A stretch of 64,000 nucleotides of DNA from assembly GCA_023130975.1 (NCBI GenBank), contig JAGMAD010000001.1, positions 17,238 to 81,237 on the forward strand. The letters are read 5' to 3'. The stretch comes from Candidatus Parcubacteria bacterium. Lineage in GTDB: Bacteria > Patescibacteriota > Minisyncoccia > Minisyncoccales > JAGMDC01. Shown here in pieces: positions 1 through 64,000 of this stretch; within the stretch, counting starts at the first letter, position 1, and each line of letters begins with the position of its first letter. The notes beneath the pieces are model-generated. The model made no database searches and had not been told where the DNA came from. It worked only from the letters and a program-made list of their open reading frames with translations. Position numbers and translations under genes: made by a program.

Positions 1-1
1 T

Positions 2-1537
2 TTAGACCACTTAGAAAGCGGTTTTTCCCAGTTTTACAATAATTTCAATGAATTTAAGGCAATAAAAACAAAAGCGAACAAACTCAAGCAATTTATTTAT
101 AATTTCAGCTTTCGTGTTTTTAATAAAAATCAGAGAAGTATTTTAAATTTAGAAGAACTTACCAGTATTTATCACTTTCCTTTATCTCATATTGAAAGCC
201 CTCAGATTAAATGGGTTAAAACAAAAGAAGTGGCTCCACCTACTGAATTACCTTCTACGGGCCTTAATTTAATAGGCAAGGCAGTATTTCGCAGTGAAGA
301 GAAAGAGGTTTATTTTGCAACAGAAAACGACAGACGCCGCCATTGTTATATCATTGGTCAAACCGGAACTGGTAAGTCATCCTTGTTAAGAGAAATGATC
401 CGTCAGGATATAGAACAAGGCAAAGGGGTAGCTGTAATTGACCCTCACGGTGATTTAATTGAAGATACTTTAGCCAATATTCCAAAAGAAAGAGCTGAAG
501 ATGTGATTTTATTTGAGCCGTTTGATTTAGAGAGGCCTTGTGGATTAAATATGCTGGAATGGGATACGCCTGAACAAAAGGACTTTGCTGTTTCTGAAAT
601 GATTGCTATTTTTTCTAAGCTTTTTCCTCCAGAAATCATTGGTCCTATGTTTGAGCATTATATGAGGAATGCTATGTTGGCTTTAATGGCAGACAAGGAT
701 AATCCTGGCACTTTGGTGGAAATTCCCAGAATTTTCACTGATGATGATTTTATGAAGGAGCGGTTAGAAAAAGTTAAAGACCCCTTAGTCAAGCAATTCT
801 GGTTAAAAGAATGGGCTCAAACAACCGGCGAGACAAGGTCAGATATGCTTGGCTATGTTGTTTCCAAGGTTGGCAGGTTTGTTGAAAATGAAATGATGAG
901 GAATATTATCGGCCAGTCCTTTTCTGGGTTTGATTTAGCAAAGATTATGGATGAAGGAAAAATATTCTTAGCCAATTTATCAAAAGGACAAACAGGTGAA
1001 ATGAATAGTTCTTTATTGGGTTTGATTTTGGTCTCAAAAATGCAGCTTGCAGCAATGAAAAGAGGAAAAATGTCAGAAGAGCAGAGAAAAGATTTTTATT
1101 TGTATATTGATGAGTTTCAGAATTTTACTACTGACACTATTGCTACTATTTTGTCAGAGGCAAGAAAATACCGCTTGGATTTAATTTTAGCTCACCAGTT
1201 TATTCCTCAATTAACTGAGGAAATTAGAAATGCCGTAATCGGAAATGTGGGCACTATTGCTGCTTTCAGAATCGGAGCCACTGACGCTGAATTTTTGGAA
1301 AAGCAGTTTGAACCAGAATTTTCTCGCTATGATTTAGTCAACCTTGATAATTTCCAGTTTATTGTTAAGATGATGATAGAAAACAAGGTTTCTAGTCCGT
1401 TTAAGGTAAAAACCATTAAACCAATCAGTGGCAATCCAAAAATTGTAGAACCAGTTAAAAAAATCTCCAAACTAAAATACGGCAGACCGCGAGCCCTGGT
1501 GGAGAGAGAAATTATGGAAAGGTCGAAACTTTATTAA
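2..1537 (+). CDS. VirD4/TraD-like type IV secretion coupling-protein family ATPase (5' end outside window)
   Basis: Frame is open from nt 2, with no stop upstream of the tracked GTG at 230. Walker A GQTGTGKSS, Walker B LYIDEFQNF, ILAHQ motif. FtsK/HerA-superfamily T4CP-like. Confidence 0.6.
   Translation, partial: LDHLESGFSQFYNNFNEFKAIKTKANKLKQFIYNFSFRVFNKNQRSILNLEELTSIYHFPLSHIESPQIKWVKTKEVAPPTELPSTGLNLIGKAVFRSEEKEVYFATENDRRRHCYIIGQTGTGKSSLLREMIRQDIEQGKGVAVIDPHGDLIEDTLANIPKERAEDVILFEPFDLERPCGLNMLEWDTPEQKDFAVSEMIAIFSKLFPPEIIGPMFEHYMRNAMLALMADKDNPGTLVEIPRIFTDDDFMKERLEKVKDPLVKQFWLKEWAQTTGETRSDMLGYVVSKVGRFVENEMMRNIIGQSFSGFDLAKIMDEGKIFLANLSKGQTGEMNSSLLGLILVSKMQLAAMKRGKMSEEQRKDFYLYIDEFQNFTTDTIATILSEARKYRLDLILAHQFIPQLTEEIRNAVIGNVGTIAAFRIGATDAEFLEKQFEPEFSRYDLVNLDNFQFIVKMMIENKVSSPFKVKTIKPISGNPKIVEPVKKISKLKYGRPRALVEREIMERSKLY
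1465..1537 (+). repeat. Copy 1 of a 73-nt duplicated gene tail (present 3' end of the ATPase gene)
   Basis: ctccaaactaaaatacggcagacc ... gagagagaaattatggaaaggtc recurs at 2470-2542. Differences within the shared codons are synonymous (ccg cga gcc ctg gtg vs cca aga gcg tta gtg). Confidence 0.85.
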
Positions 1538-1652
1538 AGTTTAATTGTAAGATTTAGCAGTGTTGTTTGCACTTTTCTTATAAAATAAATTCAAAAATGC
1601 TTAGGAAGTATGAACAGCACTAAGATTTCTTACAGTTTAATTTACAAAAATT

Positions 1653-2396
1653 ATGAAAAGCAAAAAAGAGAAAATAAAAATAGGACATGAAGGACTTGAA
1701 CAGGAGATTTCGGAAATCAAAGAAGGCGCAATAGAAAGAGAAGAATACGCAATTGATACTGTGGAATATCTTCCAAGAAAAGAAAGGAAACAAGCAAAAG
1801 AGAGAATAGAAGTTGCAGTAAAAAAAGGTGCGTACAATGAATACAATAAATGTATTGAGAGATTAAAAAAGGGCGAGATATTTACTGAAACTTCTTTAGA
1901 CATAGGTTCGGTAGTAGAAGATAATAGAGAAAGGGCAGGAAAGATAGCAGAGATGTTTAATTTTGATCGTAGTAAAGTTCGAGAAACAGCAAAGTTAAAT
2001 CCTGATATACAATACAAACACGATATCGAAATAATTAGAAAGGGCGCAGGAGATAAAATATTCGAGACGATAATTGAAAGAACAAAATTATTGGCAAAGG
2101 ATTTTGGTTTGCCGATAGGTGAATTAGAAGCGGCGATAAAAGAAGGTGCTCCTATCAAATATAGAAAACTTTTAGAATCCATAATAGAAGATCCATTTGG
2201 AATAACAGAAGAAGGGATGGAAAACTGTAAAGAATTTGCAAGAAAATATGGTCTTGACGAAAATGAAGTTGGAAATGCATATGAAAGAGGCATTATAAGA
2301 AAAGCATCACATTCATCAGAAAAAACGAATAGCACCCTCAAAGAAGATAAAAAGGAATTAAAAAAGGTCAGAGAACAATTAAAAGGAGAACATTGA
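1653..2396 (+). CDS. Hypothetical Lys/Glu-rich repeat protein (cargo of the segment between the duplicated gene tails)
   Basis: 247-aa ORF with internal ~35-aa repeats ending in K/E-K-G-A (VAVKKGAYNEY, IIRKGAGDKIF, AAIKEGAPIKY, YERGIIRKA). No recognisable family. Confidence 0.5.
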   Translation: MKSKKEKIKIGHEGLEQEISEIKEGAIEREEYAIDTVEYLPRKERKQAKERIEVAVKKGAYNEYNKCIERLKKGEIFTETSLDIGSVVEDNRERAGKIAEMFNFDRSKVRETAKLNPDIQYKHDIEIIRKGAGDKIFETIIERTKLLAKDFGLPIGELEAAIKEGAPIKYRKLLESIIEDPFGITEEGMENCKEFARKYGLDENEVGNAYERGIIRKASHSSEKTNSTLKEDKKELKKVREQLKGEH

Positions 2397-2469
2397 TCCT
2401 AAGTTTTCTGAATTTGAATTTTTTCTAGGGGAATTTAGTTCTCACGCATTATGTGTTGGTAGAATATCA

Positions 2470-2542
2470 CTCCAAACTAAAATACGGCAGACCAAGAGCG
2501 TTAGTGGAGAGAGAAATTATGGAAAGGTCAAAATTAGGATAA
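2470..2542 (+). repeat. Copy 2 of the duplicated gene tail (orphan 3' end, encodes SKLKYGRPRALVEREIMERSKLG*)
   Basis: In-frame homologue of the ATPase C-terminus with its own stop, 25 nt upstream of the next gene (2567). Confidence 0.85.
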
Positions 2543-2566
2543 GATAAATTTTGGATTCATATTAAG

Positions 2567-3361
2567 ATGAAAAATTCATTTGAAAGACCGAAAATTGAGT
2601 ATCCTGAGAAAGGAAAAGAGGACCAAGGATATATAGAAAAATTAAGCAATTTTTTAAAAGAAATAGCTGAAAGTTTAAGAACAGAAAAAGTACCGGTGGA
2701 TGACGATTGTCGCATTGATATGGATGTTTTTAAAGATATTTATAATGTAGAGAAAGATAAGAAATCAATTCAGAGAGCTGAATCTAAATGGTTAGGGTAT
2801 GAAGATCTAAACGAAGAAGAAAAAAGAGCAGAAAAATTAAAACATACAGGAGAACAATTAGAAATGCTCGTTACAGCTATTCTTGGTAAGTTCTTAGGAA
2901 AAGATTTTATTGTTGTGCGTTCTTCTCGCTATGATGATATAAAGAATCAAATTGATAATTTAATATTAGAAAAAGAAACTGGAAACGTAATTTGCGCTTT
3001 TGATGAAGTAGGAGAGAGCAGAGGACCAAGGTTTGAAGAAAAGAAAGAAGCAATTTTAGATAAAGATAGGGAACAAGGAGGAGTTTTAAAATATGGTTTA
3101 AAAATTGAAAAAGGGGAATTAAAATTAGACCCACAAAAAAATATCCCGGTTTTCTACTTAGCTTTAAAAGAAGGGTTGATCAAAAAAGGAGTCAAAGAAT
3201 TTATTCCTTCTTCTGAAGACAAAAGTGATTTTGAAGATAAACTATTTGAGCATTTTAAGACCTCTATTTTATCTCAAATTTCTGCTTTGCTATTAGAGCT
3301 AAAATTAAATCCAGAGATAGAAAAACGTATTTCTTACTTTGAAGAAGTTTTAAAAAAATAG
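2567..3361 (+). CDS. Hypothetical protein
   Basis: 264-aa ORF in tight spacing with its neighbours. No motif I recognise. Confidence 0.5.
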   Translation: MKNSFERPKIEYPEKGKEDQGYIEKLSNFLKEIAESLRTEKVPVDDDCRIDMDVFKDIYNVEKDKKSIQRAESKWLGYEDLNEEEKRAEKLKHTGEQLEMLVTAILGKFLGKDFIVVRSSRYDDIKNQIDNLILEKETGNVICAFDEVGESRGPRFEEKKEAILDKDREQGGVLKYGLKIEKGELKLDPQKNIPVFYLALKEGLIKKGVKEFIPSSEDKSDFEDKLFEHFKTSILSQISALLLELKLNPEIEKRISYFEEVLKK

Positions 3362-3367
3362 AAAAAT

Positions 3368-5251
3368 ATGAGTAAAGGAGAAAGAAGATTAGAAAAAAAA
3401 ATTCTTAAAGAGATGCAAGAAGTGGGCAAAAAAACGGGCTGGGATGTTTCGGTTGAAAAAGTTGAAGAGGATAATGTTACAAATAAAACAAAAGAAGAAC
3501 TAAAAAGGTCGGAAAAAAAAGATGAAAATAATAATAACAAAAATATGGGAAAACAAGAAAAAGGAGAAAAAATAGCGGATAAAGAAATAAATAAAGATAG
3601 TATGTCAAAGGAAGAACAAGATGAAATACTGGAAGCGAGAAAAAAAGAAGCGGAGAAAGGAGAAGTAAAAGGAAAGAAAGAAAAAAGAGAAGTAGAAGAA
3701 GTAAAACCTGAAAAAATTACTCGTCCCTGGGAAGAAACAGCAGAAAGGGAAGAGGTTCGATTGTATGAAGAATTTACTAAAAAATTTGAATTAGAAAAGG
3801 AGAAGAAAGATCATATTGAAAAGGTACTTCAAACAGAGACAGATGAGAGAAGAATTGAATTTGCTGTAAAATGGTTTGAAGAGCATAGAGAAGAACTCGA
3901 AAAGAAAGGCATATCTTCAGAAGTCGAACTTTCAAAAGATAGAATGGCAGAGATAGCCATTGAAAAAGGTGCATTTAAGGATTTGGAAACAAATAAAAAA
4001 TATAAGAGGGATTTGGAAAATATAGAAAATATGTATGCCATGAGGAAAGATTTTGAAAAGGGAGTAGAGTGCCCGATTGAAAGCCAGTTTGCAATTTTAC
4101 ATACCTTAGACAAAAGAGCAAAGAGTATTAGAGATGAAATACAAGAAATGGAAAAAGCAGGAAAATCAGATATAGAAAAAGATGAAAAGAAAAATGAATT
4201 AGATGATTTATTAGAAGATAGAAAAGAATTGGCTGGAAAAATTAAGGGTTTAGATTTAGATAAGATAGCTGAAGAAAGAGTGGGACCCTTAGAAGGACAA
4301 GATTCTTATATTGAAAGATTAACAGATGAAAGAAAGCAAGGAGAAGAATTTTGTAAAAAGTGTAATTTAGTATTGGGCAAGGAAATGACTTTTGGAAAAT
4401 GGAAAGATATGGGTAAATTTGACAGAGACAGAATAAAAAAAGAATTTGAGGACAGTCTCGCGAAGATTAAAAAAAGATTAGAAGAAGCATATCCAAAGAA
4501 AATGATGACCGTGGACGATGAAAAGATATTGGCTTTAATGAATGCAGGATATAATGTGGAAGAAGTTAGATTAAAAGGACTTTCATTGGAAGGATTATTC
4601 GGTAGAGTTGAACTTAAAAAAACTGATGGAACAATAGAGAAAGTAAAATATAAAGAATTTTCAAAATTCGTTGAAGAAAAAGTAAGAAATTACGACCAAG
4701 CAATTGAAGACAAAGCAAAAGAAGAATTAGGAAGTGAATGGAAAGAAATGAAACGAAAGCGTGAAGAGAAAATAAAAGATGAGATAGAAAAAGAAATAAG
4801 CACTATGGTAGAATCTCCAGAAAAAGCAGCTGGAGGAATAGAGGCTTTATTTGATAGTATTAAGGGAAGGTTAATTAATGAATATTTAGAAAAAGGAACC
4901 AAAAAAGAAAGAAAAACTGCTGAGGAAATAGAAGAATTAAAAGAATATGAAAAAAAAGGAAAGATAAAAGATCCTTATAGGTTTATGTCCGAGGTTATTG
5001 AAAGAAAAAAAGGCCTTGATAAAATAAGCGGTGATATGGAAGAGGACCCTGGTTTTATTGAAGAATATCTTAAAAATAGCCAAAACATAGAAACATCTGA
5101 AGATGACATTATACGTTTTATTGAAAGTCAAGAAAAGCAGGGGATAAATTTAGGAGAAATAGTAAAATCAGAAAAGGGACTTTGGGATTATTTTGAAGAA
5201 TTAGTAGCATATGTTTTAGGGCTTGAAAAAAAAGAAGAAAATAAAGAATAA
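3368..5251 (+). CDS. Hypothetical large Lys/Glu-rich coiled-coil-like protein
   Basis: 627-aa ORF with extreme K/E content. Contains AEIAIEKGAFKD, resembling the KGA repeats of ORF 1653-2396. Antisense ORFs here are low-complexity mirrors. Confidence 0.55.
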   Translation: MSKGERRLEKKILKEMQEVGKKTGWDVSVEKVEEDNVTNKTKEELKRSEKKDENNNNKNMGKQEKGEKIADKEINKDSMSKEEQDEILEARKKEAEKGEVKGKKEKREVEEVKPEKITRPWEETAEREEVRLYEEFTKKFELEKEKKDHIEKVLQTETDERRIEFAVKWFEEHREELEKKGISSEVELSKDRMAEIAIEKGAFKDLETNKKYKRDLENIENMYAMRKDFEKGVECPIESQFAILHTLDKRAKSIRDEIQEMEKAGKSDIEKDEKKNELDDLLEDRKELAGKIKGLDLDKIAEERVGPLEGQDSYIERLTDERKQGEEFCKKCNLVLGKEMTFGKWKDMGKFDRDRIKKEFEDSLAKIKKRLEEAYPKKMMTVDDEKILALMNAGYNVEEVRLKGLSLEGLFGRVELKKTDGTIEKVKYKEFSKFVEEKVRNYDQAIEDKAKEELGSEWKEMKRKREEKIKDEIEKEISTMVESPEKAAGGIEALFDSIKGRLINEYLEKGTKKERKTAEEIEELKEYEKKGKIKDPYRFMSEVIERKKGLDKISGDMEEDPGFIEEYLKNSQNIETSEDDIIRFIESQEKQGINLGEIVKSEKGLWDYFEELVAYVLGLEKKEENKE

Positions 5252-5253
5252 AT

Positions 5254-5466
5254 ATGATTAATCCATTTATTACTAATCCAGCATTAAGAGGCCTTATTAA
5301 GAAACTCAAGATTGATTCAGAAAGAAAGACCGCTTTACTTGAAAAGCTTCCCCGATTGGATGAAGAAGAAAGATTAAAACTATTTGAGACCTTAAAAAAG
5401 ATATTTCTTTTAGATTTAGAGGAAAAACGCGCGATAGAAAGAATCAAAAAATACTGGAAAAAATAA
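5254..5466 (+). CDS. Hypothetical small protein
   Basis: 70-aa ORF starting 2 nt after the previous stop. Confidence 0.4.
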   Translation: MINPFITNPALRGLIKKLKIDSERKTALLEKLPRLDEEERLKLFETLKKIFLLDLEEKRAIERIKKYWKK

Positions 5467-5502
5467 GTTTTTTATTAAATTACTATTAAGATTGTTTTCA
5501 TA

Positions 5503-6549
5503 ATGGCTGATTTGTTTTTTGTTTTAATAATAGTTTTAGTTGTAAGTGGGGGAGTGATACTCTCGGTTTTTTTGATTAGAAAAGAACTAAGGTTATTAAA
5601 AGAAAGAAAAGAAGATGAGCCGGTTTTAACTTTGTTTCAGCAGGAATTAAAAGAAATTCGTGACGAAATAAGAAAATCTGGGGATAAAAGCATGGAATCT
5701 CTTCAAAGCCAATTAAAAGAAAGCAGCAAAATTGTTAAAGATGTTACGAGTCAGTTGGAAAAAATCCACAGCGACCACAAGCATGTTTTGGATGTAAAAT
5801 CCCAATTAGGGAAACTAACAGATGTATTGGCTAATCCAAAGCAAAGGGGAATTCTAGGCGAGTATTTTTTAGAAACCCTATTAAAAAATGTTTTTCAGCC
5901 AAATCAATACAAGCTCCAGTATCAATTTAAAGATGGTGAAATTGTTGACGCAGTAATTTTTATAAAAGACAAAATTGTTCCAATTGATTCCAAATTTTCT
6001 TTGGAAAATTATAATAAAATTTTAGAAGAGAAAGAACCGGCCCAAAGAGAAAAATTGGAAAAAGTATTTAAGCAGGATTTAAAAACCAGAATTGAAGAAA
6101 CAGCTAAATATATTAGGCAAGACGAAGGAACAATGGATTTCGCTTTTATGTTTATACCGTCGGAGGGCATCTATTACGACTTGCTCATTAATCAAATTGG
6201 TGCTATAAAGATAACTACCTATGATTTAATTGAATACGCCTTTAAAGAAAAGCATGTAATTATTGTTTCTCCAACTTCTTTTTACGCTTATTTACAAACC
6301 GTGCTTCAGGGTTTGCGCGCCTTACAGATAGAAGAATCAGCCAAGCAAATTAGAAAGCAAGTAGAAAAACTTCAAAAACATTTATTAAATTATGACAGTT
6401 TTTTACAAAAACTGGGAAACAATCTTAATACCACAGTCAATACTTATAATCAGGCCTACAAAGAATTTGCTAAAATAGATAAAGATGTGGCTCAATTAAC
6501 AGAAGGAGAAAAAACCATTAAACCATTAGAAATAGAGAAAACAGAGTAA
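5503..6549 (+). CDS. rmuC: DNA recombination protein RmuC
   Basis: N-terminal TM helix, long coiled coil, then a RmuC nuclease-like core (RGILGEYFLETLL, DAVIFIKDKIVPIDSKFSLENY, FMFIPSEGIY). Confidence 0.85.
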   Translation: MADLFFVLIIVLVVSGGVILSVFLIRKELRLLKERKEDEPVLTLFQQELKEIRDEIRKSGDKSMESLQSQLKESSKIVKDVTSQLEKIHSDHKHVLDVKSQLGKLTDVLANPKQRGILGEYFLETLLKNVFQPNQYKLQYQFKDGEIVDAVIFIKDKIVPIDSKFSLENYNKILEEKEPAQREKLEKVFKQDLKTRIEETAKYIRQDEGTMDFAFMFIPSEGIYYDLLINQIGAIKITTYDLIEYAFKEKHVIIVSPTSFYAYLQTVLQGLRALQIEESAKQIRKQVEKLQKHLLNYDSFLQKLGNNLNTTVNTYNQAYKEFAKIDKDVAQLTEGEKTIKPLEIEKTE

Positions 6550-6551
6550 TT

Positions 6552-6863
6552 ATGTTTGCAGTAATTAAAACTGGTGGAAAACAGTATATTGTTGAGCCAG
6601 GAACTAAACTAAAAATAGAGAAACTTGATACAAAAGAGGAAAAAGAGATAAAATTTTCCGAAGTTTTACTTTTAGAGAAGAATAAAAAGTTGGAAATTGG
6701 AACACCTTTTATTAAAGGAGCTAAAGTTATTGGAAAGGTTTTAAAACAGGACAAAGCAAAAAAAGTAATTATTTTTAAATACAAGGCAAAAAAAAGATAT
6801 AGAAAAAAAACCGGCCATCGCCAGCCATTCACTGAAATAGAGATAACAAAAATTGAGGCATAA
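6552..6863 (+). CDS. rplU: 50S ribosomal protein L21
   Basis: MFAVIKTGGKQYIVEPG ... HRQPFTEIEI, the canonical L21 signature. Confidence 0.95.
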   Translation: MFAVIKTGGKQYIVEPGTKLKIEKLDTKEEKEIKFSEVLLLEKNKKLEIGTPFIKGAKVIGKVLKQDKAKKVIIFKYKAKKRYRKKTGHRQPFTEIEITKIEA

Positions 6864-6884
6864 ACAAAAAATAGTAATAACAAA

Positions 6885-6914
6885 AACAGCGGAGATTGTA
6901 TTTCCGCTGTTTTG
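6885..6914 (+). terminator. Intrinsic terminator after rplU
   Basis: aacagcgga-gattgtatt-tccgctgtt hairpin followed by a T run. Confidence 0.7.
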
Positions 6915-7064
6915 CTATTGACAAATAGTTCCATATATGTTATGTTTTAAGTATAAAATAGTTCTTTGAAATAAATATATAAAAGGAAGGGAAAAGAAAT
7001 TCACCTCCTCTTTAGCTAATTAAAAATTACAATAAGTTGGTTAAAGAGGGGGTGATGAAAAAAG

Positions 7065-7340
7065 ATGGTTGTTAAAAAAACAAAACTCTTGAGAAGAGAT
7101 CGATGGGAAGGTGACGAGAGAAGTACTAATGGTACAGTGTACGTAGATTTTGGAAACGGACAATATATTGAACTCATTCAAGGGAAAATGGCAAAAAGAT
7201 TTGATCATTTTTCCAGAGACGAAAGAAATAAAGTAATAGCTGACGTAGAAAAACAGATAGATGATCTTGGGCCGGGTAATTGTCCACCTGTGTATAGACA
7301 TCTGTTGTACGAGTTGAAACATGGAAAACCACCAAAATAG
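7065..7340 (+). CDS. Hypothetical small protein (purine-rich accessory mini-gene)
   Basis: 91-aa ORF with SD agagggggtg 10 nt upstream. Own promoter TTGACA-17-TATGTT at about 6919-6947. Composition differs from the neighbours. Confidence 0.5.
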   Translation: MVVKKTKLLRRDRWEGDERSTNGTVYVDFGNGQYIELIQGKMAKRFDHFSRDERNKVIADVEKQIDDLGPGNCPPVYRHLLYELKHGKPPK

Positions 7341-7444
7341 GTGATTTGCTATATCTGCAATAATAGACAAAAAATTTCCCTTCCTTTTTTTCTTTTTTCT
7401 AATTCATAAAAGTTTGTGGGTTAGAAAAAGGAAGAATTAATTTG

Positions 7445-7476
7445 TCACAAAATCCAGCGATTGCTGGATTTTGTGA
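7445..7476. terminator. Perfect 14-bp hairpin between the mini-gene and recR (possible bidirectional terminator)
   Basis: tcacaaaatccagc-gatt-gctggattttgtga. Flanking U runs are weak. Confidence 0.5.
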
Positions 7477-7477
7477 T

Positions 7478-8125
7478 TTATCTCCGGGTTTCTAAGGCAG
7501 AAGATAGAGTTTCCTCGTCAGCGTATTCCAATTCACCACCTACGGGCAATCCACGACCCAGCCGCGTCATCTCCTTGCCAAGCGGCTTTAATAACCTTTC
7601 TAAATATAAAGCAGTGGCTTCGCCTTCAGTCGTAGGATTAAAAGCAATAATGATTTCTTGAAAATCAGCTCCAGAAAGACCAAATTTTTCTGGATTTTTT
7701 ATTCTTTCAACAAGTTCTTCAGCTCTTAATTTTTTGAGAGCGTCTCTTTTGAGTTTAGAAACAGTTCCGCCTAAGATAAAGTAAAGACCCTGATATTTTT
7801 TAGTTTTTTCAAGAGTAATTAAATCAGTTTCTTTTTCAACAATACAAAGCAGGTTTCTATTCCTGGTCTTGTTTTGGCAAATCGGGCAAAGAGTTCCTTC
7901 AGTATTTGTTGCTTCAAAAGGATTAAAGCAAAAAGAGCAAATTTTTATGCTCTTTTTCAGATTGGAAATAGAATCTAAGATTTTTTTTATTTCTTCTTCC
8001 GGCAGCCGCATTAAATAAAAAACAAAACGAGCCGCGGTTCTGGGACCCACAGTCGGAAAACGGGAAAATATATCAATAAGTTTTTGGATGGATGGAGGAT
8101 AATTATTCATACTCGGATTCGCCAA
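7478..8125 (-). CDS. recR: Recombination protein RecR
   Basis: FPTVGPRTAARFVFYL HhH motif, C4 zinc finger (CSFCFN...CPICQN), Toprim region. Confidence 0.95.
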   Translation of the reverse strand: MANPSMNNYPPSIQKLIDIFSRFPTVGPRTAARFVFYLMRLPEEEIKKILDSISNLKKSIKICSFCFNPFEATNTEGTLCPICQNKTRNRNLLCIVEKETDLITLEKTKKYQGLYFILGGTVSKLKRDALKKLRAEELVERIKNPEKFGLSGADFQEIIIAFNPTTEGEATALYLERLLKPLGKEMTRLGRGLPVGGELEYADEETLSSALETRR

Positions 8126-9494
8126 GTTCTTCTTTTTCTGATTTTTCTAAGTTTCTAAAACTGACCCTTTGCTCGTCAAAATAAAGCTCAACCTTACCTG
8201 GCGGACCATTACGATGCTTGGCAATAATAATATCAGCAATGTTTTTTCGCGCAGTATCAGGCCTGTATTTATCTTCCCGATGGATAAACAATACTACATC
8301 CGCATCCTGCTCGATGGCTCCGGTTTCGCGAAGGTCTGATAAACGAGGAATTTGAGGAGAACGTTGCTCAACTGCTCTGGATAACTGGGATAGAGCCAAA
8401 ACTGGAATTTCTAATTCTCGAGCTAATCCTTTTAAAGAACGGGAGATTTCAGTCATTTGTTGAACCATAGTCACATTTATATTTCTTGGCTCCATAAGCT
8501 GGAGGTAATCAACAATAATCAAGCCCAGCCCTTTGTCTGCCTGTAAACGTCTGGCCATGGCTCTCATTTGAAGAATATTAGAAGTGGCAGCGTCATCAAT
8601 AAAAATAGGTGCTTCAGATAGAACTCCTAATGATTGCTGGATTCTGGAAAAGTCATTATCTTCCCCCTGACTGGAGAGACGGCCGGTTCTAAAACGCCAT
8701 AAATCAACATTGGCTGTGCTGGCGATTATTCTGTCTACCACCTGGTCTTTGGACATTTCTAAACTGAATATTCCTACTGGAATTTTATGGTGAAGAGCAG
8801 CATAGCGGGCAATATCCAAAGCCAAGCTTGATTTTCCTAAAGATGGCCTGGAAGCCAAAATAATCAGGTCAGATTTTTGAAGCCCAGCCAATTTGTTGTC
8901 TAAATCAATAAAGCCGGTAGGCACCCCTCTAATTCCGCTTTTTTGTTTTGAAAGAGCATCTATTCTTTCAAATGCTTCTTCTAAAGTATCTTTTACTTGC
9001 ACAAAGTTTTGAGAAAGTGATTTTTGGGCAATGCTAAAAATTCTTTTTTCGGCATTATCCAGCAAGACATCAACATCATCTGTTTCGTTATAGCCCATTA
9101 AGCCGATTTCATAAGAAGCGCTTATCAAATCTCTTAAAATTCTTTTTCTCTGGACGATACTGGCGTAATTAAAAACATGAAGGGCATTGGGAACAGAGTT
9201 TATTAATTCAGTCAAATAGCTGTTTCCTCCAATATTTTCTAATTGCTCTTTTTCCTTAAGACGGCTGGAAACAGATAGCAAATCAACCGGCTCTCTTCTT
9301 TCAAAAAGCTCTGCCATTACTTGATAAATCTGCTGATGGGTTCCTTGGTAAAAATCTTTTGACTGAATAAAATCTACCACCTTAACAATAGCGTTTTTAT
9401 CAATCATTAAAGAACCGAGCAGGGACTTTTCTGCTTCTATGTTTTGAGGCGGAAGTTTGTCCGGTAATTCATTTTTAGAAATATCTCCGTTCAT
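8103..9494 (-). CDS. dnaB: Replicative DNA helicase DnaB
   Basis: PQNIEAEKSLLGSLM N-terminal domain, Walker A SRPSLGKSS, IIVDYLQLM, RecA-like C-terminal domain. Overlaps recR by 23 nt. Confidence 0.95.
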   Translation of the reverse strand: MNGDISKNELPDKLPPQNIEAEKSLLGSLMIDKNAIVKVVDFIQSKDFYQGTHQQIYQVMAELFERREPVDLLSVSSRLKEKEQLENIGGNSYLTELINSVPNALHVFNYASIVQRKRILRDLISASYEIGLMGYNETDDVDVLLDNAEKRIFSIAQKSLSQNFVQVKDTLEEAFERIDALSKQKSGIRGVPTGFIDLDNKLAGLQKSDLIILASRPSLGKSSLALDIARYAALHHKIPVGIFSLEMSKDQVVDRIIASTANVDLWRFRTGRLSSQGEDNDFSRIQQSLGVLSEAPIFIDDAATSNILQMRAMARRLQADKGLGLIIVDYLQLMEPRNINVTMVQQMTEISRSLKGLARELEIPVLALSQLSRAVEQRSPQIPRLSDLRETGAIEQDADVVLFIHREDKYRPDTARKNIADIIIAKHRNGPPGKVELYFDEQRVSFRNLEKSEKEELGESEYE

Positions 9495-9686
9495 GTTTTC
9501 AATATAACTTATCTAAAAATTTTGTAAATCTTGACAGAATTTTATTAGTGTGCTACTATTTTAAATAGTTCTTAAAAACCAAAAAGGAGAATTTTCAGAG
9601 GCAGGAATTTGGTTGAAATAAGTTTTTTACCAGATTCCTGTTTCTGAGAAAAATTGGAGCAGAAACAGGTAAAAAGGAGATGAAAA

Positions 9687-9851
9687 ATGGTAAAAAAAGG
9701 AAAATTGGTAAGGATATCTGAGGAGATGGCCTTAATCAAAGCAAGAGAGCTTATCTCTGGAATATATCGCGGAGATAAAAGAGTGTATTCTGATACAGAA
9801 GAAACAGAAGCGGAAGAAATTTCAGGAATAGCAGGTATAAAGAAAGTATAG
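9687..9851 (+). CDS. Hypothetical small protein (54 aa, below ORF-track cutoff)
   Basis: ATG preceded by aaaaaggaga. Downstream of promoter TTGACA-17-TACTAT (9531-9559) and a structured leader. Confidence 0.3.
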   Translation: MVKKGKLVRISEEMALIKARELISGIYRGDKRVYSDTEETEAEEISGIAGIKKV

Positions 9852-9870
9852 GAAAATCAGGAAAAGAAAA

Positions 9871-10191
9871 ATGAGACGAGGAGAGAAAAGAAGAGAAAGA
9901 GAAATTTTGAAAACTCGGAGGAACATAAGGAGTTTTCTGAGAAAAATAGAGAGAAACCTTCAAAATGTCTCTTTGGTAGATGAAAAAAAAGGGTTAAAAA
10001 TCTCCAAAGAGGGAAATGGTTGGGCAGTCAAAAAAGCAGATATCGTTGATATCGAAATTGCTCCCCTAAAAAAAATAGGAAAAAGCTCTTTCCCTGTAAA
10101 GTTCACTTCGTTAGTAGACCTCGAAAAAGAGGTCAAAAGCGAAGAAGTAATAAATTTTGGAAAGTTCTTAGAAAAAGCAAAGATAATATAA
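9871..10191 (+). CDS. Hypothetical protein
   Basis: 106-aa ORF, purine-rich, with a basic N-terminus. No recognisable family. Confidence 0.4.
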   Translation: MRRGEKRREREILKTRRNIRSFLRKIERNLQNVSLVDEKKGLKISKEGNGWAVKKADIVDIEIAPLKKIGKSSFPVKFTSLVDLEKEVKSEEVINFGKFLEKAKII

Positions 10192-10210
10192 GGGATACAC
10201 TATGGTCCCT

Positions 10211-11332
10211 TTATTTTTTTAATATTTCTCTAAATGCCTTAATTACTTTTTCTAAATCTTCTTTATCAATAGAAAAAGTAGAAAGTTTGAAATGCTTGGT
10301 AAGGCCTGGTTTTATTCCTGTTATTCCTCGTTTCTTGAGTTCGTAATGCAAGAAAAATCTCCCTTTTGGATGTTTTAATGAAATTTTATAAAATGGCTCT
10401 GCTTTAAAAAATATTAAATCGTGTTTATGGGGTTTATCGCCTATTTGTTTCAGGCCTAATTTCTCCATTTCTTTTGAAAACCATTGGGCTTTTTTCTTTT
10501 CTTTTTCCCAATTTTTGACTCTTTCTAAAACAGCAGGGAATGAAGCCATTAAAGTAGCCATAGCTGTTCCTCTTAATTCAGAACCTAAAAATTCTATTTC
10601 TTGTTGAGGATAGATTTTTGATTTTCTCAAGATGATTTTTTCCCATTTTTTATCCATACCCAAGACGCCAATAGGTCCGGAGGAAGCCATTGATTTTTGG
10701 CCTGAACCAATTATGAAGTCAGCTCCAAGCTCCTTCATAGAAATTGGCATTCTTCCCACTGCATAAGCCCCATTGATTAAATACGGAACCTGGTATCTTT
10801 TGACAATCTCTCCCAATCTTTTGGCATCCGGTAAATTCCCATAATTTCCATCAGGATAAGTTAAAAGAACCAGGGCTGGTTTATGTTTTTTGATTAAGTC
10901 CTCATAATCCTCTACATTTATTTTATATTCCGGCTCTCCAGAATTTGGAACTTCAACAACTTTTAAGCCAGTCCTTTCAGCTGCTATAATGGTGGTATAA
11001 TGTCTGTTTCCATCAACAAGTATTGTCTTGCCTGGTTTTGCAATGGAATGTATTACATTAAATATGCCTTCCCTTACTCCAAGAGTAATTCTAACAATAT
11101 CTGCCCCCAAAAATTTTGGCATGGTTTCCTGAATAAATTCTTTAATTAAAGGCATTTCCATCAGTTCTAACCCAGGACTAAGATCATAGATAGAATATCC
11201 ATCACCAAACTCAACCAAGGCCTTTTCTGCCACCTTAGTTAATTCTCCTCCTTTCTGGATGGGATTTAAGTTAATCAATCCCTTATTCTTTCTTTCTAAT
11301 TTCTCAAATTTTTTGAGATTTTCATTAGTCAT
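10211..11332 (-). CDS. pscS: O-phospho-L-seryl-tRNA:Cys-tRNA synthase (SepCysS) homologue, cysteine-free
   Basis: Full-length similarity to archaeal SepCysS as recalled (INLNPIQKGG, GDGYS, VRITLGVREG, LLTYPDGNYGNLPDAK, NGAYAVGRMP, PLP-Lys motif GSGQKSMASSGP, TLMASFPAVLERVKNW, YELKKRGITGIKPGLTK). Overlaps sepS by 8 nt. Confidence 0.85.
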   Translation of the reverse strand: MTNENLKKFEKLERKNKGLINLNPIQKGGELTKVAEKALVEFGDGYSIYDLSPGLELMEMPLIKEFIQETMPKFLGADIVRITLGVREGIFNVIHSIAKPGKTILVDGNRHYTTIIAAERTGLKVVEVPNSGEPEYKINVEDYEDLIKKHKPALVLLTYPDGNYGNLPDAKRLGEIVKRYQVPYLINGAYAVGRMPISMKELGADFIIGSGQKSMASSGPIGVLGMDKKWEKIILRKSKIYPQQEIEFLGSELRGTAMATLMASFPAVLERVKNWEKEKKKAQWFSKEMEKLGLKQIGDKPHKHDLIFFKAEPFYKISLKHPKGRFFLHYELKKRGITGIKPGLTKHFKLSTFSIDKEDLEKVIKAFREILKK

Positions 11333-12752
11333 TTTTCTCTATTTCCATATCCACAAAAATAGGACCCCTAACATCAATCTTTTTGTTTTTTGAGGTGATA
11401 AATTTTTCCATTACTTTTTCTAATTCCAAATTAATTGACGGCAAAGTATCAGCTATTTTTATGGTATGCCTGCCAAAAGATTTCTTTTCAGCCAGCCAAG
11501 CGAACAAATTGGAAATCGCTTCTATGTAACTGTAGACCTTAATTCCTTTTTGAACCTCTTTTTGAAACTTTTTATCATTTTTATTTATTCCTAAAATATT
11601 TCCTTGATAAACATAGACAGTATTTAATCCGGCCGGTCCCAACAGTTTTTTATTGGTCTCGGGTTCGCTGATAAAAATTTTAACATCCTGATCCTTATAA
11701 ATTAGAAATTTTTGGGGACCAATTTCATCTTTGTATTTCAAAATGGCTTTTTCAATTTTTTTCTTTAATACTTTGCCTATTTTTGTCTTTGGCTGTTTTT
11801 TTAATTTAATATGAGAAGCAATTTCCTTATCATTAAAGACAGAAGAGGCATAAAATTGGGGATAAACCAATTTCCGAATATCAGTTATATTTTTTTTAAG
11901 CATGGCGAGCCGTTCCACCCCAAAGCCAACATTGAAAACCGGGTAGGGGATATTGTAATTAGACAAACTTATCGGAGAGTATAGCCCGCCATCTCCAACC
12001 TCTATGTTTTTATCTTTCTGTTTCACAAAAACTTCAAATTCTGTTTCCGGGGCGTAATAATTTGATGTCGCTGTTTTGGTTTCAAAGATAACTTTTGGAA
12101 AACCCATTTTTGAGAGGATTTTTTTTGTTAGGATTTTGCCTTCATTTAAATCAAGCTTTTTATCAACAACCACCAAAGAAGCGCTTAGGGACTCGTAAAG
12201 ATGCAAAGAATCTTGCTGCTGTTCTCTTCTAAATTTACTTCCGATAGAGAAAAGCTTTAAGGGAAGAATGTTTTTCTTGATGAGAGAGTTAATGGTCAGA
12301 AACCAAGCAGCAGTCATATGGGAACGGAGAACAGATTTTGTTGGTATTGGCTTTAATTTTTTGAGTTTTGGGAATAAAGTTAAAATCTCTGTTGCTTTTT
12401 CTGCTTTTATTTTTAACTTTTTGACCATTTCTTCAATCAAGTTATCAGCCTCTATCGTCCCTTTTTTAAATTCACGGAAGATTTTTTGAAGCTCTTTAAC
12501 ATCAATATCGGCAATTTTTTTTATCTCTCCAATGGTTTTTTTGGATATCCCAAGTTCGGGGATAGGAAGACCAGCTAAATAAAAACTCCTATTTAAAATA
12601 AGAGGAGCTTCGGCTCCATATTGCCTGTAAACATCTTTTTCCTGAATAATTGAAGGGTTTATTATTTCTTCAAACCCATAATCAAGAAAAACTTTTCTAA
12701 ATTTTTCAGTTAGCTCAATAACAGAATGTGGCTTACCTTTTTTTCTTTTCAT
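11325..12752 (-). CDS. sepS: O-phosphoserine--tRNA ligase (SepRS)
   Basis: Near-collinear with M. jannaschii SepRS as recalled (FYLAGLP, FKKGTIEADNLIEEM, LRSHMTAAWFLT, LPLKLFSIGSKFRREQ, YYAPETEFEV, GLYSPISL, NVGFGVERLAM, VYPQFY, KKLLGPAGLN..VYVY.GNI, IDVRGPIF). Start moved to the ATG at 12752 because the tracked extension runs through the tRNA-Cys gene. Confidence 0.9.
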   Translation of the reverse strand: MKRKKGKPHSVIELTEKFRKVFLDYGFEEIINPSIIQEKDVYRQYGAEAPLILNRSFYLAGLPIPELGISKKTIGEIKKIADIDVKELQKIFREFKKGTIEADNLIEEMVKKLKIKAEKATEILTLFPKLKKLKPIPTKSVLRSHMTAAWFLTINSLIKKNILPLKLFSIGSKFRREQQQDSLHLYESLSASLVVVDKKLDLNEGKILTKKILSKMGFPKVIFETKTATSNYYAPETEFEVFVKQKDKNIEVGDGGLYSPISLSNYNIPYPVFNVGFGVERLAMLKKNITDIRKLVYPQFYASSVFNDKEIASHIKLKKQPKTKIGKVLKKKIEKAILKYKDEIGPQKFLIYKDQDVKIFISEPETNKKLLGPAGLNTVYVYQGNILGINKNDKKFQKEVQKGIKVYSYIEAISNLFAWLAEKKSFGRHTIKIADTLPSINLELEKVMEKFITSKNKKIDVRGPIFVDMEIEKND

Positions 12753-12753
12753 A

Positions 12754-12824
12754 AGCCGGGAGGGAGAGTCGAACTCCCTTGAACCGGTCTGCAGCCGGCC
12801 GCATATCCGTTCTGCCATCCCGAC
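12754..12824 (-). tRNA. tRNA-Cys (anticodon GCA)
   Basis: Hand-folded cloverleaf. Acceptor GUCGGGA/UCCCGGC, U8, D stem GCA(G)/(A)UGC, anticodon arm GCCGG-CUGCAGA-CCGGU, 4-nt variable loop, T arm GGGAG-UUCGACU-CUCCC, discriminator U73. CCA is not encoded. Confidence 0.85.
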
Positions 12825-12864
12825 CTGTTTTTTTTATTATATCTAATATAAGCAATTCTTTCAA

Positions 12865-12961
12865 CCCCCATACCATAACAAGGATAGGCGAATTCGCAAA
12901 GCGAATTCGCTAACCCGCCAAACCCTTTGGGTTTGGCGGAAATCCTTGTTTGGTGTGGGGG
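12865..12961. mobile_element. GC-rich palindromic MITE-like element, family 1, intergenic copy (97 nt)
   Basis: Termini CCCCCATACCATAA / TTTGGTGTGGGGG. Extended stem ACAAGGA/TCCTTGT. Two inner hairpins (gcgaattcgc x2; ccgccaaaccc-ttt-gggtttggcgg). Flanked by direct tcaa/tcaa. Confidence 0.6.
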
Positions 12962-13010
12962 TCAACCCCGAAACCTTGTCAAGACAGGACAATTTTGATA
13001 ATATGAACTA

Positions 13011-13607
13011 ATGAAAAAGACAGATATTATTGTAGCTCTTGTTATTGGAGAGCTAATTGCTTTATTAAGTTTCGGCATTTTAAAAAATCTTGGCTTGGAA
13101 GCAAAACTGTTATATTGGATTTGGCCTGTTTTCCTGCCTGTTTTTTGTTTGACCTGTCTTTATATAGCTCATATCTTAAGCCAGAAAATAAAAGTATTCT
13201 GGCAATTGGCTAAATTTGTCTTAGTAGGAGTATTAAATACAGTTATTGATTTAGGGATTTTAAATTTTTTAATGTTATTTTCAGGAGTTGTTTTGGGCCC
13301 ATATTATTCTTTATTTAAAGGAATTTCCTTTATTGCGGCAACAATAAACAGTTATTTTTGGAATAAATTCTGGACATTTGGAAAGAAAAAAACTGTTAAA
13401 CCCAAAAAAGAATTTTTACAATTCTTTATTATTAGTGCTATTGGTTTTGCAATAAATGTTGGTACTGCTTCTATAATAGTAAATTTAGTCGGCCCTCAAT
13501 TCAATTTGAATTTGGCTCAATGGGCGAACATAGGAGCAATTAGTGCTTCTTTTGCCGGATTAACCTGGAATTTCCTCGGCTACAAATTCATCGTCTTCAA
13601 GAAGTAA
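13011..13607 (+). CDS. GtrA family membrane protein
   Basis: Four TM helices. FVLVGVLNTVIDLGILNFL and C-terminal WNFLGYKFIVFKK are typical of GtrA-like proteins. Confidence 0.8.
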   Translation: MKKTDIIVALVIGELIALLSFGILKNLGLEAKLLYWIWPVFLPVFCLTCLYIAHILSQKIKVFWQLAKFVLVGVLNTVIDLGILNFLMLFSGVVLGPYYSLFKGISFIAATINSYFWNKFWTFGKKKTVKPKKEFLQFFIISAIGFAINVGTASIIVNLVGPQFNLNLAQWANIGAISASFAGLTWNFLGYKFIVFKK

Positions 13608-13647
13608 TTTAAAAATTTAAAATTATAAAATTAAAAATTCTTATTAT

Positions 13648-14784
13648 ATGTCCTTAGCTCTATATCGAAAATACAGGCCCCAGACCTTTAAAGAAATCGT
13701 TGGTCAGGAACATATTGTGAAAACCCTGACCAATGCCATTGCTTCAGGAATGATTTCCCATGCTTATTTGTTTTCCGGTCCTCGTGGCTCTGGAAAAACT
13801 TCAGTTGCTCGGCTTTTGGCAAAAGCAGTGAATTGTGAAAATCTAACATCTAATATCCAAAATCAAAAATCCAATTTCGAGCCCTGCAACCAATGTTCCT
13901 CCTGCTTGGAAATCAAACAAGGTAAAGCCATAGACCTTATTGAGATTGATGCCGCTTCCCATCGGGGAATTGATGAAATAAGAGAATTGAGAGAGGGCAT
14001 CAGGTTTGGACCGACAAAATCAAAATACAAAGTATTTATCATTGATGAAGCGCACCAATTAACACGAGAGGCAGCCAATGCCTTATTAAAAACCTTGGAA
14101 GAGCCGCCATCCTATGCTATTTTTATTTTAGCTACTACAGAAATCCATAAAATGATTCCTACGATTATTTCCCGCTGCCAAAGATTTGATTTTCGCAAGT
14201 TAACATTGGAAGAGATTATCAAAAGATTAGAACTCATCTCTAAAAAAGAAAATGCCAGGATTGAAAGACCTGCCCTAGAGCTAATTGCCTTAAATTCTGA
14301 AGGAGCAATCAGGGACGCTGAGAGTTTGTTAGACAGGGTTTTGACTTTTAAATTAGAAACAAAAGAAGAAATAAAAGCAGAAGAGATTAAAGACCTCTTG
14401 GGATTGGTAGAAATAAATCAAGTTAGTAAATTTGTTGAACTGATTTCCCAGAAAAAAGCAGCTGAAGCAGTGGATTTTTTAAACAACCTCATTAACAGAG
14501 GACAGGATATCCAGGAATTCAGCCGGGCATTAGTAAATTATTTAAGACAGGCATTGATTTTAAAAATAAGCGGAGGAAGAGGAGAGAATAATCCGCTCAT
14601 CACTGGCTTGACTAAAGAAGAAATCCAGAACCTTGAAAAGCAAGTAGAGAAATTTACAGAACAGGAGCTTCAAAAAATCATCAACCTTTTTTTACAGGCC
14701 GAAAACAGAATTAAATACTCATCTATACCTCAATTACCTCTGGAATTAGCAATCGTAGAAATAGTTGGAGAAGAACAAAAATAA
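13648..14784 (+). CDS. dnaX: DNA polymerase III subunit gamma/tau (short form)
   Basis: LYRKYRPQTF..VGQEH, Walker A GPRGSGKTS, zinc module CNQCSSC, DEAHQLT, SRCQRFDF. Confidence 0.95.
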   Translation: MSLALYRKYRPQTFKEIVGQEHIVKTLTNAIASGMISHAYLFSGPRGSGKTSVARLLAKAVNCENLTSNIQNQKSNFEPCNQCSSCLEIKQGKAIDLIEIDAASHRGIDEIRELREGIRFGPTKSKYKVFIIDEAHQLTREAANALLKTLEEPPSYAIFILATTEIHKMIPTIISRCQRFDFRKLTLEEIIKRLELISKKENARIERPALELIALNSEGAIRDAESLLDRVLTFKLETKEEIKAEEIKDLLGLVEINQVSKFVELISQKKAAEAVDFLNNLINRGQDIQEFSRALVNYLRQALILKISGGRGENNPLITGLTKEEIQNLEKQVEKFTEQELQKIINLFLQAENRIKYSSIPQLPLELAIVEIVGEEQK

Positions 14785-14789
14785 AAGAT

Positions 14790-14860
14790 TGCCGGGTCGT
14801 CTAATGGTAGGACAACAGCCCTTGGAGCTGTCTATTTAGGTCCGAATCCTAACCCGGCAG
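14790..14860 (+). tRNA. tRNA-Gln (anticodon UUG)
   Basis: Hand-folded. Acceptor UGCCGGG/CCCGGCA (U1:A72), discriminator G73, D arm GUCU-AAUGGUA-GGAC, anticodon arm ACAGC-CCUUGGA-GCUGU, T arm UUAGG-UCCGAAU-CCUAA. CCA is not encoded. Confidence 0.8.
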
Positions 14861-14873
14861 CAAACTTCAAGCC

Positions 14874-14899
14874 GCCTCGCCAAGAAGGCGATTTTTTTT
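14874..14899 (+). terminator. Intrinsic terminator after dnaX / tRNA-Gln
   Basis: GC hairpin (tcgcc-aagaa-ggcga) followed by T8. Confidence 0.75.
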
Positions 14900-14976
14900 G
14901 TTTGGTCTTGACTTTTGTTGTTTTTAAAATTAGTATTGAAAATACAGCACATAATATATAAAAAAGAGGTGAGAAG

Positions 14977-15516
14977 ATGAGAAAAGAAATAAGAAAATTT
15001 GTTTTTGGGGCTTTAAGAACAGGTATTCTACTATTCATTGGGATAGGAATATTTGGTTGGGCGATAGATTTAATATTAAAGGGAAACAGTCTTTTTTTAG
15101 GATTAATTCCTGGCTGGCAGAGTCAACAAATATTTGTCAAAGCAGGTCTTGGGCTTCTGCTCTTAATAGTCATGGGAGCAGTCATAAACTCCTTGATGAG
15201 CAAGGGGAAGCAACACTGGATTTTGGGAAGATTGACTTCAATAGGACATCTTTCAGAAAACCTATTGAACGCTCAGGTAGTAGGGATTGAGGTATTTCCC
15301 GGAAAGTATCTTTTGGGCTTTACCAATAAAGAAGTGATTTCCAACCCTAAAGTCAATCTTGTTCCAGTAATGGTCCCGAACACGCCTGTTCCCCTTACCG
15401 GATTTACCTTTTTGGTAGAGAAGGAGTCCTTGAAAGAAATTGAAATGAAGCCCCGTGAAGCATTTGCTGTATTGGCAAGCGGAGGATTTTTAAGAGAATA
15501 TTTGAGAAAAGCTTAG
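14977..15516 (+). CDS. DUF502 family membrane protein
   Basis: Two N-terminal TM helices plus the conserved PNTPVPLTGFTFLV..EIEM..EAFAVLASGG block of DUF502/COG2928. Confidence 0.75.
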   Translation: MRKEIRKFVFGALRTGILLFIGIGIFGWAIDLILKGNSLFLGLIPGWQSQQIFVKAGLGLLLLIVMGAVINSLMSKGKQHWILGRLTSIGHLSENLLNAQVVGIEVFPGKYLLGFTNKEVISNPKVNLVPVMVPNTPVPLTGFTFLVEKESLKEIEMKPREAFAVLASGGFLREYLRKA

Positions 15517-15753
15517 AATTTTTTATTCTAAGCTTATTTTTTTTAATTCAAGTTATCCCTAATTGGGTCTTGACACGATTTTTGAAACCTATAAAAAGAG
15601 CATAGACAAAATCTAACTATGCTCTATTTTTTTGTCAAGGGGCTTGAATTTTATTTCCTTCAAGTTTATACTATAATAAAAGATAAGTCCTATCTTTAAA
15701 AAGGTCGAATTAAGAGAAAAAATACGTTTTATAAAATTAAAACAAAATATAAA

Positions 15754-16665
15754 ATGAAAAAAATTATTGCTATTCTTTTAAGCACAGGTATTTTATTCAC
15801 TGTTTTATGTGCGCCTGTTTTTGTTTCAGCCACAACATCAAATAATTCTTCTGCGCAGGAACTTATCCAGACATTACAACAGCAGATTGAAAAGTTAAAA
15901 GCCCAGATAGAAGCATTAATTACACAGATAGAATCATTAAGACAAGCAAAGTTAGAAGCAAGGGAGACGACCAAAGAGATTAAAGGAACCTTAAAACTAA
16001 TCAGACATTTACGTCAGGGCATGAGTGGTGAAGATGTTAAGCTGTTGCAGGAAGTATTGGCAACAGACACAGATGTTTATCCTGAAGGACTGGTTACAGG
16101 ATATTTTGGCCCATTGACAAAAAATGCAGTAAAAAGATTTCAAAAAATAGCAGGCATTGAACAAGTTGGACTAGTCGGACCAAAAACATCAGCCAGGATT
16201 AATGAATTGCTTCTTGTGGGTGCAGGTAAATCCGGTAAAGTGCCGCCCGGTCTTTTAATTGCTCCAGGAATTAGGAAAAAAGTTGACCTTGAACTTCTTA
16301 AGCCATTACCTGGACAGAAACTTCCTCCTGGTATTGCTAAAAAATTGGGTGTAATTGGAGAAGACATTACACCGCCTGTTATTTCAAATGTTACAGCAAG
16401 TAACATTACCGGTATTTCAGCCGAAATTACTTGGACCACTGATGAGGAAGCAGACAGCAGGATCTGGTATAGCACGATATCTCCGCTTGTCACTACAACT
16501 GATTCAACCCTGGATGCAATCTCTACTGATCTTGTGTTAGATCACGAAATCACATTATCTGATCTTTTCCTGGATACTATCTACTACTTTATAGTAAATT
16601 CTACTGATGAAGCGGATAATAATGAAATCAGCGAGGAAGAAACATTTACTACACTTGCAGAGTAA
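15754..16665 (+). CDS. Secreted protein with peptidoglycan-binding domain and Fn3-like C-terminal domain
   Basis: Signal peptide, coiled coil, PG_binding_1-like block (GEDVKLLQEVL..GYFGPLTKNAVKRFQ), then ISNVTASNITGISAEITWTTDEEADSRIWY. Confidence 0.75.
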   Translation: MKKIIAILLSTGILFTVLCAPVFVSATTSNNSSAQELIQTLQQQIEKLKAQIEALITQIESLRQAKLEARETTKEIKGTLKLIRHLRQGMSGEDVKLLQEVLATDTDVYPEGLVTGYFGPLTKNAVKRFQKIAGIEQVGLVGPKTSARINELLLVGAGKSGKVPPGLLIAPGIRKKVDLELLKPLPGQKLPPGIAKKLGVIGEDITPPVISNVTASNITGISAEITWTTDEEADSRIWYSTISPLVTTTDSTLDAISTDLVLDHEITLSDLFLDTIYYFIVNSTDEADNNEISEEETFTTLAE

Positions 16666-16698
16666 AAAGAATACCTGACTCCGCAGTTATGACTTCTA

Positions 16699-16836
16699 GC
16701 CCGAGGCAACCTTGTTCTGAGCTCGTCCTGAGCTCGTCGAAGGACTGCCTCGGGCTTTTGTTTTTCATTGATAAAAACCCAAAAATGAGTTAAATTAAAA
16801 GAATGGAGGAAAATAAAAACAGAATAAAAGATTTAG
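16699..16836 (+). repeat. Duplication copy A: GC terminator hairpin, radC promoter and first 11 radC codons
   Basis: gcccgaggc...gcctcgggcttttgttttt, then attgataaaaacccaaaaatgagttaaattaaaagaATGgaggaaaataaaaacagaataaaagattta. Matches 17523-17671. Confidence 0.85.
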
Positions 16837-16861
16837 CGAAAGTTAAAAAATATTTAAAAAT

Positions 16862-17386
16862 ATGGCGACACAAGATTTAGCTAAAAAACCTAAAGACCAA
16901 ATTTATTACGCTTTTATTGATAGCCAGAATCTAAATTTAGGCATCCAAAGTTGTGGCTGGAAATTAGATTTTGCCAGATTTTATATTTATCTTAAGGATA
17001 AGTATAAAGCGGAAAAAGCGTTTTTGTTTATTGGTTATGTTGCCGGCAATGAGGCACTATACACCTTTCTACAAAAAACAGGATATATTGTTATATTTAA
17101 GCCAACATTAGAATACAAAAAGGACGATGTAGTGCATACCAAAGGCAATGTTGACGCTGAATTAGTTTTACACACAATGATAGAATACCCAAATTATGAT
17201 AAAGCGGTTATCGTTTCTGGCGATGGTGATTTTCACTGCTTAATTGAATATTTAGAACAAAAAAGAAAATTGGGACGAGTTATTATTCCGAACAGAAAGA
17301 GTTATTCTCAGCTTCTCTGGAAATTCAAAAAATATATGGATTTTATGAATAATTTAAGAAATAAACTTGAAAGACACAACAAATAA
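16862..17386 (+). CDS. NYN (LabA-like, PIN-superfamily) domain protein, copy 1
   Basis: YAFIDSQNLNLG, FLFIGY, GNVDAELVLHTM, VIVSGDGDFHCLIEYL. Paralogue of 21828-22346. Confidence 0.8.
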   Translation: MATQDLAKKPKDQIYYAFIDSQNLNLGIQSCGWKLDFARFYIYLKDKYKAEKAFLFIGYVAGNEALYTFLQKTGYIVIFKPTLEYKKDDVVHTKGNVDAELVLHTMIEYPNYDKAVIVSGDGDFHCLIEYLEQKRKLGRVIIPNRKSYSQLLWKFKKYMDFMNNLRNKLERHNK

Positions 17387-17440
17387 AAAAAGGGGTGTCG
17401 CTTTAAGGACGAAACCTTAAAGACTTTTCCCCTTCGTGAT
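17385..17440 (-). ncRNA. Candidate ~55-nt hairpin RNA convergent on NYN copy 1
   Basis: Bounded by the promoter at 17447-17474 and a hairpin plus U run (GAAGGGG..CUUUAAGG-UUUCGU-CCUUAAAG..CCCCUUUUUUU). Start is approximate. Confidence 0.4.
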
Positions 17441-17446
17441 ATATTA

Positions 17447-17474
17447 AGTATAGCAAACTGACACCCCTTGTCAA
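17447..17474 (-). promoter_or_regulatory. Sigma70-like promoter TTGACA-16-TATACT on the minus strand
   Basis: -35 at 17469-17474 and -10 at 17447-17452, read on the minus strand. Confidence 0.5.
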
Positions 17475-17522
17475 GTGGAAAATTACACTTAACCAAAAAA
17501 GAAAATAAAACTTGAATTAGTT

Positions 17523-17671
17523 TGCCCGAGGCGATTGCCTCGGGCTTTTGTTTTTGATTGCTATTGAGTACCAAAAAAACCTGTCCTGAGCCTGTCGAAG
17601 GAATTGATAAAAACCCAAAAATGAGTTAAATTAAAGTAATGGAGGAAAATAAAAACAGAATAAAGGACTTA
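17523..17671 (+). repeat. Duplication copy B: terminator hairpin plus the functional radC promoter and 5' end
   Basis: TTGATA (17604-17609), 17 nt, TAAATT (17627-17632), 6 nt, ATG 17639. Differs from copy A by two synonymous changes in the 11 shared codons. Confidence 0.85.
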
Positions 17672-18325
17672 CCCAAAGTAGAACGGCCGAGAGAGAAATT
17701 AATTTTGAAAGGGCCCGAAAATTTAAAAGATGAAGAACTTCTGGCAATTTTGCTTCGGACTGGCAGGGAAGGCAAAAATGTTTTAGATTTAGCCAAGCAG
17801 ATTTTGAATAAACATTCAAAAAAGCGTTTTTTGAAGATGAGATACGAGGATTTAATAAAAGTGAAAGGAATAAACGAAGCCAAGGCCTGCACAATTCTCG
17901 CCAGTATGGAATTAGTCAAAAGAGCCTTAAAAATCCAGGATGAAACCTTACCAATTATTAATTCTTCTAAAGATGTAATAGCTCAAGCCGTTTATTTGAG
18001 AGATAGAACTCGCGAACACCTAATGACTATTTATCTCAACGCTAGAAATGAGATGGTTTGGAAAAAACAATCGACATTTATTGGCACTTTAAATACCAAT
18101 TTAGTTCATCCCAGAGAAATTTTTCAAGAAGCTTTAAAACACAATGCCGCCTCAGTAATTTTAGTCCACAATCATCCTTCAGGAGATAGCGAGCCATCCC
18201 AAGATGACTTAGAAATAACAAAGAGAATTATTGAAGCCGGCAAAATAATGGGCATAGATGTTTTAGACCACATAATCATCACCAAAACCAAAGCATTCAG
18301 CTTCAAAGAAAAAAAGTTGATATAA
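17639..18325 (+). CDS. radC: RadC-like JAB/MPN domain protein
   Basis: IKDLPKVERPREKL N-terminus, HhH region, JAMM motif HNHPSGDSEPSQDD. Confidence 0.9.
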   Translation: MEENKNRIKDLPKVERPREKLILKGPENLKDEELLAILLRTGREGKNVLDLAKQILNKHSKKRFLKMRYEDLIKVKGINEAKACTILASMELVKRALKIQDETLPIINSSKDVIAQAVYLRDRTREHLMTIYLNARNEMVWKKQSTFIGTLNTNLVHPREIFQEALKHNAASVILVHNHPSGDSEPSQDDLEITKRIIEAGKIMGIDVLDHIIITKTKAFSFKEKKLI

Positions 18326-18360
18326 TAAACAAAATCCAAAACTAGAAATATATTAAAACT

Positions 18361-18717
18361 ATGTCAGATATAAAAAACCTAACAGAAAAAATCATAAAAT
18401 TCAGGGATGAACGCGATTGGAAACAATTCAATAATCCTAAAGATGTGGCTTTATCTTTACTTTTAGAAGCAACGGAAGTTTTGGAACATTTTCAGTGGAA
18501 GAATCCAGAAGAAATTGCAGAATATATAAAAACCAACCAAAATGAAATTGGGGAAGAATTGGCTGATGTTCTGTATTGGATTTTATTGATGAGTCATGAT
18601 CTCGAGTTGGATATCTTAGATGTGCTTGAGAAGAAAATTCAAAAAAATCAAAAAAATATCCCATTAAGAAAGCCAAAGGTAATCACACTAAATATAATAA
18701 ATTGTAACTATGCGTAA
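18361..18717 (+). CDS. MazG-like all-alpha nucleotide pyrophosphohydrolase
   Basis: FRDERDWKQFNNPKDVALSLLLEATEVLEHFQW ... GEELADVLYWILLMS (EExxE...D metal-binding helices). Confidence 0.8.
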   Translation: MSDIKNLTEKIIKFRDERDWKQFNNPKDVALSLLLEATEVLEHFQWKNPEEIAEYIKTNQNEIGEELADVLYWILLMSHDLELDILDVLEKKIQKNQKNIPLRKPKVITLNIINCNYA

Positions 18718-19855
18718 TATATTTATACTTTATATGCCGCCGGGTAACAGTGAAGTAATGGTACACTATGAAGATACTATTAAGAATAAAGTTCCGCAGG
18801 AACGGATCTTTAAGTATTTGGATTTTAATTTACAAAATAGGTTAAAAAATGTTTTTAGTAACAGATCTATTGCTGTGTGGGGATCTAGAGATTCTAGTGC
18901 TAATCGTTCGCGTTTCGAAAAAATGCAAATAGGGGACGATATATTAATCGTAGAGGGCGAAATAATCAAACTGATGGGAAAAGTGGCAGCCAAAGTAATT
19001 AGCCCTAATTTGTCGTGCGAGCTTTGGAAAAATTTAAGAGGGGAATCAACAGAGGGATGGAACCTTATTTATTTTATCGCTAACCCACTTGAGATTAATC
19101 TACCATTCAATGAATTTAAGAAGATATTTGGTTACAAACCAAGTTGGAACTTGCGTGGTTTTACGAATATTTCTGATGATAGGCTTGAGGAATTTTATGA
19201 TAAATATGATGACCTTTATTCAATTTTGCAAAAGATAAAAGGCGGAGAAAAAATTGAACAAAAACTTGAGCCAGAGTTTATCAGGGAAAAAGAAATAGAG
19301 AAAACCAGATTAGAGACGGAAGATATAGATGACATTCTGAATAATAAGGAACTCTCCGAACATATAAAAATGCAATGGAAGCTTATCCGACTTGGGTTGA
19401 AAGCTGACTCCAAGGTTTGGATTCCACGAAATGATCAGTCAAGAATAGAAAAGCAATTTGGCTTTAGGGATTTTGAGAAACAATTTGCATCTGGTATAGA
19501 TGTACCTGTGCAATATGTTGAGAATATTGATGTGGTGTGGAAGGAGGAATTTCGTATCCATGCAGCCTTCGAAATAGAGAATACAACTGCAATATATTCT
19601 GGCTTACTTCGTTTTTCTGATTTAAAAATTATAGCCCCTAACAGCCCGTATCCATTGTTTATAGTGGCTCCATTATCAAAGAAGAACCGTGTTTTTCAAC
19701 AAGTGAAGAGGCCGACATTCCGAGAACTTGGCTTTGACAAGGAAGTGCGTTACCTTGCTTATGAAGTAGTTAATGAAATTGACAAGTTTTTTGATAAATC
19801 AAAGAAGGGACTAAATGTTGAATTATTAGTAGGCAAGTCGGAAAAGGCAAGCTAG
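18710..19855 (+). CDS. Hypothetical protein, possible modification-sensing nuclease (weak call)
   Basis: Overlaps mazG-like by 8 nt. The N-terminal half looks like a small beta-barrel (AVWGSR...GDDILIVEGEIIKLMGKV). The C-terminal half has IDVVW...AAFEIENTTAIYSGLLRFSDL, reminiscent of a restriction-endonuclease-like core. No firm family. Confidence 0.3.
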   Translation: MRNIFILYMPPGNSEVMVHYEDTIKNKVPQERIFKYLDFNLQNRLKNVFSNRSIAVWGSRDSSANRSRFEKMQIGDDILIVEGEIIKLMGKVAAKVISPNLSCELWKNLRGESTEGWNLIYFIANPLEINLPFNEFKKIFGYKPSWNLRGFTNISDDRLEEFYDKYDDLYSILQKIKGGEKIEQKLEPEFIREKEIEKTRLETEDIDDILNNKELSEHIKMQWKLIRLGLKADSKVWIPRNDQSRIEKQFGFRDFEKQFASGIDVPVQYVENIDVVWKEEFRIHAAFEIENTTAIYSGLLRFSDLKIIAPNSPYPLFIVAPLSKKNRVFQQVKRPTFRELGFDKEVRYLAYEVVNEIDKFFDKSKKGLNVELLVGKSEKAS

Positions 19856-19937
19856 CTAATTAGCTAGCTGTTTTAATTTGTAGTTTTCACTAAGCGTCTG
19901 CAAAAAGGTCAAAGAATACTAAAACCAGATTGATAAA

Positions 19938-19997
19938 ATGGTATATAAACTTTACGGCTTAACAAAGGAGAAAATTAAAATTGTTGAGCAAAAATAA
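19938..19997 (+). pseudogene. Orphan C-terminal tail of a type IIG/RM-type DNA methyltransferase-like gene
   Basis: Encodes (QIDK)MVYKLYGLTKEKIKIVEQK*. This is the stereotyped ..lVYeLYGLTeeEIkiVE end of such enzymes, preceded by in-frame stops. Confidence 0.5.
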
Positions 19998-20046
19998 AAA
20001 GATGAATAAGGAGTTTTATAATTTTTAAATAATTAAAATAAAATTT

Positions 20047-21726
20047 ATGGCTACTTATCAAGATTTTTCTTTAATTAAAAAAGAGGTTGAGTTTGTTAAA
20101 AAAAGAAATGATATAGATAAATTATCTATGGCTTTTATTTTTATGGTCCTAGAGAAATTATATCCAGATATAGAACCTTTTGAGAATATTACTGATGACA
20201 CAAGAGATTTAAGTGTAGATGCTTATTATATTGATAAAAATACGAAAACAATAAATATTTTTCAATTCAAATATACTGAAAATTTTAATACAGCAAGAAA
20301 TAAAAACGCTTTAAAAGAAAAAGAAATAAACGATTTTATTATAAAATTAAAGTATATTTGGGATAGGGACGAGGAATTTATTAAAAAAGCAAATCATAAA
20401 TTAAAAGACGCAATTAAGGAAATTTGGTCAGCATTTGAAGATGGATATACTAAAACAAATATTTACTTTGTTTCTAATTATAAAGATACAATTAATGGAG
20501 GAAATATTAAGGAAATTCAAAAAAAACTTAAAAATGAATTTAGAGGAAAATTAAAAATATTATCTTTAAATGATTTAATAAAGGTTTTTATAAAAGAAGA
20601 GTTTTCTCCAGTAGATATTAAATTACAGTTAAAGGGTAAAAATTACTTTGAAGAATCAACCGGTGATGTCAGAGCGTTGATTTCAGAAGTAAATGCGTTA
20701 AATTTTTTAAAATCAATTTTAGATGAAAATGATAATTTAATTGAAGATGTGTTTAATGAAAATATTAGGGTTTATTTGCGTTCCAATACAAAAATAAATA
20801 AACAGATATATAATTCTATTGAAAGCAAAAGTAATTATAAATTTTTTTATTACAACAATGGCATTACTGCTATTTGTGATAATTTTGAACACAATTTTTC
20901 TGATAGTCCAATTGTTAATATGGATAATTTTCAAATTGTTAATGGTGGCCAAACAATGCATGCTATTTACGAAGCCTATAAAAATGGATTACAGGATAAT
21001 GTAGGAAATATTTATTTACTTTTAAGAGTTTATGAGGTTAAAAAAAATAGGGAAATTGGTCAAGATATAGCAAGATTTACAAACACTCAAAATCCTGTAA
21101 AAAATAGAGATATAATGTCAAATGATATGATTCAGGTTAAATTACAAAAAGAATTAAGAAAAGAAGGATTTTTTTATGAAAGGAAGAAATACGAATTCAG
21201 AGATCAAAAAATTGGTAATGATAAAAAAGTAGATGCAGAAAAATTAGGACAATCAATCCTTGCTTTTTATATTGACAAACCGGGTTCTGCCAAAAATAAG
21301 AAGCAAGAAATTTTTGGAAATTTTTATAATAGTATTTTTGATGAAAGCAGAATAAATAGCGATTTTGTTCTATTACCCTATCTTTTATATAAAAAGATAG
21401 ATAACGATGTTAGAGAATTTAAAGTAGAACTAAAAAGATTAGAAAAGGCGGGAAAAACGGAAAAAATGAAAACAAAAATAGAAAGAAATGGATTTTTAAA
21501 TTATGCACATTATTATTTATTATTTACATTAAAAGTATTAGCTGATAAGAACAACATTTTGTTTGAAAAGGCAAATATTACAAAAATATTTGAGAATTAC
21601 AATAAGGCAAAAGATATATTACGTAAGATAGTTGATAAGGAAAAAAAGAATCCAAAATTTTCCATGCCCTATCTTTTTAAAACAGACGATCTTGTAAAAA
21701 AGATAAAAGACAAAATTGATAAATAG
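20047..21726 (+). CDS. AIPR (abortive-infection phage resistance) family protein
   Basis: YYNNGITAICD and FQIVNGGQTMHAIY blocks as I recall for the AIPR family. 559 aa, very AT-rich. Confidence 0.55.
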   Translation: MATYQDFSLIKKEVEFVKKRNDIDKLSMAFIFMVLEKLYPDIEPFENITDDTRDLSVDAYYIDKNTKTINIFQFKYTENFNTARNKNALKEKEINDFIIKLKYIWDRDEEFIKKANHKLKDAIKEIWSAFEDGYTKTNIYFVSNYKDTINGGNIKEIQKKLKNEFRGKLKILSLNDLIKVFIKEEFSPVDIKLQLKGKNYFEESTGDVRALISEVNALNFLKSILDENDNLIEDVFNENIRVYLRSNTKINKQIYNSIESKSNYKFFYYNNGITAICDNFEHNFSDSPIVNMDNFQIVNGGQTMHAIYEAYKNGLQDNVGNIYLLLRVYEVKKNREIGQDIARFTNTQNPVKNRDIMSNDMIQVKLQKELRKEGFFYERKKYEFRDQKIGNDKKVDAEKLGQSILAFYIDKPGSAKNKKQEIFGNFYNSIFDESRINSDFVLLPYLLYKKIDNDVREFKVELKRLEKAGKTEKMKTKIERNGFLNYAHYYLLFTLKVLADKNNILFEKANITKIFENYNKAKDILRKIVDKEKKNPKFSMPYLFKTDDLVKKIKDKIDK

Positions 21727-21827
21727 GAGGTGAAAAAGGGATCAGGAACCTTTTTATAAATTAATGAATGCTGAAGAGTTAAAAGCAAAACAAAAGATTA
21801 AAGAATTAATTAAATTTAAATAAAATT

Positions 21828-22346
21828 ATGGAAAAACAAGAAAGCAATTTTGCGTTTATTGACAGTCAAAACCTTAATTTAGGAATTCAAAACTTGGGCT
21901 GGAAATTGAATTACAGAAGATTTAGAGTTTATTTAAAAGAGAAATATAAAGTATCTATAGCTTATTTGTTTATCGGCTATATTCCAGCTAATCAAGACTT
22001 ATATTCTTCATTGCAAGAAGCCGGGTATGTTTTGGTTTTCAAGCCGACGTTGCCTGATAAGAATGGAGAGGTAAAGGGTAACGTGGACGCAGATTTGGTT
22101 TTACAGGTAATGATTGATTATAAGAAATATAACAAAGCTATAATTGTTACAAGCGACGGAGATTTTTATTCTTTAGTTAAATATTTATACAAAAATGATA
22201 AACTTAGATGCGTGATAAGTCCATATATTAAAACTTGTTCGGTTTTGTTAAAAAAAACAGCTAAAGAAAAAATTGTTTTTATAGAAAATTTGCGTAAAAA
22301 ACTTGAATATAAAATGAAAAAGCACCGCGTAAGGACAAAACCTTAA
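21828..22346 (+). CDS. NYN (LabA-like) domain protein, copy 2
   Basis: FAFIDSQNLNLG, YLFIGY, GNVDADLVLQVM, IIVTSDGDFYSLVKYL. Collinear with copy 1. Confidence 0.8.
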   Translation: MEKQESNFAFIDSQNLNLGIQNLGWKLNYRRFRVYLKEKYKVSIAYLFIGYIPANQDLYSSLQEAGYVLVFKPTLPDKNGEVKGNVDADLVLQVMIDYKKYNKAIIVTSDGDFYSLVKYLYKNDKLRCVISPYIKTCSVLLKKTAKEKIVFIENLRKKLEYKMKKHRVRTKP

Positions 22347-22370
22347 AAGGTGCTTTTTCGTATGTATTCT
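22316..22370 (-). ncRNA. Candidate ~55-nt hairpin RNA convergent on NYN copy 2
   Basis: Promoter at 22377-22404, then GAAAAAGCACC-UUUUAAGG-UUUUGU-CCUUACGC-GGUGCUUUUU. Overlaps the last ~10 codons of the NYN gene antisense. Confidence 0.4.
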
Positions 22371-22376
22371 ATTATC

Positions 22377-22404
22377 AATATAGCAAACCACAGACCTTTG
22401 TCAA
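22377..22404 (-). promoter_or_regulatory. Sigma70-like promoter TTGACA-16-TATATT on the minus strand
   Basis: -35 at 22399-22404, -10 at 22377-22382. Same layout and same flanking gtttgctata as at 17447-17474. Confidence 0.5.
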
Positions 22405-22454
22405 GAGGTGAAATAAATAACCAAAATTTAGGCTGAAGTTGAGGGAAATTTAAA

Positions 22455-22709
22455 ATGTTTATGGTAAAGAAAAATTCTCAAGCTTATACAATAAAGATTT
22501 ATTGTATGAAATGCAAAACTCTTCTTTATAGATACAAAAAGGAAGGACAGGGACATTTAGTAAAATGCTATAAAGATGGAATTATTGAAGATAATACAAA
22601 AGGGGATTTGAAATGTCCTAAATGTAAACAGTTATTTGCAAGAGAAGCTATGTACCATAATCGGCTGGCTAACAAAATAATTCAAGGAAAAGTTTATGTA
22701 AGAAGATAA
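22455..22709 (+). CDS. Hypothetical zinc-ribbon protein
   Basis: CMKC...20 aa...CPKC four-Cys ribbon in an 84-aa basic protein. Confidence 0.45.
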   Translation: MFMVKKNSQAYTIKIYCMKCKTLLYRYKKEGQGHLVKCYKDGIIEDNTKGDLKCPKCKQLFAREAMYHNRLANKIIQGKVYVRR

Positions 22710-22758
22710 AAAAATTTAAAAACAAGGTTGAAGAATTATTATTTGAGGAATTAAATTT

Positions 22759-23304
22759 ATGGAAAATCAAGAAAAAAGAATTTTTCTAATCGGGATTTTT
22801 GGGGGAATAATAGGGGTATTTTTGGTTTTTGCAGGAATTATTTGCTTTTTCGTTTCAATGGAAAAGCTGCACACTATTCAAGTTAATTGTCTGCCTGAAA
22901 AATCAGTTGAAACAAGAAACATTAGCTGCGAGATTTTAGAAGTTAAGGAAATGGGAGACATCCTAAAAGCAGCAGAGATAGTGTCTCCACCTATTAATGA
23001 AGAGGAACTAAAAAGAATAAAAGATTTGAAAACAGAAGGAAAGTTTGTAAAAGTAAAAGTGAAAGTTCTGAATAAAAGAAAGGATTCAATTAATCTTTCA
23101 GCCACTTATTTTATTGACGGAGAAGGAAGAAGATTTACTGCTTCCTATCAAGCCAATTATTGGCTGTCGGAAGAGGAGAAGTTTAGTGGAAGCATTCTCC
23201 CAGATACGGAAAAAGAGTTCGCCAAAATTTTTGAAATTTCAGAAAATTCTGCTCTGGCTAAGTTGAAAATAAAGTTTTATCGCCAAACAAGAATATTTGA
23301 TTAA
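22759..23304 (+). CDS. Membrane-anchored DUF4352-like protein
   Basis: N-terminal TM helix. Ig-like domain pattern FVKVKVKVLNKRKDSINLSATYFIDGEGRRF. Confidence 0.45.
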   Translation: MENQEKRIFLIGIFGGIIGVFLVFAGIICFFVSMEKLHTIQVNCLPEKSVETRNISCEILEVKEMGDILKAAEIVSPPINEEELKRIKDLKTEGKFVKVKVKVLNKRKDSINLSATYFIDGEGRRFTASYQANYWLSEEEKFSGSILPDTEKEFAKIFEISENSALAKLKIKFYRQTRIFD

Positions 23305-23772
23305 TCAAGAAATAAGGTTGTCTGTATTTTTTGATAAAAAAAAGAAAGGATGCTAGAGAAGGCATCCTTATAATAATAACGATATAATATCATTCATTCG
23401 GTGAAAACCTCTGGCTGGTTCCCAATTCTCCCTCCGCAACATTCGGAGGAAAGGCCAAAGACAAACTTCTTAATAATAAATGTGAGTACAATATATAAGG
23501 AAATGAGTGAAATAGATGAAAAAGATAAAAAGAAAATTAAGAAGTTTTTTAGTGAGCCCGCAGTTAAAAATTGTAATGAACTATGTAATGAACTATCCTC
23601 TATCAATTAGATGGTGTCTAACTGATAGAGGTTGAGAAAAAGATTTCTTTTTCCTTTTCTCTCCATTTCCATAATAGCACAATAGATTTTCTTGTCAAGG
23701 GCTTTTTGTGAAAATTCAAAAATCGCGAGCCACTCTTTTGCCCACGACGATTTTTTGGTAGAATAGGATAAT

Positions 23773-25017
23773 ATGTCATTTGAACAAAAACTTAAAAAGT
23801 ATGCCGAAGTTATTGTAAAGATTGGACTCAATCTTCAACTAAACCAGCGGCTTTTTATAAAGGCAGATATTGAGGCAATACCACTTGTCCGTCTTGTCAC
23901 TGAATATGCCTACAAACAAAAATCTAAATTGGTTAGTGTTATTTTTGAAGATAAAAGTTTAGATTTAATTAGACTCCGAAATAGCAAATATAATTTTTTA
24001 AGAGAATATGAAAAATGGAAAGTGGAACTATTAATAAAAGCAATTAAACGCGGCGATTCGATTTTAAACATCATTTCACCTAATCCCGAGCTATTTAAAA
24101 ATATTAATCCTAAATTAATCACTACTCTTAGAGAATTAGTATATAAAGATACTTCTGAATATCAAAAATATTTAATAAAAAATGAAATAAATTGGTGTAA
24201 AGTAGCGGTTCCAAATTCTTCCTGGGCAGAAAAAGTATTTCCTAATCTCTCGCAAAAAAACCAGTTGTCTGCTCTATGGGATGAGCTTTTCGAAGTATCT
24301 CGCATCAACAATCCTAATCCTGTCTTAGCTTGGAAAAGACATATTTCTGAATTATCTATAATAACTGATTATTTAAACAGAAAACAGTATACCTCTCTGG
24401 AATTTATTTCGCCAAGCACTAATTTAGTTATTGGTTTGTCTAAAAATCATGTCTGGGCTGGTGGAGCAGTTGAGACAGAAAAAAATCGAAAGATAAGATT
24501 TAGCCCAAATATACCAACAGAAGAAATTTTTACTTTACCTCATAGAGAAAAAGTCAATGGCGTAGTTACTTCTTCAAAACCATTAAATTATGGAGGGGTT
24601 TTTATTGAGCATTTTTCTCTTACCTTTAAAAATGGAAAAATAATAAAAGTAAAAGCTAAGAAAAATGAAAAAATATTAAAAAGAATTATAAAAACTGACG
24701 AGGGCTCCTGCAGATTAGGCGAAGTAGCCTTTGTGTCAAACAGTTCACCGGTTTCCAAATCTGGATTAATTTTCTACAGCGATCTTTTTGATGAAAATGC
24801 AGCTACCCACCTTGCGTTAGGCAAGGCCTTGAGAATTAATATTAAAAACGGCGTTAAGATGTCGGAAAAATCATTTTTAAAGGCCGGAGGCAATATCAGC
24901 CTAATTCATGTTGATTTTATGATTGGCTCAAATAAAATGGATGTCTTTGGTGTTAAAAAAGATAAAAAGATAGAGCCAATTATGAAAAAAGGTGAATGGG
25001 TTTTAGATATAAAATGA
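23773..25017 (+). CDS. Aminopeptidase, M29 (AmpS/PepS) family
   Basis: KYAEVIVKIGLNLQ N-terminus, EEIFTLPH, GEVAFV, AATHLALG, IHVDFMIG metal-site blocks. Confidence 0.85.
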   Translation: MSFEQKLKKYAEVIVKIGLNLQLNQRLFIKADIEAIPLVRLVTEYAYKQKSKLVSVIFEDKSLDLIRLRNSKYNFLREYEKWKVELLIKAIKRGDSILNIISPNPELFKNINPKLITTLRELVYKDTSEYQKYLIKNEINWCKVAVPNSSWAEKVFPNLSQKNQLSALWDELFEVSRINNPNPVLAWKRHISELSIITDYLNRKQYTSLEFISPSTNLVIGLSKNHVWAGGAVETEKNRKIRFSPNIPTEEIFTLPHREKVNGVVTSSKPLNYGGVFIEHFSLTFKNGKIIKVKAKKNEKILKRIIKTDEGSCRLGEVAFVSNSSPVSKSGLIFYSDLFDENAATHLALGKALRINIKNGVKMSEKSFLKAGGNISLIHVDFMIGSNKMDVFGVKKDKKIEPIMKKGEWVLDIK

Positions 25018-25559
25018 ATAACAAAGAAGAAAAAATTTTAAATACTATCAAAGAGTTTTATAAAAAATTGCCAAAATTTCCAGATGGTAGAATTGATTAT
25101 TCAAATGCTGATATTGCTCCAGTGATAACTGTTTTTGTAAAATACAAAGACAAGATTCTTTTATTAAAACGAAGCGATAAAGTGCGTACATACCAAGGAA
25201 AATGGAACACTGTTGCTGGTTATTTAGACGAATTAAAACCAATGCGCGAAAAAGCATTAGAAGAAATTCAAGAAGAGTTGAAAATTAATAAAAACAACAT
25301 TTTATCGTTTCATATCGGAGAAACTTATAGATTTAAAGATAACAAAGTGAATAAAAACCTTGCCTTTGGCAAGAACTTTGTTTCTCGCTTCGCTCGAAAT
25401 AAGACCTGGATTGTCCATCCTGTTTTAGTTGAACTAAAAAAGTTGCCAAGGATAAAATTAGATTGGGAGCATACAGAATATAAATGGATTAAGCCGAAAG
25501 AGCTGAAGAAATTTGATATAGTTACTAATCTTGAAAAAAGTTTCAAAAAAGTAGCATAA
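25014..25559 (+). CDS. NUDIX hydrolase
   Basis: Nudix box [26 protein letters not shown]. Start set at the ATG overlapping the upstream TGA (ATGA). Confidence 0.8.
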
Positions 25560-26026
25560 TGGATACAATGAACAAAAGTATTATAATAATTATAGTAATC
25601 ATTACTGTTGCAGGCGCTGGTTTTTGGTTTTATAACTGGCAGAGCCAAAGCCAGAATCAGGGCCAAGAGACAGAAGAGAAGGAACAGGACGAAATAAAAG
25701 AGGAACAGATTAAAATAGAGATTTTAAAACCAGGAACTGGCAAATTAGCTGATGTTGGCAATACAGTGGTTGTTCATTATACAGGCACATTTGAGGACGG
25801 AACAAAGTTTGATTCAAGTTTGGACAGAGAACAGCCGTTTATTTTTAAATTAGGAGAAGGACAGGTGATAAAAGGCTGGGAACAGGGGATTTTAGGAATG
25901 AAAATTGGCGAAAAGAGGAAATTAACAATTGGTCCGGATTTAGCTTATGGGAAAATGGGCATACCCGGAGCCATACCGCCAAATGCAGTTTTAATCTTTG
26001 AAGTCGAGCTTTTAGAAATTCAATAA
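25559..26026 (+). CDS. FKBP-type peptidyl-prolyl cis-trans isomerase, membrane anchored
   Basis: [18 protein letters not shown]...[29 protein letters not shown]...[10 protein letters not shown]. Confidence 0.9.
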
Positions 26027-26031
26027 TTAAA

Positions 26032-26727
26032 TTGATGATTTTAGAAAAAATGAACTACCTTGCCCCAAGGCGCAAGGTATCTCTTCGGGCAAGTTCTTTC
26101 GGCGGCTTTCATTCCCGCCGCTTGCGACGGGATATTTTCGCCACCGAAATAAAAAATAATTTATTCTTTTGTTCAGTTATAATAATATTTGTTATTTTCT
26201 TTTTAATTGACCTAATAATAGGAGATTCTCAATTATTTTTAATAATAAATAAAAAAATTGCCAATCCTTATTTGGATTGGATAGTTATTTCTATATTTTA
26301 CCCTTTATTTTCTCTTTTATTTATTGTTCCTTTAATTTGTCTTTTTAAAAAAGAATGGAGAAGAGCAAGTTTGATTGCTTTAATCTCTGGGCCGCTGAGT
26401 TATATTATAGGTGATTTTCTTAAAATTTTAATTGCCAGACCTCGACCATTTGAAGTTCTTTCTGTCAATTTATTAGGTCCTTGGCATACCACTAGTTTTT
26501 CCTTTCCTTCTACTACTACTGCCTTAGTTTTTGGCTTAGCTCTTCCATTTTTGATTTATAAAAATAAGTTTGCAGGTTTGCTTATCCCTATTTCTTTTTT
26601 AGTTGGATTTTCTGTAATTTATACAGGGTTTCACTTTCCCTTAGATGTAATGGCTGGCGCAATTCTTTCCTTAGTGCTTGTACTTTCTCTATCTATTTTT
26701 CTGACGAAGTTTAACATCAAAAAATAA
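26032..26727 (+). CDS. PAP2-family phosphatase (start uncertain)
   Basis: KILIARPRPF, SFPSTTTA, GFHFPLDVMAG PAP2 motifs. The first ~40 codons are the translated family-2 repeat element. Confidence 0.75.
   Translation: MMILEKMNYLAPRRKVSLRASSFGGFHSRRLRRDIFATEIKNNLFFCSVIIIFVIFFLIDLIIGDSQLFLIINKKIANPYLDWIVISIFYPLFSLLFIVPLICLFKKEWRRASLIALISGPLSYIIGDFLKILIARPRPFEVLSVNLLGPWHTTSFSFPSTTTALVFGLALPFLIYKNKFAGLLIPISFLVGFSVIYTGFHFPLDVMAGAILSLVLVLSLSIFLTKFNIKK
26050..26154 (+). repeat. GC-rich hairpin repeat, family 2, copy a (~105 nt)
   Basis: atgaactaccttgcc..cgggcaagttctttcggcggctttcattcccgcc..ccgaaataaaa. Aligns with 31512-31592 on the same strand. Confidence 0.7.
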
Positions 26728-26875
26728 TTAGTTAGGAATCATCTCTATTTTTTAATATGTCTTTGCTTACTAAAAAAATAAAAATTAAGTGGTGGCTGGC
26801 AATTTTGATTTACCTTCTTTTTGTTAGTTTGATTATGTTATTAGAAATTTTAATAATAAAATAGAAGAAAAATCT

Positions 26876-27727
26876 ATGAAAAAATCTCTCTACGTAATCA
26901 ATTACAGAGGAGAAAGAAAGCCGTTTTCTTTAATGAAGGTCTATCGGGGCGCCAGGAAAGTGGGCGCCTCAAGAGAATTGGCTCAAGAAATTAGTCGAAT
27001 TATTCAAAGGGAAGCCTATCCTGGCATTAAAACCTTAGAGATTTTTGAAAGGATAAAAGAACTTTTAAATCGCCAGTCCCTTAAATTGGGAATAAAATTT
27101 TCTCTAAAAGAAGGAATGAAAAAATTGGGGCCCAGCGGTTTTCCCTTTGAGAAATTTATTGGAGAAATTTTCTTCAGACAAGGATATAAAGTTAAATTAA
27201 ATCAATATCTTCAGGGTCATTGTTTGAAATATGAAATCGATTTTTTAGCCAAAAAAGGAAATCTGGTTTATGTTGGCGAGTGTAAATTTAGATCTTTATT
27301 GGAAGAAGGAAGAGTCCACTCAGAAACCGCTTTGGCTTATTGGGCTAAAACTTTAGACCTAAGAAAAGGAAACATATTTGAGAAAAAAGAGTTTAATGGT
27401 TTTAATGTAAGGCCTATTTTGGTTACTAACGCTAAATTTTCCAAGGCAGCGGCTGAATATTCAAGATGCGCAGGGATTGAGCTTTTGGGCTGGAAATGCC
27501 CTAAATCAGGAGGTCTGGAATATATAATTGATAAAAACGGTTTTTATCCTGTAACTATTTTGCCTTCTTTAAAGGAAGGTTTGGTTGACGTTTTTATTAA
27601 AAGAAAAATGATTTTAGCAAAAGATGTTTTAAAAATTAATCCTCAGAAATTTTCAAAGCAAACAGGAATTTCTGAAAAAAACTTAAATTCTTTAATAAAA
27701 GAAGCTAAAATTTTATTTGAAACATAA
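26876..27727 (+). CDS. ATP-cone domain / Mrr-like restriction endonuclease domain protein
   Basis: N-terminal ATP-cone (VINYRGERKPFSLMKV...), then a PD-(D/E)xK core (FEKFIGEIFFRQGY...EIDFLAKKGNLVYVGECKFR). Confidence 0.65.
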   Translation: MKKSLYVINYRGERKPFSLMKVYRGARKVGASRELAQEISRIIQREAYPGIKTLEIFERIKELLNRQSLKLGIKFSLKEGMKKLGPSGFPFEKFIGEIFFRQGYKVKLNQYLQGHCLKYEIDFLAKKGNLVYVGECKFRSLLEEGRVHSETALAYWAKTLDLRKGNIFEKKEFNGFNVRPILVTNAKFSKAAAEYSRCAGIELLGWKCPKSGGLEYIIDKNGFYPVTILPSLKEGLVDVFIKRKMILAKDVLKINPQKFSKQTGISEKNLNSLIKEAKILFET

Positions 27728-27728
27728 T

Positions 27729-28748
27729 ATGGAAGAGCAACAAAGAATTCAAAAGTTTTTACAAGAATTTTCTAAAAAATTAGCGGAAAAATTTAATAAA
27801 GATTTGGATTTTATTTTGCTGTTTGGTAGTGCGGCAAGAGGGGAATGGAAAAGAGGAATAAGTGATGTAGATTTAATAATTCAGGTTAAAAAACCAGAAT
27901 TAGTGAAAGAGGTAAAAGAATATATAGACAACATATTTTGGAAATTAGATGAGAAATATGATACAAAACTCAAAGAATCCTGCTCTGTTGGTGATAAAAA
28001 AGATGAGGTTAAAAAGGCCTTAGCCAAGACCAAACTTTATGTACCCTATGAAGTTTTCGGGCCAACAGATATAGATTGGGTAAACGGCAAAATAAAGAGG
28101 AAGGACTTATTATTGGGAGCAAAGTTAGTGGCTTCCCAATCTATGCTCTTTAAGAAAATGAAATACGAAGGCAAGATTTTATGGGGAAGGGATATAAGAA
28201 AAACAATTCAGGCTAAAGCAAACTGGTGGGAGAAATTCAAAGCCATTTTAATACCATATCATATTGCCCTTTCTTCTGTTTTAGGAGCTTTATTCGTTCC
28301 AAAAATTTGCTTAAAAATGGCTGATAAAGCAGCTATTTATTCTATAGAATCTGTCTTGTTCTTTTTAGATAAACCAATCAGCAGGGGTATAAAAAAAGCT
28401 GTAGAAAAAATAGAAAAAGAAATAAAAGGAAAAGTTAGATATAAACATAGTTTCTTAGGAACTATGGAAATTGACTTAGTATTAAATTTTGATTATCAAA
28501 AATTATTGAATTTTAATTTTGCAAAAGAAGCTATAGAACTTAAATACAACTGGATAGAGCAATCCGAAAAATTTAGCAGATGGAAAACCTTGAAATTTTG
28601 TTGCCGGTCTTTGCTTTTTGTAAATGCTATGAACTGGTATGCTATATTCAAAGCAGATAGACACCGTATAATCTTAAAGCTGTTATTTGTCTTTAGGACA
28701 ATCCTATTGTTCTTAATAATCTGGTTGTATTTTCGTTATTTTAGATAA
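27729..28748 (+). CDS. Nucleotidyltransferase (Pol-beta superfamily, MNT-like) domain protein with C-terminal TM helix
   Basis: LFGSAARGEW..SDVDLII NTase motif. ATG lies 1 nt after the upstream stop. Helical C-terminal half ends in a hydrophobic helix. Confidence 0.6.
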   Translation: MEEQQRIQKFLQEFSKKLAEKFNKDLDFILLFGSAARGEWKRGISDVDLIIQVKKPELVKEVKEYIDNIFWKLDEKYDTKLKESCSVGDKKDEVKKALAKTKLYVPYEVFGPTDIDWVNGKIKRKDLLLGAKLVASQSMLFKKMKYEGKILWGRDIRKTIQAKANWWEKFKAILIPYHIALSSVLGALFVPKICLKMADKAAIYSIESVLFFLDKPISRGIKKAVEKIEKEIKGKVRYKHSFLGTMEIDLVLNFDYQKLLNFNFAKEAIELKYNWIEQSEKFSRWKTLKFCCRSLLFVNAMNWYAIFKADRHRIILKLLFVFRTILLFLIIWLYFRYFR

Positions 28749-28763
28749 TCTTGTATCAAAATT

Positions 28764-29351
28764 TTACTCGGAATTATTTTTTTGTTCCTTTTCCTTTCTT
28801 TGGACATATTGGCCTGTTTTAGTATTTATCACAATTACATCTCCTTCTTTAATAAATAGGGGAGTGTTAACTTTTGCTTTTGTTTCTAAGGTGACTGTTT
28901 TTGTGCCTGGTTGGGAGCGGCTACCTTGAACCCCGGGTGGTGCCTCAATTACTTTCAAATTCAGTTTTATTGGTAAAGAAATATTGATAACTTTGCCTTG
29001 AAACAATAAGGCCTCAATGGTTGTTTGGTGTGTCAAAAATTTAATGCTTTCTCCGATATTTTTTTCCATCAGAGAGAACCTAAAAGAAGGGTCGTTTTCC
29101 TTGGTAAAATAAAATTGGTCGCGGTGAGAAAACAAAAATTTTGCTTTAAATATTTTAATTTCAGCTTCTTCAAAGGTATCTGAAGGATGAAATGTTTTTG
29201 AAACAACGGTTCCAGTAATTAGGTTTTTTGTTTTAACTTGCAAAACGGACTGACCTCTTCCCTTGAAAAGACGAAAGGCCTCTAAAATTTCATGCGGCTG
29301 ATTATCTATAATAATATTTACTCCTTTTTCTAATTCATTAAAATTAAGCAT
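28764..29351 (-). CDS. efp: Elongation factor P
   Basis: MLNFNELEKGVNIIIDNQPHEILEAFRLFKGRGQSVLQVKTKNLITG... Three-domain EF-P. The loop tip is Arg (KGRGQS), not Lys. Start set at the internal ATG 29351, just after the upstream stop. Confidence 0.9.
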   Translation of the reverse strand: MLNFNELEKGVNIIIDNQPHEILEAFRLFKGRGQSVLQVKTKNLITGTVVSKTFHPSDTFEEAEIKIFKAKFLFSHRDQFYFTKENDPSFRFSLMEKNIGESIKFLTHQTTIEALLFQGKVINISLPIKLNLKVIEAPPGVQGSRSQPGTKTVTLETKAKVNTPLFIKEGDVIVINTKTGQYVQRKEKEQKNNSE

Positions 29352-29352
29352 A

Positions 29353-30039
29353 TTATTTGACAATTTTCCACTCAATTTTTGATTCTTTATCCGCAAACTC
29401 CAACCATTGGCCATTTTTGTCAATGACATACCACTTTCTTTTTGTGTCTGACCAAACCATTGGGTCGCCTCTATAAAATGGCTTTTTAACAACCTCTTTT
29501 GGCTTTAATCGGTCTAATTCCAACCATTTTTTAAATACTGTTTCAATGGCATAATCCAGATTTCTAGATTTCGCCCATTCAGCGACCGTAGAAATGGCTT
29601 TTTTTGCTTTTTCCATTGAACCAGCAAGTTCTAAAAGCTGCTTTGCCGGCTTGGTAAACCGGGAATAAATAATCTTTCTTTTCTTAGCATTTTGTTTGAG
29701 CTCGCCCAAACTAAGCCCTTTGGTTTGAAAATAATGAGTAACAATCTGACGGATAGCAGTTTCTTGTTTTAATTTCTCATAATATTTAATCTTGCCTTTT
29801 TTCAGATATTCTTCAATTTTATCAGCGATACTTTTCCCCACGCCTTGGATTTCTTTCAAGCCCTTAACATCTCTTTTCTTGTAAATATCAACGATATCCT
29901 CTTTTAAATTTTCCAGAGCCAAAGCGGCTTTATGATAGGCCTGCGGTTTAAAAGACACTCCTTTTATTTTCAACAGTTCTTCTATTTCGTATAATATTTT
30001 AGCGATTTTTTGATTGGTCACTTTATTGATATTTTTCAA
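29353..30039 (-). CDS. Helix-hairpin-helix protein resembling the N-terminal part of family X polymerases
   Basis: NQKIAKILYEIEELLKIKG..FKPQAYHKAALALE...LKEIQGVGKSIADKIEEYL. No palm/NTase domain. Confidence 0.6.
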   Translation of the reverse strand: MKNINKVTNQKIAKILYEIEELLKIKGVSFKPQAYHKAALALENLKEDIVDIYKKRDVKGLKEIQGVGKSIADKIEEYLKKGKIKYYEKLKQETAIRQIVTHYFQTKGLSLGELKQNAKKRKIIYSRFTKPAKQLLELAGSMEKAKKAISTVAEWAKSRNLDYAIETVFKKWLELDRLKPKEVVKKPFYRGDPMVWSDTKRKWYVIDKNGQWLEFADKESKIEWKIVK

Positions 30040-30622
30040 CTTTGAATTTGTAAATTATTATTTTTTCTGTTTGAGGGTTGATATTGGCTTTTTGACAGGC
30101 AATAGAGATTTGTTTTTCTGAAGTATCCACTCCGTCTAAGTCAGGCAAAAGCAGTCCTGATTTAAAATGAGTCCTTGGCGCAGGTTCAAAAATAACATCA
30201 GAACCAGAAGAAAAGGACTGGGATTTTACAAGGATGCCGTATTTTTTCGGATCTAATTCATTTATGCTCTTTATTAATTCTGGTTTATTCAAAATATACA
30301 CAGTATAAGATAGTTCGGGCAACTCCTGTTTCTGAATAGGGGAGAAGCGATAATCTTCAGTGGCCGCAACAATAGCATTATGAATAATTTCCTGGGCAAT
30401 ATTTTCTTTTGTCGGCAAATAAGTGCCAATACATCCACGTAAAACTCGCTTTCGCTCGTCACGTGGCGCGCCCCGCAAATTCTCATCTTTTTCAATAGTC
30501 ACAAATGTGCCAGCTTTTCGGGTCAGAAACTCTTCTGGCAAATTTTTAGACGGAGAAATCGTCTTTCTTTCTTTTATGTAATTTTCCACCGCCTTTTTGG
30601 CAAGTGAGATATATTGATTCAT
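30023..30622 (-). CDS. AMMECR1 domain protein (AmmeMemoRadiSam system protein A)
   Basis: GTFVTI...LRGCIGTY core. Adjacent to the Memo-like and radical SAM partners. Confidence 0.8.
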   Translation of the reverse strand: MNQYISLAKKAVENYIKERKTISPSKNLPEEFLTRKAGTFVTIEKDENLRGAPRDERKRVLRGCIGTYLPTKENIAQEIIHNAIVAATEDYRFSPIQKQELPELSYTVYILNKPELIKSINELDPKKYGILVKSQSFSSGSDVIFEPAPRTHFKSGLLLPDLDGVDTSEKQISIACQKANINPQTEKIIIYKFKVEKYQ

Positions 30623-30731
30623 AAAAAGTGTATTAAATGCCTGTAAATTCTTGCCTCTGGTTTTATTCTACAATGATTTTAGCAATAAAAAAAGAGGAGA
30701 ATTGTCTCCCCATATGTCTTCTATGTGTCTT

Positions 30732-31025
30732 CTATATGTCTTCTAAAGAATATAATCTATAGTTCCTGGAAAGATACCAACGATCTAGCAAAAAGAGAGT
30801 GGTGCCTAAGTAAACGAAAATCGATCCTGTCACATATAAACAAATTGTCAATCCTCTTGTCAATCCTCCAAAATCCAAAGTCCATGCTACAGCTATGAAT
30901 ATCAATCCAGTTACCATGTTAGTTACATGGTATTTTACTCTCTCTCCAATACTCATTTCCATCTTTTTTCCAGTTATCATGCTGGTTACATAATGTTTTA
31001 CTTTCTTTCCAATACTTATTTCCAT
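30732..31025 (-). CDS. Small membrane protein with internal tandem repeat
   Basis: ATG 31025 with SD aggagg. MEISIGKKVKHYVTSMITGKK / MEMSIGERVKYHVTNMVTGLIF duplicated ~21-aa unit, then two TM helices. Tracked N-terminal extension rejected. Confidence 0.5.
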   Translation of the reverse strand: MEISIGKKVKHYVTSMITGKKMEMSIGERVKYHVTNMVTGLIFIAVAWTLDFGGLTRGLTICLYVTGSIFVYLGTTLFLLDRWYLSRNYRLYSLEDI

Positions 31026-31187
31026 CTTTTTATCACCTCCTATTCTGTTTAAAACAATGCTACACGTTACGTTCCGGATAGGATTTGAATCTGCGTCTTC
31101 GGCTCGAGAAGCTAAAATACTAAACTGAACTATCACCACCGGAGCATTATTAAAGATAGCATTTTTTACGATTTGTGTCAAGCGAAA

Positions 31188-31874
31188 TTATCGTAATTTG
31201 AAATTTACGACGAGATAACCGACGCCGAAAGGGTATTCGTATGATAAAATTTCCGGCTGCCAATTTAAACCCGAGGCCTGTAAAATTCCTAAAAGAAAAG
31301 AAAAAGAGCGCAGGCCGCATTCGCCGGCCTCTGGAAAATATTCATCTAACTTCAAAAAATTTTTAATATCTTTTTTCTTTAGATATTCAATCAATGCCTT
31401 GTCAAATTTTGGACCATCAGGATGAAGACCATAAGGACCATCTTCTTTTAAGCAGTGAGACATATCACCAGAAGCGATCAGGGCATATCTCTTTTCTTTT
31501 TCCAATTTATTATGAACTACCCTGCCCTTCAGGGCAGGGTATCCCTCCGGGCAAGTTCTTTCGACGGCTTTCATCCCGCCGCCGAAATAAAACTTTTTTC
31601 CTCGTTGATAATAAAAATCAGGAGTTTTATCAGGAATAAATAATTGCCGGCTTGGAATACGTTGCTTAGGATTTAAGAAATAAAGCGGAACGTTAAAACC
31701 CCAATCAGGATGAGGAGAGGAAATAATAATATTGTTAGGATTAGATTCCTTTAATTTTTTTCCTAAAAACTCCAAATTTTCAATTGTTTTTTTAACTTTC
31801 TCTCTATCCTCTAGCGAGCCAACTTCAGGCAAAAGCAGGGGAGGATGAGGAGAAAAGCAAGCAAAAGAAATCAT
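31188..31874 (-). CDS. Memo/LigB-superfamily protein (AmmeMemoRadiSam system protein B-like)
   Basis: FSPHPPLLLPE, IASGDMSHCL, AGECGLRSF. Located between the AMMECR1 and radical SAM partners. Confidence 0.65.
   Translation of the reverse strand: MISFACFSPHPPLLLPEVGSLEDREKVKKTIENLEFLGKKLKESNPNNIIISSPHPDWGFNVPLYFLNPKQRIPSRQLFIPDKTPDFYYQRGKKFYFGGGMKAVERTCPEGYPALKGRVVHNKLEKEKRYALIASGDMSHCLKEDGPYGLHPDGPKFDKALIEYLKKKDIKNFLKLDEYFPEAGECGLRSFSFLLGILQASGLNWQPEILSYEYPFGVGYLVVNFKLR
31512..31592 (+). repeat. GC-rich hairpin repeat, family 2, copy b (~81 nt) inside the Memo-like gene
   Basis: atgaactaccctgcccttcagggcagggtatccctccgggcaagttctttcgacggctttcatcccgccgccgaaataaaa. Translated antisense as FGGGMKAVERTCPEGYPALKGRVVH. 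Confidence 0.7.
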
Positions 31875-31889
31875 AAAAATCTCTAATTT

Positions 31890-32981
31890 TTAATTTAAAA
31901 TTAAATTTAAATCTTCTTCGCATTTAGCGCATTTGCCGTTTTTGTCAAAACGTTTGATGGTATAGCCGAGCCGCTCAATTGCCAAAGTCCCGCATTTTGG
32001 ACAATAAGTGTTTTCGCTTTCTAAACCCGGCACATTACCAGTATAAACATATTTTAAGCCAGCTTTTTTACCAATTTCAAAAGCCATTTTTAATGTCTCA
32101 ACCGAAGTATCAGGTAAGTGCTGTAATTTCCAAGAAATTGTACCAGAAAATTGAGAAATATGCCAGGGCGTTTCAATACCTAACTCGTTTTTAATAAAAT
32201 TAGCGATATTTTCAAACATTTCTTTAGAATCAGTTAAGGTAGGAATGACTAAAGTTGTTACTTCTAGCCAAATGTTTTTTCCTTTCAAACGCTTTAGAGT
32301 ATCTAAAACTGGCTGTAATAGTCCGCCGCAGTATTTTATGTAAAACTCATCAGAAAAACCTTTTAGGTCAATATTCGCGGCGTCAAGATAAGGAGAAATT
32401 AAATCAAAAAGTTCTTTTGACCAAAATCCATTGCTAACCCAGACATTTTTTATTCCTTGCTTTTTAGCTAATTTCATTGTATCTAAAGCATATTCAGAAA
32501 AAATGGTAGGTGAAGTATAGGTATAAGCAATAGAAGGTAAATTATTCTCTTTGGCAATTTTAACAATTTCTTCTGGCGATAAATCTTCTCCTTCAATCTT
32601 TCCAGTCAATTGAGGCATTTGAGATATATCATAATTTTGGCAATTTGCACATCTAAAATTACATCCTACAGTGGCGATAGATAATGACTGAGTACCGGGT
32701 AAAAAGTGAAATAAAGGTTTTTTTTCAATAGGATCAATATTACAGGCAATAGCTTTGCCATAATTCAGGGCATAAAGTTTTCCATCAATATTTTCTCTCA
32801 CACCGCAAATCCCTCTCTTTCCTTGTTCAATAACACAATAATGAGCGCAATTTCGGCACTGAACAATTTTGTTCTTTAGTTTTTTGTAAAGATATGCTTC
32901 TTTCACCCCCACACCATAATAAGCACCGGCACCTTTGGTGCCAAAAGACGAAGTATGTGTTTGTTTGGTGTGGGGGTTCAT
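31890..32981 (-). CDS. AmmeMemoRadiSam system radical SAM enzyme
   Basis: N-terminal Cys cluster (CRNCAHYC..GICGVR), radical SAM CNFRCANCQN, C-terminal CPKC..CAKC ribbon. Confidence 0.85.
   Translation of the reverse strand: MNPHTKQTHTSSFGTKGAGAYYGVGVKEAYLYKKLKNKIVQCRNCAHYCVIEQGKRGICGVRENIDGKLYALNYGKAIACNIDPIEKKPLFHFLPGTQSLSIATVGCNFRCANCQNYDISQMPQLTGKIEGEDLSPEEIVKIAKENNLPSIAYTYTSPTIFSEYALDTMKLAKKQGIKNVWVSNGFWSKELFDLISPYLDAANIDLKGFSDEFYIKYCGGLLQPVLDTLKRLKGKNIWLEVTTLVIPTLTDSKEMFENIANFIKNELGIETPWHISQFSGTISWKLQHLPDTSVETLKMAFEIGKKAGLKYVYTGNVPGLESENTYCPKCGTLAIERLGYTIKRFDKNGKCAKCEEDLNLILN
32906..32976. mobile_element. Family-1 MITE-like element (71 nt) inserted just after the radical SAM start codon
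   Basis: CCCCCACACCATAA...TTTGGTGTGGGGG, flanked by direct ttca/ttca (32902-32905, 32977-32980). Confidence 0.65.
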
Positions 32982-33082
32982 TATCTTAATTATACCTTAA
33001 TTTTGAACCAATACATAATCTTGACAAAGAAAGGTTATTATGTTAATTTGTTAATAACAGTTCCTAAAATAGGAGGTTGAAT

Positions 33083-33469
33083 ATGGCAGAAAAAACAATC
33101 CAAAGCAGATTAGATGGATCTTTGAAAAAAGAAGAAGTAAACTTTCGGCAAGACGAGGTTTTTATTGCCTATACGATAATACTTTATGCAGAAGTTGGGG
33201 ATACTTGGAGAAACATTCTCAAGAGAATTTCTGAATATTTTCCATTAATAAGATACAAAAACGAGAATGGAATAAAAAATGTTCTGCGAAAAATAGAGCG
33301 GATAGGAGCAATAGAGATGAAAGAGACCTGCAATGGAAGTAAAATAACAAAAATCTCTGATGAATGCATAGAAGAATTTATAAAATTCCACAGAAATATC
33401 CTAGAGGCCCAAAGTTTTCTTGAAGAGTATTCCCTAATTATAGATAAAAAAGTGGTTTGCTTAGCTTAG
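33083..33469 (+). CDS. Hypothetical winged-helix-like protein
   Basis: ATG 6 nt after aggagg. Promoter TTGACA-17-TAATTT (33021-33049) overlaps the inverted repeat GTTATTA/TAATAAC. GIKNVLRKIERIGAIEMKE suggests a wHTH. Confidence 0.4.
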   Translation: MAEKTIQSRLDGSLKKEEVNFRQDEVFIAYTIILYAEVGDTWRNILKRISEYFPLIRYKNENGIKNVLRKIERIGAIEMKETCNGSKITKISDECIEEFIKFHRNILEAQSFLEEYSLIIDKKVVCLA

Positions 33470-33503
33470 CAAACCCTATTTTTTTTTGTTTTTTGTCCAG
33501 AAT

Positions 33504-34092
33504 TTATAATAAAACGTCTATCACCACCTTCTCTGACATCTCTTTATACCTATTTCGTATGGTAACTTCGGCCACGAATCAAACGTTTTTTCATTGCTTT
33601 CCGGTACAATACTGATGCCGCTTCTCTGATGTCTCTTGAGAGTCCAAGCGCACAAGCCATTCGGTCTATCTCAGAAAGAGCGAAAATAAGACTCCTTTCA
33701 CTAGTCATAAGTCCACTATCTCTAACTCTACGTCGCATTCTTCGAAAATCATCTCGTCCTTGAAAATCTTTAGGAAGAAGATTACTTAGTCCTTTATCAT
33801 GTATTCTATTAGTCATTGGTGCTCCGACCCTCACTCTCTTTGAGAATTGCTCAGAGTCAAAAGCCCGCCATTCCGGGCCAAGGTCTATGATATTTTCTGC
33901 TATTACCATACCACACTCAGCACAATAAAGTTCGGCGCGTTTGCGATCCAGTATTAAATCTTTAGAGCCGCATTCAGGACACTTTCTTATTCTATTTGGA
34001 CCTTCTATATTTAAGTTTTCATCATTATTATCATTATTCTGGACAAAATTACGTTTCAATCTTTCTTTAGCTTCTACACTCACTTTTATCAT
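33504..34092 (-). pseudogene. Archaeal-type transcription initiation factor B (TFB/TFIIB), internally deleted remnant
   Basis: ORF 33550-34092 encodes the Zn ribbon, B-reader and B-linker up to ..LIRGRS, then a stop. An overlapping shifted frame across that stop reads [23 protein letters not shown], the conserved TFB C-terminus. Confidence 0.7.
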
Positions 34093-34225
34093 CTCCAGTT
34101 GTTAAACAACTATTTTTCAACCATAACAATTTCTTGAAACTAAGTCAATATTTTGCTATAATTAAACCACAGTTTAATTTCAAGGTTCTGCCGAGCAAAG
34201 CAAGGCAGGTTCTTATTGTTAAGTA

Positions 34226-34783
34226 ATGAAAAGAATTTTTATTGCTATAAATCTGCCTGAAAAGATAAAAAAAGAACTTTTATCCGAGCAGGAAAAATGG
34301 CCCGAACTGCCAATTAAATGGGTAAAACCGGACAATCTTCATATTACTCTGATTTTTCTTGGTAATATTAATGACCAAGAGATTTTAGAAATTGATAAAA
34401 CTGTTAAAGGAATTACTGCACGACATCAGCCCTTTTCAATAAACTTGAATAGAATTTGCTACGCCCCTCCTAAAAAAATACCACCACGGATGGTTTGGGC
34501 AGAAGGAGAAAAAGTAAAGGAATTAGCTGATCTAAAACAGGACTTAGAAAAATCTTTAATTGATTCTGGAATTAACTTTACTCCGGAAAACAGAGATTTT
34601 AGGCCCCATATTACTTTAGGAAGAATAAAGACCTGGGAATGGAGTAGAATAGAACCAGAGGAAAGACCAGAAATAGACGAAGAAATCTCTTTAAACTTTC
34701 CAGTAAATTCTATTGAGATGATGGAAAGCCAGTTGAAACGTGGGGGAGCGGAGTATGCGATTTTAGAAAGCGTAAAATTATGA
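34226..34783 (+). CDS. thpR: RNA 2',3'-cyclic phosphodiesterase (2H phosphoesterase, ThpR/LigT)
   Basis: Two H-x-T-x motifs (LHITLIFLG, PHITLGR). Confidence 0.85.
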   Translation: MKRIFIAINLPEKIKKELLSEQEKWPELPIKWVKPDNLHITLIFLGNINDQEILEIDKTVKGITARHQPFSINLNRICYAPPKKIPPRMVWAEGEKVKELADLKQDLEKSLIDSGINFTPENRDFRPHITLGRIKTWEWSRIEPEERPEIDEEISLNFPVNSIEMMESQLKRGGAEYAILESVKL

Positions 34784-36192
34784 AAATTCACTTTATCGGT
34801 ATTGGCGGAATAGGCGTTTCAGCTTTAGTCCAGTATTATTTAGCAACAGGCGAGCAAGTTTCTGGTTCTGATTTGGTCTCTTCAGAAATCACTGAAAAAT
34901 TAAAAAAGCAAGGAGCAAAAATTTTCATTGGAGAACAAAAAGCAAAAAATTTGAATAAATATCTAGGTAGAGAAAGATTCGAATCTTTAAAAGTGATTTA
35001 TAGTCCGGCAGTCAAAGAAGATAACCCGGAATTAAAAGAGGTAAGAAAACTTGGTATTAAATCTTTGTCTTATCCAGAGGCATTAGGAGAATTAACAAAA
35101 AAATACTTTACCATTGCCATAACTGGCACTCATGGCAAAAGTACAACCACAGCAATGGCTGCTTTGGTTTTAATTAAAGCCGGATTTGACCCGATGGTGA
35201 TTGTGGGTACAAAATTAAAAGAATTTGGGAATTCAAATTTCCGAATGGGCAAAAGCAAATACTTAATAATTGAGGCCTGCGAACATGAAGAATCATTTTT
35301 AAATTATTGGCCTAAAATTGTTGTTATTACCAACATTGAAAGAGAACACCTTGATTATTATAAAAACTTAAAGAATATCTTAAAAGCTTTTGGTGAGTTT
35401 TTCTTGCATTTACCAAAAAATGGAGTGTTGGTAGTAAACAAAGATGACAAAAATATAAAAAATTTAATTTCCAATTTCCAATTTCCAATTTCCAATAAAT
35501 TTTCAATTATCAATTTTCAATTATCAAAAATATCAAAAGATGTTAAAAAATTAAAGAAAATATTAAAGGTACCTGGTGAACACAATATTTATAATGCTTT
35601 AGCTGCTTTGAATATAGCCAGAGCTTTAAAAATTCCAGATAAGGTTAGTTATCAAGCATTATCAGAATATAAAGGAACTTGGCGCCGTTTTGAGCTTACG
35701 CACGCAAAACTAAGCGAAACTAAACGCAAAACTACGCGAAAAATAATAATTGTTTCTGATTATGCTCATCATCCAACCGAAGTAAAGGCAACTTTAAAAG
35801 CTTGTAGAGAAAAGTTTGTCAAGCAGAAAATTTGGTGTGTTTTTCAGCCGCATCAATATCAGCGAACTTATTATTTATTTAATGATTTTGTTAAGGTCTT
35901 TAAAGAGGCATTAGACGAGAACTGGATTGATAAGTTAATTATTACAGATATTTATGATGTGGCTGGTAGAGAGGATAAAGAAATTAAAAAGAAGGTAAGT
36001 TCTAAAGGACTGGTTAAAAAAATAAAAGAGGGCTTGAAAAATTCTGCTGTAGCAAGAAATGTTAAACATATTTCATCCATTAACCAAACAGCGGTCTATC
36101 TAAGGAAGAATTTAGAAAGCAGAGAAATCCTAATTATAATGGGAGCAGGGGACATTTATCAATTAAGTGAAAAAATAGTTTTCCACAGGTAG
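34780..36192 (+). CDS. murC: UDP-N-acetylmuramate--L-alanine ligase
   Basis: IHFIGIGGIGVSAL, GTHGKSTTTAM, PGEHNIYNALAA, DYAHHPTE. Confidence 0.95.
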   Translation: MKIHFIGIGGIGVSALVQYYLATGEQVSGSDLVSSEITEKLKKQGAKIFIGEQKAKNLNKYLGRERFESLKVIYSPAVKEDNPELKEVRKLGIKSLSYPEALGELTKKYFTIAITGTHGKSTTTAMAALVLIKAGFDPMVIVGTKLKEFGNSNFRMGKSKYLIIEACEHEESFLNYWPKIVVITNIEREHLDYYKNLKNILKAFGEFFLHLPKNGVLVVNKDDKNIKNLISNFQFPISNKFSIINFQLSKISKDVKKLKKILKVPGEHNIYNALAALNIARALKIPDKVSYQALSEYKGTWRRFELTHAKLSETKRKTTRKIIIVSDYAHHPTEVKATLKACREKFVKQKIWCVFQPHQYQRTYYLFNDFVKVFKEALDENWIDKLIITDIYDVAGREDKEIKKKVSSKGLVKKIKEGLKNSAVARNVKHISSINQTAVYLRKNLESREILIIMGAGDIYQLSEKIVFHR

Positions 36193-36381
36193 CTATTGTT
36201 TGACAAGTTAATATGGTGTTATAATGGGATAATAAAATAATCGATTTGGGCAGATAAGGAAGCCCTTAAAAAGGTCGTAGAGTTTATCCAGCACCTTTTT
36301 AGAGTACAAGTACAATCGATGTAGAATTTAATGTTTCACCGAAAAGGTGCTTGGATTTATTAAATAATTATCTTAATTAAT

Positions 36382-36516
36382 ATGGAAACTCTTACTTGGA
36401 TAATTTTAATTCTTGTGGTAGCAGCAGTTGCCGGAGTTGTTTTGATGAAAAAAAAGAAGGGCGGAGGTTTACCTCAGGGGCCAACAAGCCAAACACCTCC
36501 GACTCCTGGAGTTTAA
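36382..36516 (+). CDS. Small membrane protein (44 aa, below ORF-track cutoff)
   Basis: METLTWIILILVVAAVAGVVLMKKKKGGG..., one TM helix, followed by the terminator at 36538-36566. Confidence 0.4.
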   Translation: METLTWIILILVVAAVAGVVLMKKKKGGGLPQGPTSQTPPTPGV

Positions 36517-36537
36517 GATATTTTCGAGATTTTTTTA

Positions 36538-36566
36538 AAGCCCTGCCTTTCAGGCAGGGCTTTAAT
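36538..36566 (+). terminator. Intrinsic terminator
   Basis: gccctgcc-tttca-ggcagggc hairpin followed by tttaatttt. Confidence 0.7.
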
Positions 36567-36625
36567 TTTAATAAAAACTTTATTTTTAATAGTAAATCTG
36601 ATATAGTAAGAAAATAGTAAAAAAT

Positions 36626-38359
36626 ATGGAAATTATTCAAGAATTCAAAATTATTTGGGAATATTTAAGAAAATATAAAAAAGCAGTTAAAAAAACTGCT
36701 ATTTTAGCTATGGTCGGAGCAACTATTACTGCTATTATTCCCTATATTTATGGTAGATTAGTAGATGCGGTTTCTATTGAAGTATTTAGCTTGGATTTTG
36801 TTTTAGCTCTTTTGGGAATTTGGGTGCTGATGAGTTTATGCTCTGCTATCTTAAAAAGAATAGTTTCTGTAAGTGCGAGTTTTACCTCTATTAATATTTC
36901 CAATGATTTAATCTGTGAAAGTTCTGAACATATTATAAATTTACCATTAAGTTTTCATAAAGAGAAAAAGGTCGGTGAAATTTTATCCAGAATTACCCGT
37001 GCTTGCGAGCGTTTACGAGAAATCATTGGATATATGACTTTTTGGATACTTCCTCAATTTTTTACCGTTCTTGTGGGAGTGACTATTTTATTTTTTGTGG
37101 ATTGGCGGTTGTCTCTCGGAGCTTTAACAATCTTTCTTCCATCTATAATAATTACTATTTACAGAACTCCTTCAATTTTAGAAGCATCAAAAAAATTAAA
37201 TGAGAAGTTTGATCAAGGCTTAGGCATTATAAACGACTCTTTTTTGAATGTTCAATCTATTAAATCTTGTGCAGCAGAATGGTTTCAAAAAGAGAAAATT
37301 GATTCCTCGTATAAGAAAGAAGTCGCTTCTGCTTTTAAAAAACTTATTATTCTTTGGCATAATACTACTTTATGCCAACAAATTATTCTCTCTTTGGGCT
37401 TTCTAATAATTTTTGGCTATGCAATTTTTCTCTTAAAAATAAATCAGATTACGAGCGGTGAGTTAATAATGTTTTTAGGATACTTAAACCTTGTCCAAGC
37501 ACCTTTATCTGATCTTCTTTATCAATGGATATCTTTCCAGCAAGGCATGACTGTTATTAAAAGAGCGAGAAAATTATTATTTATAAAACCAGAACATTAC
37601 AATTTAGAAGGTAAAATCTTAAAAGAAGTCCAAGGAAAAGTAGAATTTAAAAATGTTAGTTTTGGCTATAAAGAGAAAAATTTGATTTTGACAGATATTA
37701 ATCTTACTGCGCCAGCCGGTAAAAAAATCGCTATTGTTGGCGGCAGCGGCGAAGGAAAAACTACTTTAGTAGATTTAATTTCTCTTTATTTTATTCCAAC
37801 ACGAGGCAAAATCTTAATTGATAGTATAGACATTAAAAAATTAAATCTTTCATTTTTAAGAAAAACTATCGCTTATGTGCCTCAAGAAATAATTTTGTTT
37901 AATGATACAATTAAAAGCAATATTCAATATGGAAAACCCAATGCTTCTGAGCAGGAAATTATAGAGGCGGCAAAAGCTGCTAATGCTCATAATTTTATTG
38001 AAGCATTTCCCAAAAAATATGAGCAATTAGTAGGGGAACGGGGAATTAAGCTTTCTACTGGTCAAAAACAGCGACTGGCTATTGCTCGGGCTTTAATTCG
38101 TAACCCAAAGATTTTGATTTTAGACGAAGCCACCTCTTCATTAGATATGGAATCAGAAAGATTGGTCCAGGGGGCATTGGAAAAGTTGATAAAAAATCGA
38201 ACGACTTTTATTATCGCCCATCGCTTAAGCACTGTCCGAAACGCTGACAAAATCTTGGTCTTGGAAAAAGGAAAAATAGTAGAGCAGGGAACCCATAAAG
38301 AACTTATTAAGAAGAAAGGCAGATACTTTAAATTTTACTCGCTACAATTTAAAATTTAA
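36626..38359 (+). CDS. ABC exporter, fused permease/ATPase (MsbA-like)
   Basis: Six-TM domain. Walker A GGSGEGKTT, signature LSTGQKQRLAIARA, Walker B ILILDEATS. Confidence 0.9.
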   Translation: MEIIQEFKIIWEYLRKYKKAVKKTAILAMVGATITAIIPYIYGRLVDAVSIEVFSLDFVLALLGIWVLMSLCSAILKRIVSVSASFTSINISNDLICESSEHIINLPLSFHKEKKVGEILSRITRACERLREIIGYMTFWILPQFFTVLVGVTILFFVDWRLSLGALTIFLPSIIITIYRTPSILEASKKLNEKFDQGLGIINDSFLNVQSIKSCAAEWFQKEKIDSSYKKEVASAFKKLIILWHNTTLCQQIILSLGFLIIFGYAIFLLKINQITSGELIMFLGYLNLVQAPLSDLLYQWISFQQGMTVIKRARKLLFIKPEHYNLEGKILKEVQGKVEFKNVSFGYKEKNLILTDINLTAPAGKKIAIVGGSGEGKTTLVDLISLYFIPTRGKILIDSIDIKKLNLSFLRKTIAYVPQEIILFNDTIKSNIQYGKPNASEQEIIEAAKAANAHNFIEAFPKKYEQLVGERGIKLSTGQKQRLAIARALIRNPKILILDEATSSLDMESERLVQGALEKLIKNRTTFIIAHRLSTVRNADKILVLEKGKIVEQGTHKELIKKKGRYFKFYSLQFKI

Positions 38360-38414
38360 TGTATAGCAAATCAAAGATTTGATATATCAGACTAAAGTTT
38401 GCTATAATGAGAGA

Positions 38415-39803
38415 ATGGAACGGATATTATCTATTGAAACAACTAAATACATTGGAAAAGAGGTTAAAATAGCTGGGTGGGTGAATTCGCGAAGAGACCA
38501 CGGCAAGATTATTTTTATTGACCTTCGGGATAGTTCAGGATTGGTGCAAATGATATTTGGACAGGAATTTGAAAAAGACAAAACAGCTCAAGAAATGAGG
38601 CCTGAATGGATAATTGAAGTAGAGGGTCTCGTAAATAAAAGACCAAAAGGGATGGTCAATCCTAAACTGACTACTGGAAATATAGAAATAAAAGTAAAAA
38701 AATTAAAAGTTTTGTCTAAGGCAAAAACCCTGCCTTTTTCTATTGAAAATGATGGTTATGAGATAAATGAAGAAAAACGGTTAAAATATCGTTATTTGGA
38801 TTTAAGAAGAAATCGATTGAGAAAAAATTTGAAAACTCGCCAAAAGGTTATTCAGTTTATGCGAGATGCATTGGAAAAACAGGGATTTATAGAAATTGAA
38901 ACACCGCTTTTAACAAAATCAACACCAGAGGGAGCCAGGGATTTTCTGGTGCCAGCTCGCTTACAGCCCGGAAAATTTTATGCTTTGCCTCAAAGTCCAC
39001 AGCAGTATAAGCAGCTTTTAATGGTAGCCGGAATTGAAAAATATTTTCAAATCGCCAGATGTTTAAGAGACGAAGACCCAAGAGCAGACAGGCAGGCAGA
39101 ACATACTCAATTGGATATTGAAATGGCATTTATTAATCAGGAAGAAATTTTGGATTTGATAGAAAAACTATATATATCCATAATAAAAAAAATATTTCCG
39201 GAAAAAAGAATTACCAAAATTCCTTTTTTTCGACTCACTTATAAAAAAGCAATGGAAAAATACAAAACTGACAGACCAGACCTTCGGAGGAATAAAAAAA
39301 ACCCGGATGAATTAGCTTTTGCTTTTGTCACTGACTTTCCAATGTTTGAATGGCACCCAGAGGATAAAACCTGGGGAGCTGAACATCATCCTTTTACCAA
39401 ACCCCAAACAGAAGATATCAAAAAAATAAAAAAGAATCCAGAGAAAATTTTAGCTTTTCAATATGATTTTGTTCTAAATGGACAGGAGATTGGCGGAGGA
39501 AGTATTAGAACAACAAATTTAGATGTTTTAACTGCTGTTTTTGAGGTTTTAGGCCATAAAAAATCAGAAATTAAAAAGAAGTTCAAAAACTATTTTGAAG
39601 CGTTTAGCTATGGTGTGCCGCCTCATGGAGGGATTGCTCCAGGGATTGATAGATTTTTAGCCGTGGTCTTAAACGAACCGAATATTCGGGAAGTCATTGC
39701 TTTCCCTAAAACAGGTGACAACCGCGATTTAATGATGGATATCCCATCGGATGTAAGCGAAGAACAATTAAAAGAATTACATATTAAAACAAAAAAAAAG
39801 TAA
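38415..39803 (+). CDS. aspS: Aspartate--tRNA ligase, bacterial type but lacking the GAD insertion domain
   Basis: OB fold (GWVNSRRDHGKIIFIDLRD), motif 2 FYALPQSPQQYKQLL, CLRDEDPRADRQ, HHPFT, motif 3 GGIAPGIDR. Start set at ATG 38415, 6 nt after TATAAT. Confidence 0.9.
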   Translation: MERILSIETTKYIGKEVKIAGWVNSRRDHGKIIFIDLRDSSGLVQMIFGQEFEKDKTAQEMRPEWIIEVEGLVNKRPKGMVNPKLTTGNIEIKVKKLKVLSKAKTLPFSIENDGYEINEEKRLKYRYLDLRRNRLRKNLKTRQKVIQFMRDALEKQGFIEIETPLLTKSTPEGARDFLVPARLQPGKFYALPQSPQQYKQLLMVAGIEKYFQIARCLRDEDPRADRQAEHTQLDIEMAFINQEEILDLIEKLYISIIKKIFPEKRITKIPFFRLTYKKAMEKYKTDRPDLRRNKKNPDELAFAFVTDFPMFEWHPEDKTWGAEHHPFTKPQTEDIKKIKKNPEKILAFQYDFVLNGQEIGGGSIRTTNLDVLTAVFEVLGHKKSEIKKKFKNYFEAFSYGVPPHGGIAPGIDRFLAVVLNEPNIREVIAFPKTGDNRDLMMDIPSDVSEEQLKELHIKTKKK

Positions 39804-39813
39804 ATACATTGAG

Positions 39814-40854
39814 ATGAAAATAAAAATCTTCTTCATAGTTTTTTTAATCAGTCTGCCTTTTTGGTGGGGGATAAATGTTTTAGAGCAAAATTTAGAGAAT
39901 TTTTTCTTTTTGGAGATTGCCAAAAATAATCCTGAATTTTTTATTGCCCAGGTATCTCAATATCCTCATCAAAACATAGAAAAGGAAGGCAAGGAATTAT
40001 CAGAACAAGAATTAGAAGAAGAATTATCGGAAAACGAAAAATTATTGGAACAAGAATCAGAAAATTCAGAGATTAGCGCCCAATCAATTATCTCTGTTCT
40101 AGTTGATTCTCAAGACAAGGAAGAAATCATTTTTGAAAAAGATATTTCTAAAAAACTACCTATTGCCAGTTTAACTAAATTGATGACTGCTTTAATAGCT
40201 TTGGAAACCTATGATATGGACCAGAAAGTAATAATAAGCAAGGAAGCAATGGAACAGCCGGAAGAAAAAGGGAAATTAAGCCCAGGAGAAAATCTCTCAG
40301 TAGAAAACCTTTTACATATTATGCTTATTGAATCAAGCAATGATGCTGCCTATGCTTTGTCTGAAGGAAAAATTGTGGGACAAGAAGAATATATAGGAGA
40401 AGAGTCCTTTGTGGCAATGATGAATTTTAAAGCAAAAGAGTTAGGGCTTGAAAATACTCATTTTGTTAATTCTGTTGGCATAGGCGAAACAGAAGAGCCA
40501 AAACATTACTCAACAAGTAAAGATTTAGTAAAACTTTCTCAATATATAATGAAAGAACATCCTCAAATTTTTGAAATAAGCAGAAAAAAATCTTATGAAG
40601 TTTTAAATTCCGATGGTTCTGTCCATCATTTTATAGCATCTAATACTAATAAACTTTTAGACCTCCCTATTAAAACATGGTGGGGGATAGAGATAATTGG
40701 CTGCAAAACCGGCTGGACCCCAGAAGCCCAGGGCTGCCTTCTTTTAGTAATGAAAAAAGAAAACCAAGATGGTTATTTAATTAATGTAATCCTGGGTTCA
40801 GAAGACAGGTTTGAAGAAATGAAGAAATTAATATATCAAACAATTTCTCTATGA
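39814..40854 (+). CDS. D-alanyl-D-alanine carboxypeptidase (S11, PBP5-like)
   Basis: SxxK (ASLTKLMT), SxN (ESSNDAA), KTG (CKTGWT). Confidence 0.8.
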   Translation: MKIKIFFIVFLISLPFWWGINVLEQNLENFFFLEIAKNNPEFFIAQVSQYPHQNIEKEGKELSEQELEEELSENEKLLEQESENSEISAQSIISVLVDSQDKEEIIFEKDISKKLPIASLTKLMTALIALETYDMDQKVIISKEAMEQPEEKGKLSPGENLSVENLLHIMLIESSNDAAYALSEGKIVGQEEYIGEESFVAMMNFKAKELGLENTHFVNSVGIGETEEPKHYSTSKDLVKLSQYIMKEHPQIFEISRKKSYEVLNSDGSVHHFIASNTNKLLDLPIKTWWGIEIIGCKTGWTPEAQGCLLLVMKKENQDGYLINVILGSEDRFEEMKKLIYQTISL

Positions 40855-41912
40855 CTCTCTTTACTTTCAGTGTAGTTAAAATTTTTCTTATCTCCTCGTT
40901 CACGGCAATTATTGCCATTTTTCTGGCTCCTTTTTTAATTAAATTTTTATACAAAATCAAATTTTGGAAAAAAGAAGCCAGAACTAAAACTATTACTGGA
41001 GAGGAAGCAGAAGTTTTTTATTCTCTACATAAGGATAGGGAAGTGAGCGTGCCCAGAGGCGGCGGTTTAATAATTTGGTGCTCTGTTCTTATAGTTATTT
41101 TTCTATTTTATTTAATAAGTAAATTCTCTGACATCTGGTGGCTGAAATCCCTCAATTTTTTATCACGAGGAGAAACCTGGCTGCCTCTGTTTACTTTAAT
41201 AACTGCTTCTTTGGTTGGTTTAACAGATGACATTTTACAGGTCTTTGGAAAAGGAAAATATATTGCTGGCGGCATGGCTTTTAAAAGACGAATGCTGATG
41301 GTGATTTTAATTGGAGCAATCGGTGCTTGGTGGTTCTATAGTAAGCTGGGCTGGGATTCTATGCATATTCCTTTAGTAGGTGATTTTTCTTTAGGAATTT
41401 GGTATGTTCTTTTATTTATTATTACTATGTTGGCTTGCTGGAGCAGCGGAGTAGTTGATGGAATAGACGGTTTAGCCGGCGGGGTTTTTGCTTCCATTTT
41501 TGGCGCTTTTGCTGTTATTGCTTTTTCCCAGGGAAAAGTAGATTTAGCTGCTTTTTGTATTGCTATTACCGGAACATTGTTTGCTTTTTTATGGTTTAAT
41601 ATCCCTCCGGCTAAATTTTATATGGGAGAAACAGGTATATTGGGACTAACTACTACTTTAGCTGTTGTTGCTTTTCTAACTAATTCTTTAATCGTCTTGC
41701 CGATAATCGGCGGTCTTTTGGTAATTGAATCCGGCTCTGTTATTTTACAGCTTTTATCCAAAAAATTCCGAAAAAAGAAAATCTGGTTATGCACGCCAAT
41801 TCATCACCACTTTGAAGCCAAAGGATGGCTTCCCTATAAAGTAACAATGAGATTTTGGATTATCGGAATTGTCTTAGCCATCATCGGCACCGCCATCCGT
41901 TTATTAGGTTGA
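40851..41912 (+). CDS. mraY: Phospho-N-acetylmuramoyl-pentapeptide transferase
   Basis: GLTDDILQ, VDGIDGLAGG, PAKFYMGETG, HHHFE motifs. Ten TM segments. Confidence 0.95.
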   Translation: MTLFTFSVVKIFLISSFTAIIAIFLAPFLIKFLYKIKFWKKEARTKTITGEEAEVFYSLHKDREVSVPRGGGLIIWCSVLIVIFLFYLISKFSDIWWLKSLNFLSRGETWLPLFTLITASLVGLTDDILQVFGKGKYIAGGMAFKRRMLMVILIGAIGAWWFYSKLGWDSMHIPLVGDFSLGIWYVLLFIITMLACWSSGVVDGIDGLAGGVFASIFGAFAVIAFSQGKVDLAAFCIAITGTLFAFLWFNIPPAKFYMGETGILGLTTTLAVVAFLTNSLIVLPIIGGLLVIESGSVILQLLSKKFRKKKIWLCTPIHHHFEAKGWLPYKVTMRFWIIGIVLAIIGTAIRLLG

Positions 41913-41949
41913 CTTATTTTATTTTTTGGGTTAAAATAAAAAAGAGGTA

Positions 41950-42090
41950 ATGGACATGAACATAGAAAAGACAATAGGAACAATAATGGATTGCCTGGGA
42001 ATTGATGAAAGTTTTGAGGGCATCCAACAATGGAAACAAGTAATGCAAGAAGGACTTGAGAAACTAGAAAATGGTGAATACCGAAATTAG
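41950..42090 (+). CDS. Hypothetical small protein (46 aa, below ORF-track cutoff)
   Basis: ATG after agagg. Sits in a 356-nt gap between mraY and the MurL-like gene. Confidence 0.25.
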   Translation: MDMNIEKTIGTIMDCLGIDESFEGIQQWKQVMQEGLEKLENGEYRN

Positions 42091-42268
42091 TTTCAGAACC
42101 AGAATATAAAGAGGGTATTCTTTATCCTCTTCCTTTTTATTCAAAAAGTTGTTGACTGTTCTTCCAATTATTTTTTTGAGCAAATCAAAAAAACAAGGTT
42201 CTTAAGTGAAGCGAAAGGTTCTTATTTTTTTTGATTTCAGCTAAATTTTAGAATATAATGAAGTTATT

Positions 42269-43816
42269 ATGGAAAAAGTTGATAGATTAAGAAAAAAATA
42301 TCCGAGATTTGTTTATGAAAAATATTTTTATCAAATCTTTAAAAATGATTTAAAGATTTTTTTTGATTTTAGGATAGCTCCTGACATTAGATTTAGACCA
42401 ACAATAATTGTAAAAAATATTGACAAACAAAATTTATCAATGATCAGTGATAAATTATTAGATAATCTTGTTTTTCATTTGGGTTTAATGGAAATTCCCA
42501 GTTATTGGAAAACTACTTGCTCGCCAGAAATTGAAATTAGAGCCGGCTATTTAAATAAAGAACAAATTAAATGGTGGAAAGATTTAATTATCAATGGAAT
42601 GGGCCAATTCTTTTATGAAAATAGGATTGATTTCAGAGAGTCAAGTTTTCTAAAAATTATTTCAAATGAGCAAAAAAGCGGGCGAAGACGGACTTCGCCT
42701 GCTTCGTTCAATTTGGGCGAAGTCCGTCCTCGCTTTGTCTCGCAAAAAAATAGATTTTTAATCCCAATGGGAGATGGCAAGGATTCAATTGTTACTTTAG
42801 AGCTGCTAAAAAGAAAAAAGTTAGAGGTTAATTGTTTTATTGTTAATCCTTTTAAAGAGCATTTTAAGATTTTGAAAATCGCAGGAATTAAAAACCCCGT
42901 AATTGTAGAACGGAAAGTTGATCCAACTTTATTAGCATTGAATCGAAAAGGATTTTTAAACGGACATACGCCGATAACTGCTTTAATTTCCAACTTAGCA
43001 GTTTTTTGCGGAGTTTTATTTGGTTATGGAAACGTAGTAATGTCCTGCGAGAAAAGCGCTAATGAAGGTAATATAAAATACTTGCCCCCACACCATAATG
43101 GAGACATGCCGCTTTCAGCGGCGAAATTAGCAAGGCCAGCCCCCATTTGGTGTGGGAGTAAAGGAAAAATCATTAATCATCAATGGTCAAAAAGTTTTGA
43201 ATTTGAGGAAAAATTCCGATATTATTCTAAGAAATATTTAACAAAAGAAGTAGAATATTTTAGTTTTTTGCGTCCTTTATATGAAATTCAAATAGCAAGA
43301 TTATTCTCTAAGCTTACAAAATATTTTTCGGTTTTCCTTAGTTGTAATGAGGCATATAAAACTGCTTCTGGAACCAAAAAACCAACTGGCAAATGGTGCG
43401 GGAAATGCTCAAAATGCTTGTTTATTTGGACAATTTTATATCCTTTTGTAAAAGAAAAAGAGCTGATTAAAATTTTCAAAAAAAATCTTTTTAAAGATAA
43501 GAATCTAATTCCAATAATGAAAGAACTAATAGGGGATAGTAAATGCAAGCCACTTGAATGTGTGGGCACAAAAAAAGAAAGCTTAATTGCTTTTTACCTA
43601 TCATACAAAAAATCCATAGGTGACACCTATGGCAATTTCTATGGCAATAGTGATAATTTATCGGCTTTGTTGAAATACTTTCAAAATAAAGTTTTACCGA
43701 ATTACTCAAAATTAAAATTAGAAAATGATTCAAAAAGGATATTAAATTCATGGAATAAGCAAAATAATCTTCCTAAAAAATTTGACAAAATTTTACGAAA
43801 AGCATATTATAAATGA
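42269..43816 (+). CDS. PP-loop-like / Cys-cluster protein in the dcw cluster; candidate UDP-MurNAc-L-Ala-L-Glu epimerase (MurL-like)
   Basis: FLIPMGDGKDSIVTLELL resembles an SGGxDS-type ATP pyrophosphatase loop. GKWCGKCSKCLF is a QueC-like Cys cluster. Sits between mraY and murD. The family assignment is an inference. Confidence 0.4.
   Translation: MEKVDRLRKKYPRFVYEKYFYQIFKNDLKIFFDFRIAPDIRFRPTIIVKNIDKQNLSMISDKLLDNLVFHLGLMEIPSYWKTTCSPEIEIRAGYLNKEQIKWWKDLIINGMGQFFYENRIDFRESSFLKIISNEQKSGRRRTSPASFNLGEVRPRFVSQKNRFLIPMGDGKDSIVTLELLKRKKLEVNCFIVNPFKEHFKILKIAGIKNPVIVERKVDPTLLALNRKGFLNGHTPITALISNLAVFCGVLFGYGNVVMSCEKSANEGNIKYLPPHHNGDMPLSAAKLARPAPIWCGSKGKIINHQWSKSFEFEEKFRYYSKKYLTKEVEYFSFLRPLYEIQIARLFSKLTKYFSVFLSCNEAYKTASGTKKPTGKWCGKCSKCLFIWTILYPFVKEKELIKIFKKNLFKDKNLIPIMKELIGDSKCKPLECVGTKKESLIAFYLSYKKSIGDTYGNFYGNSDNLSALLKYFQNKVLPNYSKLKLENDSKRILNSWNKQNNLPKKFDKILRKAYYK
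42678..42743. repeat. GC-rich 66-nt hairpin insert (family 3) inside the MurL-like ORF
   Basis: Arms gcgaagacggacttcgcc (42682-42699) and ggcgaagtccgtcctcgc (42716-42733), 17/18 complementary. Flanked by A runs. Translated as GRRRTSPASFNLGEVRPRFVSQ. Confidence 0.65.
43085..43158. mobile_element. Family-1 MITE-like element (74 nt, degenerate right end) inside the MurL-like ORF
   Basis: CCCCCACACCATAA...ATTTGGTGTGGGAG. Inner hairpin gccgc-tttca-gcggc. Translated as PPHHNGDMPLSAAKLARPAPIWCGS. Confidence 0.55.
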
Positions 43817-43868
43817 AAAGAAATTGGCTATTTAGCATAAGAATATAGAGAGAAAACAGGAGAAAAAA

Positions 43869-44066
43869 ATGAATCTTGTAGAAATATTACAGGAGTTTGA
43901 GAAAGAGAGTAAGATAGAAAGAAAGCATAAAGGAAATTTGCTTCCGAGATGTGTAGATAAAGGATGGATTCGGCTGAACACAGAAAAGAATACTGCCGAA
44001 CTTACATCTAGAGGGAAGAATAGATTAGCGAAGTATAAGAGACAAAAGAATAATAGAAGGGGATGA
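43869..44066 (+). CDS. Hypothetical small basic protein (possible wHTH)
   Basis: 65-aa ORF, SD acaggag, purine-rich. GWIRLNTEKNTAELTSRGKNRL. 4-nt overlap with the next ORF. Confidence 0.4.
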   Translation: MNLVEILQEFEKESKIERKHKGNLLPRCVDKGWIRLNTEKNTAELTSRGKNRLAKYKRQKNNRRG

Positions 44067-44449
44067 TAAAAATGGCGAAAGAAATCATAGCAGATGATAG
44101 CTGGAAAAAAAATGCTGGGAAAACAATACTAGTATTGAACGGAAGAGTAATATTCGCCGATGAAGACATTAAGAAAGTAGAGAAAAGAAGGCTTTCCTAT
44201 TTTGAACCATCCCTACGATCTCAGATAGATATAGTCCGTATACCAACAGCAGAAGAGGAAGAGGAAGAGATGCTAAAAGACATCGATATGTTGTCAAAAA
44301 AATATGGGGGAATTCGTGAGGTTATCGAGATTTTCTCTAGCTTGTATGCAAAAGGAAAAATAGCACCTGAAACGAGAGTAGGTTTAGGATTTTGCAGTTG
44401 GTGGAAAAAAAAAGACAAAATAAACAAAAAAGTAAAAGATAGGGACTAA
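44063..44449 (+). CDS. Hypothetical protein
   Basis: 128-aa ORF translationally coupled (ATGA) to 43869-44066. Has an acidic E6 run. No family recognised. Confidence 0.4.
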   Translation: MIKMAKEIIADDSWKKNAGKTILVLNGRVIFADEDIKKVEKRRLSYFEPSLRSQIDIVRIPTAEEEEEEMLKDIDMLSKKYGGIREVIEIFSSLYAKGKIAPETRVGLGFCSWWKKKDKINKKVKDRD

Positions 44450-44527
44450 ATAGTTCCTCTTTTTTTTGACGATTTGAGGATTTTAAGTTATGATAAAAAA
44501 ATAAACCCTGTTAGAAATTCGTTTATC

Positions 44528-45775
44528 ATGATGAAATTAGAGGAATTAAAAAATAAGAGAATCTTGATTTTAGGTTTAGGAAAAGAAGGAATAGATAATT
44601 TCAAATTCTTGAGAAGGCTATTTCCGAATAAAGTTTTGGGATTGGCTGACAAGCAACAAGTTAAAAGTAAAAAGTTAAAAGTTAAAAGTGCAAGATTTCA
44701 TTTGGGAAAAAATTATCTTAAAGCACTGAAAAATTATGATGTGATAATTAAATCACCTGGAATACCAATTCATCTGCCAGAGGTTGAAAATGCCCTAAAA
44801 CAAGGAAAGATAATTTCCCAGACAGAAATTTTTTTTGAGAATTGCCCTGGAACAATTATTGGCATCACTGGCACCAAAGGAAAAAGCACTACTACTTCTT
44901 TAATTTACAAAATTCTAAAGGATGCTAAGTTAAAAGTTCATTTAATCGGGAATATTGGAAAACCAGTTTTATCTTATTTAGAAAAAGCAAAAGCAAACGA
45001 TATTTTTGTTTATGAATTATCTTGCCATCAATTATATAATCTCAAAAAAAGCCCTCACATCGCGGTTCTTTTAAACATTTACCCGGAGCACCTTGATTAT
45101 TACAAAAATTTTAAAGAATATATAAAAGCAAAAGCAAATATTACTCGCTGGCAGGCAAAAAACGATTATTTAATTTTTAATTCCCAAGACAAGATTGTGA
45201 GAAAAATTGCCAAAAAATCAAAGGCAAAAAAAATTCCGATTAAAGGAAAATTTAATCTCTTAAATGTATCTGCAGCCAAAGAGGTAGGAAAAATATTTAA
45301 GCTTTCTTCTAAAGAAATCGTCAAAGCGGTTAAAAACTTTAAACCTTTGCCGCATCGATTAGAGTTCGTGGGTATCTATAAAGGAATTAAATTTTACAAT
45401 GATTCTTTGTCTACTATCCCAGAAACCACTATTGCTGCTTTAGAGACATTAGGAAAAGATGTTCAGACATTAATTTTGGGCGGCTATGATAGGGGATTGG
45501 ATTTTAAAAAACTGGGCCAAAGAATAGTGAGAAGTAAAGTAAAAACATTGATTTTATTTCCAGCTACTGGTAAAAAAATTTGGACTTCTATTGTTTCTAA
45601 AAAACGGTTTAAAGCTTTCTTTGTTGATAATATGAAGGAGGCAGTAAAATTAGCTTATAAACACACCAAAAAAGGAAAAATCTGTTTATTATCGCCAGCT
45701 TCACCAAGTTTTGGTGTTTTTAAAGATTACAAAGAAAGAGGAAATTCATTTAAAAAGCACATTTCAAAAATTTGA
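44528..45775 (+). CDS. murD: UDP-N-acetylmuramoylalanine--glutamate ligase (MurD family)
   Basis: [38 protein letters not shown]. Start set at ATG 44528; the tracked TTG extension is unsupported. Confidence 0.9.
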
Positions 45776-45821
45776 TATATCAAGCTAAAGCCTGCTATAG
45801 CAAATCAGAGATTTGATATAT

Positions 45822-45849
45822 CAGAATTTTTGATATATCAAAAATTCTG
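45822..45849. promoter_or_regulatory. Perfect 28-bp palindrome abutting the ftsW -10 box
   Basis: CAGAATTTTTGATATATCAAAAATTCTG equals its own reverse complement. Followed by gt-TATAAT (45851-45856), 6 nt, ATG 45863. Confidence 0.6.
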
Positions 45850-45862
45850 TTATAATAAAACA

Positions 45863-47002
45863 ATGAAAGAGGGCTATATTCAACATCCTGATTATATTCT
45901 CTTGGGAATAACAACTACTTTAATAAGCTTGGGAATTTTAATTCTGGCTGACATTTCTGCTCCTCTTTCTCAAGAAAGATTTGGCAATAGCAGTTATTTT
46001 TTAATTCATCAAATCAAATATGGATTAATACCTGGAATTATATTGGGTTTCTTGGCTTATAAAATTTCTTTATCTTTTTTAAAAAAATGGTCCTTGGCTC
46101 TGCTTTTGCTAAATTTAATCTTTTTAGGATTAGTTTTTCTACCCGGAATTGGCGCTAATGTATGGGGAGCCTCTCGCTGGATAAATTTAGGATTTATTTC
46201 CTTCCAGCCATCAGAATTCTTAAAAGTTAGTTTTATCATCTACTTAGCTGCTTGGTTAAGCCATTCTGGTATTAAAATAGAACATCCAAAAAAGAAAATA
46301 AAGAAAGTAGTTACTGAGAAAATATCCAAAAGATTGGCTCCTTTTTTAATAATTATTGGTCTGATAAGTTTATTCTTGATTCTTCAGCCAGATATAAGCA
46401 CCTTGGGTATTATTGTTTTAGTGGCTGTTCTAATGTATTTCTCTGTAGGGACCCCTTTTTGGCACAGTGTTTTTATGGTTGTAGCTGGTTTATCCGCTTT
46501 GGTGTTTTTAGTAAAAACAGCTCCTTATAGGTTTAATCGAATTTTAGCTTTTTTCAAACCAGAGATAGATCCTATGGGAATAAGCTATCAAATAAAACAG
46601 TCGTTAATAGCTATTGGCTCTGGAGGAATATTTGGATTAGGTCTGGCAATGTCTTATCAAAAGTTCGGATTTCTGCCTCAATCAATGTCAGATTCAATCT
46701 TTTCTATATATGCTGAAGAAACCGGCTTTATTGGAAGTTTATTTTTAATTCTTCTTTTCTTATTTTTCTTTTGGCAAGGATGCAGGCTTTTCAAAAAAAA
46801 GTCAGATGAATTTTCCCGGCTTTTAACTCTAGGAATTTGCTCTTGGATTAGCATCCAAGCATTAGTTCATATTGGTTCAATGATTGCTGTTTTCCCCTTA
46901 ACTGGTATTCCTTTGCCTTTTATAAGTTATGGCGGCTCACATCTTCTGGCTGAAATGATTGGAGTAGGGATACTTTTAAATATTTCTAAAAATACATTAT
47001 GA
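45863..47002 (+). CDS. ftsW: SEDS-family peptidoglycan glycosyltransferase FtsW/RodA
   Basis: Ten TM segments. RWINLGFISFQPSEFLK, PDISTL, GLGLAMSYQKFGFLPQSMSDSIFS, LPFISYGGS. Confidence 0.9.
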   Translation: MKEGYIQHPDYILLGITTTLISLGILILADISAPLSQERFGNSSYFLIHQIKYGLIPGIILGFLAYKISLSFLKKWSLALLLLNLIFLGLVFLPGIGANVWGASRWINLGFISFQPSEFLKVSFIIYLAAWLSHSGIKIEHPKKKIKKVVTEKISKRLAPFLIIIGLISLFLILQPDISTLGIIVLVAVLMYFSVGTPFWHSVFMVVAGLSALVFLVKTAPYRFNRILAFFKPEIDPMGISYQIKQSLIAIGSGGIFGLGLAMSYQKFGFLPQSMSDSIFSIYAEETGFIGSLFLILLFLFFFWQGCRLFKKKSDEFSRLLTLGICSWISIQALVHIGSMIAVFPLTGIPLPFISYGGSHLLAEMIGVGILLNISKNTL

Positions 47003-48129
47003 AAATCTTATTCACAGGTGGTGGCACTGGAGGTCATATTTTTCCAGTAATTGCCATTACCAGAGAAATTAAAAAAATCTACAGAAATCAAAACTTAACT
47101 TTTCATTATATTGGTCCAAAAGATGATTTTGGTTCTTCTTTGCTTTCTAAAGAAGGAATTCAAGTCAAGGCCATTTTGGCTGGTAAGGTTAGAAGATACA
47201 TAGGAATAAAAAGTTTTTTTCAGAATATAATAGATATCTTATTTAAGACACCTATTGGAATTTGCCAGTCGTTTTGGTATGTTTTTGTTCTTGCTCCTGA
47301 TGTTATTTTTAGTAAGGGCGGCTATGGTTCAATCCCAGGAACGTTTTCTGGCTGGCTTCTGCGAGTGCCAATTTTTCTGCACGAATCTGATATAACAGCC
47401 GGGTTAGCTAACCAAATTTTGAGTAAATTTTCTTTGGAAATTTTTGTTTCTTTTCCAGTTGAAAAGACCAAACCATTTCCTAAAGAAAAAATGATTTCAG
47501 TCGGAAATCCTATTAGGGCTGAAATTTTAGAAGGAAAAAAGGAAGAAGCAAAAAAATCATTAAAATTAAGCGGGATAAAACCAGTAATTCTAATTATGGG
47601 CGGTTCCCAGGGAGCTCAAAGAATTAATGATAAAATTTTACAAATTTTAGCTGACCTTTTGAGGAATTTTGAAATTATTCATCAGACCGGTTCTAAAAAC
47701 TTCAAAACCGTTCAATCTGAATCTAAGGTAGTAATTCCTAAAGAATTAGAGAATTATTATCATCCCTTTGCTATTTTAGACGAAAAAACCCTGAAAAGTG
47801 CTTATGCTGCTTCAGATTTTATTGTTTCCAGGGCTGGTTCTGGTTCTATTTTTGAAATTGCTGCTTTAGGCAAACCTTCTATTCTAATCCCTTTGCAAGA
47901 GGCAGCCCAAGATCATCAATTAAAAAATGCTTATTGTTTTGCTGAAACAGGCGCTTCTATCGTTATAGAAGAATCAAATTTCACTCCCCACTTCTTTTTG
48001 GAAAAATTAAAATATTTATTTTTTCAAAGACAGAATATAAAAGATATGGCTGAGAAAGCAAAAAGATTCTCTAAACCAAAAGCAGCCAGAATCATTGCCG
48101 GATATCTTGTAGAATACCTAAAACAATAA
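46999..48129 (+). CDS. murG: Undecaprenyldiphospho-muramoylpentapeptide beta-N-acetylglucosaminyltransferase
   Basis: ILFTGGGTGGHIFP, GGSQGA, SRAGSGSIFEIAALGKPSILIP, Q..NA. Confidence 0.95.
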   Translation: MKILFTGGGTGGHIFPVIAITREIKKIYRNQNLTFHYIGPKDDFGSSLLSKEGIQVKAILAGKVRRYIGIKSFFQNIIDILFKTPIGICQSFWYVFVLAPDVIFSKGGYGSIPGTFSGWLLRVPIFLHESDITAGLANQILSKFSLEIFVSFPVEKTKPFPKEKMISVGNPIRAEILEGKKEEAKKSLKLSGIKPVILIMGGSQGAQRINDKILQILADLLRNFEIIHQTGSKNFKTVQSESKVVIPKELENYYHPFAILDEKTLKSAYAASDFIVSRAGSGSIFEIAALGKPSILIPLQEAAQDHQLKNAYCFAETGASIVIEESNFTPHFFLEKLKYLFFQRQNIKDMAEKAKRFSKPKAARIIAGYLVEYLKQ

Positions 48130-48167
48130 TCAATAATCAATGATCAATAGTCAATAATCAATAGTCA

Positions 48168-49712
48168 ATGGTTAATAACCAATCAAATAAAATTAGAACA
48201 AGAATTGCTCCTTCGCCCACAGGCCTTTTACATATTGGCACTGCCAGAACTGCTCTTTTTAACTATATCTTTGCTAAGAAGTTTCAGGGAAACTTCATTT
48301 TAAGGATTGAAGATACTGATTCGGAAAGGTCAAAAAAAGAATATGAAAAAGATATTGTAGAAAGCCTGGACTGGTTAGGAATAAAATGGGATGAATGCTA
48401 TAGACAGAGCGAGCGAATGGATATTTATGAGAAATATATTAAAAAACTATTAAAGGAAGATAAGGCATATTACTGTTTTTGCACAGAAGAAGAATTAGAA
48501 GCCCAGAAACAATACCAAATTTCCATTGGTCAAGCAGCTTGTTATTCAGGAAAATGCAGAGGTTTGCCTAAAGAGGAAATAAACAAAAACTTAAAAGAAA
48601 AAAAACCTTTTGTTGTCAGGTTTAAAATTTCTGATTCCTCTAAAAAAATAGCTTTTGATGACTTAATCAGGGGAAAAATTGAATTTGATTCCGAGTTAAT
48701 TGGGGATTTCATTATTAGTAAAGGACTAAAAAAACCTTTTTATAATTTTGCTGCTGCTGTAGATGATTTTGAAATGAAAATTTCCCATATCATAAGAGGA
48801 GAAGACCATATTTCTAATACCCCAAAACAAATTCTCATTCAACAGACCTTAGGTTTTTCCCAACCAAAATATGCTCATTTGCCTTTAATTTTAGGTCCTG
48901 ATAGGAGTAAACTAAGCAAAAGGCATGGGGCAACCGCAATTTCCGAGTACAGAGAAAAAGGCATTTTACCAGAAACCTTAATTAATTTTATGGCTTTTTT
49001 AGGTTGGAATCCAGGCACAGAAAGAGAAATATATAATATTGTCTCTTTAATCAAAGAATTTTCTTTAGAAAATGTCCAAAAAGGAGGAGCTGTTTTTAAT
49101 ATCAAACGATTAGATTATCTAAACGGCTTTTACATCCGGCAGAAATCAGATAAAAAAATAACAGAATTGTGTATTCCATATTTAATAAAAGCTGATTTTA
49201 TAGAGCCGATAGATATTGATTGTCCTGATGGAGTTAATTGCCCTGAGACCGTTTCTTTATTTGAAGAAGAAAAGCCTGAATTTAAAATAAAGGAGGGCGA
49301 CGAAATCATTGATTTTGATTATTTAAAAAAAATTGTAAAAATATATCAGGAGCGATTAAGATATTTATCAGAAATTGCTGAATTAACAGATTTCTTTTTT
49401 AAAGACAAATTAGAGTATGATAAGGATTTGTTACAATGGAAAGATATGACTGACAAAGAAGTTTTTAATACTCTTGACAAATTAGAGAAAATATTGTCTA
49501 AAATAGAAGTCAAAGATTTTAATAAAGAGAACTTAGAAAAGATTTTAATGCTTGAAGCTGAAAAAATAGGGGATAGAGGAAAACTTTTATGGCCATTGAG
49601 AGTGGCCCTGACAGGAAAAAAGGCCTCTGCGCCACCTTTTGAAATAGCGGAAATTTTAGGGAAGGAGAAAACGCTAAAGAGGATAGGGGAAGCAAAAAAA
49701 TTGATAAAATAA
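48168..49712 (+). CDS. gltX: Glutamate--tRNA ligase
   Basis: RIAPSPTGLLHIGTAR (HIGH), LRIEDTD, KLSKRHG (KMSKS). Confidence 0.95.
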   Translation: MVNNQSNKIRTRIAPSPTGLLHIGTARTALFNYIFAKKFQGNFILRIEDTDSERSKKEYEKDIVESLDWLGIKWDECYRQSERMDIYEKYIKKLLKEDKAYYCFCTEEELEAQKQYQISIGQAACYSGKCRGLPKEEINKNLKEKKPFVVRFKISDSSKKIAFDDLIRGKIEFDSELIGDFIISKGLKKPFYNFAAAVDDFEMKISHIIRGEDHISNTPKQILIQQTLGFSQPKYAHLPLILGPDRSKLSKRHGATAISEYREKGILPETLINFMAFLGWNPGTEREIYNIVSLIKEFSLENVQKGGAVFNIKRLDYLNGFYIRQKSDKKITELCIPYLIKADFIEPIDIDCPDGVNCPETVSLFEEEKPEFKIKEGDEIIDFDYLKKIVKIYQERLRYLSEIAELTDFFFKDKLEYDKDLLQWKDMTDKEVFNTLDKLEKILSKIEVKDFNKENLEKILMLEAEKIGDRGKLLWPLRVALTGKKASAPPFEIAEILGKEKTLKRIGEAKKLIK

Positions 49713-49760
49713 AAAAGAGAGGGCTTAAAAAGTGTCCTCAAATTATATTTTATATTTATC

Positions 49761-49901
49761 TCACTTAACAACAAACCATTCATAGTAGGATATTGTTAAT
49801 CCCACTGGTGCTCCGATATAACATGGTAGTCCAAAATAATCCATATTTGCACCTACTACGACACATATGACTCCTACAATTATAATCCTCAACAATCTCA
49901 T
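49761..49901 (-). CDS. Small membrane protein (46 aa)
   Basis: Promoter TTGACA-16-TATAAT (49988-50015, minus strand), SD aggagg, hydrophobic product MRLLRIIIVGVICVVVGAN... Confidence 0.45.
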   Translation of the reverse strand: MRLLRIIIVGVICVVVGANMDYFGLPCYIGAPVGLTISYYEWFVVK

Positions 49902-50086
49902 TCTTCCATACTCACCTCCTATTTCTTTTTCTTTTTCAGTTTTCTCTTAGTTTATTTTTTTTTATTACCTTCTATGAACTACTTAAGATTATACAAAATA
50001 CACTTAAAATGTCAAGCTTTTAAAGATATATATAATATAAAACAGGGCAGAATAAAAAAAAGAGGAATCACGATTTAATTCCTCTA

Positions 50087-50191
50087 TCATAGAACAATAA
50101 TTCCTATATAGGCCAGCAATAAAATAAGGAGTATTCCTCCTATGTCTATCGCAATATTTGCAATATTTTTCACAAATCCTTTTTCTATCAT
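50087..50191 (-). CDS. Small membrane protein (34 aa)
   Basis: Promoter TTGACA-17-TATAAT (50219-50247, minus strand), SD ggagg 5 nt before the ATG, one TM helix. Terminator agaggaat-taaatcgtg-attcctct plus T8. Confidence 0.5.
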   Translation of the reverse strand: MIEKGFVKNIANIAIDIGGILLILLLAYIGIIVL

Positions 50192-50204
50192 CTTAACCTC
50201 CTAA

Positions 50205-50723
50205 ATGAACTACTTAAAATTATACAAAACTATAATAATATTGTCAACCCCTGTGATAATTTGCGGCTTGATTTTGCCTCAAGTTGTTTTTGCCCAGACA
50301 ACAGTTGAAACACCGAGTACTTTTACAGAAGCCAAGGACTTTATAATAAGATTAGTTAAGCCCTTGCCCAATACTATGAAAGATATCTGGCAAAACCAAG
50401 TTCTGCCTGTATGGCGCAATATGGCAGAAAAGTTTTCTAATTGGTGGAAAACATCGGTTTTGCCCTGGCTAAAAAGTATCATGCCAACCCTTAAATCCTG
50501 GTTTAACGAGACAGCAGAATGGTTTTCAGGAATTTGGTATGAAACCATTAAACCCTGGATTAGTAATTTGTTGAATAAAATAAAAAGTTTCATTAATGAA
50601 AAAATTATTGAAAGAAAACCAGTTATTAAACAAGAATTTGAAAAAGAAAAACAAGAGATAAAACAAGAAATTCCTGAAGTCAGCAAAGGATTATGGCAGA
50701 GATTTAAAGAGCTTATAAAATAG
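50205..50723 (+). CDS. Secreted hypothetical Trp-rich protein
   Basis: Signal peptide ending VVFAQT. Repeated W-x-x-x motifs (NWWKTSVLPWLKSIMPTLKSWFNETAEWFSGIWYETIKPWI). Confidence 0.55.
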   Translation: MNYLKLYKTIIILSTPVIICGLILPQVVFAQTTVETPSTFTEAKDFIIRLVKPLPNTMKDIWQNQVLPVWRNMAEKFSNWWKTSVLPWLKSIMPTLKSWFNETAEWFSGIWYETIKPWISNLLNKIKSFINEKIIERKPVIKQEFEKEKQEIKQEIPEVSKGLWQRFKELIK

Positions 50724-50869
50724 TTATAAAATAGTGATAGATATGGCAGGGAAGAGCTTGACACAGCTATTTGGCTGTTATACTATTAATATAGATATAG
50801 TCGGACAATATAGGTAAACCGCTTATTCTTATATTCAATTTTAACGCTCTCTATATATGCCCTACAAAT

Positions 50870-51826
50870 ATGAAAAAAATAGACATTCCAATAATTAAAA
50901 CTATTTCTGATTTTTTAGATTATTGTGAAATAGAAAAAGGATTATCAAATAATACTCAAAGAAATTATAAGAGATATCTTAATAAATTTGTTTTGTGGTT
51001 GAAAATAACAAAAAAAGAAAATCTTAAACCGTACGAATTTACTGCTGATGATATTTGGAACTACCGACTTTATTTATCACGATTCCAAGATGAAAAAGGT
51101 AAATCTTTAAAGAAAGTAACCCAAAATTACTATTTAATCGCCCTAAGAGCCCTTTTAAGCTACTATACAGACAAAGATATAGTTTCCATACCAGCAGACA
51201 AAGTAAAACTGCCTAAAGACGCTAAAAAAGAAAAAACTATAAAATTTCTTAACTTAGAACAAATTGAAAAGCTTTTATTAGCACCTAATACAAAAACAAA
51301 AGTTGGTTTAAGGGATAGAACTATTTTAGAAAGCTTTTTTTCAACAGGTCTAAGAATAGCTGAATTAGTAGCTCTTAATAGAGAACAATTTAGTAATATA
51401 AAAAATAAAAAGGATTTAGAACTTTCAATTATCGGCAAAGGAGATAGTCCCAGAACAGTATATTTTTCTGAAAGAGCATTAAGTTGGATCAAAAAATATT
51501 TAGAAACAAATAAAGATGAAGAAAAAGCTTTATTCGTACATTATAGGTCACGAAAAGACGTAGATAACCGGCTTACAGCACGTTCTATAGAAAGAATGAT
51601 AAAAAAATATGCCGTATTAGCTGGTGTTCCTGTTTTTACTACCCCTCATACTATCCGTCATTCTTATGCTACTGATTTATTAAATCAAGGTGTTGACTTA
51701 AGAACAATCCAAGAATTTTTGGGACATAAAAGTATTCTTACAACCCAAATATATACCCATGTAACGAATAAACGCCTCCGGGACATTCATCGTCAATTTC
51801 ACAGCGGTAAAAAACTCAAAGAATAA
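50870..51826 (+). CDS. Tyrosine recombinase, XerC/XerD-like
   Basis: SAM-like N-terminal domain. Catalytic R...HTIRHSYAT...LGHKSILTTQIYTHV. Confidence 0.85.
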   Translation: MKKIDIPIIKTISDFLDYCEIEKGLSNNTQRNYKRYLNKFVLWLKITKKENLKPYEFTADDIWNYRLYLSRFQDEKGKSLKKVTQNYYLIALRALLSYYTDKDIVSIPADKVKLPKDAKKEKTIKFLNLEQIEKLLLAPNTKTKVGLRDRTILESFFSTGLRIAELVALNREQFSNIKNKKDLELSIIGKGDSPRTVYFSERALSWIKKYLETNKDEEKALFVHYRSRKDVDNRLTARSIERMIKKYAVLAGVPVFTTPHTIRHSYATDLLNQGVDLRTIQEFLGHKSILTTQIYTHVTNKRLRDIHRQFHSGKKLKE

Positions 51827-51854
51827 AAAACAGGGGTTAAATCCCCTGTTTTTT
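51825..51854. terminator. Bidirectional intrinsic terminator
   Basis: aaaaaacagggg-ttaaat-cccctgtttttt between convergent genes. Confidence 0.8.
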
Positions 51855-51880
51855 GGTTTTTCTTTAAATGTCGGATAATA

Positions 51881-52555
51881 TCACTTTCCGAAGCGGCGGT
51901 GGTGAAGAAAGTATTCATAAAGGGCTGTATCTAAGTCCTTTTCAGTAAAATCAGGCCAATATTTATCAAAAAAGAAAATTTCAGAATAGGCGGCCTGCCA
52001 GATTAAAAAATTAGAAATCCGTTTTTCCTTGCCAGTTCTGATAATTAAGTCAAGGTCAGCCGTCCAAAGATTTTTGGAAATTACATCTTCATTAATTTTT
52101 TCTAAAGAAATTTTCTTTTTAATTATATTTTTTATTGCCTCAACAATTTCAGCTCTGCCGCCATAACTTAAAGCAATATTCAAAATCATATTTTTGTTAT
52201 TTTTAGTAATTTTTTCAATCCTTCTTATTGCCTTTTGAAGGTCTTTAGATAATCTTTGCTTCTGACCAATAACCACAACCTTAATTCCTTGTTTGTCAAG
52301 GTCTTTAACATCTAAAATGCTCTTAATCAAATACATTAAATAATTTATTTCTTTTTTGGGCCTTTTCCAGTTCTCAGTGGAAAAAACAAATAATGTTAGA
52401 ATTTTTATTCCTTTGTTTTTAGAGGCCTTAATAATATTCTTTACCACTTCTCTGCCCTTTTTATGGCCATCAAAAACAGGCAAATTCTTCTCTTTCGCCC
52501 ATCTTCTATTTCCATCTAAAATAATGCCTAAATGATAAGGTATTTTCTTTTTCAT
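51881..52555 (-). CDS. uppS: Isoprenyl transferase (cis-prenyltransferase, UppS family), paralogue 1
   Basis: HLGIILDGNRRWA, FVFSTENWKRP, IRTGKEKRISNFLIWQAAYSE, RRFG. Confidence 0.9.
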   Translation of the reverse strand: MKKKIPYHLGIILDGNRRWAKEKNLPVFDGHKKGREVVKNIIKASKNKGIKILTLFVFSTENWKRPKKEINYLMYLIKSILDVKDLDKQGIKVVVIGQKQRLSKDLQKAIRRIEKITKNNKNMILNIALSYGGRAEIVEAIKNIIKKKISLEKINEDVISKNLWTADLDLIIRTGKEKRISNFLIWQAAYSEIFFFDKYWPDFTEKDLDTALYEYFLHHRRFGK

Positions 52556-52567
52556 TTAATTAAATAA

Positions 52568-53578
52568 TCAGAATAAAAAATCTCCTTCTATGTTAATTTC
52601 TTTTGGCAGAAGCCAGGGAAAATTGCTTCTAGAGAAATAAACTGTTTTTTTAATTATTTTTGAAAAAATAATTTTTGGCAAGAAAAATTTATTAACTTCC
52701 TTCTTATATTTTATAAAATCTGGAAAATTCTTCAAGAGAATATCAGCTGATATTAAAGACCATACCACTCCCCCGCCGGACCAGGGTTTGGTAAGACCAG
52801 TAGCATCGCCACAAAGAGTGATTTTAGAATTTTTAGGAATTATCGGCACTAATGTTTGGGGAATTATGGCTGCTTTTCTTTTCAGAAGATAAATTTTCTT
52901 TTCTTTTAAAAATCTATCGAAATAATTCTTTGCTTTCTTAAAGTCCTCCATTATCCCATATTCTATATTTTCTCCTCGAGGGATTCTCCAAATAAAACCA
53001 GAATTAGTTGCCCAGGTTTCTAGATAGTTAGAATTATCTTTTTTTTCTAAAAATCCTTGAATAGCCAAGAAAAATCGCGGTTCTGAAAGGTTTAATTCTC
53101 TTCTAATAACAGAATTTGCTCCATCGCAGCCAATAGTTCTATCAACCCCCACACCATAACGAGGACTAACTTCGTTAATTTTGGTGCCTTCAGCACCTTG
53201 TCCTCGTTTGGTGTGGGGGTCAAATTCCTTTGGAAAATCATCTATTTTATTGTTTAAAATAATTTTCGCTCCTGAATTTTGAGCTAGATGGGCCACTAAA
53301 TTATCTAATTTATAATGGCTCATTACGAAAAAACTTTTTTTAAAAATAATCTTTGAAGTTTTTCTTGGAAAGTGAATTAATACTTCTTTGATTTCATTTT
53401 GAATTAATTTCTTGCTTTCTGGAATAAAGTCAAAGATTCTTTCGCTAAAAAGGCCTGAGCAGACTTCTTTGCCTATTTTTCCTTTTTTTTCAAAGACAAT
53501 TACCTCCTCGCCTTTTTGGGAAAGTTTCCAGGCAAGATATAATCCTGTAATACCTGCTCCGACAATAACAATCTTCAT
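52568..53578 (-). CDS. FAD-dependent oxidoreductase, geranylgeranyl reductase family, carrying an in-frame repeat insert
   Basis: KIVIVGAGITGLYLA..EVIVFEKK dinucleotide fold. IGCDGANSVIRR. C-terminal CGDATGLTKPWSGGG. Confidence 0.75.
   Translation of the reverse strand: MKIVIVGAGITGLYLAWKLSQKGEEVIVFEKKGKIGKEVCSGLFSERIFDFIPESKKLIQNEIKEVLIHFPRKTSKIIFKKSFFVMSHYKLDNLVAHLAQNSGAKIILNNKIDDFPKEFDPHTKRGQGAEGTKINEVSPRYGVGVDRTIGCDGANSVIRRELNLSEPRFFLAIQGFLEKKDNSNYLETWATNSGFIWRIPRGENIEYGIMEDFKKAKNYFDRFLKEKKIYLLKRKAAIIPQTLVPIIPKNSKITLCGDATGLTKPWSGGGVVWSLISADILLKNFPDFIKYKKEVNKFFLPKIIFSKIIKKTVYFSRSNFPWLLPKEINIEGDFLF
53146..53219. mobile_element. Family-1 MITE-like element (74 nt) in frame inside the flavoprotein gene
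   Basis: CCCCCACACCATAA...TTTGGTGTGGGGG with inner stem ACGAGGAC/GTCCTCGT. Direct tcaa/tcaa flanks (53142-53145, 53220-53223). Confidence 0.7.
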
Positions 53579-53640
53579 AAAAATTAAATTAATACTAAAT
53601 TGCCTGATTTTAAAGCAAAAATAATACTTAGAGACGGTTT

Positions 53641-54336
53641 TTAAGTACCAAACCTTCTCCAGCGATTACTATATTCTTTAAGAGCTTTATCTAAATCTTT
53701 TTCTGTAAAATCAGGCCATAGTTTTTTTAAAAAAACAAATTCAGAATAAGCAATATGCCAAAGTAGAAAATTAGAAAGCCTTTGTTCTCCACCGGTTCTT
53801 ATAACTAAATCGGGGAAATGATATGTACCGGCACAAAGATGTTCTGTTAGTACATCCTCTGTAACTTTTTCAGCTGGAATTCTTTTCTCAATTATTTTTT
53901 TAACCGATTCTACAATATCCCATTTTCCACTGTAGCTTACTGCCAAATTAATAAAAAAATTTTTGTTATTCATTGTTTTCTCTTCGGCCTCTTCTATAAC
54001 ATTTATTAGAGATTTGGGTAATTTTTCTACACAACCTATAACTTTAATTTTGGTTCCTTCTGCAATAGAGTCTTTCAAAATCTCTTTAATTTTCTCTTCA
54101 AAAAAAGACATTAAGAAATCAACTTCTTCTTTGGGTCGTTTCCAGTTTTCCATTGAAAAACCCCATAGAGTTACCATTTTTACTCCTCTATTTTTGCACC
54201 AATAAGTGAATTTCTTTAGATTATTGTAAGCGGCAGAATATCCTTCGGCTAAAGAAAGATTATTTTTTCTCGCCCATCTTCTATTGCCGTCAGCAATTAT
54301 TGCAATATGGTACGGAATTTTACTGATGTTTTTCAT
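53641..54336 (-). CDS. uppS: Isoprenyl transferase (UppS family), paralogue 2
   Basis: HIAIIADGNRRWA, WGFSMENWKRP, IRTGGEQRLSNFLLWHIAYSE, RRFG. Confidence 0.9.
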   Translation of the reverse strand: MKNISKIPYHIAIIADGNRRWARKNNLSLAEGYSAAYNNLKKFTYWCKNRGVKMVTLWGFSMENWKRPKEEVDFLMSFFEEKIKEILKDSIAEGTKIKVIGCVEKLPKSLINVIEEAEEKTMNNKNFFINLAVSYSGKWDIVESVKKIIEKRIPAEKVTEDVLTEHLCAGTYHFPDLVIRTGGEQRLSNFLLWHIAYSEFVFLKKLWPDFTEKDLDKALKEYSNRWRRFGT

Positions 54337-54574
54337 ATTCTATTCTAATTGGCTCTTTTTCCTGCTGTTGAGCTACTATATATCCCATAGCAAAAGAAAG
54401 CAAAGAAATTAAGATAACACCAATTAGGAGTATTATATCTTCTTTATTCTGCTTGACAAACTGTGATAATTTTGATAACATAAAATCACGAAGCGTTAGC
54501 GAAGGGATTTTACCCCCTCCTTTTCGCGCTTGCGCAAGAGGAGGGGGTTCTCGCTCGCTATCGCTCGCTCGAAC

Positions 54575-54847
54575 ATGGCAAAGACAAAAGCTACTGGAGC
54601 AACAAAATTAGGAAGGGACTCCCAACCAAAATATTTAGGAGTTAAACTAACAGATGGCCAAAAAGCAAAAGTAGGAAATGTGATTATTCGTCAACGCGGA
54701 ACAAAGTTTCTTCCTGGAAAAAATGTCAAAAAAGGTAAAGATGATACCCTCTATGCTTTAAAAGAAGGGGAAATTAAGTTTGCCACTAAACGGAAAAAGA
54801 AATTTGACAAATCACAGAGAATTGTTAAACTTGTTAATGTATTATAG
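54575..54847 (+). CDS. rpmA: 50S ribosomal protein L27
   Basis: [40 protein letters not shown]. Start set at ATG 54575; the tracked extension runs through a GC-rich palindrome. Confidence 0.95.
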
Positions 54848-54891
54848 AAATTTGAAAATTTAATTGAAAATTTAAGGGGTGAAACAAAAAA

Positions 54892-55068
54892 ATGATAGGA
54901 AAGCAGTTATTCCAGTTGTTCTGGACCACTACTGGGTTATTGCTATCATTAGCAGCAATGATAGCAATATCTGAGTTTTGCATTCTAGTGCCAATCGTCC
55001 TCGTCGGTATATTTTATATAGTTGTGGCACTAGGTTGTGAAAGATTCAGGATAATAACAGAAATATAA
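54892..55068 (+). CDS. Small membrane protein (58 aa)
   Basis: SD aagggg, two hydrophobic helices. Terminator aggagaata-tgc-tattctcct plus T8 at 55068-55098. Confidence 0.45.
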   Translation: MIGKQLFQLFWTTTGLLLSLAAMIAISEFCILVPIVLVGIFYIVVALGCERFRIITEI

Positions 55069-55145
55069 GGAGAATATGCTATTCTCCTATTTTTTTTATA
55101 GGGCGGATTTAATTTTGAATTTTGATTTTTGACATTTGGTTTTTT

Positions 55146-56783
55146 CTAATATTTAATTTTTGAATTTTTTACGCATGCTTTCACGAATTCCCTAAACAAG
55201 GAATGTGGCTTCGAGGGCCTCGACTTAAATTCCGGATGAAACTGCACCCCAATAAAGAAAGGGTGTTTTTTTAATTCTATAATTTCTACCAAGTCCTTTT
55301 CTGGGTTCACACCAGCCATTATCATACCTTTATCTTCTAAAACGCTCTTAAACTCATTATTTAGCTCATAGCGGTGCCTATGGCGCTCAGAGGCATATTT
55401 ACACTTTCCGTATATTCTCCAGCTCTTAGTGCCTGTTTTCAGCTCACATTTATAAGCACCCAACCGCATTGTTCCGCCATATCTTTTCTCTTTTAAAAGA
55501 GCTTTTTGTTCCGGCATTACATCAATTACTGGCATTCGGCAATTAGAAGAAAATTCAGTGGAATTAGCTTTCTTTAAACCGCAGACATTTCTGGCAAATT
55601 CAATTACGGCCAACTGCATACCCAAACAAAGTCCTAAAAAAGGAATTTTTTCTTCTCGACAAAATTGGATAGCTTTTATTTTTCCTTCCACTCCCCTGTT
55701 CCCGAAACCACCAGGAACAATAATACCATCATAATCTTTCAACTCTTTTAGAGATTGAGAATCCTTCTCAAATTTTCCTGCTGATAACCAATAAATCTCT
55801 GGCTTCTTTTTATAAAACCAAGCAGCATGCTTAACTGCTTCAATTACTGAAATGTATGAATCCATTAAAGTAAATTTTCCTGTTTCAAAGTATTTTCCTA
55901 CGATACCAATCCTAACCGGCTTTTTTTTCTTTTTTATTACCTTCACTAATTTCTCCCATTTTTCTAAATTACTTTTTCTTGGATTCAAGTCAAATTTCTT
56001 TAAAATTCGGTTGCCTAAATTTTCTTTTTCAAAATTAATTGGAACTTCATAAATGGATTTAATATCAGGAGCAGAAATAATATCTTTAATATCTACATTA
56101 CAGAAAATAGAAATTTTCTTTTTTCTTGGTCTGTCTAAGGAAAAGGAAGAACGACCTAAAATAATATCTGGCTGAATCCCTGCTTCGTTTAACAATCTTA
56201 CTGCGTTCTGGGTCGGCTTTGTTTTCATTTCACCAATCATTTTAGGAACTGGTAAATAACTCACCAAAACAAAAAGAACATCTCCTGGATATTTAAGCTT
56301 CATCATTCTGGCTGCTTCCAAAAACAACATATTCTGATATTCACCTACTGTTCCACCTACTTCAATTAAAACAAAATCAGCTCTATTTTTTTTAGCTGAT
56401 TTTAATATCCTTGAAATCGCTTCATTGGGAATATCTGGCACAACCTCAACGCATCTTCCTCCATACTCTAAATTTCTTTCTCGGTTTATTACTGCCTGAT
56501 ATACCTTGCCAGTAGTAATGTAATTAATACTTGATAAGCTTTCATCTAAAAATCTTTCATAGTTTCCAAGATCTTGGTCACACTCTACTCCGTCATCAGT
56601 AACAAAAACCTCTCCATGCTCAATAGGATTCATGGTCCCGGCATCAACATTAATGTAAGGATCAATTTTGACTGCTGTTATTTTAAATCCTTTGCTCTGT
56701 AATATTTTTCCTATTGAGGCGGTAGCTATTCCTTTACCAATACCAGACATTACGCCACCAGCAACAAATATAAATTTTGGCAT
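55146..56783 (-). CDS. pyrG: CTP synthase
   Basis: KFIFVAGGVMSGIGKG, synthetase domain, GATase domain (GLCLGMQ, HRHRYE). Confidence 0.95.
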   Translation of the reverse strand: MPKFIFVAGGVMSGIGKGIATASIGKILQSKGFKITAVKIDPYINVDAGTMNPIEHGEVFVTDDGVECDQDLGNYERFLDESLSSINYITTGKVYQAVINRERNLEYGGRCVEVVPDIPNEAISRILKSAKKNRADFVLIEVGGTVGEYQNMLFLEAARMMKLKYPGDVLFVLVSYLPVPKMIGEMKTKPTQNAVRLLNEAGIQPDIILGRSSFSLDRPRKKKISIFCNVDIKDIISAPDIKSIYEVPINFEKENLGNRILKKFDLNPRKSNLEKWEKLVKVIKKKKKPVRIGIVGKYFETGKFTLMDSYISVIEAVKHAAWFYKKKPEIYWLSAGKFEKDSQSLKELKDYDGIIVPGGFGNRGVEGKIKAIQFCREEKIPFLGLCLGMQLAVIEFARNVCGLKKANSTEFSSNCRMPVIDVMPEQKALLKEKRYGGTMRLGAYKCELKTGTKSWRIYGKCKYASERHRHRYELNNEFKSVLEDKGMIMAGVNPEKDLVEIIELKKHPFFIGVQFHPEFKSRPSKPHSLFREFVKACVKNSKIKY

Positions 56784-56789
56784 AACCAA

Positions 56790-56895
56790 AATTTAATTTC
56801 TAATTTCTAATTTCTATTAAATTTCTAATTCTTTAATTTTTAATTGAAAATTTTAGAATTGAAAATTGAATGAAAATTGAAAATTGAAAATTTTA
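56790..56895. repeat. AT-rich heptamer-periodic intergenic repeat block
   Basis: (TAATTTC)n on the left, (GAAAATT)n on the right. The arms are near-complementary. Similar blocks at 48130-48185, 63163-63294, 13608-13647. Confidence 0.7.
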
Positions 56896-57345
56896 TTAAG
56901 ATTTCTCTTCAACAACTATTATTCTCACTTCTGCTTCTAAATTATGTTCAAATTTTATTTTTATTGGAAATTCACCAATTTCTTTAATTGGTTCTTCTAA
57001 ATCAATTTGTGTTTTTTTGATTTCAAAACCTAATTCTTTTAATTTTTCAGAAATCTTTTGAGGAGTTATTGATTCAAAAAACTGATTCTCTTTTCCAATT
57101 TTAACTGGAATATTCAATTCTAACCCATCTATTTTTGTGGCTATGTCTTGGAAATTTTTCAATTCTTTCTCTGATTCTTTCTTTATTGTCTCTTTTTGAT
57201 TTTCCAGCCATTTAAGATTTTTTTCTGTTGCCAACTTAACTAAACTTTTAGGAATAAGAAAATTCCTGGCATAGCCATCTGCCACTTCTTTTATTTCATA
57301 TTTCTTTCCTAATTTTTCTACATCTTGAAGAAGAATAACTCTCAT
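56896..57345 (-). CDS. rplI: 50S ribosomal protein L9
   Basis: [33 protein letters not shown]. Confidence 0.95.
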
Positions 57346-57358
57346 ATTGATTATTATA

Positions 57359-58576
57359 CTACATTTCCCTTAAAATTTCAATTGCTTTTTCTAATTGAGG
57401 ATCTTTTTCTTTTTCATAATCTTCCCTGGTCATCTCTATCTTAATATCCGGCTCTAAACCTTCATTGCTTAAAACTTCACCATTAGGAGTCAACCAATTA
57501 GCTATGGTAACTTTTAAGCTTCCTTCCCGTAATTCTTCTAATACTTGAACCGTTCCTTTTCCAAATGACTTCTCACCAACTAGCCTCACTCCCCTATTAT
57601 CTCGCAAAGCACCAGCTAAAATTTCAGAACCAGAAGCTGAACCTTGATTAATCAAAACCACTACTGGATAGGACAAAAATTTCTCCGGACCTTTTGCTTT
57701 ATAAAATTCTTGTTCTTTATCTCCCCCAAAATCCTCAATAGCTACAATTTGTCCTTTTTCCAAAAACCAGCCAGCAATATTCTGAGCCACTCCTAAATAA
57801 CCTCCTGGATTGTTTCTTAAGTCCAGAATTATTTTTTCCGCAGGAGAATTTAAAATATCTTGAGCAGCGCTTTTAAAATCGTAACTTGCTTTTTCAGAAA
57901 ACTGATAAAGTTTGATGTAAGCAATATTATCTTCCAGCCCTCCGGCTTCGCCTGGCGAGACGAGTAATTCCCAATCTAATGAAGGTATTTCTATTACACC
58001 TCTAATAATTTTTATTTCTTTTGTCTCTTCCCAATCTTCTCTATAAATAGTAAGTGAAACCTCTGTTCCTTTGGGACCCCTGATAAGTTTTACTGCTTCA
58101 TCTATGCTTATATCAACAGTTAAGGTCTCATCTATTTTCATAATCTTATCTCCGGCTCTTAATCCTGCTTTTTGGGCCGGAGTTTCTTCTAAAGGCGCAA
58201 TAACAGTTAGCTGTCCGCTTCTTAATCCTATTTCCATGCCCACTCCTTCAAATACTCCCTTGACATCCTCTTCAAATATTTTTGCTTCTTCAGGATCAAA
58301 AAAAACAGTATAAGGATCTCCTAAACTCTCCACCATTCCAGATATAGCTCCGTAAATCATTTTCTGGGAATCAAAATTTTCTGGCTCAACATACTTCTCT
58401 TGGAGAGTATTATAGACCTCCCAAAATAAAGAAAAATCTAATTCATCAGAAGGAGAAACCATTCTCTTTCCTTCAATTTCACCAAAATAATACCCAAACC
58501 CAAAACCAATCAATACAGCAATGATCAACAAAAAAAGAATTATTGATTTTTTAATTCCTGATTTTAAAAAAAGCAT
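57359..58576 (-). CDS. S41 family C-terminal processing peptidase with PDZ domain
   Basis: PDZ ([12 protein letters not shown]), catalytic block [26 protein letters not shown]. Confidence 0.85.
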
Positions 58577-58622
58577 GATTGCAATAATATTGTATCAAAT
58601 TTTTCAAAAAAAATCCACGGTT

Positions 58623-59663
58623 TTACTCAAAACATTTCATGAATTTTTGAACAATCTTTCCTAATCTTTCAGCCAAGGTTTTTACTTCAAAATGGATTAA
58701 TAAAAGAATTCCCAAGCCAGCCATAATTAAACTAAGGCATCTCACTATTAAACTAAAAGCAATTCCTGTATTTAAATTTAAACCAAAAATATCAAAGATT
58801 AAGGCCTGGCTCCATTCAAAACTTCCTAAGGCAGCGGGAATAGGTATAAAATAAACCAAATTTATCAAAGCATTAACAGATATCAACTCTTTAAAATTTA
58901 AAATACTTCCTAAAAATAATATTGTCAGCCAATAAGTTAAAATTAAAAGTAAAATCTCTATCAGAGTTAAAAAAGAAACTATAATTAATTGAATTTTTTG
59001 ATGTTTAAAAAAATAAAAAATTTCTCTCTCAATATCAGCAATCTTTGTTTTCACTCCATTTATCAGGCCCACTCTATCTAAACGAAGAAACTCAATAAAG
59101 AATGTGAAAAATCCTTTTTTATCTGGAGTTCTCTTAATTATTCGGGAATAGAAAAGACAGAAAATAATGAAACAGAAAAATATTATCCCAGAAATTATAA
59201 TTTCAAAAATAAAAGGCAAATCAAAAGAAAGAAACAAAAAGAATACTCCCAAAACAACAAAGAAAAATAATATACTTAAAAAAATGGCTTCACTTATAAT
59301 AATGGAAATGATAATTTTATCTAAAGAGGCTTTTGTTCTTTCTTTAATAATATAGGCCTTAAATGGTTGGCCTCCAGCAAAAATAACTGGAGTTAAATAA
59401 TTAATAGCGAAACCAACAGTCCGAGCTATTAAAACATCTAAAAAGGAAACTGGCGCTGAGGACTGAGTTTTGATTATAATCCTCCAACGTAAAGTTCCGA
59501 TTAAAAAACTCAGAAGCATAATCCCAAAAACAAAAAGAAACTGCCATAAAGAAATTGCTGAAACTGCTGAAATAATATTTTCAGCTCCTATTTTTTTAAA
59601 GGCAATAAAAAAAAGGATTAAACCTATTAATAAAGATAAAGAGAAAAATATAATCTTTCTCAT
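58623..59663 (-). CDS. Flippase-like / lysylphosphatidylglycerol-synthase TM-region family membrane protein
   Basis: About 8 TM helices. LIGTLRWRIII motif typical of UPF0104/TIGR00374 as I recall. Confidence 0.5.
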   Translation of the reverse strand: MRKIIFFSLSLLIGLILFFIAFKKIGAENIISAVSAISLWQFLFVFGIMLLSFLIGTLRWRIIIKTQSSAPVSFLDVLIARTVGFAINYLTPVIFAGGQPFKAYIIKERTKASLDKIIISIIISEAIFLSILFFFVVLGVFFLFLSFDLPFIFEIIISGIIFFCFIIFCLFYSRIIKRTPDKKGFFTFFIEFLRLDRVGLINGVKTKIADIEREIFYFFKHQKIQLIIVSFLTLIEILLLILTYWLTILFLGSILNFKELISVNALINLVYFIPIPAALGSFEWSQALIFDIFGLNLNTGIAFSLIVRCLSLIMAGLGILLLIHFEVKTLAERLGKIVQKFMKCFE

Positions 59664-59674
59664 ATTTATTCAAA

Positions 59675-60562
59675 TTATTCAAAAAATATCTTTTTTATTT
59701 TCTTGTGGTAAACTTTTATTTTATTGTCATAAATCAGATTTGGTAAAAGTAGTCCTTCTATTAGTGCGTCTTTGATTTTCTCTTTTCCAAACTGCCTGAT
59801 TAGTTTAAGCGGAAGCCACCAAAATATTAAAAGTAATAAAGCAGAATAAAAAAACCACCATTGAGCATCTGAATAATATTTCAATATTATTATTTCAAAC
59901 AATAATAAAGCAGCAATTAAAAAAATAAACAGGAATAAATAACTTCTTTCTTTGCCAATTTTAATTGCAGTAGTTTGCGTATTACCTAAGTCCTCTTCGT
60001 AATCCATTATTTGATGAGCTAAAAGAACATTGGCGCTCAATATAGTAAACAGAAATGCAATTGCCAGCAAGGATATATTAATCATTCCTTGAGACAAGAA
60101 TACTCCAGCTAAAAAAAGAAAAAGTCCTAATGCAAAACCATGGCTGATCATATCAATAATATTTCTTTCTTTAAGACGGATATAAGACATTGAATAAAAA
60201 GTAGCCCCAAAAATAGATAACAAAACAAAAATAAATCCAATAAAATTCATAAATAAGGATAAAGAAATAGAGATGAGTAATAATATTCCTGAAAGAGTTA
60301 AAACACCTTTTTTTGTCACAAGTCCTTGCGCTAATGGATTGCTTTTTGACTTGATTTTCTTTGGATTTTTTTTATCTATTTCTACATCAAAATAATTATT
60401 TATTACAAAAGCATAAGAAACAGTGCAGAAAGAAATAATGGCAATGAGAATGAAGTTACTTAAAGAAACATTAGTTAATATCGCTCCAATAAGCGGAATC
60501 CAGAAAAAGAATTTAACCGTATCTTTAATTCTTAACATTTTAAAATAGTTAAGGGTTTTCAT
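59675..60562 (-). CDS. UbiA family prenyltransferase
   Basis: NNYFDVEIDKKN (NxxxDxxxD) and MDYEEDLG second Asp-rich motif. Multi-TM. Confidence 0.8.
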   Translation of the reverse strand: MKTLNYFKMLRIKDTVKFFFWIPLIGAILTNVSLSNFILIAIISFCTVSYAFVINNYFDVEIDKKNPKKIKSKSNPLAQGLVTKKGVLTLSGILLLISISLSLFMNFIGFIFVLLSIFGATFYSMSYIRLKERNIIDMISHGFALGLFLFLAGVFLSQGMINISLLAIAFLFTILSANVLLAHQIMDYEEDLGNTQTTAIKIGKERSYLFLFIFLIAALLLFEIIILKYYSDAQWWFFYSALLLLIFWWLPLKLIRQFGKEKIKDALIEGLLLPNLIYDNKIKVYHKKIKKIFFE

Positions 60563-61791
60563 TTTTGAGTCAGAATCTGATTAAATTTATTTTTTAGAAA
60601 TTTATCTTTAAATAAAGCAAAATTATTTTGTGATTTATAATCTTTTTTCTTTTGAATTATTAATTTTTGGTAAAGATTAAGAAGTTTTTTTGTAGCATTT
60701 TCAACAGAATAATTTTTAGCCATTTTTCTGGCTTTTTCTGAAATGCTTCCTCTTAACTCCTCGTTGTTTATTAATTTTAGAACCTCTTTGCTAAATTCAT
60801 CAATGCCATTAGGAGCCAAAATGCCGTTTTCTCCATCTATAATAGCATTTTTTATTCCCCCAGCTTTTACGGCTACAATAGGAAGACCAGAAGCCATAGC
60901 TTCAGTAATAACAGTTGGTTGAACTTCAGAAAAAGAACTAAATAAAAAAATATCAGCCGCTTTATAAAAAGAAGGAATTTTTTCTTGTTCTATCTCGCCT
61001 GTGAATATAACTCTATTCTTAAGTTCTAATTGATTACTTTGACTTTCTAATGATTTTTTAGAAGGACCATCCCCTACTATTATAAAATAAACATCAGGAT
61101 TCTTTAAGATAGTTTTTTTAAATGACTTCAATAAAAAAGAAATGTTTTTTTCTGGAGCTAATCGAGAAACTGTTAACAGAACAATTTTATCTTCATCTAT
61201 GTTATATTTTTTCTTTATTGTCTCTTTATTTGCCTTAGAAAATCTTTCTAAATCAACTCCGGAAGGAAGAATGGTTATGGGTGTTTTCACTTTATATTTT
61301 AAAAGAGAGTTTTTAATATCTTCAGTAGGAGCAATTACAGCATCACAGGAATTAGCATAAAAAGCACGAAGTGATAGAGCAAGTGGCTTACTTATTTCTT
61401 TAGGTAAATAAGGAATATAGTGAGTGTAATATTCGTAACGGGTATGTTGGGTGAAGACCAAAGGAATATTAAACTTTTTAGCATAATACCAAGCAATCTG
61501 TCCACAAACAAAAAAATGCTGCGTATGAGCAATGTCTAAATTTATTTTCTTTATTGTTCTATTAATGCGAGAAGAAGAAATTATAGGTAAAGGATAAGAA
61601 ATTTTGTAATTAAGGTCTATTGATTTAAAACGAAAAACTCGGGGATTTTCATCTCTATATCCTGGCTGTTTGGCAGCAAAGATATAAACTTTATGGCCTT
61701 GTCTTTCTAATTCCTTTCGATAGTTCTCTATTATAGTAACAACACCACTGATTATGGGAAGATAGATATTGGTAAAAATTCCTATCCGCAT
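60559..61791 (-). CDS. Glycosyltransferase family 4 (GT-B)
   Basis: RIGIFTNIYLPIISGV N-terminus. E-x7-E region FSEVQPTVITEAMASGLPIVA. Confidence 0.85.
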   Translation of the reverse strand: MRIGIFTNIYLPIISGVVTIIENYRKELERQGHKVYIFAAKQPGYRDENPRVFRFKSIDLNYKISYPLPIISSSRINRTIKKINLDIAHTQHFFVCGQIAWYYAKKFNIPLVFTQHTRYEYYTHYIPYLPKEISKPLALSLRAFYANSCDAVIAPTEDIKNSLLKYKVKTPITILPSGVDLERFSKANKETIKKKYNIDEDKIVLLTVSRLAPEKNISFLLKSFKKTILKNPDVYFIIVGDGPSKKSLESQSNQLELKNRVIFTGEIEQEKIPSFYKAADIFLFSSFSEVQPTVITEAMASGLPIVAVKAGGIKNAIIDGENGILAPNGIDEFSKEVLKLINNEELRGSISEKARKMAKNYSVENATKKLLNLYQKLIIQKKKDYKSQNNFALFKDKFLKNKFNQILTQK

Positions 61792-61794
61792 ATA

Positions 61795-61995
61795 TTATTT
61801 TTCTATTATTCTCCAAACTTTTTCTACAAATTTATTTCTTCGAATCTTCCACTCGTATCTCATTATAAGAAGCCAAACACCAAATAAAATCAAAATACAA
61901 GGCCAAGTGATACCCCATGTTTGAGTAGTAATAATTCCCAAGTTTTTTGCCAGAAATATTACTCCTAAAAGTATTATAATTAAAGCAAATAACAT
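61795..61995 (-). CDS. Small two-TM membrane protein
   Basis: 66 aa. LIIILLGVIFLAKNLG..WPCILILFGVWLL. ATG lies 2 nt after the tRNA-Lys 3' end. Confidence 0.55.
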   Translation of the reverse strand: MLFALIIILLGVIFLAKNLGIITTQTWGITWPCILILFGVWLLIMRYEWKIRRNKFVEKVWRIIEK

Positions 61996-61997
61996 AG

Positions 61998-62071
61998 TGC
62001 GCTCAGCAGGAATCGGACCTGCAACCTTATCCTTAAAAGGGATCTGCTCTACCTAGTTGAGCTATGAGCGC
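61998..62071 (-). tRNA. tRNA-Lys (anticodon UUU)
   Basis: Hand-folded. Acceptor GCGCUCA/UGAGCGC, D arm GCUC-AACUAGGUA-GAGC, anticodon loop CUUUUAA, T arm GCAGG-UCCGAUU-CCUGC, discriminator A. CCA is not encoded. Confidence 0.85.
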
Positions 62072-62088
62072 AGCACTTCGTTAAATTA

Positions 62089-63162
62089 TTACATTCCTTC
62101 TTCTTTCAACTTTTCTAACAATTCTTTCTGTTTCCTTGTTAATCGTTTTGGTGTCTTAATTTCTAATTCTACGTACATATTTCCTTTGCCAAAACCAGAA
62201 AAATGAGGAATACCTTTTCCAGAAATCCGTAAGACCTTGCCTGATTCAGCACCAATCGGCACTTTTAATAAAATGTTTTTTCCTTCCAGGGTCGGCACTG
62301 CTACTTCATTTCCTAAAACTGCTTGGGAAAAAGAAATAGGAACTGAAATATATAAATCATCTCCTCTTCTCATAAACAGAGGATGCTTTTTAACGATGAT
62401 TCGCACATATAAATCGCCAGGACCTCCTCCTTTTTTACCGGCATCGCCTTTACCTTCAATCTTTATCACTTGATTAGTGTCTACTCCCGCCGGGATATAA
62501 ACAGTAATTTCTTCTTCTTTTTTAATTCTCCCTTCACTCTTGCAAACATTACAGGGTTTCTCCGGTTTTGTTCCTTCACCGTTGCATTCAGGACAAATAA
62601 CATAATGGGTAATTGAACCAAAAATGGTTCTTTTTATCTGCTGAACCTGGCCCGTACCCCGGCAAGTAAAACACTCTTTTACAGAAGTTCCTGGTTCAGC
62701 ACCGGTTCCCTGACAGCGAGAACAACTTACCATCTTGTAAAGTACGATTTTCTCTTTCTGGCTCTTTAAGGTTGCCTCTAATGGAATTTCAATGTCAATT
62801 TCAATGTCTCTTCCTCTTTTTAAATCTCTTTTTCTTCGGCTGTCAAATCCAGCACCAAAAAACTCTTCAAACATCTCTCCTATGTCGCCAAAACCAAAAT
62901 CTGCGCCTGGACCAAATCCAGCGCCAAAATCAAATCCCGGCTCAAAACCAGCTCCGGTTTCAAAAGTTCTGCCAAAACGATCATACTGAGCCCTTTTTTC
63001 TTTATTAGAAAGAATCTGGTAGGCCTCGTTTATCTCTTTAAATTTCTTTTCATCGCCTCCTTTGTCCGGATGGTGTTGATGAGCCAGCTTTCTATACGCT
63101 TTTTTAATTTCTTCTTGATTAGCGTCTCTCGAAACGCCAAGAATTTGGTAGTAATCAGTCAT
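62089..63162 (-). CDS. dnaJ: Molecular chaperone DnaJ
   Basis: J domain DYYQILGV...HPD, G/F region, four CxxCxG zinc motifs. Confidence 0.95.
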
Positions 63163-63294
63163 AAAAGAAAATTTTTAATTTTATAATTTTTAAATAATGT
63201 TTTAATGTTCTAATTTTTAAACAAGAATAGAAAAAACAAAAAAGTTTAAAAATTAAAAATTAGGATTTATTTATAAAATTAAAAATTAAAAATT

Positions 63295-63999
63295 TTATTT
63301 TTCCTTATATTCTCCTTCTTCTGTCCCCTTTTTCTCATCGCCTTCCTCTTTCGGCTTTTCCTGCCCGGGTTGCTGTCCCTGCCCTGACTGGGATTGACCA
63401 TACATCTGGGCGCCGATTTTCTGAATCACCTGCGATAATTCTAATGTTTTGCTTTTTATTTCATCTATATTATCACTATCTTTAAGTTTTTTCAATTCAT
63501 TAACTTTCTCCTCAATTTCTTTTTTTATATCTGCTGAAATCTTGTCGCCGGCCTCTCTCAGGGTCTTTTCAGTAGTATAGACCAAATTATCAGCAATATT
63601 GCGGGCTTCAATTATTTCTTTTTTCTTTATATCTTCTTGAGCATGCGCTTCTGCTTCTTTTTTCATTTTCTCCACTTCCTCTTTGGAAACACCGCAAGAA
63701 CCTTCAATCCTAATTGACTGTTCTTTCCCAGTGGCTTTATCCTTTGCTGAAACACTTAAAATACCATTGGCGTCAATGTCAAAGCTCACCTCAATCTGGG
63801 GAAGTCCTCTTGGTGCCGGCGGAATTCCGTCTAAAATAAATCTGCCTAAGCTTTTATTATCAGCTGCCATCGGTCTTTCTCCCTGCAAAATATGAATTTC
63901 CACTGAGGGCTGATTCTCGGCAGCCGTAGAGAAAATCTGGGTTTTAGAAGTAGGAATAGTGGTATTTTTGGAAATCAGGATAGTGTTAACATTACCCAG
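63295..63999 (-). CDS. dnaK: Molecular chaperone DnaK (C-terminal part; 5' end outside window)
   Basis: The frame stays open to the window edge (..[53 protein letters not shown]). Confidence 0.95.
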
Positions 64000-64000
64000 G

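Follow-up and report, generated by a model that had tools for sequence, protein, structure and literature searches.

The 3′ end of a VirD4/T4CP-like ATPase gene occurs twice in the DNA of an ultra-small bacterium of the Patescibacteria, and the segment between the two copies carries one gene, of unknown function. The arrangement may well be a recombination scar, and this is the explanation that we favor: a foreign 1-kb segment, homologous to the resident locus on the ATPase side only, would have given the gene its present tail and displaced the former one. The footprint is real but fairly ordinary, of the sort left when related species recombine, and does not represent a novel type of system. 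Unless a locus handle is given, coordinates refer to the window, i.e., the whole stretch of 64,000 nucleotides that was analyzed. The features are as follows.

2..1537, + strand: VirD4/T4CP-like ATPase, 3′ 511 codons (gene start upstream of the window; product of 810 aa)
L002:2461-4893: full-length ATPase gene, 810 aa
1465..1537, + strand: copy 1 of the repeat, current ATPase gene end, SKLKYGRPRALVEREIMERSKLY and stop, judged to be the incoming allele
1537..1643, + strand: long imperfect hairpin within the inserted segment, directly 3′ of the stop codon
1653..2396, + strand: ORF247, cargo gene, 247 aa, all-helical repeat protein, function unknown
2397..2469, + strand: spacer of 73 nt, right end of the insert, ending at the nonhomologous junction 2469/2470
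2470..2542, + strand: copy 2 of the repeat, orphan ATPase tail, SKLKYGRPRALVEREIMERSKLG and stop, judged to be the resident tail, displaced
2567..3361, + strand: ORF264, conserved Patescibacteria gene with 90 homologs
3368..5251, + strand: ORF627, next conserved gene
16767..17679, + strand: second scar of the same type, at radC, with 77-nt direct repeats that are 92% identical
17639-18325: intact radC

The direct repeat (1465-1537 and 2470-2542) has a start-to-start distance of 1005 nt, or 335 codons, which keeps the frame. Both copies correspond to the last 23 codons of the ATPase gene plus the stop codon, in frame, and encode SKLKYGRPRALVEREIMERSKL, with Y or G as the final residue before the stop; the last codon is TAT in copy 1 and GGA in copy 2. 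The remaining differences affect 8 nt in six codons (copy 1/copy 2: CCG/CCA, CGA/AGA, GCC/GCG, CTG/TTA, TCG/TCA, and CTT/TTA), and all six are synonymous. The claim of an earlier, sequence-only reading that an in-frame gene end had been duplicated with synonymous differences is thus confirmed. In 200,000 simulations with 8 random substitutions, the peptide remained unchanged in none, which puts the chance of all 8 being synonymous below 5e-6. The left edge of the repeat is sharp, with similarity absent upstream of 1465 and 2470, and is followed by an identical block (1465-1488). The longest exact runs common to both copies are 24 and 27 nt, and they reflect a clumping of the differences (P = 0.004). 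The reading frame of copy 2 stays open over just 37 codons, none of them ATG; the orphan tail should not be annotated as a gene. Its stop codon (2540-2542) is separated from the ATG of ORF264 by 24 nt, one fewer than first counted.

From its sequence, the host gene is predicted to encode an ATPase of the VirD4/T4CP type, a P-loop NTPase (Walker A motif GQTGTGKS) whose TrwB/TraG-type domains score higher than the curated cut-offs. The Pfam matches are TrwB_AAD_bind (E 1.6e-11; 44.2 bits, cut-off 20.5), DUF87 (E 8.8e-11), and T4SS-DNA_transf (E 2.6e-10; 40.2 bits, cut-off 20.1), and DUF8128 is additionally present in the full-length product. Its 6202 homologs are mainly from Patescibacteria. No virB4, relaxase, or other T4SS gene was found within approximately 10 kb on either side of the ATPase gene; among T4CP homologs of Patescibacteria, those encoded near virB4 are a minority (148/5,713) (PMC12102498). 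Relative to its relatives, the gene is a mosaic throughout (max-chi-square permutation P of 0.006 to 0.009), so recombination between these lineages is common. On the best reading, the intact look of the gene hides a hybrid origin.

The hairpin, part of the inserted segment, spans 1537 to 1643 (107 nt; 1540 to 1640 in the earlier account), and both the hairpin and the ORF at 1653-2396 do lie between the copies. It folds at −27.9 kcal/mol (z = −3.1), a value reached by 1 of 200 shuffled sequences, and it occurs only once within the window. A known RNA and an intrinsic terminator were both rejected as identities of the hairpin: Rfam returned no match, not even with the threshold relaxed to E ≤ 1, no terminator was detected, and the structure has no terminator-like T-run. 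Neither the hairpin nor the spacer (2397-2469) was matched in 1.55 Mb of related loci, the hairpin arm was unmatched in viral contigs, and the spacer shows no similarity to the ATPase gene upstream of 1465. ORF247 has no Pfam or PADLOC match and a single weak match in PHROGs (phrog_5608, function unknown, E 0.0019). Apart from one real homolog (P0122, 53% amino acid identity), it has four remote repeat-protein relatives, and the ATPase gene adjoins neither the only close homolog (L013) nor the remote relatives in L181 and L182. Its AlphaFold model (pLDDT 89) has a helical repeat fold, for which a search against the PDB returned nothing better than E 0.17, with a match probability of 0.57 for RecX. 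An antisense ORF of 234 aa (1637-2341) was also listed; ORF247 is the only evidence-supported gene of the insert. No integrase, transposase, excisionase, phage, or plasmid gene or remnant is present in 1538-2469. A phage or plasmid origin was rejected, since neither a tblastn search of phages with ORF247 nor a blastn search of plasmids with 1400-2600 returned anything. The only recombinase-like ORF noticed lies at 50870-51826 and is Xer-like in look. The complete unit of tail, hairpin, ORF247, and spacer was found in a single population only.

Downstream of the orphan tail lie two conserved genes, ORF264 and ORF627. An ORF264 homolog is located directly 3′ of the ATPase gene in L014, L015, L101, L106, and L107, and in the closest relatives that carry ORF264 the gene directly follows the ATPase gene. 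The native upstream region of ORF264 is best read as the orphan tail plus 24 nt. In three of the four closest relatives (L010, L011, and L099), ORF264 is lacking and the ORF627 homolog is directly behind the ATPase gene. The ORF264 model (pLDDT 89.6) yielded weak matches only, to restriction endonucleases, and neither ORF247 nor ORF264 matched a toxin, immunity, or defense family. The genes within 8 kb are those for the ATPase, ORF264, ORF627, ORF70, and RmuC by Pfam and, by locus annotation, L21, an uncharacterized 91-aa ORF, and RecR.

The comparison with related genomes that the earlier account had proposed revealed an empty site. In the related contig L014 (∼89% nucleotide identity), the ATPase gene has a tail ending in KLG, followed after 23 nt by an ORF264 homolog. 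Window positions 365-1528 match L014 1-1164 at 88.4%, and positions 2470-3574 match L014 1101-2212 at 89.1%; because both flanking matches are collinear, L014 corresponds to the window minus exactly 1005 bp. L014, a 2.2-kb contig, is the one empty-site relative known. At the right junction, similarity ends abruptly at 2469/2470, where only 1 nt is shared. The two copies also differ in their affinities. Between 1300 and 1464 the window has 12/165 mismatches to L014 versus 23/165 to L011, and within copy 1 it has 17/73 to L014 versus 8/73 to L011, and the switch coincides exactly with the left repeat edge (1465). The last 33 nt of copy 1 contain a single mismatch to L011, whose contiguous sequence matches the copy 1 end (CTTTATTAAAGT), whereas the copy 2 end (TTAGGATAA) and the spacer downstream of it match L014 and L099. 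Where the copies differ, the L014 state is found in copy 2 (CCA, AGA, TCA, TTA, and GGA), and nearly all changes therefore map to copy 1; both copies have TAC where four relatives have TAT. Codon usage points in the same direction. CGA and CTG, both present in copy 1, occur 0 times and once, respectively, in the other 786 codons of the ATPase gene, and the codons of copy 2 are ∼300 times likelier than those of copy 1 under the usage of the window and ∼12,700 times likelier under that of the ATPase gene itself. Some of the rare codons are also used in the ATPase tails of relatives, which weakens this argument.

Under the favored explanation, the ancestral locus would have been L014-like, with an ATPase gene ending in KLG, 24 nt, ORF264, and ORF627. 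DNA of a related Patescibacterium would have been taken up, plausibly by natural transformation, for which Saccharibacteria, described as naturally competent (PMC10633639), offer a parallel. This DNA would have carried an L011-like ATPase gene ending in KLY, followed by the hairpin and ORF247. Recombination with homology on one side only, either a linear event of the HFIR (homology-facilitated illegitimate recombination) type or a single crossover with a circular intermediate, may then have formed the left joint in the conserved 3′ end of the ATPase gene, within the identical block 1465-1488, at it, or a short way upstream. The other end would have been joined illegitimately on the right, at 2469/2470, 23 codons upstream of the resident stop codon. 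The outcome would be a net gain of exactly 1005 bp, an ATPase gene with the donor tail, and a resident tail kept as a noncoding orphan, with ORF264 retaining it as its native upstream region. The differences would be synonymous because each tail acquired its changes as a functional gene end in its own lineage, under purifying selection, and not after a duplication. Divergence in situ after a long target-site duplication was rejected: nearly all changes are in copy 1 while copy 2 keeps the L014 states, and 8/8 synonymous changes are incompatible with neutral decay of an orphan.

The empty site and the pairing of one homologous with one nonhomologous junction are features of an HFIR-type event, and one-sided homologous insertion that leaves displaced remnants downstream has been proposed for the T6SS arrays of Vibrio cholerae and for rhs (PMC5361080). 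The sequence-only reading had a cassette swapped in by homologous recombination with a diverged allele. The empty site upholds a lineage-specific insertion, but no donor locus with the order ATPase (KLY), hairpin, and ORF247 was found, and a 23-mer specific to copy 1 is absent from JGI metagenome contigs. A plain double-crossover exchange cannot build the structure, as the right junction lacks homology; either one junction must be illegitimate, or a circle entered by a single crossover. Points against the favored explanation are the missing donor, the single empty-site relative known, and the rare codons in the tails of relatives. Moreover, the clumped differences and the shared TAC are not predicted by a simple linear HFIR event and would require that the crossover fell within the repeat or that gene conversion followed, and positions 3350-3383, just upstream of and into ORF627, are identical to the intergenic region and gene start of L011, not to L014, which fits the reverse polarity.

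Whether the original tail was the one displaced depends on this polarity. We infer that copy 1 is incoming and copy 2 resident, as the orphan tail and the spacer behind it are resident-like and the current gene end is L011-like with rare codons, but the reverse is a possibility that we consider somewhat unlikely. An L011-type lineage, with an ATPase gene ending in KLY followed by ORF627, would have possessed the hairpin and ORF247, and an L014-like fragment would have brought ORF264 together with the 23-codon tail. The orphan tail would then be, rather doubtfully, a hitchhiker, and the current gene end native. The L011 matches of the copy 1 end and of 3350-3383 agree with this order of events, as does the absence of ORF264 from L010, L011, and L099; moreover, L113 contains a unit of a 29-codon ATPase tail and an ORF264 homolog behind an unrelated MNT-HEPN pair, and the left edge of that unit is only 5 codons from the orphan edge in the window. 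However, the L014-like stretches 1265-1464 and 2470-3349 would have to have arrived separately, one on each side of a resident 1 kb, and a single import is simpler. The affinity switch exactly at the left repeat edge, the copy 1 codons atypical for the ATPase gene, and the wide occurrence of ORF264 behind the ATPase gene, compared with the nearly unique ORF247, also argue against the reverse polarity. Confusion during assembly is extremely unlikely to account for the arrangement, whether as an artefact or as a chimera between co-occurring related genomes. The L001 scaffold does contain an ATPase patch of 540 nt with 100% identity to L010, a co-assembled relative, and chimeric paths, or very recent exchange, therefore occur in the data set. 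Yet the arrangement recurs at 99.7 to 100% identity in at least five assemblies from two pipelines (100% in ENA samples ERZ23499054 and ERZ23498665 and in Logan runs SRR13892598/99; 99.7% in ERZ23498622), contigs from several samples (L001-L006) span both junctions, and the runs of 24 and 27 identical nt, the longest that the copies share, are shorter than usual assembly k-mers. Even a chimera would presuppose a real molecule in which a copy of the tail lies behind ORF247. The assembly artefact that had been named as a refutation is thus not borne out.

Two further histories involve a mobile unit. It is improbable that the insert is a decayed integrative element of the kind found in icd (e14 or phage 21), which would have entered by a recombinase, brought its own replacement gene end, and later lost the integrase and most cargo; equally improbably, the remaining 1 kb would lie between attL and attR. 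Such an origin would account for the icd/icdC-like anatomy, with a replaced gene end, a displaced C-terminal fragment, and mostly synonymous differences (PMC13626634), and the identical 24- and 27-nt blocks could be the core site. It is opposed by the lack of integrase, excisionase, and phage or plasmid genes or remnants in 1538-2469, by the different target at the radC scar, and by the tail profile, which revealed no further orphan tail in the 80 genome loci carrying the ATPase gene (an apparent second tail in L059 proved to belong to a complete ATPase paralog in tandem). In L113, the orphan fragments measure 29 and 98 codons versus 23 here, and thus there is no fixed att boundary. A self-perpetuating cassette without a recombinase, in which the 1005-bp unit excises as a circle via the 24- to 27-nt blocks and reenters at the ATPase tail, appears very improbable, and just as slight is the prospect that reentry into other genomes proceeds by a single crossover with the conserved tail as the homology handle. 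A single crossover with a circle yields exactly such direct repeats, their extent set by the homology on the circle. The identical blocks are near the minimal length for RecA-type exchange, the differences are clumped, and two scars occur in one window, with repeats of 73 and 77 nt and spacings of 1005 and 836 nt. But neither a circle junction nor an empty-site variant was seen, the predicted empty-site ATPase of the window's population (ending in KLG) is absent from a collection of 15 billion proteins, the unit was confined to a single population in the searches, and the first circle would still require an illegitimate event. On a broader scale, we consider it unlikely that the interval behind the ATPase gene is a recombinase-free cassette site across Patescibacteria, where single genes are gained and shuffled via two short conserved handles, one in the tail of the ATPase gene and one at the 5′ end of ORF264-family genes; that the 1005-bp unit is one such cassette, excising and reentering by host recombination, is likewise a thin prospect. 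The array proteins have a motif in common that is N-terminal, disordered, and approximately M-x-x-[FI]-E-[RKQ]-(G)-P-x-[IV]-E; if functional, it could identify them as ATPase clients.

The one-sided scar that we favor is not the only one in the window. Apart from paralogous genes and a single tandem repeat inside a gene, short bracketing repeats occur only twice in the 64 kb, and the second pair consists of the radC upstream region plus the first 13 radC codons, bracketing an ORF with an NYN domain (16862-17386). Orphan ATPase fragments of varying lengths are present in L112-L114, and gene content behind the ATPase gene is variable in other lineages, too. The two scars, the mosaic ATPase gene, and the variable cassettes suggest that these reduced genomes routinely acquire accessory genes by one-sided homologous insertion. 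These Patescibacteria are uncultivated, and gene exchange among them is mostly inferred; the locus reveals no new molecular machine, and its value is as a dated, base-resolved footprint of recombinational gene gain between Patescibacteria ∼11% apart in DNA.

Several known systems resemble parts of the locus. Like an integron cassette, the insert consists of a single, promoterless-looking ORF of ∼1 kb with a long imperfect hairpin behind a fixed point, but a 73-nt duplication of the neighboring gene does not arise from integron insertion. This identity was rejected: the attC core sites are RYYYAAC ... GTTRRRY, the hairpin ends are AAGTTTAATTG and CAGTTTAATTT, and GTTTAAT does not fit GTTRRRY. 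No intI gene or attI site was found among the genes within 8 kb. The pair of near-identical copies, one at a gene 3′ end and one noncoding downstream, recalls the VR/TR pairs of diversity-generating retroelements (DGRs). Unlike in those, the differences are all synonymous and not limited to adenines, and no reverse transcriptase lies between the copies; a DGR was rejected, as the 11 differing nucleotides include A at 6 positions in copy 2 and at 1 in copy 1.

The icd gene of Escherichia coli, with prophage e14 and phage 21, is a closer parallel. There, too, insertion at the 3′ end brings its own replacement end, and the original C-terminal fragment is left as a pseudogene on the far side, with mostly synonymous differences between copies; icd and icdC flank e14 (PMC13626634; Hill et al. 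1989 cited there). A diverged 3′-end duplicate at both insert ends is shared with this type, while an encoded integrase or other site-specific recombinase and constant att boundaries are missing here. Prophage e14 measures 15 kb and has its own site-specific recombination, unlike the 1-kb insert with neither recombinase nor phage genes.

Orphan C-terminal modules are also known from rhs, CDI, and the effector-immunity arrays of the V. cholerae T6SS, where their proposed origin is homology-facilitated illegitimate recombination (PMC5361080). The analogy to displaced C-terminal modules, drawn from the sequence at the outset, holds for that model of origin but not for what is exchanged. Both tails encode the same peptide save for the last residue, so nothing polymorphic was exchanged and no functional module was swapped; as cargo there is one helical-repeat ORF lacking any toxin or immunity signature, and the gene that hosts the insert encodes a T4CP-like ATPase in Patescibacteria. 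A polymorphic toxin-type orphan module was rejected on the same grounds, the 23-residue peptides differing in the last residue only and ORF247 and ORF264 lacking toxin and immunity families. What the locus has in common with these arrays is the route: a conserved upstream coding region that acts as the homologous anchor, new DNA placed behind it, a far junction without homology, no dedicated recombinase, and an old 3′ part pushed downstream and kept as an orphan.

The 73 nt that close the ATPase gene recur in the same frame 1005 nt downstream, and the two copies bracket a long imperfect hairpin and one ORF, exactly as the sequence-only reading had described:

1465-1537, + strand, copy 1: ATPase gene end, SKLKYGRPRALVEREIMERSKL followed by Y and TAA
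1537-1643, imperfect hairpin of 107 nt (-27.9 kcal/mol, z = -3.1)
1653-2396, + strand, ORF247 (247 aa)
Spacer of 73 nt between ORF247 and copy 2
2470-2542, + strand, copy 2: orphan tail, SKLKYGRPRALVEREIMERSKL followed by G and TAA

The copies differ by 8 nt in six codons, all six synonymously, and in the last codon (TAT versus GGA); to the left of 1465 and 2470, the similarity between them ends abruptly. Eight random substitutions left the peptide unchanged in 0 of 200,000 simulations. The differences are clumped, with identical runs of 24 and 27 nt remaining (P = 0.004), and both copies have TAC at a codon where four relatives have TAT. The orphan stop codon lies close to the next gene, as had been noted, although the distance to the ATG of that gene (ORF264, 2567-3361) is 24 nt rather than 25 nt. 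The right arm of the hairpin (1603-1642) is 73% identical over 40 ungapped nt to 1507-1546, the end of copy 1 plus the next 9 nt, and both terminate in AGTTTAATT; the arm may represent a third, degenerate copy of the tail or a chance likeness. The ATPase gene end AAACTTTATTAAAGTTT is a near-perfect palindrome.

An assembly artefact, the possibility against which the sequence-only reading had set its interpretation, was not borne out. In several samples of a single study, contigs carry ORF247 and ORF264 with identical neighbors, in ENA assemblies as well as independently made Logan assemblies, and both tail copies are present in six fetched loci. Identity with the window is 100% for most of these contigs and 99.7% for two loci of an ERZ23498622 scaffold. 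Since the longest exact run common to the copies is 27 nt, assembly graphs built with k-mers of at least 31 nt cannot merge them, and even a chimeric path would presuppose a real molecule in which ORF247 is followed by a tail copy. In one contig, L001 (ERZ23498622 scaffold_133), 54 positions depart from the window sequence, and they are confined to ~500 nt; over this patch (ATPase nt 721-1260, window -141 to 352), L001 shows 100% identity to the related genome L010 (ATPase 93% aa), which was assembled from the same sample. The patch stems from a chimeric assembly or else from very recent gene conversion.

The closest relative of ORF264 (P0124, 89% aa) is encoded on L014, a 2.2-kb Logan contig in which an ATPase gene ending in ...KLG* is followed after 23 nt by the start of the ORF264 homolog. 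Window 365-1528 aligns with L014 1-1164 at 88.4%, and window 2470-3574 aligns with L014 1101-2212 at 89.1%; the two alignments are collinear, and L014 is therefore the window minus exactly 1005 bp. ORF247 and ORF264 are both absent from the relatives L010, L011, and L099 (ATPase 90-93% aa), where a homolog of the following gene, ORF627 (3368-5251), stands directly after the ATPase. The proposal that the insertion carried a diverged allele of the ATPase gene end and displaced the old one holds in outline. Copy 2 and the spacer behind it match L014 and L099 (...AAATTAGGATAA.ATAA.TTTTGGAT). Copy 1 ends in ...AAACTTTATTAAAGT, as in L011. Just upstream of the repeat (1300-1464), mismatches number 12/165 to L014 versus 23/165 to L011, and in the interior of copy 1, they number 17/73 versus 8/73, such that the change from L014-like to L011-like affinity falls at the left boundary of the repeat.

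At the sites that differ between the copies, L014 has the state of copy 2; nearly all changes therefore map to copy 1, a pattern incompatible with a duplication whose copies then diverged in situ. The codons of copy 1 are unusual for the ATPase gene, whose other 786 codons include no CGA and a single CTG. The likelihood ratio for copy 2 as the typical copy is ~12,700 under ATPase codon usage and ~300 under the overall usage of the window, evidence that we weigh cautiously because the relatives' own tails also hold some rare codons. The opposite polarity, an L011-type ancestor in which ORF264 arrived with a hitchhiking ATPase tail, is suggested by window 3350-3383, which includes the stop codon of ORF264, the spacer, and the first ORF627 codons. 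This segment is identical to the intergenic region and gene start of L011 and differs from L014, so that both outer edges of the 1.8 kb absent from L011 are L011-like. Precedent is found in L112-L114, where a 29-codon ATPase tail lies directly before an ORF264 homolog, behind an MNT-HEPN pair. We nonetheless rate arrival of the tail with ORF264 lower because it requires two L014-like imports on either side of a resident 1-kb piece, gives no reason to expect the affinity switch at 1465, and runs against the widespread state, ORF264 behind the ATPase. An ordinary double crossover between alleles is excluded, since no homology is present at the right junction (2469|2470). Thus, of the earlier claim of a cassette swapped in by homologous recombination, the insertion with a diverged gene-end allele stands in outline and the homology is one-sided. 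Such an insertion could result from a linear fragment with a homology anchor in the ATPase gene and its far end joined illegitimately (homology-facilitated illegitimate recombination) or from a single crossover of the chromosome with a circle bearing 73 nt of the tail. The clumped differences and the shared TAC favor a crossover within the repeat itself or gene conversion that later acted between the two copies.

The host gene is open in frame 2 from base 2 of the window to the TAA at 1535-1537, and its start is outside the window; the full-length protein, read from contigs overlapping the window, has 810 aa (L002, 2461-4893). Pfam groups it with VirD4/TrwB-type coupling ATPases (TrwB_AAD_bind, T4SS-DNA_transf, and DUF87), and DUF8128 is additionally present in the full protein. 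Max-chi-square permutation (P 0.006-0.009) and segment-wise distances indicate a mosaic along the whole gene, the nearest relative of which switches every few hundred nt (L010-like at 365-1024, L011-like at 1085-1204, and L014-like at 1265-1464); "native" is therefore a blurred notion at this locus.

A tail profile run over 80 genome loci carrying this ATPase found no other orphan. One candidate, L059 (1128-6163), was rejected as a tandem of full-length ATPase paralogs (819 and 858 aa), in which the first stop codon is overlapped by the second start. Among 80 metagenome loci fetched via ORF264, orphan tails were found in L112-L114 only, from a distant Patescibacteria lineage, where ATPase C-terminal fragments bracket the ORF264 homolog (L113 1740-1829, 29 codons, and about 2745-3044, 98 codons). 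The two L113 tails differ by 9 synonymous and 6 nonsynonymous codons, and no ATPase body was found in the 1 kb before the MNT-HEPN pair. A perfect 10-bp GC-rich hairpin (CTGACAGGGGTTTGACCCCTGTCAG) lies just before the longer fragment. Orphan lengths (23, 29, and 98 codons) and targets vary, which argues for general recombination over a site-specific system.

Across loci, ORF264 lies 9 to 2268 nt from the ATPase, and different extra ORFs are present in L111, L135, L127, and L102. In L102 (2764-5000), four extra ORFs precede the ORF264 homolog, bracketed by three copies of an ORF264-type 5′ end repeat: ORF258, ORF221, and the ORF264 homolog have near-identical 5′ ends (MRNIERGPxVE), and a stretch of ~150 nt, running from the 3′ end of ORF258 or ORF221 across the intergenic region to the start codon that follows, is duplicated at 84-90% identity. 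The arrangement resembles a small array of cassettes with conserved handles. A rough N-terminal motif, M-x-x-[FI]-E-[RKQ]-(G)-P-x-[IV]-E, is common to unrelated proteins encoded behind the ATPase (ORF264, ORF627, and the extra ORFs of L102, L111, L127, L135, and L113), and in each lineage, the inserted ORF resembles that lineage's own ORF264 homolog at the N terminus. The 15 residues of the motif are disordered in the ORF264 model (pLDDT < 50); they could act as a handle for recombination or carry a functional signal.

A second scar is present in the window at radC:

16767-16843 and 17603-17679, 77-nt direct repeats, 92% identical
16844-17602, insert, with an NYN ORF at 16862-17386
17639-18325, radC

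The repeat consists of the radC upstream region and the first 13 codons, brackets the NYN-domain gene, and has 3 synonymous and 1 nonsynonymous difference in the shared codons. A 33-nt exact run common to the copies causes Logan contigs L185 and L187 to end at the edge of the repeat. Upstream, both copies have similar terminator-like hairpins (cccgaggc...gcctcgggcttttgttttt), which stand in different registers. The surroundings (16862-24000, via L183) encode NYN, RadC, MazG-like, NmeDI_C restriction endonuclease-like, AIPR (abortive infection), and second NYN proteins, a putative accessory or defense-like cluster. Elsewhere, a GC-rich 66-nt direct repeat (26050-26115 and 31512-31577, 83% identical, 5.5 kb apart) has one copy at the 5′ end of a + strand ORF and the other antisense to a - strand ORF, and a 63-nt tandem duplication (30906-31031, 86% identical) lies within ORF 30732-31181; neither matched Rfam. 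The only recombinase-like gene noticed in the window, 48 kb from the ATPase-tail scar, is ORF 50870-51826, a putative Xer-type tyrosine recombinase (…HTIRHSYATDLL…GHKSILTTQIYTH).

The ORF264 family comprises 90 detected proteins, all from Patescibacteria and none annotated, and is patchily present among close relatives. Its closest carriers have it directly behind the same ATPase (L014, 23 nt; L015, 2 nt; L101, L106, and L107, similar). The link is loose across the wider sample, where an ATPase C terminus lies upstream in only 12/56 loci with enough upstream sequence and any ATPase similarity is found in only 23/80. Acidic and basic residues (E99, R118, D123, D124, D130, D146, and K159) in the motif RSSxYDDIxNxxDNxILEKETGNxxCAFDEV are invariant across the family, and the best, weak fold matches are the restriction endonucleases DrdV, BstEII, and BpuSI (E 0.3-2.7); ORF264 may be a PD-(D/E)xK-like nuclease. 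A promoter-like site (TTGGTA-16 nt-TAAAAT, 2456-2483) crosses the right junction, with its -35 box in the insert spacer and its -10 box in the orphan tail, and could drive ORF264, but sites of this kind are no more numerous in the region than expected from shuffled sequence.

ORF247 is close to unique, with one homolog (P0122, 53% identity) in a word-indexed search and four more remote relatives (E 6e-6 to 3e-4) in an exhaustive HMMER search, all made up, like ORF247, of helical repeats of ~45 aa. Its structure model is confident (pLDDT 89), with no PDB match better than E 0.17; RecX, matched with probability 0.57, is a lead only. Pfam and PADLOC gave no match, PHROGs gave a single weak one of unknown function (E 0.0019), and searches for phage and plasmid similarity found none. 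ORF247 is cargo rather than a mobility gene.

The linear-fragment model was proposed for the sequential displacement of Vibrio cholerae T6SS effector genes and for series of orphaned 3′ regions of rhs (PMC5361080), and natural competence is described for Saccharibacteria, the cultivated Patescibacteria (PMC10633639). The anatomically closest textbook case is icd/icdC around prophage e14 (PMC13626634); unlike that locus, the ATPase-tail insert is free of any recombinase or phage remnant. The duplicated gene end is thus confirmed as one more example of an already known type of scar, modestly interesting as evidence on how Patescibacteria gain genes.

Follow-up and report, generated by a model that had tools for sequence, protein, structure and literature searches.

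[quoted passage not shown] The open reading frame starts with ATG, and translation of its 373 codons gave a Cys count of zero, in agreement with the original prediction. Assignment to the family was carried out using the NCBIfam equivalog profile for SepCysS (TIGR02539), which matched residues 14-373 with profile positions 3-368 of 370 and a score of 475.6 bits (cut-off 365.25), and using phmmer against PDB chains, which aligned the A. fulgidus (AF) enzyme 2e7i nearly full length (E=1.1e-128) and also identified the M. jannaschii (MJ) enzyme 3wkr/5x6b (E=9e-101). A cysteine desulfurase identity (NifS/IscS/SufS, class V aminotransferases) was rejected, as the best desulfurase profile scored 37 bits against a cut-off of 475 and the catalytic loop Cys that accepts the persulfide is absent from this Cys-free protein. 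SepSecS was rejected as well, as Ser251 and no Arg is found at the AF Cys247 column and the PF05889 match is cross-family, the SepCysS profile scoring far above this SepSecS Pfam match. The gene is under purifying selection, with a dN/dS of about 0.1 (0.09-0.135 against relatives at 66-85% amino-acid identity).

Residue equivalences were counted along the phmmer alignment to 2e7i. Lys213 (Gln212-Lys213, 10694..10699, minus strand) aligns with the PLP Schiff-base lysine AF Lys209 in a column that is invariant across all homologues aligned, the usual His before it (AF His208) being replaced by Gln212 in the sub-lineage of MCK4453754.1. The Sep phosphate-binding residues of the AF enzyme, Arg79, His103 and Tyr104 (PMC2330236), are all kept as Arg87, His111 and Tyr112 in one segment (10997..11074, minus strand), and these three residues, Lys213 and 25 further positions are invariant in variant and canonical sequences. 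The three catalytic columns, which are Cys in 102/102 canonical homologues aligned, are occupied by Tyr49 at AF Cys39 (codon TAT, 11186..11188), Ser52 at AF Cys42 (codon AGT, 11177..11179) and Ser251 at AF Cys247, the proposed persulfide carrier (codon TCT, 10580-10582), all on the minus strand. Ser251 is followed by Glu252 (codons TCT GAA, 10577..10582, minus strand) where canonical SepCysS has Thr/Ser, and one residue is deleted after the Ser52 motif (GRL to G-L). The TAT codon of Tyr49 is a single base away from TGT. The two motifs accordingly read DGYSIYDLSPG and EFLGSELRG in MCK4453754.1, DGYSVCDFCTTG and ELLGCTARG in A. fulgidus, and DGYSVCDYCHG and EMLGCTSRG in M. jannaschii, in which the cysteines are numbered C64, C67 and C272. 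Loss of the catalytic triad and retention of the PLP lysine, both originally proposed, were thus upheld by a computed alignment; the motifs originally given for the archaeal enzymes, DGYSVCDYCGG and EMLGCTSRG, were nearly right.

MCK4453754.1 belongs to the same fold-type I PLP family as AF0028 (PDB 2E7I/2E7J) and MJ1678 (3WKR, 5X6B), with which it has the PLP lysine, the Arg/His/Tyr phosphate site and a SepRS genomic partner in common, but differs from both in the replacement of the Cys triad by Tyr, Ser and Ser and of the adjacent Thr by Glu, in the residue deleted after the first motif, and in having no Cys for a persulfide or an Fe-S cluster. Because the three columns hold Tyr49, Ser52 and Ser251 and the whole protein is devoid of Cys, MCK4453754.1 is, as judged from the alignment, a SepCysS homologue outside the persulfide/Fe-S mechanistic class. 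An AlphaFold2 monomer computed from the 24-sequence variant alignment had a mean pLDDT of 69, with values below 50 at residues 13-57, 211-221 and 240-257; these segments hold Tyr49/Ser52, Lys213 and Ser251/Glu252, respectively, and form the dimer interface in 2E7J.

Mis-assembly or sequencing error was rejected as the source of the missing cysteines, as the identical protein is encoded in four independent assemblies (three ENA metagenome assemblies and one Logan run) and the motif recurs in 24 other clusters. Avoidance or reassignment of Cys codons was also rejected: Cys makes up 0.89% of ORF residues across the window and is found at canonical zinc-finger and radical-SAM positions, with UGY codons encoding the CxxCxGxG repeats of DnaJ, the CxxC pairs of RecR and a radical-SAM CX3CX2C motif. 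Any Cys is lacking in 4 of the 30 ORFs of at least 300 amino acids in the window; zero Cys alone is not rare in this genome, and what sets MCK4453754.1 apart is that Cys is gone from three catalytic columns in which it does not otherwise vary, a pattern that is not due to chance.

The SepCysS gene is the last element of one compact minus-strand unit of promoter, tRNA-Cys(GCA), SepRS and SepCysS. A sigma-70-like promoter (TTGAAA-17-TATAAT, 12836..12864, 11/12 consensus matches), predicted by sequence alone, ends 11 nt upstream of the tRNA-Cys gene with anticodon GCA (12754..12824), which was identified using ARAGORN and Rfam RF00005 (46.9 bits). The tRNA sequence reads as having G37 (archaeal type) and the discriminator U73, and CCA is not encoded. 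The ATG of SepRS (O-phosphoseryl-tRNA synthetase, 475 amino acids, 11325..12752) is placed 1 nt past U73, at what is predicted to be Met23 of the long ORF because of the overlap with the tRNA and conservation in the relative L087. This SepRS, which contains no cysteine either, scored 431.8 bits against TIGR00470 (cut-off 380.65), matched the M. maripaludis SepRS 2odr (E=4e-102) and displays the class II core motifs RSHMT at 143, SAS at 190 and NVGFGVERL at 274; the RSHMT, SxS and N-x-G-x-G-x-ER motifs presumably carry the Sep-binding residues in SepRS. Its ORF overlaps the start of SepCysS by 8 nt on the same strand. SepRS lies directly upstream of SepCysS in the window and in L007, L087, L093, L094, L096 and L098 (the L094 neighbour being a contig-truncated ORF with the class-II synthetase core PF01409), and a tRNA-Cys with G37 and U73 adjoins in the window, L087, L008 and L009/L090. 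The GC content of the operon (0.33-0.34) equals that of the window (0.327), which indicates that the operon is long resident, and recent horizontal transfer was rejected as an explanation for its oddity.

The substitutions are shared by a variant group that numbers about 25 sequence clusters and spans CPR bacteria as well as DPANN and Altiarchaeota archaea, with the states Tyr / Ser(Ala) / Ser(Cys) + Glu at the catalytic columns: column 49 is Tyr in 24/24 variant clusters, column 52 is Ser or Ala, column 252 is Glu in 23/24, and Phe248 is present in 24/24. In a survey of Cys-less homologues, as suggested in the original prediction, 12/25 variant clusters were found to have no Cys in the whole protein. 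In the 1.84-billion-protein representative search, clustering at 50% merges variant and canonical SepCysS. The near-canonical P0015 is 74% identical to MCK4453754.1. The codon at column 251 is TGY in L010, L011, L012 and L089, TCT in the window, L007, L087, L013 and L014, and AGC in L008, L009, L090 and L062. Since a single change separates TGY from either TCT or AGC, which themselves lie two changes apart, Cys-to-Ser occurred at least twice at this column, and the last Cys was thus lost at least twice; members of the variant group can accordingly dispense with the column-251 cysteine, the last of the triad. The shared motif and indel favour a single origin of the variant, but the rest of the protein does not support it, with a neighbour-joining (NJ) bootstrap of 4-6% after masking of the motif columns, and under the same masking the YA* subgroup groups with canonical Methanosarcinales-type sequences; the Tyr/Ser/Ser+Glu class may have arisen more than once.

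Two Cys-deficient SepCysS were noted as exceptions by Mukai et al. (2017, mBio, PMC5424206). The first, KPJ56533 from 'Ca. Parcubacteria' DG_74_2, is the assayed relative of MCK4453754.1, with 63% identity to it and a partial Cys deficiency. It is likewise CPR bacterial, is encoded in a SepRS-SepCysS operon and lacks the Cys triad as a unit, but unlike MCK4453754.1 it keeps Cys39 (CDIWYS), one cysteine of the three, and reads His/Tyr-Gln (GHYQKG) where the third would be. The purified enzyme was colourless, contained no Fe-S cluster and converted 95-99% of Sep-tRNACys to Cys-tRNACys with 40 mM Na2S, a sulfide concentration far above physiological levels, and it was also active in E. coli (PMC5424206). 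The DG_74_2 loss looks independent of the Tyr/Ser/Ser group because this enzyme was placed outside the group in both NJ trees. The second exception, from 'GB archaeon No. 4' (Data Set S1, PMC5424206), is of the same type as P0028/P0033, named Aenigmatarchaeota, and is of the MCK4453754.1 variant type, with the motifs DGYATYDISPGL and EFIGSESRG and the three Cys replaced alike. Cysteines remain elsewhere in this protein, and the one located two positions ahead of the PLP lysine (GSCHK) could be a relocated active-site thiol, whereas the entirely Cys-free MCK4453754.1 reads GSGQK. The ground for refutation named in the original prediction, published Cys-less homologues that act as ordinary SepCysS, thus exists in part: the enzyme characterised as a working SepCysS is a Cys-deficient relative and not a fully Cys-free one. 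The use of sulfide or a donor in trans, one of the two alternatives originally offered, is favoured by the evidence, but its description as unreported chemistry was overstated, because sulfide-driven conversion by the Cys-deficient DG_74_2 enzyme had been demonstrated in 2017.

As MCK4453754.1 has no Cys, it can support neither an enzyme-borne persulfide nor Fe-S ligation, and the most likely mechanism is a PLP-based beta-replacement that draws on a source of sulfide external to the polypeptide. SepRS would charge the operon's tRNA-Cys with O-phosphoserine, the Sep-tRNA would be bound by a SepCysS dimer as an external aldimine on PLP-Lys213, phosphate would be eliminated to leave a PLP-bound aminoacrylyl (dehydroalanyl)-tRNA, and hydrosulfide would add directly to C-beta to give Cys-tRNACys. 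Speculatively, Tyr49, Ser52, Ser251 and Glu252 (for Cys, Cys, Cys and Thr) might re-line the former Cys-triad pocket and position or deprotonate H2S. The chemistry would equal that of the O-acetylserine/O-phosphoserine sulfhydrylases acting with free sulfide (CysK, CysM and archaeal OPSS), in which the PLP aminoacrylate is captured directly by hydrosulfide and no enzyme persulfide is formed, but these enzymes have the unrelated fold-type II and take free amino acids, not aminoacyl-tRNA, as substrates. SepSecS, a related PLP enzyme that also works on Sep-tRNA, would be a mechanistic precedent by analogy, as in archaea it lacks an active-site Cys and receives its chalcogen (selenium) from a small-molecule donor (PMC2275076). 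It belongs to a different subfamily, with Arg at the AF Cys247 position where MCK4453754.1 has Ser, and works on tRNA-Sec with PSTK and SelD; tRNA and Pfam annotation gave no tRNA-Sec, PSTK or SelD in the 64-kb window. Sulfide is also a sufficient donor for canonical SepCysS in vitro (PMC2330236).

Either a sulfidic, anoxic environment or a partner protein, by release or direct transfer, could provide the sulfide. Pfam tables covering the window from about base 8 onward and about 9 kb past its right end contained genes of the usual CPR housekeeping set (Mur ligases, DnaB, RecR, DnaK/J, GluRS and an AspRS/AsnRS-class synthetase); no gene for a sulfide-generating enzyme or a sulfur carrier was found in this span, nor any cysS, cysteine desulfurase, CyuA, rhodanese or ThiS/MoaD-like gene. 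In one divergent subgroup (L093, L062), Cys-free SepCysS is encoded in CyuA-like-SepRS-SepCysS operons, and the co-operonic CyuA-like [4Fe-4S] cysteine desulfidase would be the partner there; a role as sulfide transferase has been suggested for CyuA (PMC12647591), and a sulfide donor in trans is plausible for Cys-free SepCysS. It is suggested only tentatively, as a rather doubtful extension, that the Tyr/Ser/Ser+Glu enzymes form a distinct SepCysS mechanistic class, possibly of more than one origin, in which a hydrosulfide-taking pocket replaces the cis persulfide/Fe-S relay and sulfide is provided by the habitat or a CyuA-like partner. If this were true, some CPR and DPANN cells could convert imported free cysteine to Cys-tRNA by way of sulfide, without any CysRS.

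Among the competing explanations, the one that survives best, though it is unlikely, is that Cys-tRNACys is still made but that free sulfide is not the physiological donor, and that a second protein (a cysteine desulfurase, or a rhodanese/TusA-like or ThiS/MoaD/CysO-like carrier) brings in the sulfur as a bound persulfide or thiocarboxylate, docking where the pocket has been re-lined. For canonical SepCysS the donor in vivo has yet to be established (PMC2330236), the DG_74_2 enzyme works inside E. coli, which is rich in persulfide carriers, and the conserved Tyr/Glu substitutions could make a docking or activation site. However, no such carrier adjoins the SepCysS gene in the roughly 12 contexts examined, the sole recurrent sulfur-related neighbour is the CyuA-like protein, which is sulfide-releasing and not persulfide-forming, and MCK4453754.1 has no thiol with which to resolve a persulfide adduct formed on Cys-tRNA.

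It is very unlikely that MCK4453754.1 is dead for sulfur insertion and is kept to bind tRNA or SepRS, or is in decay, with Cys-tRNA supplied by a CysRS encoded elsewhere; if the genome did also have a CysRS, translation could proceed without the SepRS/SepCysS operon. Liu et al. (2012, JBC) reportedly found that mutating single cysteines inactivates M. jannaschii SepCysS in vivo, so that simple Cys loss would not be neutral in the canonical scaffold. Against a dead enzyme stand the dN/dS of MCK4453754.1, the invariance of all PLP and phosphate-site residues, the conservation of the replacement residues across bacteria and archaea, the tight coupling to SepRS through the 8-nt overlap, and the toxic Sep-tRNACys that a dead enzyme would leave behind an active SepRS. 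Least probable is the other alternative of the original prediction, a non-Cys product of Sep-tRNA(GCA) (dehydroalanyl-, seryl- or selenocysteinyl-tRNA, or another beta-substituted alanine) with UGY read differently or ambiguously, for although all sulfur-relay residues have given way to a conserved new set and the operon's own archaeal-type G37 tRNA(GCA) could be a dedicated isoacceptor, UGY encodes the metal-binding cysteines of DnaJ, RecR and the radical-SAM enzyme, SepRS and tRNA-Cys(GCA) are co-transcribed with the SepCysS gene, the SepSecS-equivalent Arg was not gained, the window holds no Sec machinery, and the nearest assayed relative (DG_74_2) makes Cys.

MCK4453754.1 does not represent new chemistry but a clean variant found in nature, because activity of a cysteine-poor relative was demonstrated in 2017, and the significance of a Cys-free SepCysS is tempered by this proof of function in a partly Cys-deficient relative. 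Since 2005 it has been debated what donates the sulfur physiologically in tRNA-dependent cysteine synthesis, and attention has focused on the three cysteines, either as a persulfide/disulfide relay or as ligands of an Fe-S cluster. A SepCysS that is naturally Cys-free, under purifying selection and in an operon with SepRS and tRNA-Cys provides a clean test case, in that an enzyme thiol is excluded whatever the sulfur chemistry, and a construct with which to ask whether realistic concentrations of free sulfide suffice, what roles Tyr49 and Glu252 have, and whether a CyuA-type partner delivers sulfur. It also bears on how Cys-tRNA is supplied in the ultra-small CPR and DPANN organisms.

The SepCysS reading frame of the window (10211-11332, minus strand) translates into a product of 373 residues, MCK4453754.1, which contains no Cys and carries the database name 'SepCysS [Candidatus Parcubacteria bacterium]'. 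The protein scores 475.6 bits against the NCBIfam equivalog for SepCysS, TIGR02539 (curated cut-off 365.25), gives a near full-length alignment with Archaeoglobus fulgidus SepCysS (2e7i; E=1.1e-128) and matches the M. jannaschii SepCysS structures 3wkr and 5x6b with E=9e-101. Residue equivalences were counted along the computed alignment to the A. fulgidus enzyme, in which Cys39, Cys42 and Cys247 correspond to Tyr49 (codon TAT), Ser52 (AGT) and Ser251 (TCT), all three codons being one base from TGT. The original prediction of a Cys-free SepCysS with its three catalytic cysteines substituted, for which a profile or structure alignment of the three columns had been proposed as a check, was confirmed by the translation and by this alignment. 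Cys was present at all three triad columns in 102/102 canonical homologues aligned. The PLP lysine (Lys209 in A. fulgidus) is kept as Lys213 and the Sep phosphate residues Arg79, His103 and Tyr104 as Arg87, His111 and Tyr112; His208 is changed to Gln212. An assembly artefact was ruled out as the source, as the identical protein is encoded on contigs of four independent assemblies. The Cys-free SepCysS is real, and MCK4453754.1 is a homologue without the 'three catalytic cysteines' that the canonical mechanism takes as its criterion.

A census was taken of the best 120 clusters (90% identity) nearest MCK4453754.1 in a collection of 5.8 billion proteins. The triad was Cys/Cys/Cys in 94 of these and 24 carried the motifs DGY[SA]xY[DN][LIV][SA]xG-L and [EY]F[LI]G[SCG]E[LSV]RGT; the remaining two were P0039 (DG_74_2-type, Cys/Tyr/His) and one Cys/Cys/Cys cluster tallied apart solely for the Gln preceding its PLP lysine. 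A search with a profile of the 24 variant clusters returned the same 24 on top (673-728 bits) together with a further cluster, P0271, so the variant group comprises about 25 clusters, below which the match list reaches canonical sequences from 663 bits down with no large gap. Variant members have Tyr at the A. fulgidus 39 column (24/24), Ser or Ala at the 42 column, a one-residue deletion downstream of the first motif, Phe248 (24/24), Ser, Cys or Gly at the 247 column and, at the following position, Glu replacing Thr/Ser (23/24), and their PLP-site and phosphate-site residues are all unaltered in the alignment. Cys251 is the sole cysteine in five clusters, named Altiarchaeota; seven lack Cys251 but carry a Cys at the second position ahead of the PLP lysine (GSCHK), and twelve, MCK4453754.1 included, have no Cys anywhere. 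Among species-representative genomes the variant type was found in nine species, namely a Nealsonbacteria MAG (85% identical to MCK4453754.1, with SepRS adjoining too), three other bacterial MAGs, three Altiarchaeota, one Aenigmatarchaeota and one uncultured archaeon.

Pairwise dN/dS between the MCK4453754.1 gene and relatives at 66-85% identity was 0.09-0.135, showing that the Cys-free SepCysS is under purifying selection. Among contigs carrying related loci, codon 251 is TGY (Cys) in L010, L011, L012 and L089, TCT (Ser) in the window, L007, L087, L013 and L014, and AGC (Ser) in L008, L009, L090 and L062. A single substitution links TGY to either TCT or AGC, but two separate these Ser codons; Cys therefore gave way to Ser at least twice, and the third Cys could be dispensed with after loss of the first two. 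The common indel and the six coordinated residues argue for a single origin of the variant state, which the remainder of the sequence does not confirm in neighbour-joining (NJ) trees calculated from an alignment of P0001-P0060 and others with the motif columns masked. A clade of all Tyr-type sequences had 4-6% bootstrap support, and the sole supported mixed clade (74%) in an otherwise star-like tree joined YA*, a divergent variant subgroup, to canonical Methanosarcinales-type sequences. On the masked columns, identity between the window's lineage and near-canonical sequences was 0.72, compared with 0.69-0.75 between it and other variant subgroups, and outside the motif regions Tyr/Ser/Ser-type sequences are equally similar to near-canonical Cys/Cys/Cys sequences and to one another. 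This non-clustering could stem from a star-like radiation, from repeated origin or from recombination of motif segments.

SepCysS is the last gene of a compact minus-strand unit, following a strong sigma-70-like promoter (TTGAAA-17-TATAAT, 12864-12836, a consensus match only), tRNA-Cys(GCA) with G37 and U73 (12754-12824) and SepRS (TIGR00470, 431.8 bits; E=4e-102 to M. maripaludis SepRS), whose stop is overlapped by the SepCysS start by 8 nt. In the public gene calls the SepRS ORF has 497 aa and begins inside the tRNA-Cys gene (12752-12825, minus strand). Because a conserved ATG lies at 12752, 1 nt past the discriminator U73, and the related contig L087 has the same layout (8498-8575; ATG 4 nt past U73), the true SepRS has 475 aa; trimmed to this length it contains no Cys either. 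Processing of the tRNA 3' end would leave the SepRS-SepCysS mRNA with almost no leader. G37 and U73 occur in 4/4 tRNA-Cys genes linked to variant SepCysS on bacterial contigs (the window; L087:8498-8569; L008:364-435; L009:795-866). G37 in tRNA-Cys is unusual for bacteria, and the pair fits an origin of the module in archaea. tRNA-Cys with G37 and U73 has been termed archaeal type, and some bacterial SepRS clades are coupled to it (Mukai et al. 2022, PMC8762117). SepRS lies directly upstream of variant SepCysS in seven independent contexts, in bacterial (DnaB/RecR) and archaeal (L19e, L18, TBP) neighbourhoods, and the coupling to SepRS and tRNA-Cys looks obligatory; in L009/L090, rpoC and tsaE flank tRNA-Cys and SepCysS, and the neighbourhood has no SepRS. 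Directly upstream of the L087 unit lies a TFIIB-like gene of 462 aa (zinc ribbon PF08271 and TFIIB PF00382; L087:7034-8422), and a 180-aa Zn_Ribbon_TF gene is present in the window (33550-34092, minus strand); archaeal-type transcription-factor domains such as these, in a CPR bacterium, may be further imports from archaea. Convergent with SepCysS is a 106-aa ORF without Cys (9871-10191, plus strand), called as a gene in 4/4 assemblies, without a match in Pfam or NCBIfam and followed by a terminator-like hairpin (10190-10211).

The remaining window encodes ordinary Parcubacteria housekeeping functions (DnaB, RecR, DnaX, Mur ligases, MurL, FtsW, ribosomal proteins, GluRS, DnaK/DnaJ), the MurL-type epimerase (42269-43816, plus strand) lying inside the mur cluster. 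A defence-like island (about 16860-22350) holds two NYN-domain paralogues (16862-17386 and 21828-22346), RadC, a MazG-like protein, an NmeDI_C-domain protein and an AIPR abortive-infection protein. An AMMECR1/LigB-like (Memo)/radical-SAM trio forms an AmmeMemoRadiSam system (30023-32981, minus strand), and its radical-SAM protein has 13 Cys, showing that the organism builds Fe-S enzymes. CysRS was not found in the window, and there are no sulfur-trafficking genes among those annotated there.

SepCysS was surveyed by Mukai et al. (2017, mBio, PMC5424206), with two Cys-deficient exceptions. That of the Parcubacteria DG_74_2 (KPJ56533, in cluster P0039; 63% identity to MCK4453754.1) keeps only Cys39, whereas MCK4453754.1 has no Cys. 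It was colourless when purified, agreeing with the absence of an Fe-S cluster; with 40 mM Na2S it turned 95-99% of Sep-tRNACys into Cys-tRNACys, and it showed activity in E. coli (PMC5424206). The second, from 'GB archaeon No. 4', reads DGYATYDISPGL, EFIGSESRG and GSCHK (Data Set S1, PMC5424206), motifs that assign it to the variant group. No later papers on Cys-deficient SepCysS variants were found in the searchable literature. A Cys-deficient SepCysS demonstrated to work is already known, and MCK4453754.1 is a fully Cys-free variant of an exception flagged in 2017; so far as could be seen, no paper has described a fully Cys-free SepCysS, how large and how conserved the Tyr/Ser/Ser+Glu group is, or that the last Cys was lost repeatedly.

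With its PLP and phosphate sites intact and no thiol, MCK4453754.1 is predicted still to form Cys-tRNACys from sulfide of outside origin. Phosphate would leave Sep-tRNACys by PLP-dependent beta-elimination and hydrosulfide would add directly to the aminoacrylate. Sulfhydrylases capture aminoacrylate with free sulfide. SepSecS likewise has no active-site Cys and uses a small-molecule donor (PMC2275076), resembling the direct addition proposed here. The interpretation in the original prediction is partly supported. Of its alternatives, sulfur from free sulfide or a carrier acting in trans is favoured; its suggestion of chemistry unreported for the family did not stand, since the DG_74_2 enzyme had already been shown to work. 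What Tyr49 and Glu252 do is a matter of speculation, and the AF2 monomer model is unreliable precisely at the segments carrying them.

The sulfide may be supplied by the habitat or by a partner protein. A homologue (PF03313; PDB 9fsl, E=6e-41) of CyuA, a [4Fe-4S] L-cysteine desulfidase, is co-operonic with SepRS/SepCysS at three loci: L093:433-4508 (CyuA-like, SepRS, SepCysS) and L062:40-2532 (CyuA-like, SepCysS), both of YA*, the most divergent Cys-free subgroup, and L076:2617-9106 (CyuA-like, hydrolase, SepRS, SepCysS, SufC, SufBD), from a Methanosarcinales MAG and the nearest canonical relative of YA*. A 2025 paper that makes no mention of SepRS or SepCysS proposes that CyuA acts as a transferase, passing sulfide to sulfur-inserting enzymes (PMC12647591). 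The linkage may point to a physiological sulfide source; there is no CyuA homologue within the window, so for its organism we infer the sulfur donor. At L094:3-3392 a CoaB-like (DFP) gene follows a Cys-free SepCysS.

Alternatively, the sulfur might come from a persulfide or thiocarboxylate on a protein donor acting in trans; no gene for such a donor was linked to SepCysS in any context examined, and MCK4453754.1 has no resolving thiol for a persulfide. An aminoacyl product other than Cys is unlikely, because in the window, where Cys usage outside SepCysS is normal (0.89% of residues), UGY codons fall at the CxxCxGxG repeats of DnaJ, the CxxC pairs of RecR and a radical-SAM CX3CX2C motif, and because the nearest assayed relative, from DG_74_2, makes Cys-tRNACys. 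A catalytically dead enzyme is at odds with the observed conservation. The Cys-free SepCysS, predicted to draw on external sulfide, is a natural test of the sulfur-donor question, of moderate rather than high importance.

What the first reader, a model, noticed from the sequence alone, without database searches (positions are those of the whole stretch)
10211..12824. Archaeal-type indirect Cys-tRNA pathway (tRNA-Cys, SepRS, SepCysS) as one compact operon in a bacterial context, with both enzymes Cys-free
Seen: on the minus strand the order is tRNA-Cys(GCA), 1 nt, sepS (476 aa), 8-nt overlap, then pscS. Neither enzyme contains a single Cys over a combined ~850 residues. SepRS has S, K and L where the M. 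jannaschii protein, as recalled, has Cys (DRCFYLAG becomes NRSFYLAG, IDRCFRREQ becomes IGSKFRREQ, SASCVVV becomes SASLVVV). Neighbouring proteins (RecR, DnaJ, radical SAM enzyme, MurL-like) do use Cys. The flanking genes (dnaB, recR, gtrA, dnaX) are bacterial.
Established: SepRS/SepCysS is the methanogen route to Cys-tRNA. It has been reported sporadically in uncultured bacteria.
Inference: the pathway was acquired horizontally from archaea. The machinery that makes Cys-tRNA may have been purged of Cys codons so that it can be translated when Cys-tRNA is absent (bootstrapping).
Basis: partly seen in the sequence, partly recalled or inferred. Interest (0 to 1): 0.7.

Follow-up and report, generated by a model that had tools for sequence, protein, structure and literature searches.

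The report
Cysteine-free SepRS–SepCysS operon in Parcubacteria
This small bacterium carries the "archaeal" two-step route that builds cysteine directly on its tRNA; that route is already known in this bacterial group, but here the second enzyme has lost all three cysteines thought to deliver the sulfur, so it must obtain sulfur some other way.

Summary
On the minus strand lie a σ70-like promoter, tRNA-Cys(GCA), sepS 1 nt later (475 aa) and pscS after an 8-nt overlap (373 aa). Neither enzyme contains a Cys. Both pass NCBIfam equivalog cut-offs and NCBI already names them (MCK4453755.1, MCK4453754.1; Ca. Parcubacteria).

The operon is conserved, syntenic, host-like in codon usage and under purifying selection (dN/dS about 0.13). 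It is neither decay nor contamination.

This kind of system is published. Mukai et al. 2017 and 2022 described Parcubacterial SepRS–SepCysS(–tRNACys) operons. They showed that a Parcubacterial SepCysS lacking two of the three conserved Cys makes Cys-tRNACys with sulfide.

The missing residues include the whole catalytic Cys triad (A. fulgidus C39/C42/C247 become Y49/S52/S251). PLP and phosphate-binding residues are kept. This Y-S-S form marks a monophyletic clade in CPR bacteria and DPANN archaea, seen before as one unassayed archaeal sequence.

The SepRS "Cys losses" are at variable positions. Zero Cys in both proteins is only modestly unusual (joint P about 0.01).

"Bootstrapping" remains untested speculation, and whether the genome has cysS could not be checked.

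Verdict: new member of a known kind, with a mechanistic loose end.

The parts
12836..12864 (-). σ70-like promoter, TTGAAA-17 nt-TATAAT, about 11 nt upstream of the tRNA 5' end
   Evidence: 11 of 12 consensus matches, the best site in the region. This is a consensus match only; function is inferred.
12754..12824 (-). tRNA-Cys, anticodon GCA, with G37 and discriminator U73; no encoded CCA
   Evidence: Rfam RF00005, 46.9 bits. Orthologous tRNAs in L005, L007, L014, L015 and L020 show paired changes in the stems.
11325..12752 (-). sepS, O-phosphoseryl-tRNA synthetase, 475 aa, 0 Cys. The ATG lies 1 nt after the tRNA discriminator base.
   Evidence: TIGR00470 scores 429.5 bits against a cut-off of 380.65. 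It aligns to M. maripaludis, M. jannaschii and A. fulgidus SepRS structures at E about 1e-99 to 1e-102. The H-M-T, S-A-S, FRREQ and N-x-G-F-G-V-E-R-L motifs are kept. Ile389 corresponds to A. fulgidus Ile444.
10211..11332 (-). pscS, a SepCysS-family PLP enzyme, 373 aa, 0 Cys. Its start overlaps the sepS stop by 8 nt. The catalytic Cys triad is replaced by Y49, S52 and S251.
   Evidence: TIGR02539 scores 475.6 bits against a cut-off of 365.25. E = 1.1e-128 to A. fulgidus SepCysS 2E7I, with the residue-by-residue alignment. R87, H111, Y112 and K213 are kept.
10190..10211 (.). Hairpin directly after the pscS stop codon, between the convergent pscS and a 106-aa ORF; a possible shared terminator
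   Evidence: stem of 7 pairs, called on the + strand with a T-run. Function on the - strand is inferred only.

Best explanation
This is a working tRNA-dependent cysteine pathway, vertically inherited in a Parcubacteria (CPR) lineage and transcribed as one unit from a promoter just upstream of the tRNA.

Step 1. SepRS charges the co-encoded tRNA-Cys (GCA, G37, U73) with O-phosphoserine.

Step 2. The SepCysS-family PLP enzyme binds Sep-tRNA. The phosphate is held by R87, H111 and Y112, and the Schiff base forms at K213. The enzyme eliminates phosphate to give a PLP-bound dehydroalanyl-tRNA.

Step 3. The enzyme has no cysteine, so it cannot carry a persulfide or a [3Fe-4S] cluster. The sulfur must therefore come from a nucleophile that is not bound to this enzyme. 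Free HS- is the most likely source. A persulfide or thiocarboxylate on another protein is the alternative. The product is Cys-tRNACys.

Shown here: gene identities, the residue substitutions, conservation, synteny, purifying selection and linkage to the tRNA. Inferred: the activities, the sulfur source, the co-transcription, and a (near-)leaderless sepS mRNA after 3' processing of the tRNA.
For: - Both proteins exceed the NCBIfam equivalog cut-offs.
- SepRS keeps the class II motifs and the H-M-T, S-A-S and Asn positions, which from my own recall contact the Sep phosphate. These are conserved across 120 homologues.
- SepCysS keeps the equivalents of A. fulgidus Arg79, His103, Tyr104 and Lys209. 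The phosphate-binding role of Arg79, His103 and Tyr104 is stated in PMC2330236.
- Only about 5 positions besides the triad distinguish the Y-S-x clade from 95 canonical sequences.
- dN/dS is 0.12-0.13 for both genes against relatives.
- Synteny with a 75-82% identical relative is the same, and the exact locus was assembled independently from at least 4 samples.
- GC and codon usage match the host.
- A Y-S-S pscS is linked to a tRNA-Cys gene within 1 kb in every CPR-type locus found. It partners with two different canonical-looking SepRS clades.
- The spacing is tight: 1 nt, an 8-nt overlap, and in L020 gaps of 5 nt and 8 nt.
- Precedent: the Ca. Parcubacteria DG_74_2 SepCysS lacks two of the three Cys and is colourless. 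It converted 95-99% of Sep-tRNACys to Cys-tRNACys with 40 mM Na2S and was active in E. coli (PMC5424206).
- No conserved extra gene, such as a sulfur carrier, is shared between the different neighbourhoods.
- UGY codons occupy the RecR C4 zinc-finger motif, so the cell needs real Cys-tRNA.
Against: - No enzyme lacking all three Cys has been assayed. The assayed DG_74_2 enzyme still has the Cys39 equivalent.
- The three Cys are implicated in persulfide and Fe-S chemistry in canonical SepCysS (PMC5424206). From my own recall of Liu et al. 2012, mutants of these Cys are inactive in vivo in M. jannaschii.
- The 40 mM sulfide used in vitro is not physiological.
- One archaeal Y-S-S SepCysS ('GB archaeon No. 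4') is paired with a SepRS carrying altered active-site motifs (HAT, NLS, GLGRI). The function of the clade may therefore not be uniform.
- Whether the genome also has CysRS, which would make this operon dispensable for decoding, could not be tested. There is no cysS in the 64-kb window, but that is uninformative.
Confidence: 0.72

Rival explanations
1. Adaptive Cys avoidance. The operon is the only source of Cys and Cys-tRNA, and selection has removed every Cys codon, including the catalytic triad. The pathway could then restart when no Cys-tRNA is available.
For: - Both proteins have 0 Cys. The joint probability is about 0.01 under an overdispersed model.
- 12 of 24 Y-S-x clade SepCysS have 0 Cys. 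Their non-catalytic Cys average 0.75, against 1.9 in canonical SepCysS.
- About half of the 20 closest SepRS relatives have 0 Cys.
- Depletion of the cognate amino acid in biosynthetic enzymes is a reported general trend (own knowledge).
Against: - Relatives with the same Y-S-S site carry 3-4 Cys (P0006-8, P0028, P0033).
- SepRS is Cys-poor in all lineages, and none of its Cys positions is conserved.
- DnaB (463 aa) and two other long proteins in the window are also Cys-free.
- Met is not depleted, so there is no general sulfur sparing.
- Canonical SepCysS proteins carry the three conserved Cys.
- Daughter cells inherit both enzyme and Cys-tRNA, so a cold start is not an obvious selective problem (inference).
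Confidence: 0.15
2. Neofunctionalisation. The Cys-less SepCysS homologue no longer makes Cys. It might stop at dehydroalanyl- or Ser-tRNA, or add a different nucleophile such as selenide. Alternatively the pair serves a role other than decoding UGY, while a canonical CysRS supplies Cys-tRNA.
For: - All three residues implicated in sulfur transfer are replaced by residues that are themselves conserved: Y49 in 100% and S52 in 88% of the clade.
- An archaeal member pairs with a SepRS whose active-site motifs are altered.
- The presence of cysS in this genome is unknown.
Against: - The phosphate- and PLP-binding residues, and almost every other position, are canonical.
- The linked tRNA is a normal tRNA-Cys(GCA) with U73.
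- The partner SepRS clades look canonical.
- A related Cys-deficient Parcubacterial enzyme does make Cys-tRNA (PMC5424206).
- UGY codons sit at zinc-ligand positions.
Confidence: 0.1
3. Non-functional relic, or archaeal DNA mis-assembled or mis-binned into a bacterial contig.
For: The pathway is mainly archaeal. Some close SepCysS relatives are labelled as archaeal MAGs.
Against: - The ORFs are intact and dN/dS is about 0.13.
- The operon sits mid-contig between dnaB/recR and gtrA/dnaX, in several independent assemblies and in a divergent relative.
- GC3 and codon usage are like those of the host genes.
Confidence: 0.02

Closest known systems
Ca. Parcubacteria DG_74_2 SepRS–SepCysS operon (KPJ56532/KPJ56533; Mukai et al. 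2017, PMC5424206)
   Same: It is a CPR bacterial operon of SepRS and SepCysS, and its SepCysS is deficient in the conserved Cys. Both enzymes were shown to be active: Sep charging, then Sep-to-Cys conversion with sulfide. The window SepRS is 45% identical to the DG_74_2 SepRS.
   Different: - The DG_74_2 SepCysS is a separate lineage (C-Y-H: GDGYSVCDIWYSG / EFLGHYQKG). It keeps the Cys39 equivalent, and the loss is independent in the NJ tree. The window enzyme is Y-S-S with no Cys at all.
- The DG_74_2-type SepRS lacks the Ile444 (m1G37) motif. The related L020 locus pairs that SepRS type with an A37 tRNA.
- The window SepRS keeps Ile (I389) and pairs with a G37 tRNA.
'GB archaeon No. 4' SepCysS (Guaymas Basin; Data Set S1 of PMC5424206)
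   Same: It has the same Y-S-S active-site pattern (DGYATYDISPG / EFIGSESRG). It belongs to the same clade as P0028 and P0033 (Aenigmatarchaeota). The authors flagged it as one of two exceptions lacking the persulfide Cys.
   Different: - It is archaeal and not in an operon with the kind of tRNA and SepRS seen here.
- Its SepRS partner has altered motifs (HAT, NLS, GLGRI).
- It was never assayed.
- It carries other Cys (GSCHKS), so it is not Cys-free.
Canonical archaeal SepRS/SepCysS (A. fulgidus 2DU3 and 2E7J; M. jannaschii transsulfursome 5X6B/5X6C)
   Same: It has the same two-step chemistry, fold and PLP and phosphate-binding residues. The SepCysS aligns at E = 1e-128 and the SepRS at about 1e-99.
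   Different: - The canonical SepCysS has the three conserved Cys (persulfide and [3Fe-4S]).
- Class I methanogens add SepCysE; none is seen here.
- The window SepRS lacks about 40-55 N-terminal residues.
SepSecS and O-phosphoserine sulfhydrylase / O-acetylserine sulfhydrylase (mechanistic analogues only; own knowledge)
   Same: These are PLP enzymes that form an aminoacrylate from a phosphoserine or acetylserine substrate. They then add a small-molecule chalcogen nucleophile (selenophosphate or HS-) without any enzyme-bound persulfide. This is the mechanism proposed here. Pfam's SepSecS model also hits the window protein (1.3e-39).
   Different: They are different families or subfamilies. SepSecS acts on tRNASec as a tetramer. 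The sulfhydrylases act on free amino acids. No membership is claimed.

Membership tests
SepRS (O-phosphoserine--tRNA ligase, TIGR00470) | Whole-protein score above the curated equivalog cut-off | tested here: met
   429.5 bits against 380.65, covering model positions 40-531 of 533.
SepRS (O-phosphoserine--tRNA ligase, TIGR00470) | PheRS-α-like class II catalytic core with motif 2 (FRREQ) and motif 3 (GFGVERL) | tested here: met
   Pfam tRNA-synt_2d at 7e-44. The motifs are present and conserved in homologues.
SepRS (O-phosphoserine--tRNA ligase, TIGR00470) | Residues contacting the Sep phosphate (A. fulgidus Thr188, Ser231, Ser233, Asn325; the roles are recalled from Fukunaga & Yokoyama 2007 and were not re-read) | tested here: met
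   H-M-T, S-A-S and N(VGFG) are all conserved. The A. fulgidus numbering was derived from the alignment in Data Set S1.
SepRS (O-phosphoserine--tRNA ligase, TIGR00470) | C-terminal anticodon-binding domain, including the Ile444 (m1G37) motif | tested here: met
   The alignment to M. maripaludis SepRS runs to the C-terminus. I389 in GNILGINKN aligns with A. fulgidus Ile444. The Pfam SepRS_C hit alone is below its cut-off (21.9 against 26.9).
SepRS (O-phosphoserine--tRNA ligase, TIGR00470) | Charges tRNA-Cys with O-phosphoserine | not testable with these tools
   The only evidence is a homologue at 45% identity (DG_74_2) that was assayed in PMC5424206.
SepCysS (Sep-tRNA:Cys-tRNA synthase, TIGR02539) | Whole-protein score above the curated equivalog cut-off; fold type I PLP enzyme | tested here: met
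   475.6 bits against 365.25. E = 1.1e-128 over the full length to 2E7I.
SepCysS (Sep-tRNA:Cys-tRNA synthase, TIGR02539) | PLP lysine (A. fulgidus Lys209) and Sep-phosphate site (Arg79, His103, Tyr104) | tested here: met
   K213, R87, H111 and Y112. The phosphate-site roles are stated in PMC2330236.
SepCysS (Sep-tRNA:Cys-tRNA synthase, TIGR02539) | Three conserved Cys (A. fulgidus Cys39, Cys42, Cys247) implicated in persulfide and [3Fe-4S] sulfur transfer | tested here: not met
   They are replaced by Y49, S52 and S251, and the protein has 0 Cys. I therefore file it as a homologous member of the family with a non-canonical sulfur-transfer site, not as a canonical SepCysS. PMC5424206 shows that activity can survive the loss of two of the three.
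SepCysS (Sep-tRNA:Cys-tRNA synthase, TIGR02539) | Genetic linkage to sepS and/or tRNA-Cys | tested here: met
   There is an 8-nt overlap with sepS, and the tRNA-Cys heads the operon. The same linkage is seen in L005, L014 and L020, and tRNA linkage in L007, L015 and L016.
SepCysS (Sep-tRNA:Cys-tRNA synthase, TIGR02539) | Converts Sep-tRNACys to Cys-tRNACys | not testable with these tools
   No Y-S-S enzyme has been assayed in the papers I read.
Transsulfursome (SepRS·SepCysE·SepCysS) | SepCysE or SepCysSn adaptor encoded nearby | tested here: inconclusive
   No conserved small ORF is shared between the window and L005. The 106-aa and 73-aa downstream ORFs are unrelated to each other and have no significant Pfam hit. 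No SepCysE profile was available for a direct search.

The most novel reading that the evidence does not exclude
The Y-S-S clade may be a distinct, completely thiol-free class of tRNA-dependent cysteine synthase. On this reading it has been selected, together with its Cys-free SepRS partner, to be self-starting. The only route to Cys and Cys-tRNA in these reduced CPR and DPANN cells would then need no pre-existing cysteine, persulfide or Fe-S cluster, only phosphoserine, PLP and environmental sulfide.
Probability: 0.15. Interest if true: 0.65.

Novelty: new member of a known kind. Interest (0 to 1): 0.35.

Why it matters
If the fully Cys-less enzyme is active, the conserved Cys triad is not needed for the core SepCysS chemistry. 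Persulfide and [3Fe-4S] relay would then be an add-on for sulfur delivery. That bears on the unresolved SepCysS mechanism.

It would also show how ultra-small CPR and DPANN organisms in sulfidic habitats make cysteine with a minimal kit of three genes.

A small, Cys-free and oxygen-insensitive SepCysS, with a compact SepRS and tRNA set, could also be useful for phosphoserine and cysteine genetic-code engineering.

As a genomic finding it mostly confirms and extends published surveys.

Tried and rejected
- Searching for cysS: a tblastn of E. coli CysRS against the window and all fetched loci found nothing. This covers only a fragment of the genome, so it says nothing about the whole genome. No tool allowed me to query the rest of the MAG.
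- The exhaustive search of 50%-identity representatives merged the whole clade I SepCysS into one representative (P0265). It could not size the Cys-less clade.
- A downstream small ORF as a SepCysSn-like adaptor: the 106-aa ORF (9871..10191) has no Pfam hit and no similarity to the 73-aa ORF at the same place in L005. Rejected.
- The cut 261-aa ORF upstream of the tRNA in L007 as a SepRS fragment: it is the C-terminus of an RNA polymerase subunit. Rejected.
- SepRS 'Cys-to-S/K/L' substitutions as a signal: rejected, because those columns are variable family-wide.
- General sulfur sparing: rejected, because Met is not depleted.
- Recent HGT or contamination: rejected.
- A literature search for the M. 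jannaschii Cys64/67/272 mutagenesis paper failed. PMC3285321 is not held and one search returned irrelevant papers. That point rests on my own knowledge and on the summary in PMC5424206.
Full report
**1. What is in the sequence**

All features lie on the minus strand.

- ARAGORN calls a tRNA-Cys(GCA) at 12825..12753. The Rfam tRNA model places it at 12824..12754 with a perfect 7-bp acceptor stem, G37 and discriminator U73 (46.9 bits). No CCA is encoded.
- One base after U73 is the ATG (12752) of a 475-aa ORF ending at 11325. The mechanical 497-aa ORF that starts at 12818 runs through the tRNA and is spurious. NCBI's own annotation uses the 475-aa form (MCK4453755.1).
- The stop of this ORF overlaps the start of a 373-aa ORF (11332..10211) by 8 nt, ATGACTAA.
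- The best σ70-like site in the region is TTGAAA-17-TATAAT at 12864..12836, with 11 of 12 matches. It sits about 11 nt upstream of the tRNA.
- A hairpin follows the second stop codon.

**2. Identity of the two proteins**

- The first protein scores 429.5 bits on TIGR00470 (sepS; cut-off 380.65). The second scores 475.6 bits on TIGR02539 (SepCysS; cut-off 365.25).
- They align over their full lengths to solved SepRS structures (E about 1e-99 to 1e-102) and to A. fulgidus SepCysS 2E7I (E = 1.1e-128).
- Both exact sequences are already in NCBI. They are named O-phosphoserine--tRNA ligase and O-phospho-L-seryl-tRNA:Cys-tRNA synthase, from a 'Candidatus Parcubacteria bacterium'.

**3. Cys-free status**

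- Both proteins have 0 Cys.
- In 51 other ORFs of the window, Cys is 0.88% of residues. A naive binomial gives 5.7e-4 for 0 in 848.
- Cys is strongly overdispersed among proteins. Eight of the 51 ORFs, and 3 of the 25 ORFs of at least 340 aa, also lack it, including DnaB at 463 aa.
- A beta-binomial fit gives 0.081 x 0.118, about 0.01 jointly. That is nominally unusual but not striking for a feature chosen post hoc.
- Met is not depleted.

**4. SepRS**

The first column is C43/I30/S18/V13/L9, the second K86/R33, and the third L43/I26/M19/V15/C10.
- SepRS proteins carry only 0-6 Cys in general. No essential Cys has been lost.
- The H-M-T, S-A-S, FRREQ and N-x-G-F-G-V-E-R-L motifs are intact.
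- I derived A. fulgidus numbering from the alignment in Data Set S1 of PMC5424206. On that numbering the window enzyme keeps Ile (I389) at the Ile444 position, which the paper links to recognition of m1G37. The co-encoded tRNA has G37.
- In the related locus L020 the SepRS has Ser at that position and its tRNA-Cys has A37.
- This matches the statement in PMC8762117 that some newly found bacterial SepRS clades keep the motif and are coupled to tRNACys(G37).

**5. SepCysS: the real anomaly**

- In the alignment to A. fulgidus SepCysS, the three conserved cysteines Cys39, Cys42 and Cys247 are replaced by Tyr49, Ser52 and Ser251.
- Lys209 (the PLP lysine) and Arg79, His103 and Tyr104 (the Sep phosphate site, per PMC2330236) are kept as K213, R87, H111 and Y112.
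- Among the 120 best homologues there are four active-site patterns:
  - 95 have C-C-C.
  - 19 have Y-S/A-S/G.
  - 5 have Y-S-C, including Altiarchaeales.
  - 1 has C-Y-H.
- In a neighbour-joining tree the Y-S-[S/C/G] proteins form one clade. The three Y-A-S sequences sit apart, and the C-Y-H protein is an independent loss.
- Apart from the triad, only I25, I67 and F248 separate the clade from canonical sequences. This is an otherwise ordinary SepCysS.
- Twelve of the 24 clade members have no Cys. Others with the same Y-S-S site have 3-4 Cys.

**6. Not decay, not contamination, not a recent transfer**

- dN/dS against relatives is 0.12-0.13 for both genes.
- The identical locus was assembled from at least four samples.
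- A relative with 82% (SepCysS) and 75% (SepRS) identity has the same order: dnaX-gtrA-…-tRNACys-sepS-pscS-…-dnaB-recR.
- GC, GC3 and codon usage match neighbouring housekeeping genes.

**7. Context in other lineages**

- A scan of GTDB species representatives found seven loci.
- In Ca. Parcubacteria RS_17_37 (L020), and in a 4-kb contig labelled Woesearchaeota (L014), an 81-83% identical Y-S-S SepCysS sits next to a different SepRS clade. That SepRS is only 42-44% identical to the window's and resembles the DG_74_2 type.
- The gene order in L020 is sepS-5 nt-tRNACys(A37)-8 nt-pscS.
- In other CPR contigs (L007/L016, L015) the Y-S-S gene has a tRNA-Cys 120-860 nt upstream and no adjacent sepS.
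- The archaeal members (L008, L017, and the Y-S-C locus L010) have neither close by.
- No other gene is shared among these neighbourhoods, so no dedicated sulfur carrier is evident.

**8. Literature**

- Mukai et al. 2017 (PMC5424206) reported SepRS and SepCysS in Ca. Parcubacteria and Chloroflexi.
- They noted that 'with only two exceptions' all SepCysS keep the Cys involved in persulfide formation. [quoted passage not shown]
- They showed that the DG_74_2 Parcubacteria SepCysS, lacking two of the three Cys, is colourless. It converts 95-99% of Sep-tRNACys to Cys-tRNACys and is active in E. coli. The assay used 40 mM sodium sulfide.
- Their Data Set S1 shows that DG_74_2 is the C-Y-H type. 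The second exception, 'GB archaeon No. 4', is the same Y-S-S type as the window protein. It was not assayed, and its SepRS partner has altered motifs (HAT, NLS, GLGRI).
- Mukai et al. [quoted passage not shown] That paper does not discuss Cys loss.

**9. Interpretation**

- The best-supported reading is a functional, vertically inherited indirect Cys-tRNA pathway.
- Its second enzyme cannot carry a persulfide or an Fe-S cluster. It must therefore receive sulfur from a nucleophile not bound to it, most simply HS-. This is analogous to SepSecS with selenophosphate, or to sulfhydrylases with sulfide (analogy from my own knowledge).
- The gene identities, substitutions, conservation and linkage are shown. 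The activity and the sulfur source are inferred, with partial experimental precedent.
- A change of product cannot be excluded, but it is disfavoured. The substrate site is canonical, the tRNA-Cys is normal, and UGY codons occupy the RecR C4 zinc-finger motif.

**10. What could not be settled**

- Whether the genome has cysS or cysteine biosynthesis genes is unknown. Only the window and ±10-kb flanks were accessible, and no cysS lies in them.
- No assay exists for a fully Cys-less enzyme.

**11. Verdict**

The system is a new member of a published kind. The one point worth following up is that a coherent CPR/DPANN clade of SepCysS has lost the entire catalytic Cys triad. Interest is moderate to low (0.35).

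Noticed in passing
window 12866-12966 (intergenic, between gtrA on + and the tRNA-Cys operon on -): This is a GC-rich, highly structured element in an AT-rich genome. An outer stem (12877-12885 / 12942-12950, extended) encloses two perfect hairpins: CCGCCAAACCC/GGGTTTGGCGG (12915-12939) and GCGAATTCGC/GCGAATTCGC (12888-12910). The RNA fold of 12826-13010(-) is -74.9 kcal/mol, z = -7.85, with 0 of 200 shuffles as stable. It is unique in the window and has no Rfam match. Its function is unknown; it could be an insulator or bidirectional terminator, a protein-binding palindrome, or a remnant of an inserted element.
   Followed up: partly
window 12750-12756; L005 8566-8575; L020 5917-6006: A tRNA-Cys abuts the next ORF with almost no spacer: 1 nt to the sepS ATG in the window, 3 nt in L005, and 8 nt to pscS in L020. 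There is no room for a Shine-Dalgarno sequence. After 3' processing of the tRNA the downstream mRNA would be leaderless or nearly so. This suggests that tRNA maturation and enzyme translation are coupled.
   Followed up: partly
L005 7034-8422 (-): A 462-aa protein has strong TFIIB repeat (2.1e-34) and TFIIB zinc-ribbon (1.1e-14) hits, so it resembles an archaeal TFB. It is encoded in an otherwise bacterial Parcubacteria contig (dnaX, gtrA, dnaB, recR, EF-Ts, S2, RF-1), directly beside the tRNA-Cys–sepS–pscS operon. It is absent from the window. It may be a passenger of the same archaeal-derived island.
   Followed up: partly
L020 4399-7113 and L014 435-3867: Nearly the same Y-S-S SepCysS (81-83% identity) is partnered with a different SepRS clade (42-44% identity to the window's). 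The gene order also differs (sepS-tRNA-pscS), and the tRNA has A37 instead of G37. SepRS and SepCysS therefore have separate histories within CPR.
   Followed up: yes
Data Set S1 of PMC5424206, 'GB archaeon No. 4' SepRS: The archaeal organism with the first reported Y-S-S SepCysS has a SepRS with changed active-site motifs: LISHATT in place of LRSHMT, NLS in place of SAS, and GLGRI in place of GVERL. The paper's main text does not discuss this. It might indicate altered amino-acid specificity in the archaeal branch of the system.
   Followed up: no
window 212 of pscS (codon at about 10697-10699): The residue just before the PLP lysine is Gln (GSGQKS) instead of the usual His (GSGHKS). This is true in the window protein and its five closest relatives (P0002-5, P0009). 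The same His-to-Gln change occurs in one canonical C-C-C protein (P0068). Its significance is unknown.
   Followed up: no
window 30023-32981 (-): There is a cluster of a radical SAM protein (13 Cys) and a LigB/Memo-like protein, with an adjacent small ORF. It resembles an AmmeMemoRadiSam system; the family name is from my own knowledge. It is unrelated to the finding.
   Followed up: no
window 42269-43816 (+): A 515-aa ORF with 11 Cys has no Pfam match at E <= 1e-5.
   Followed up: no
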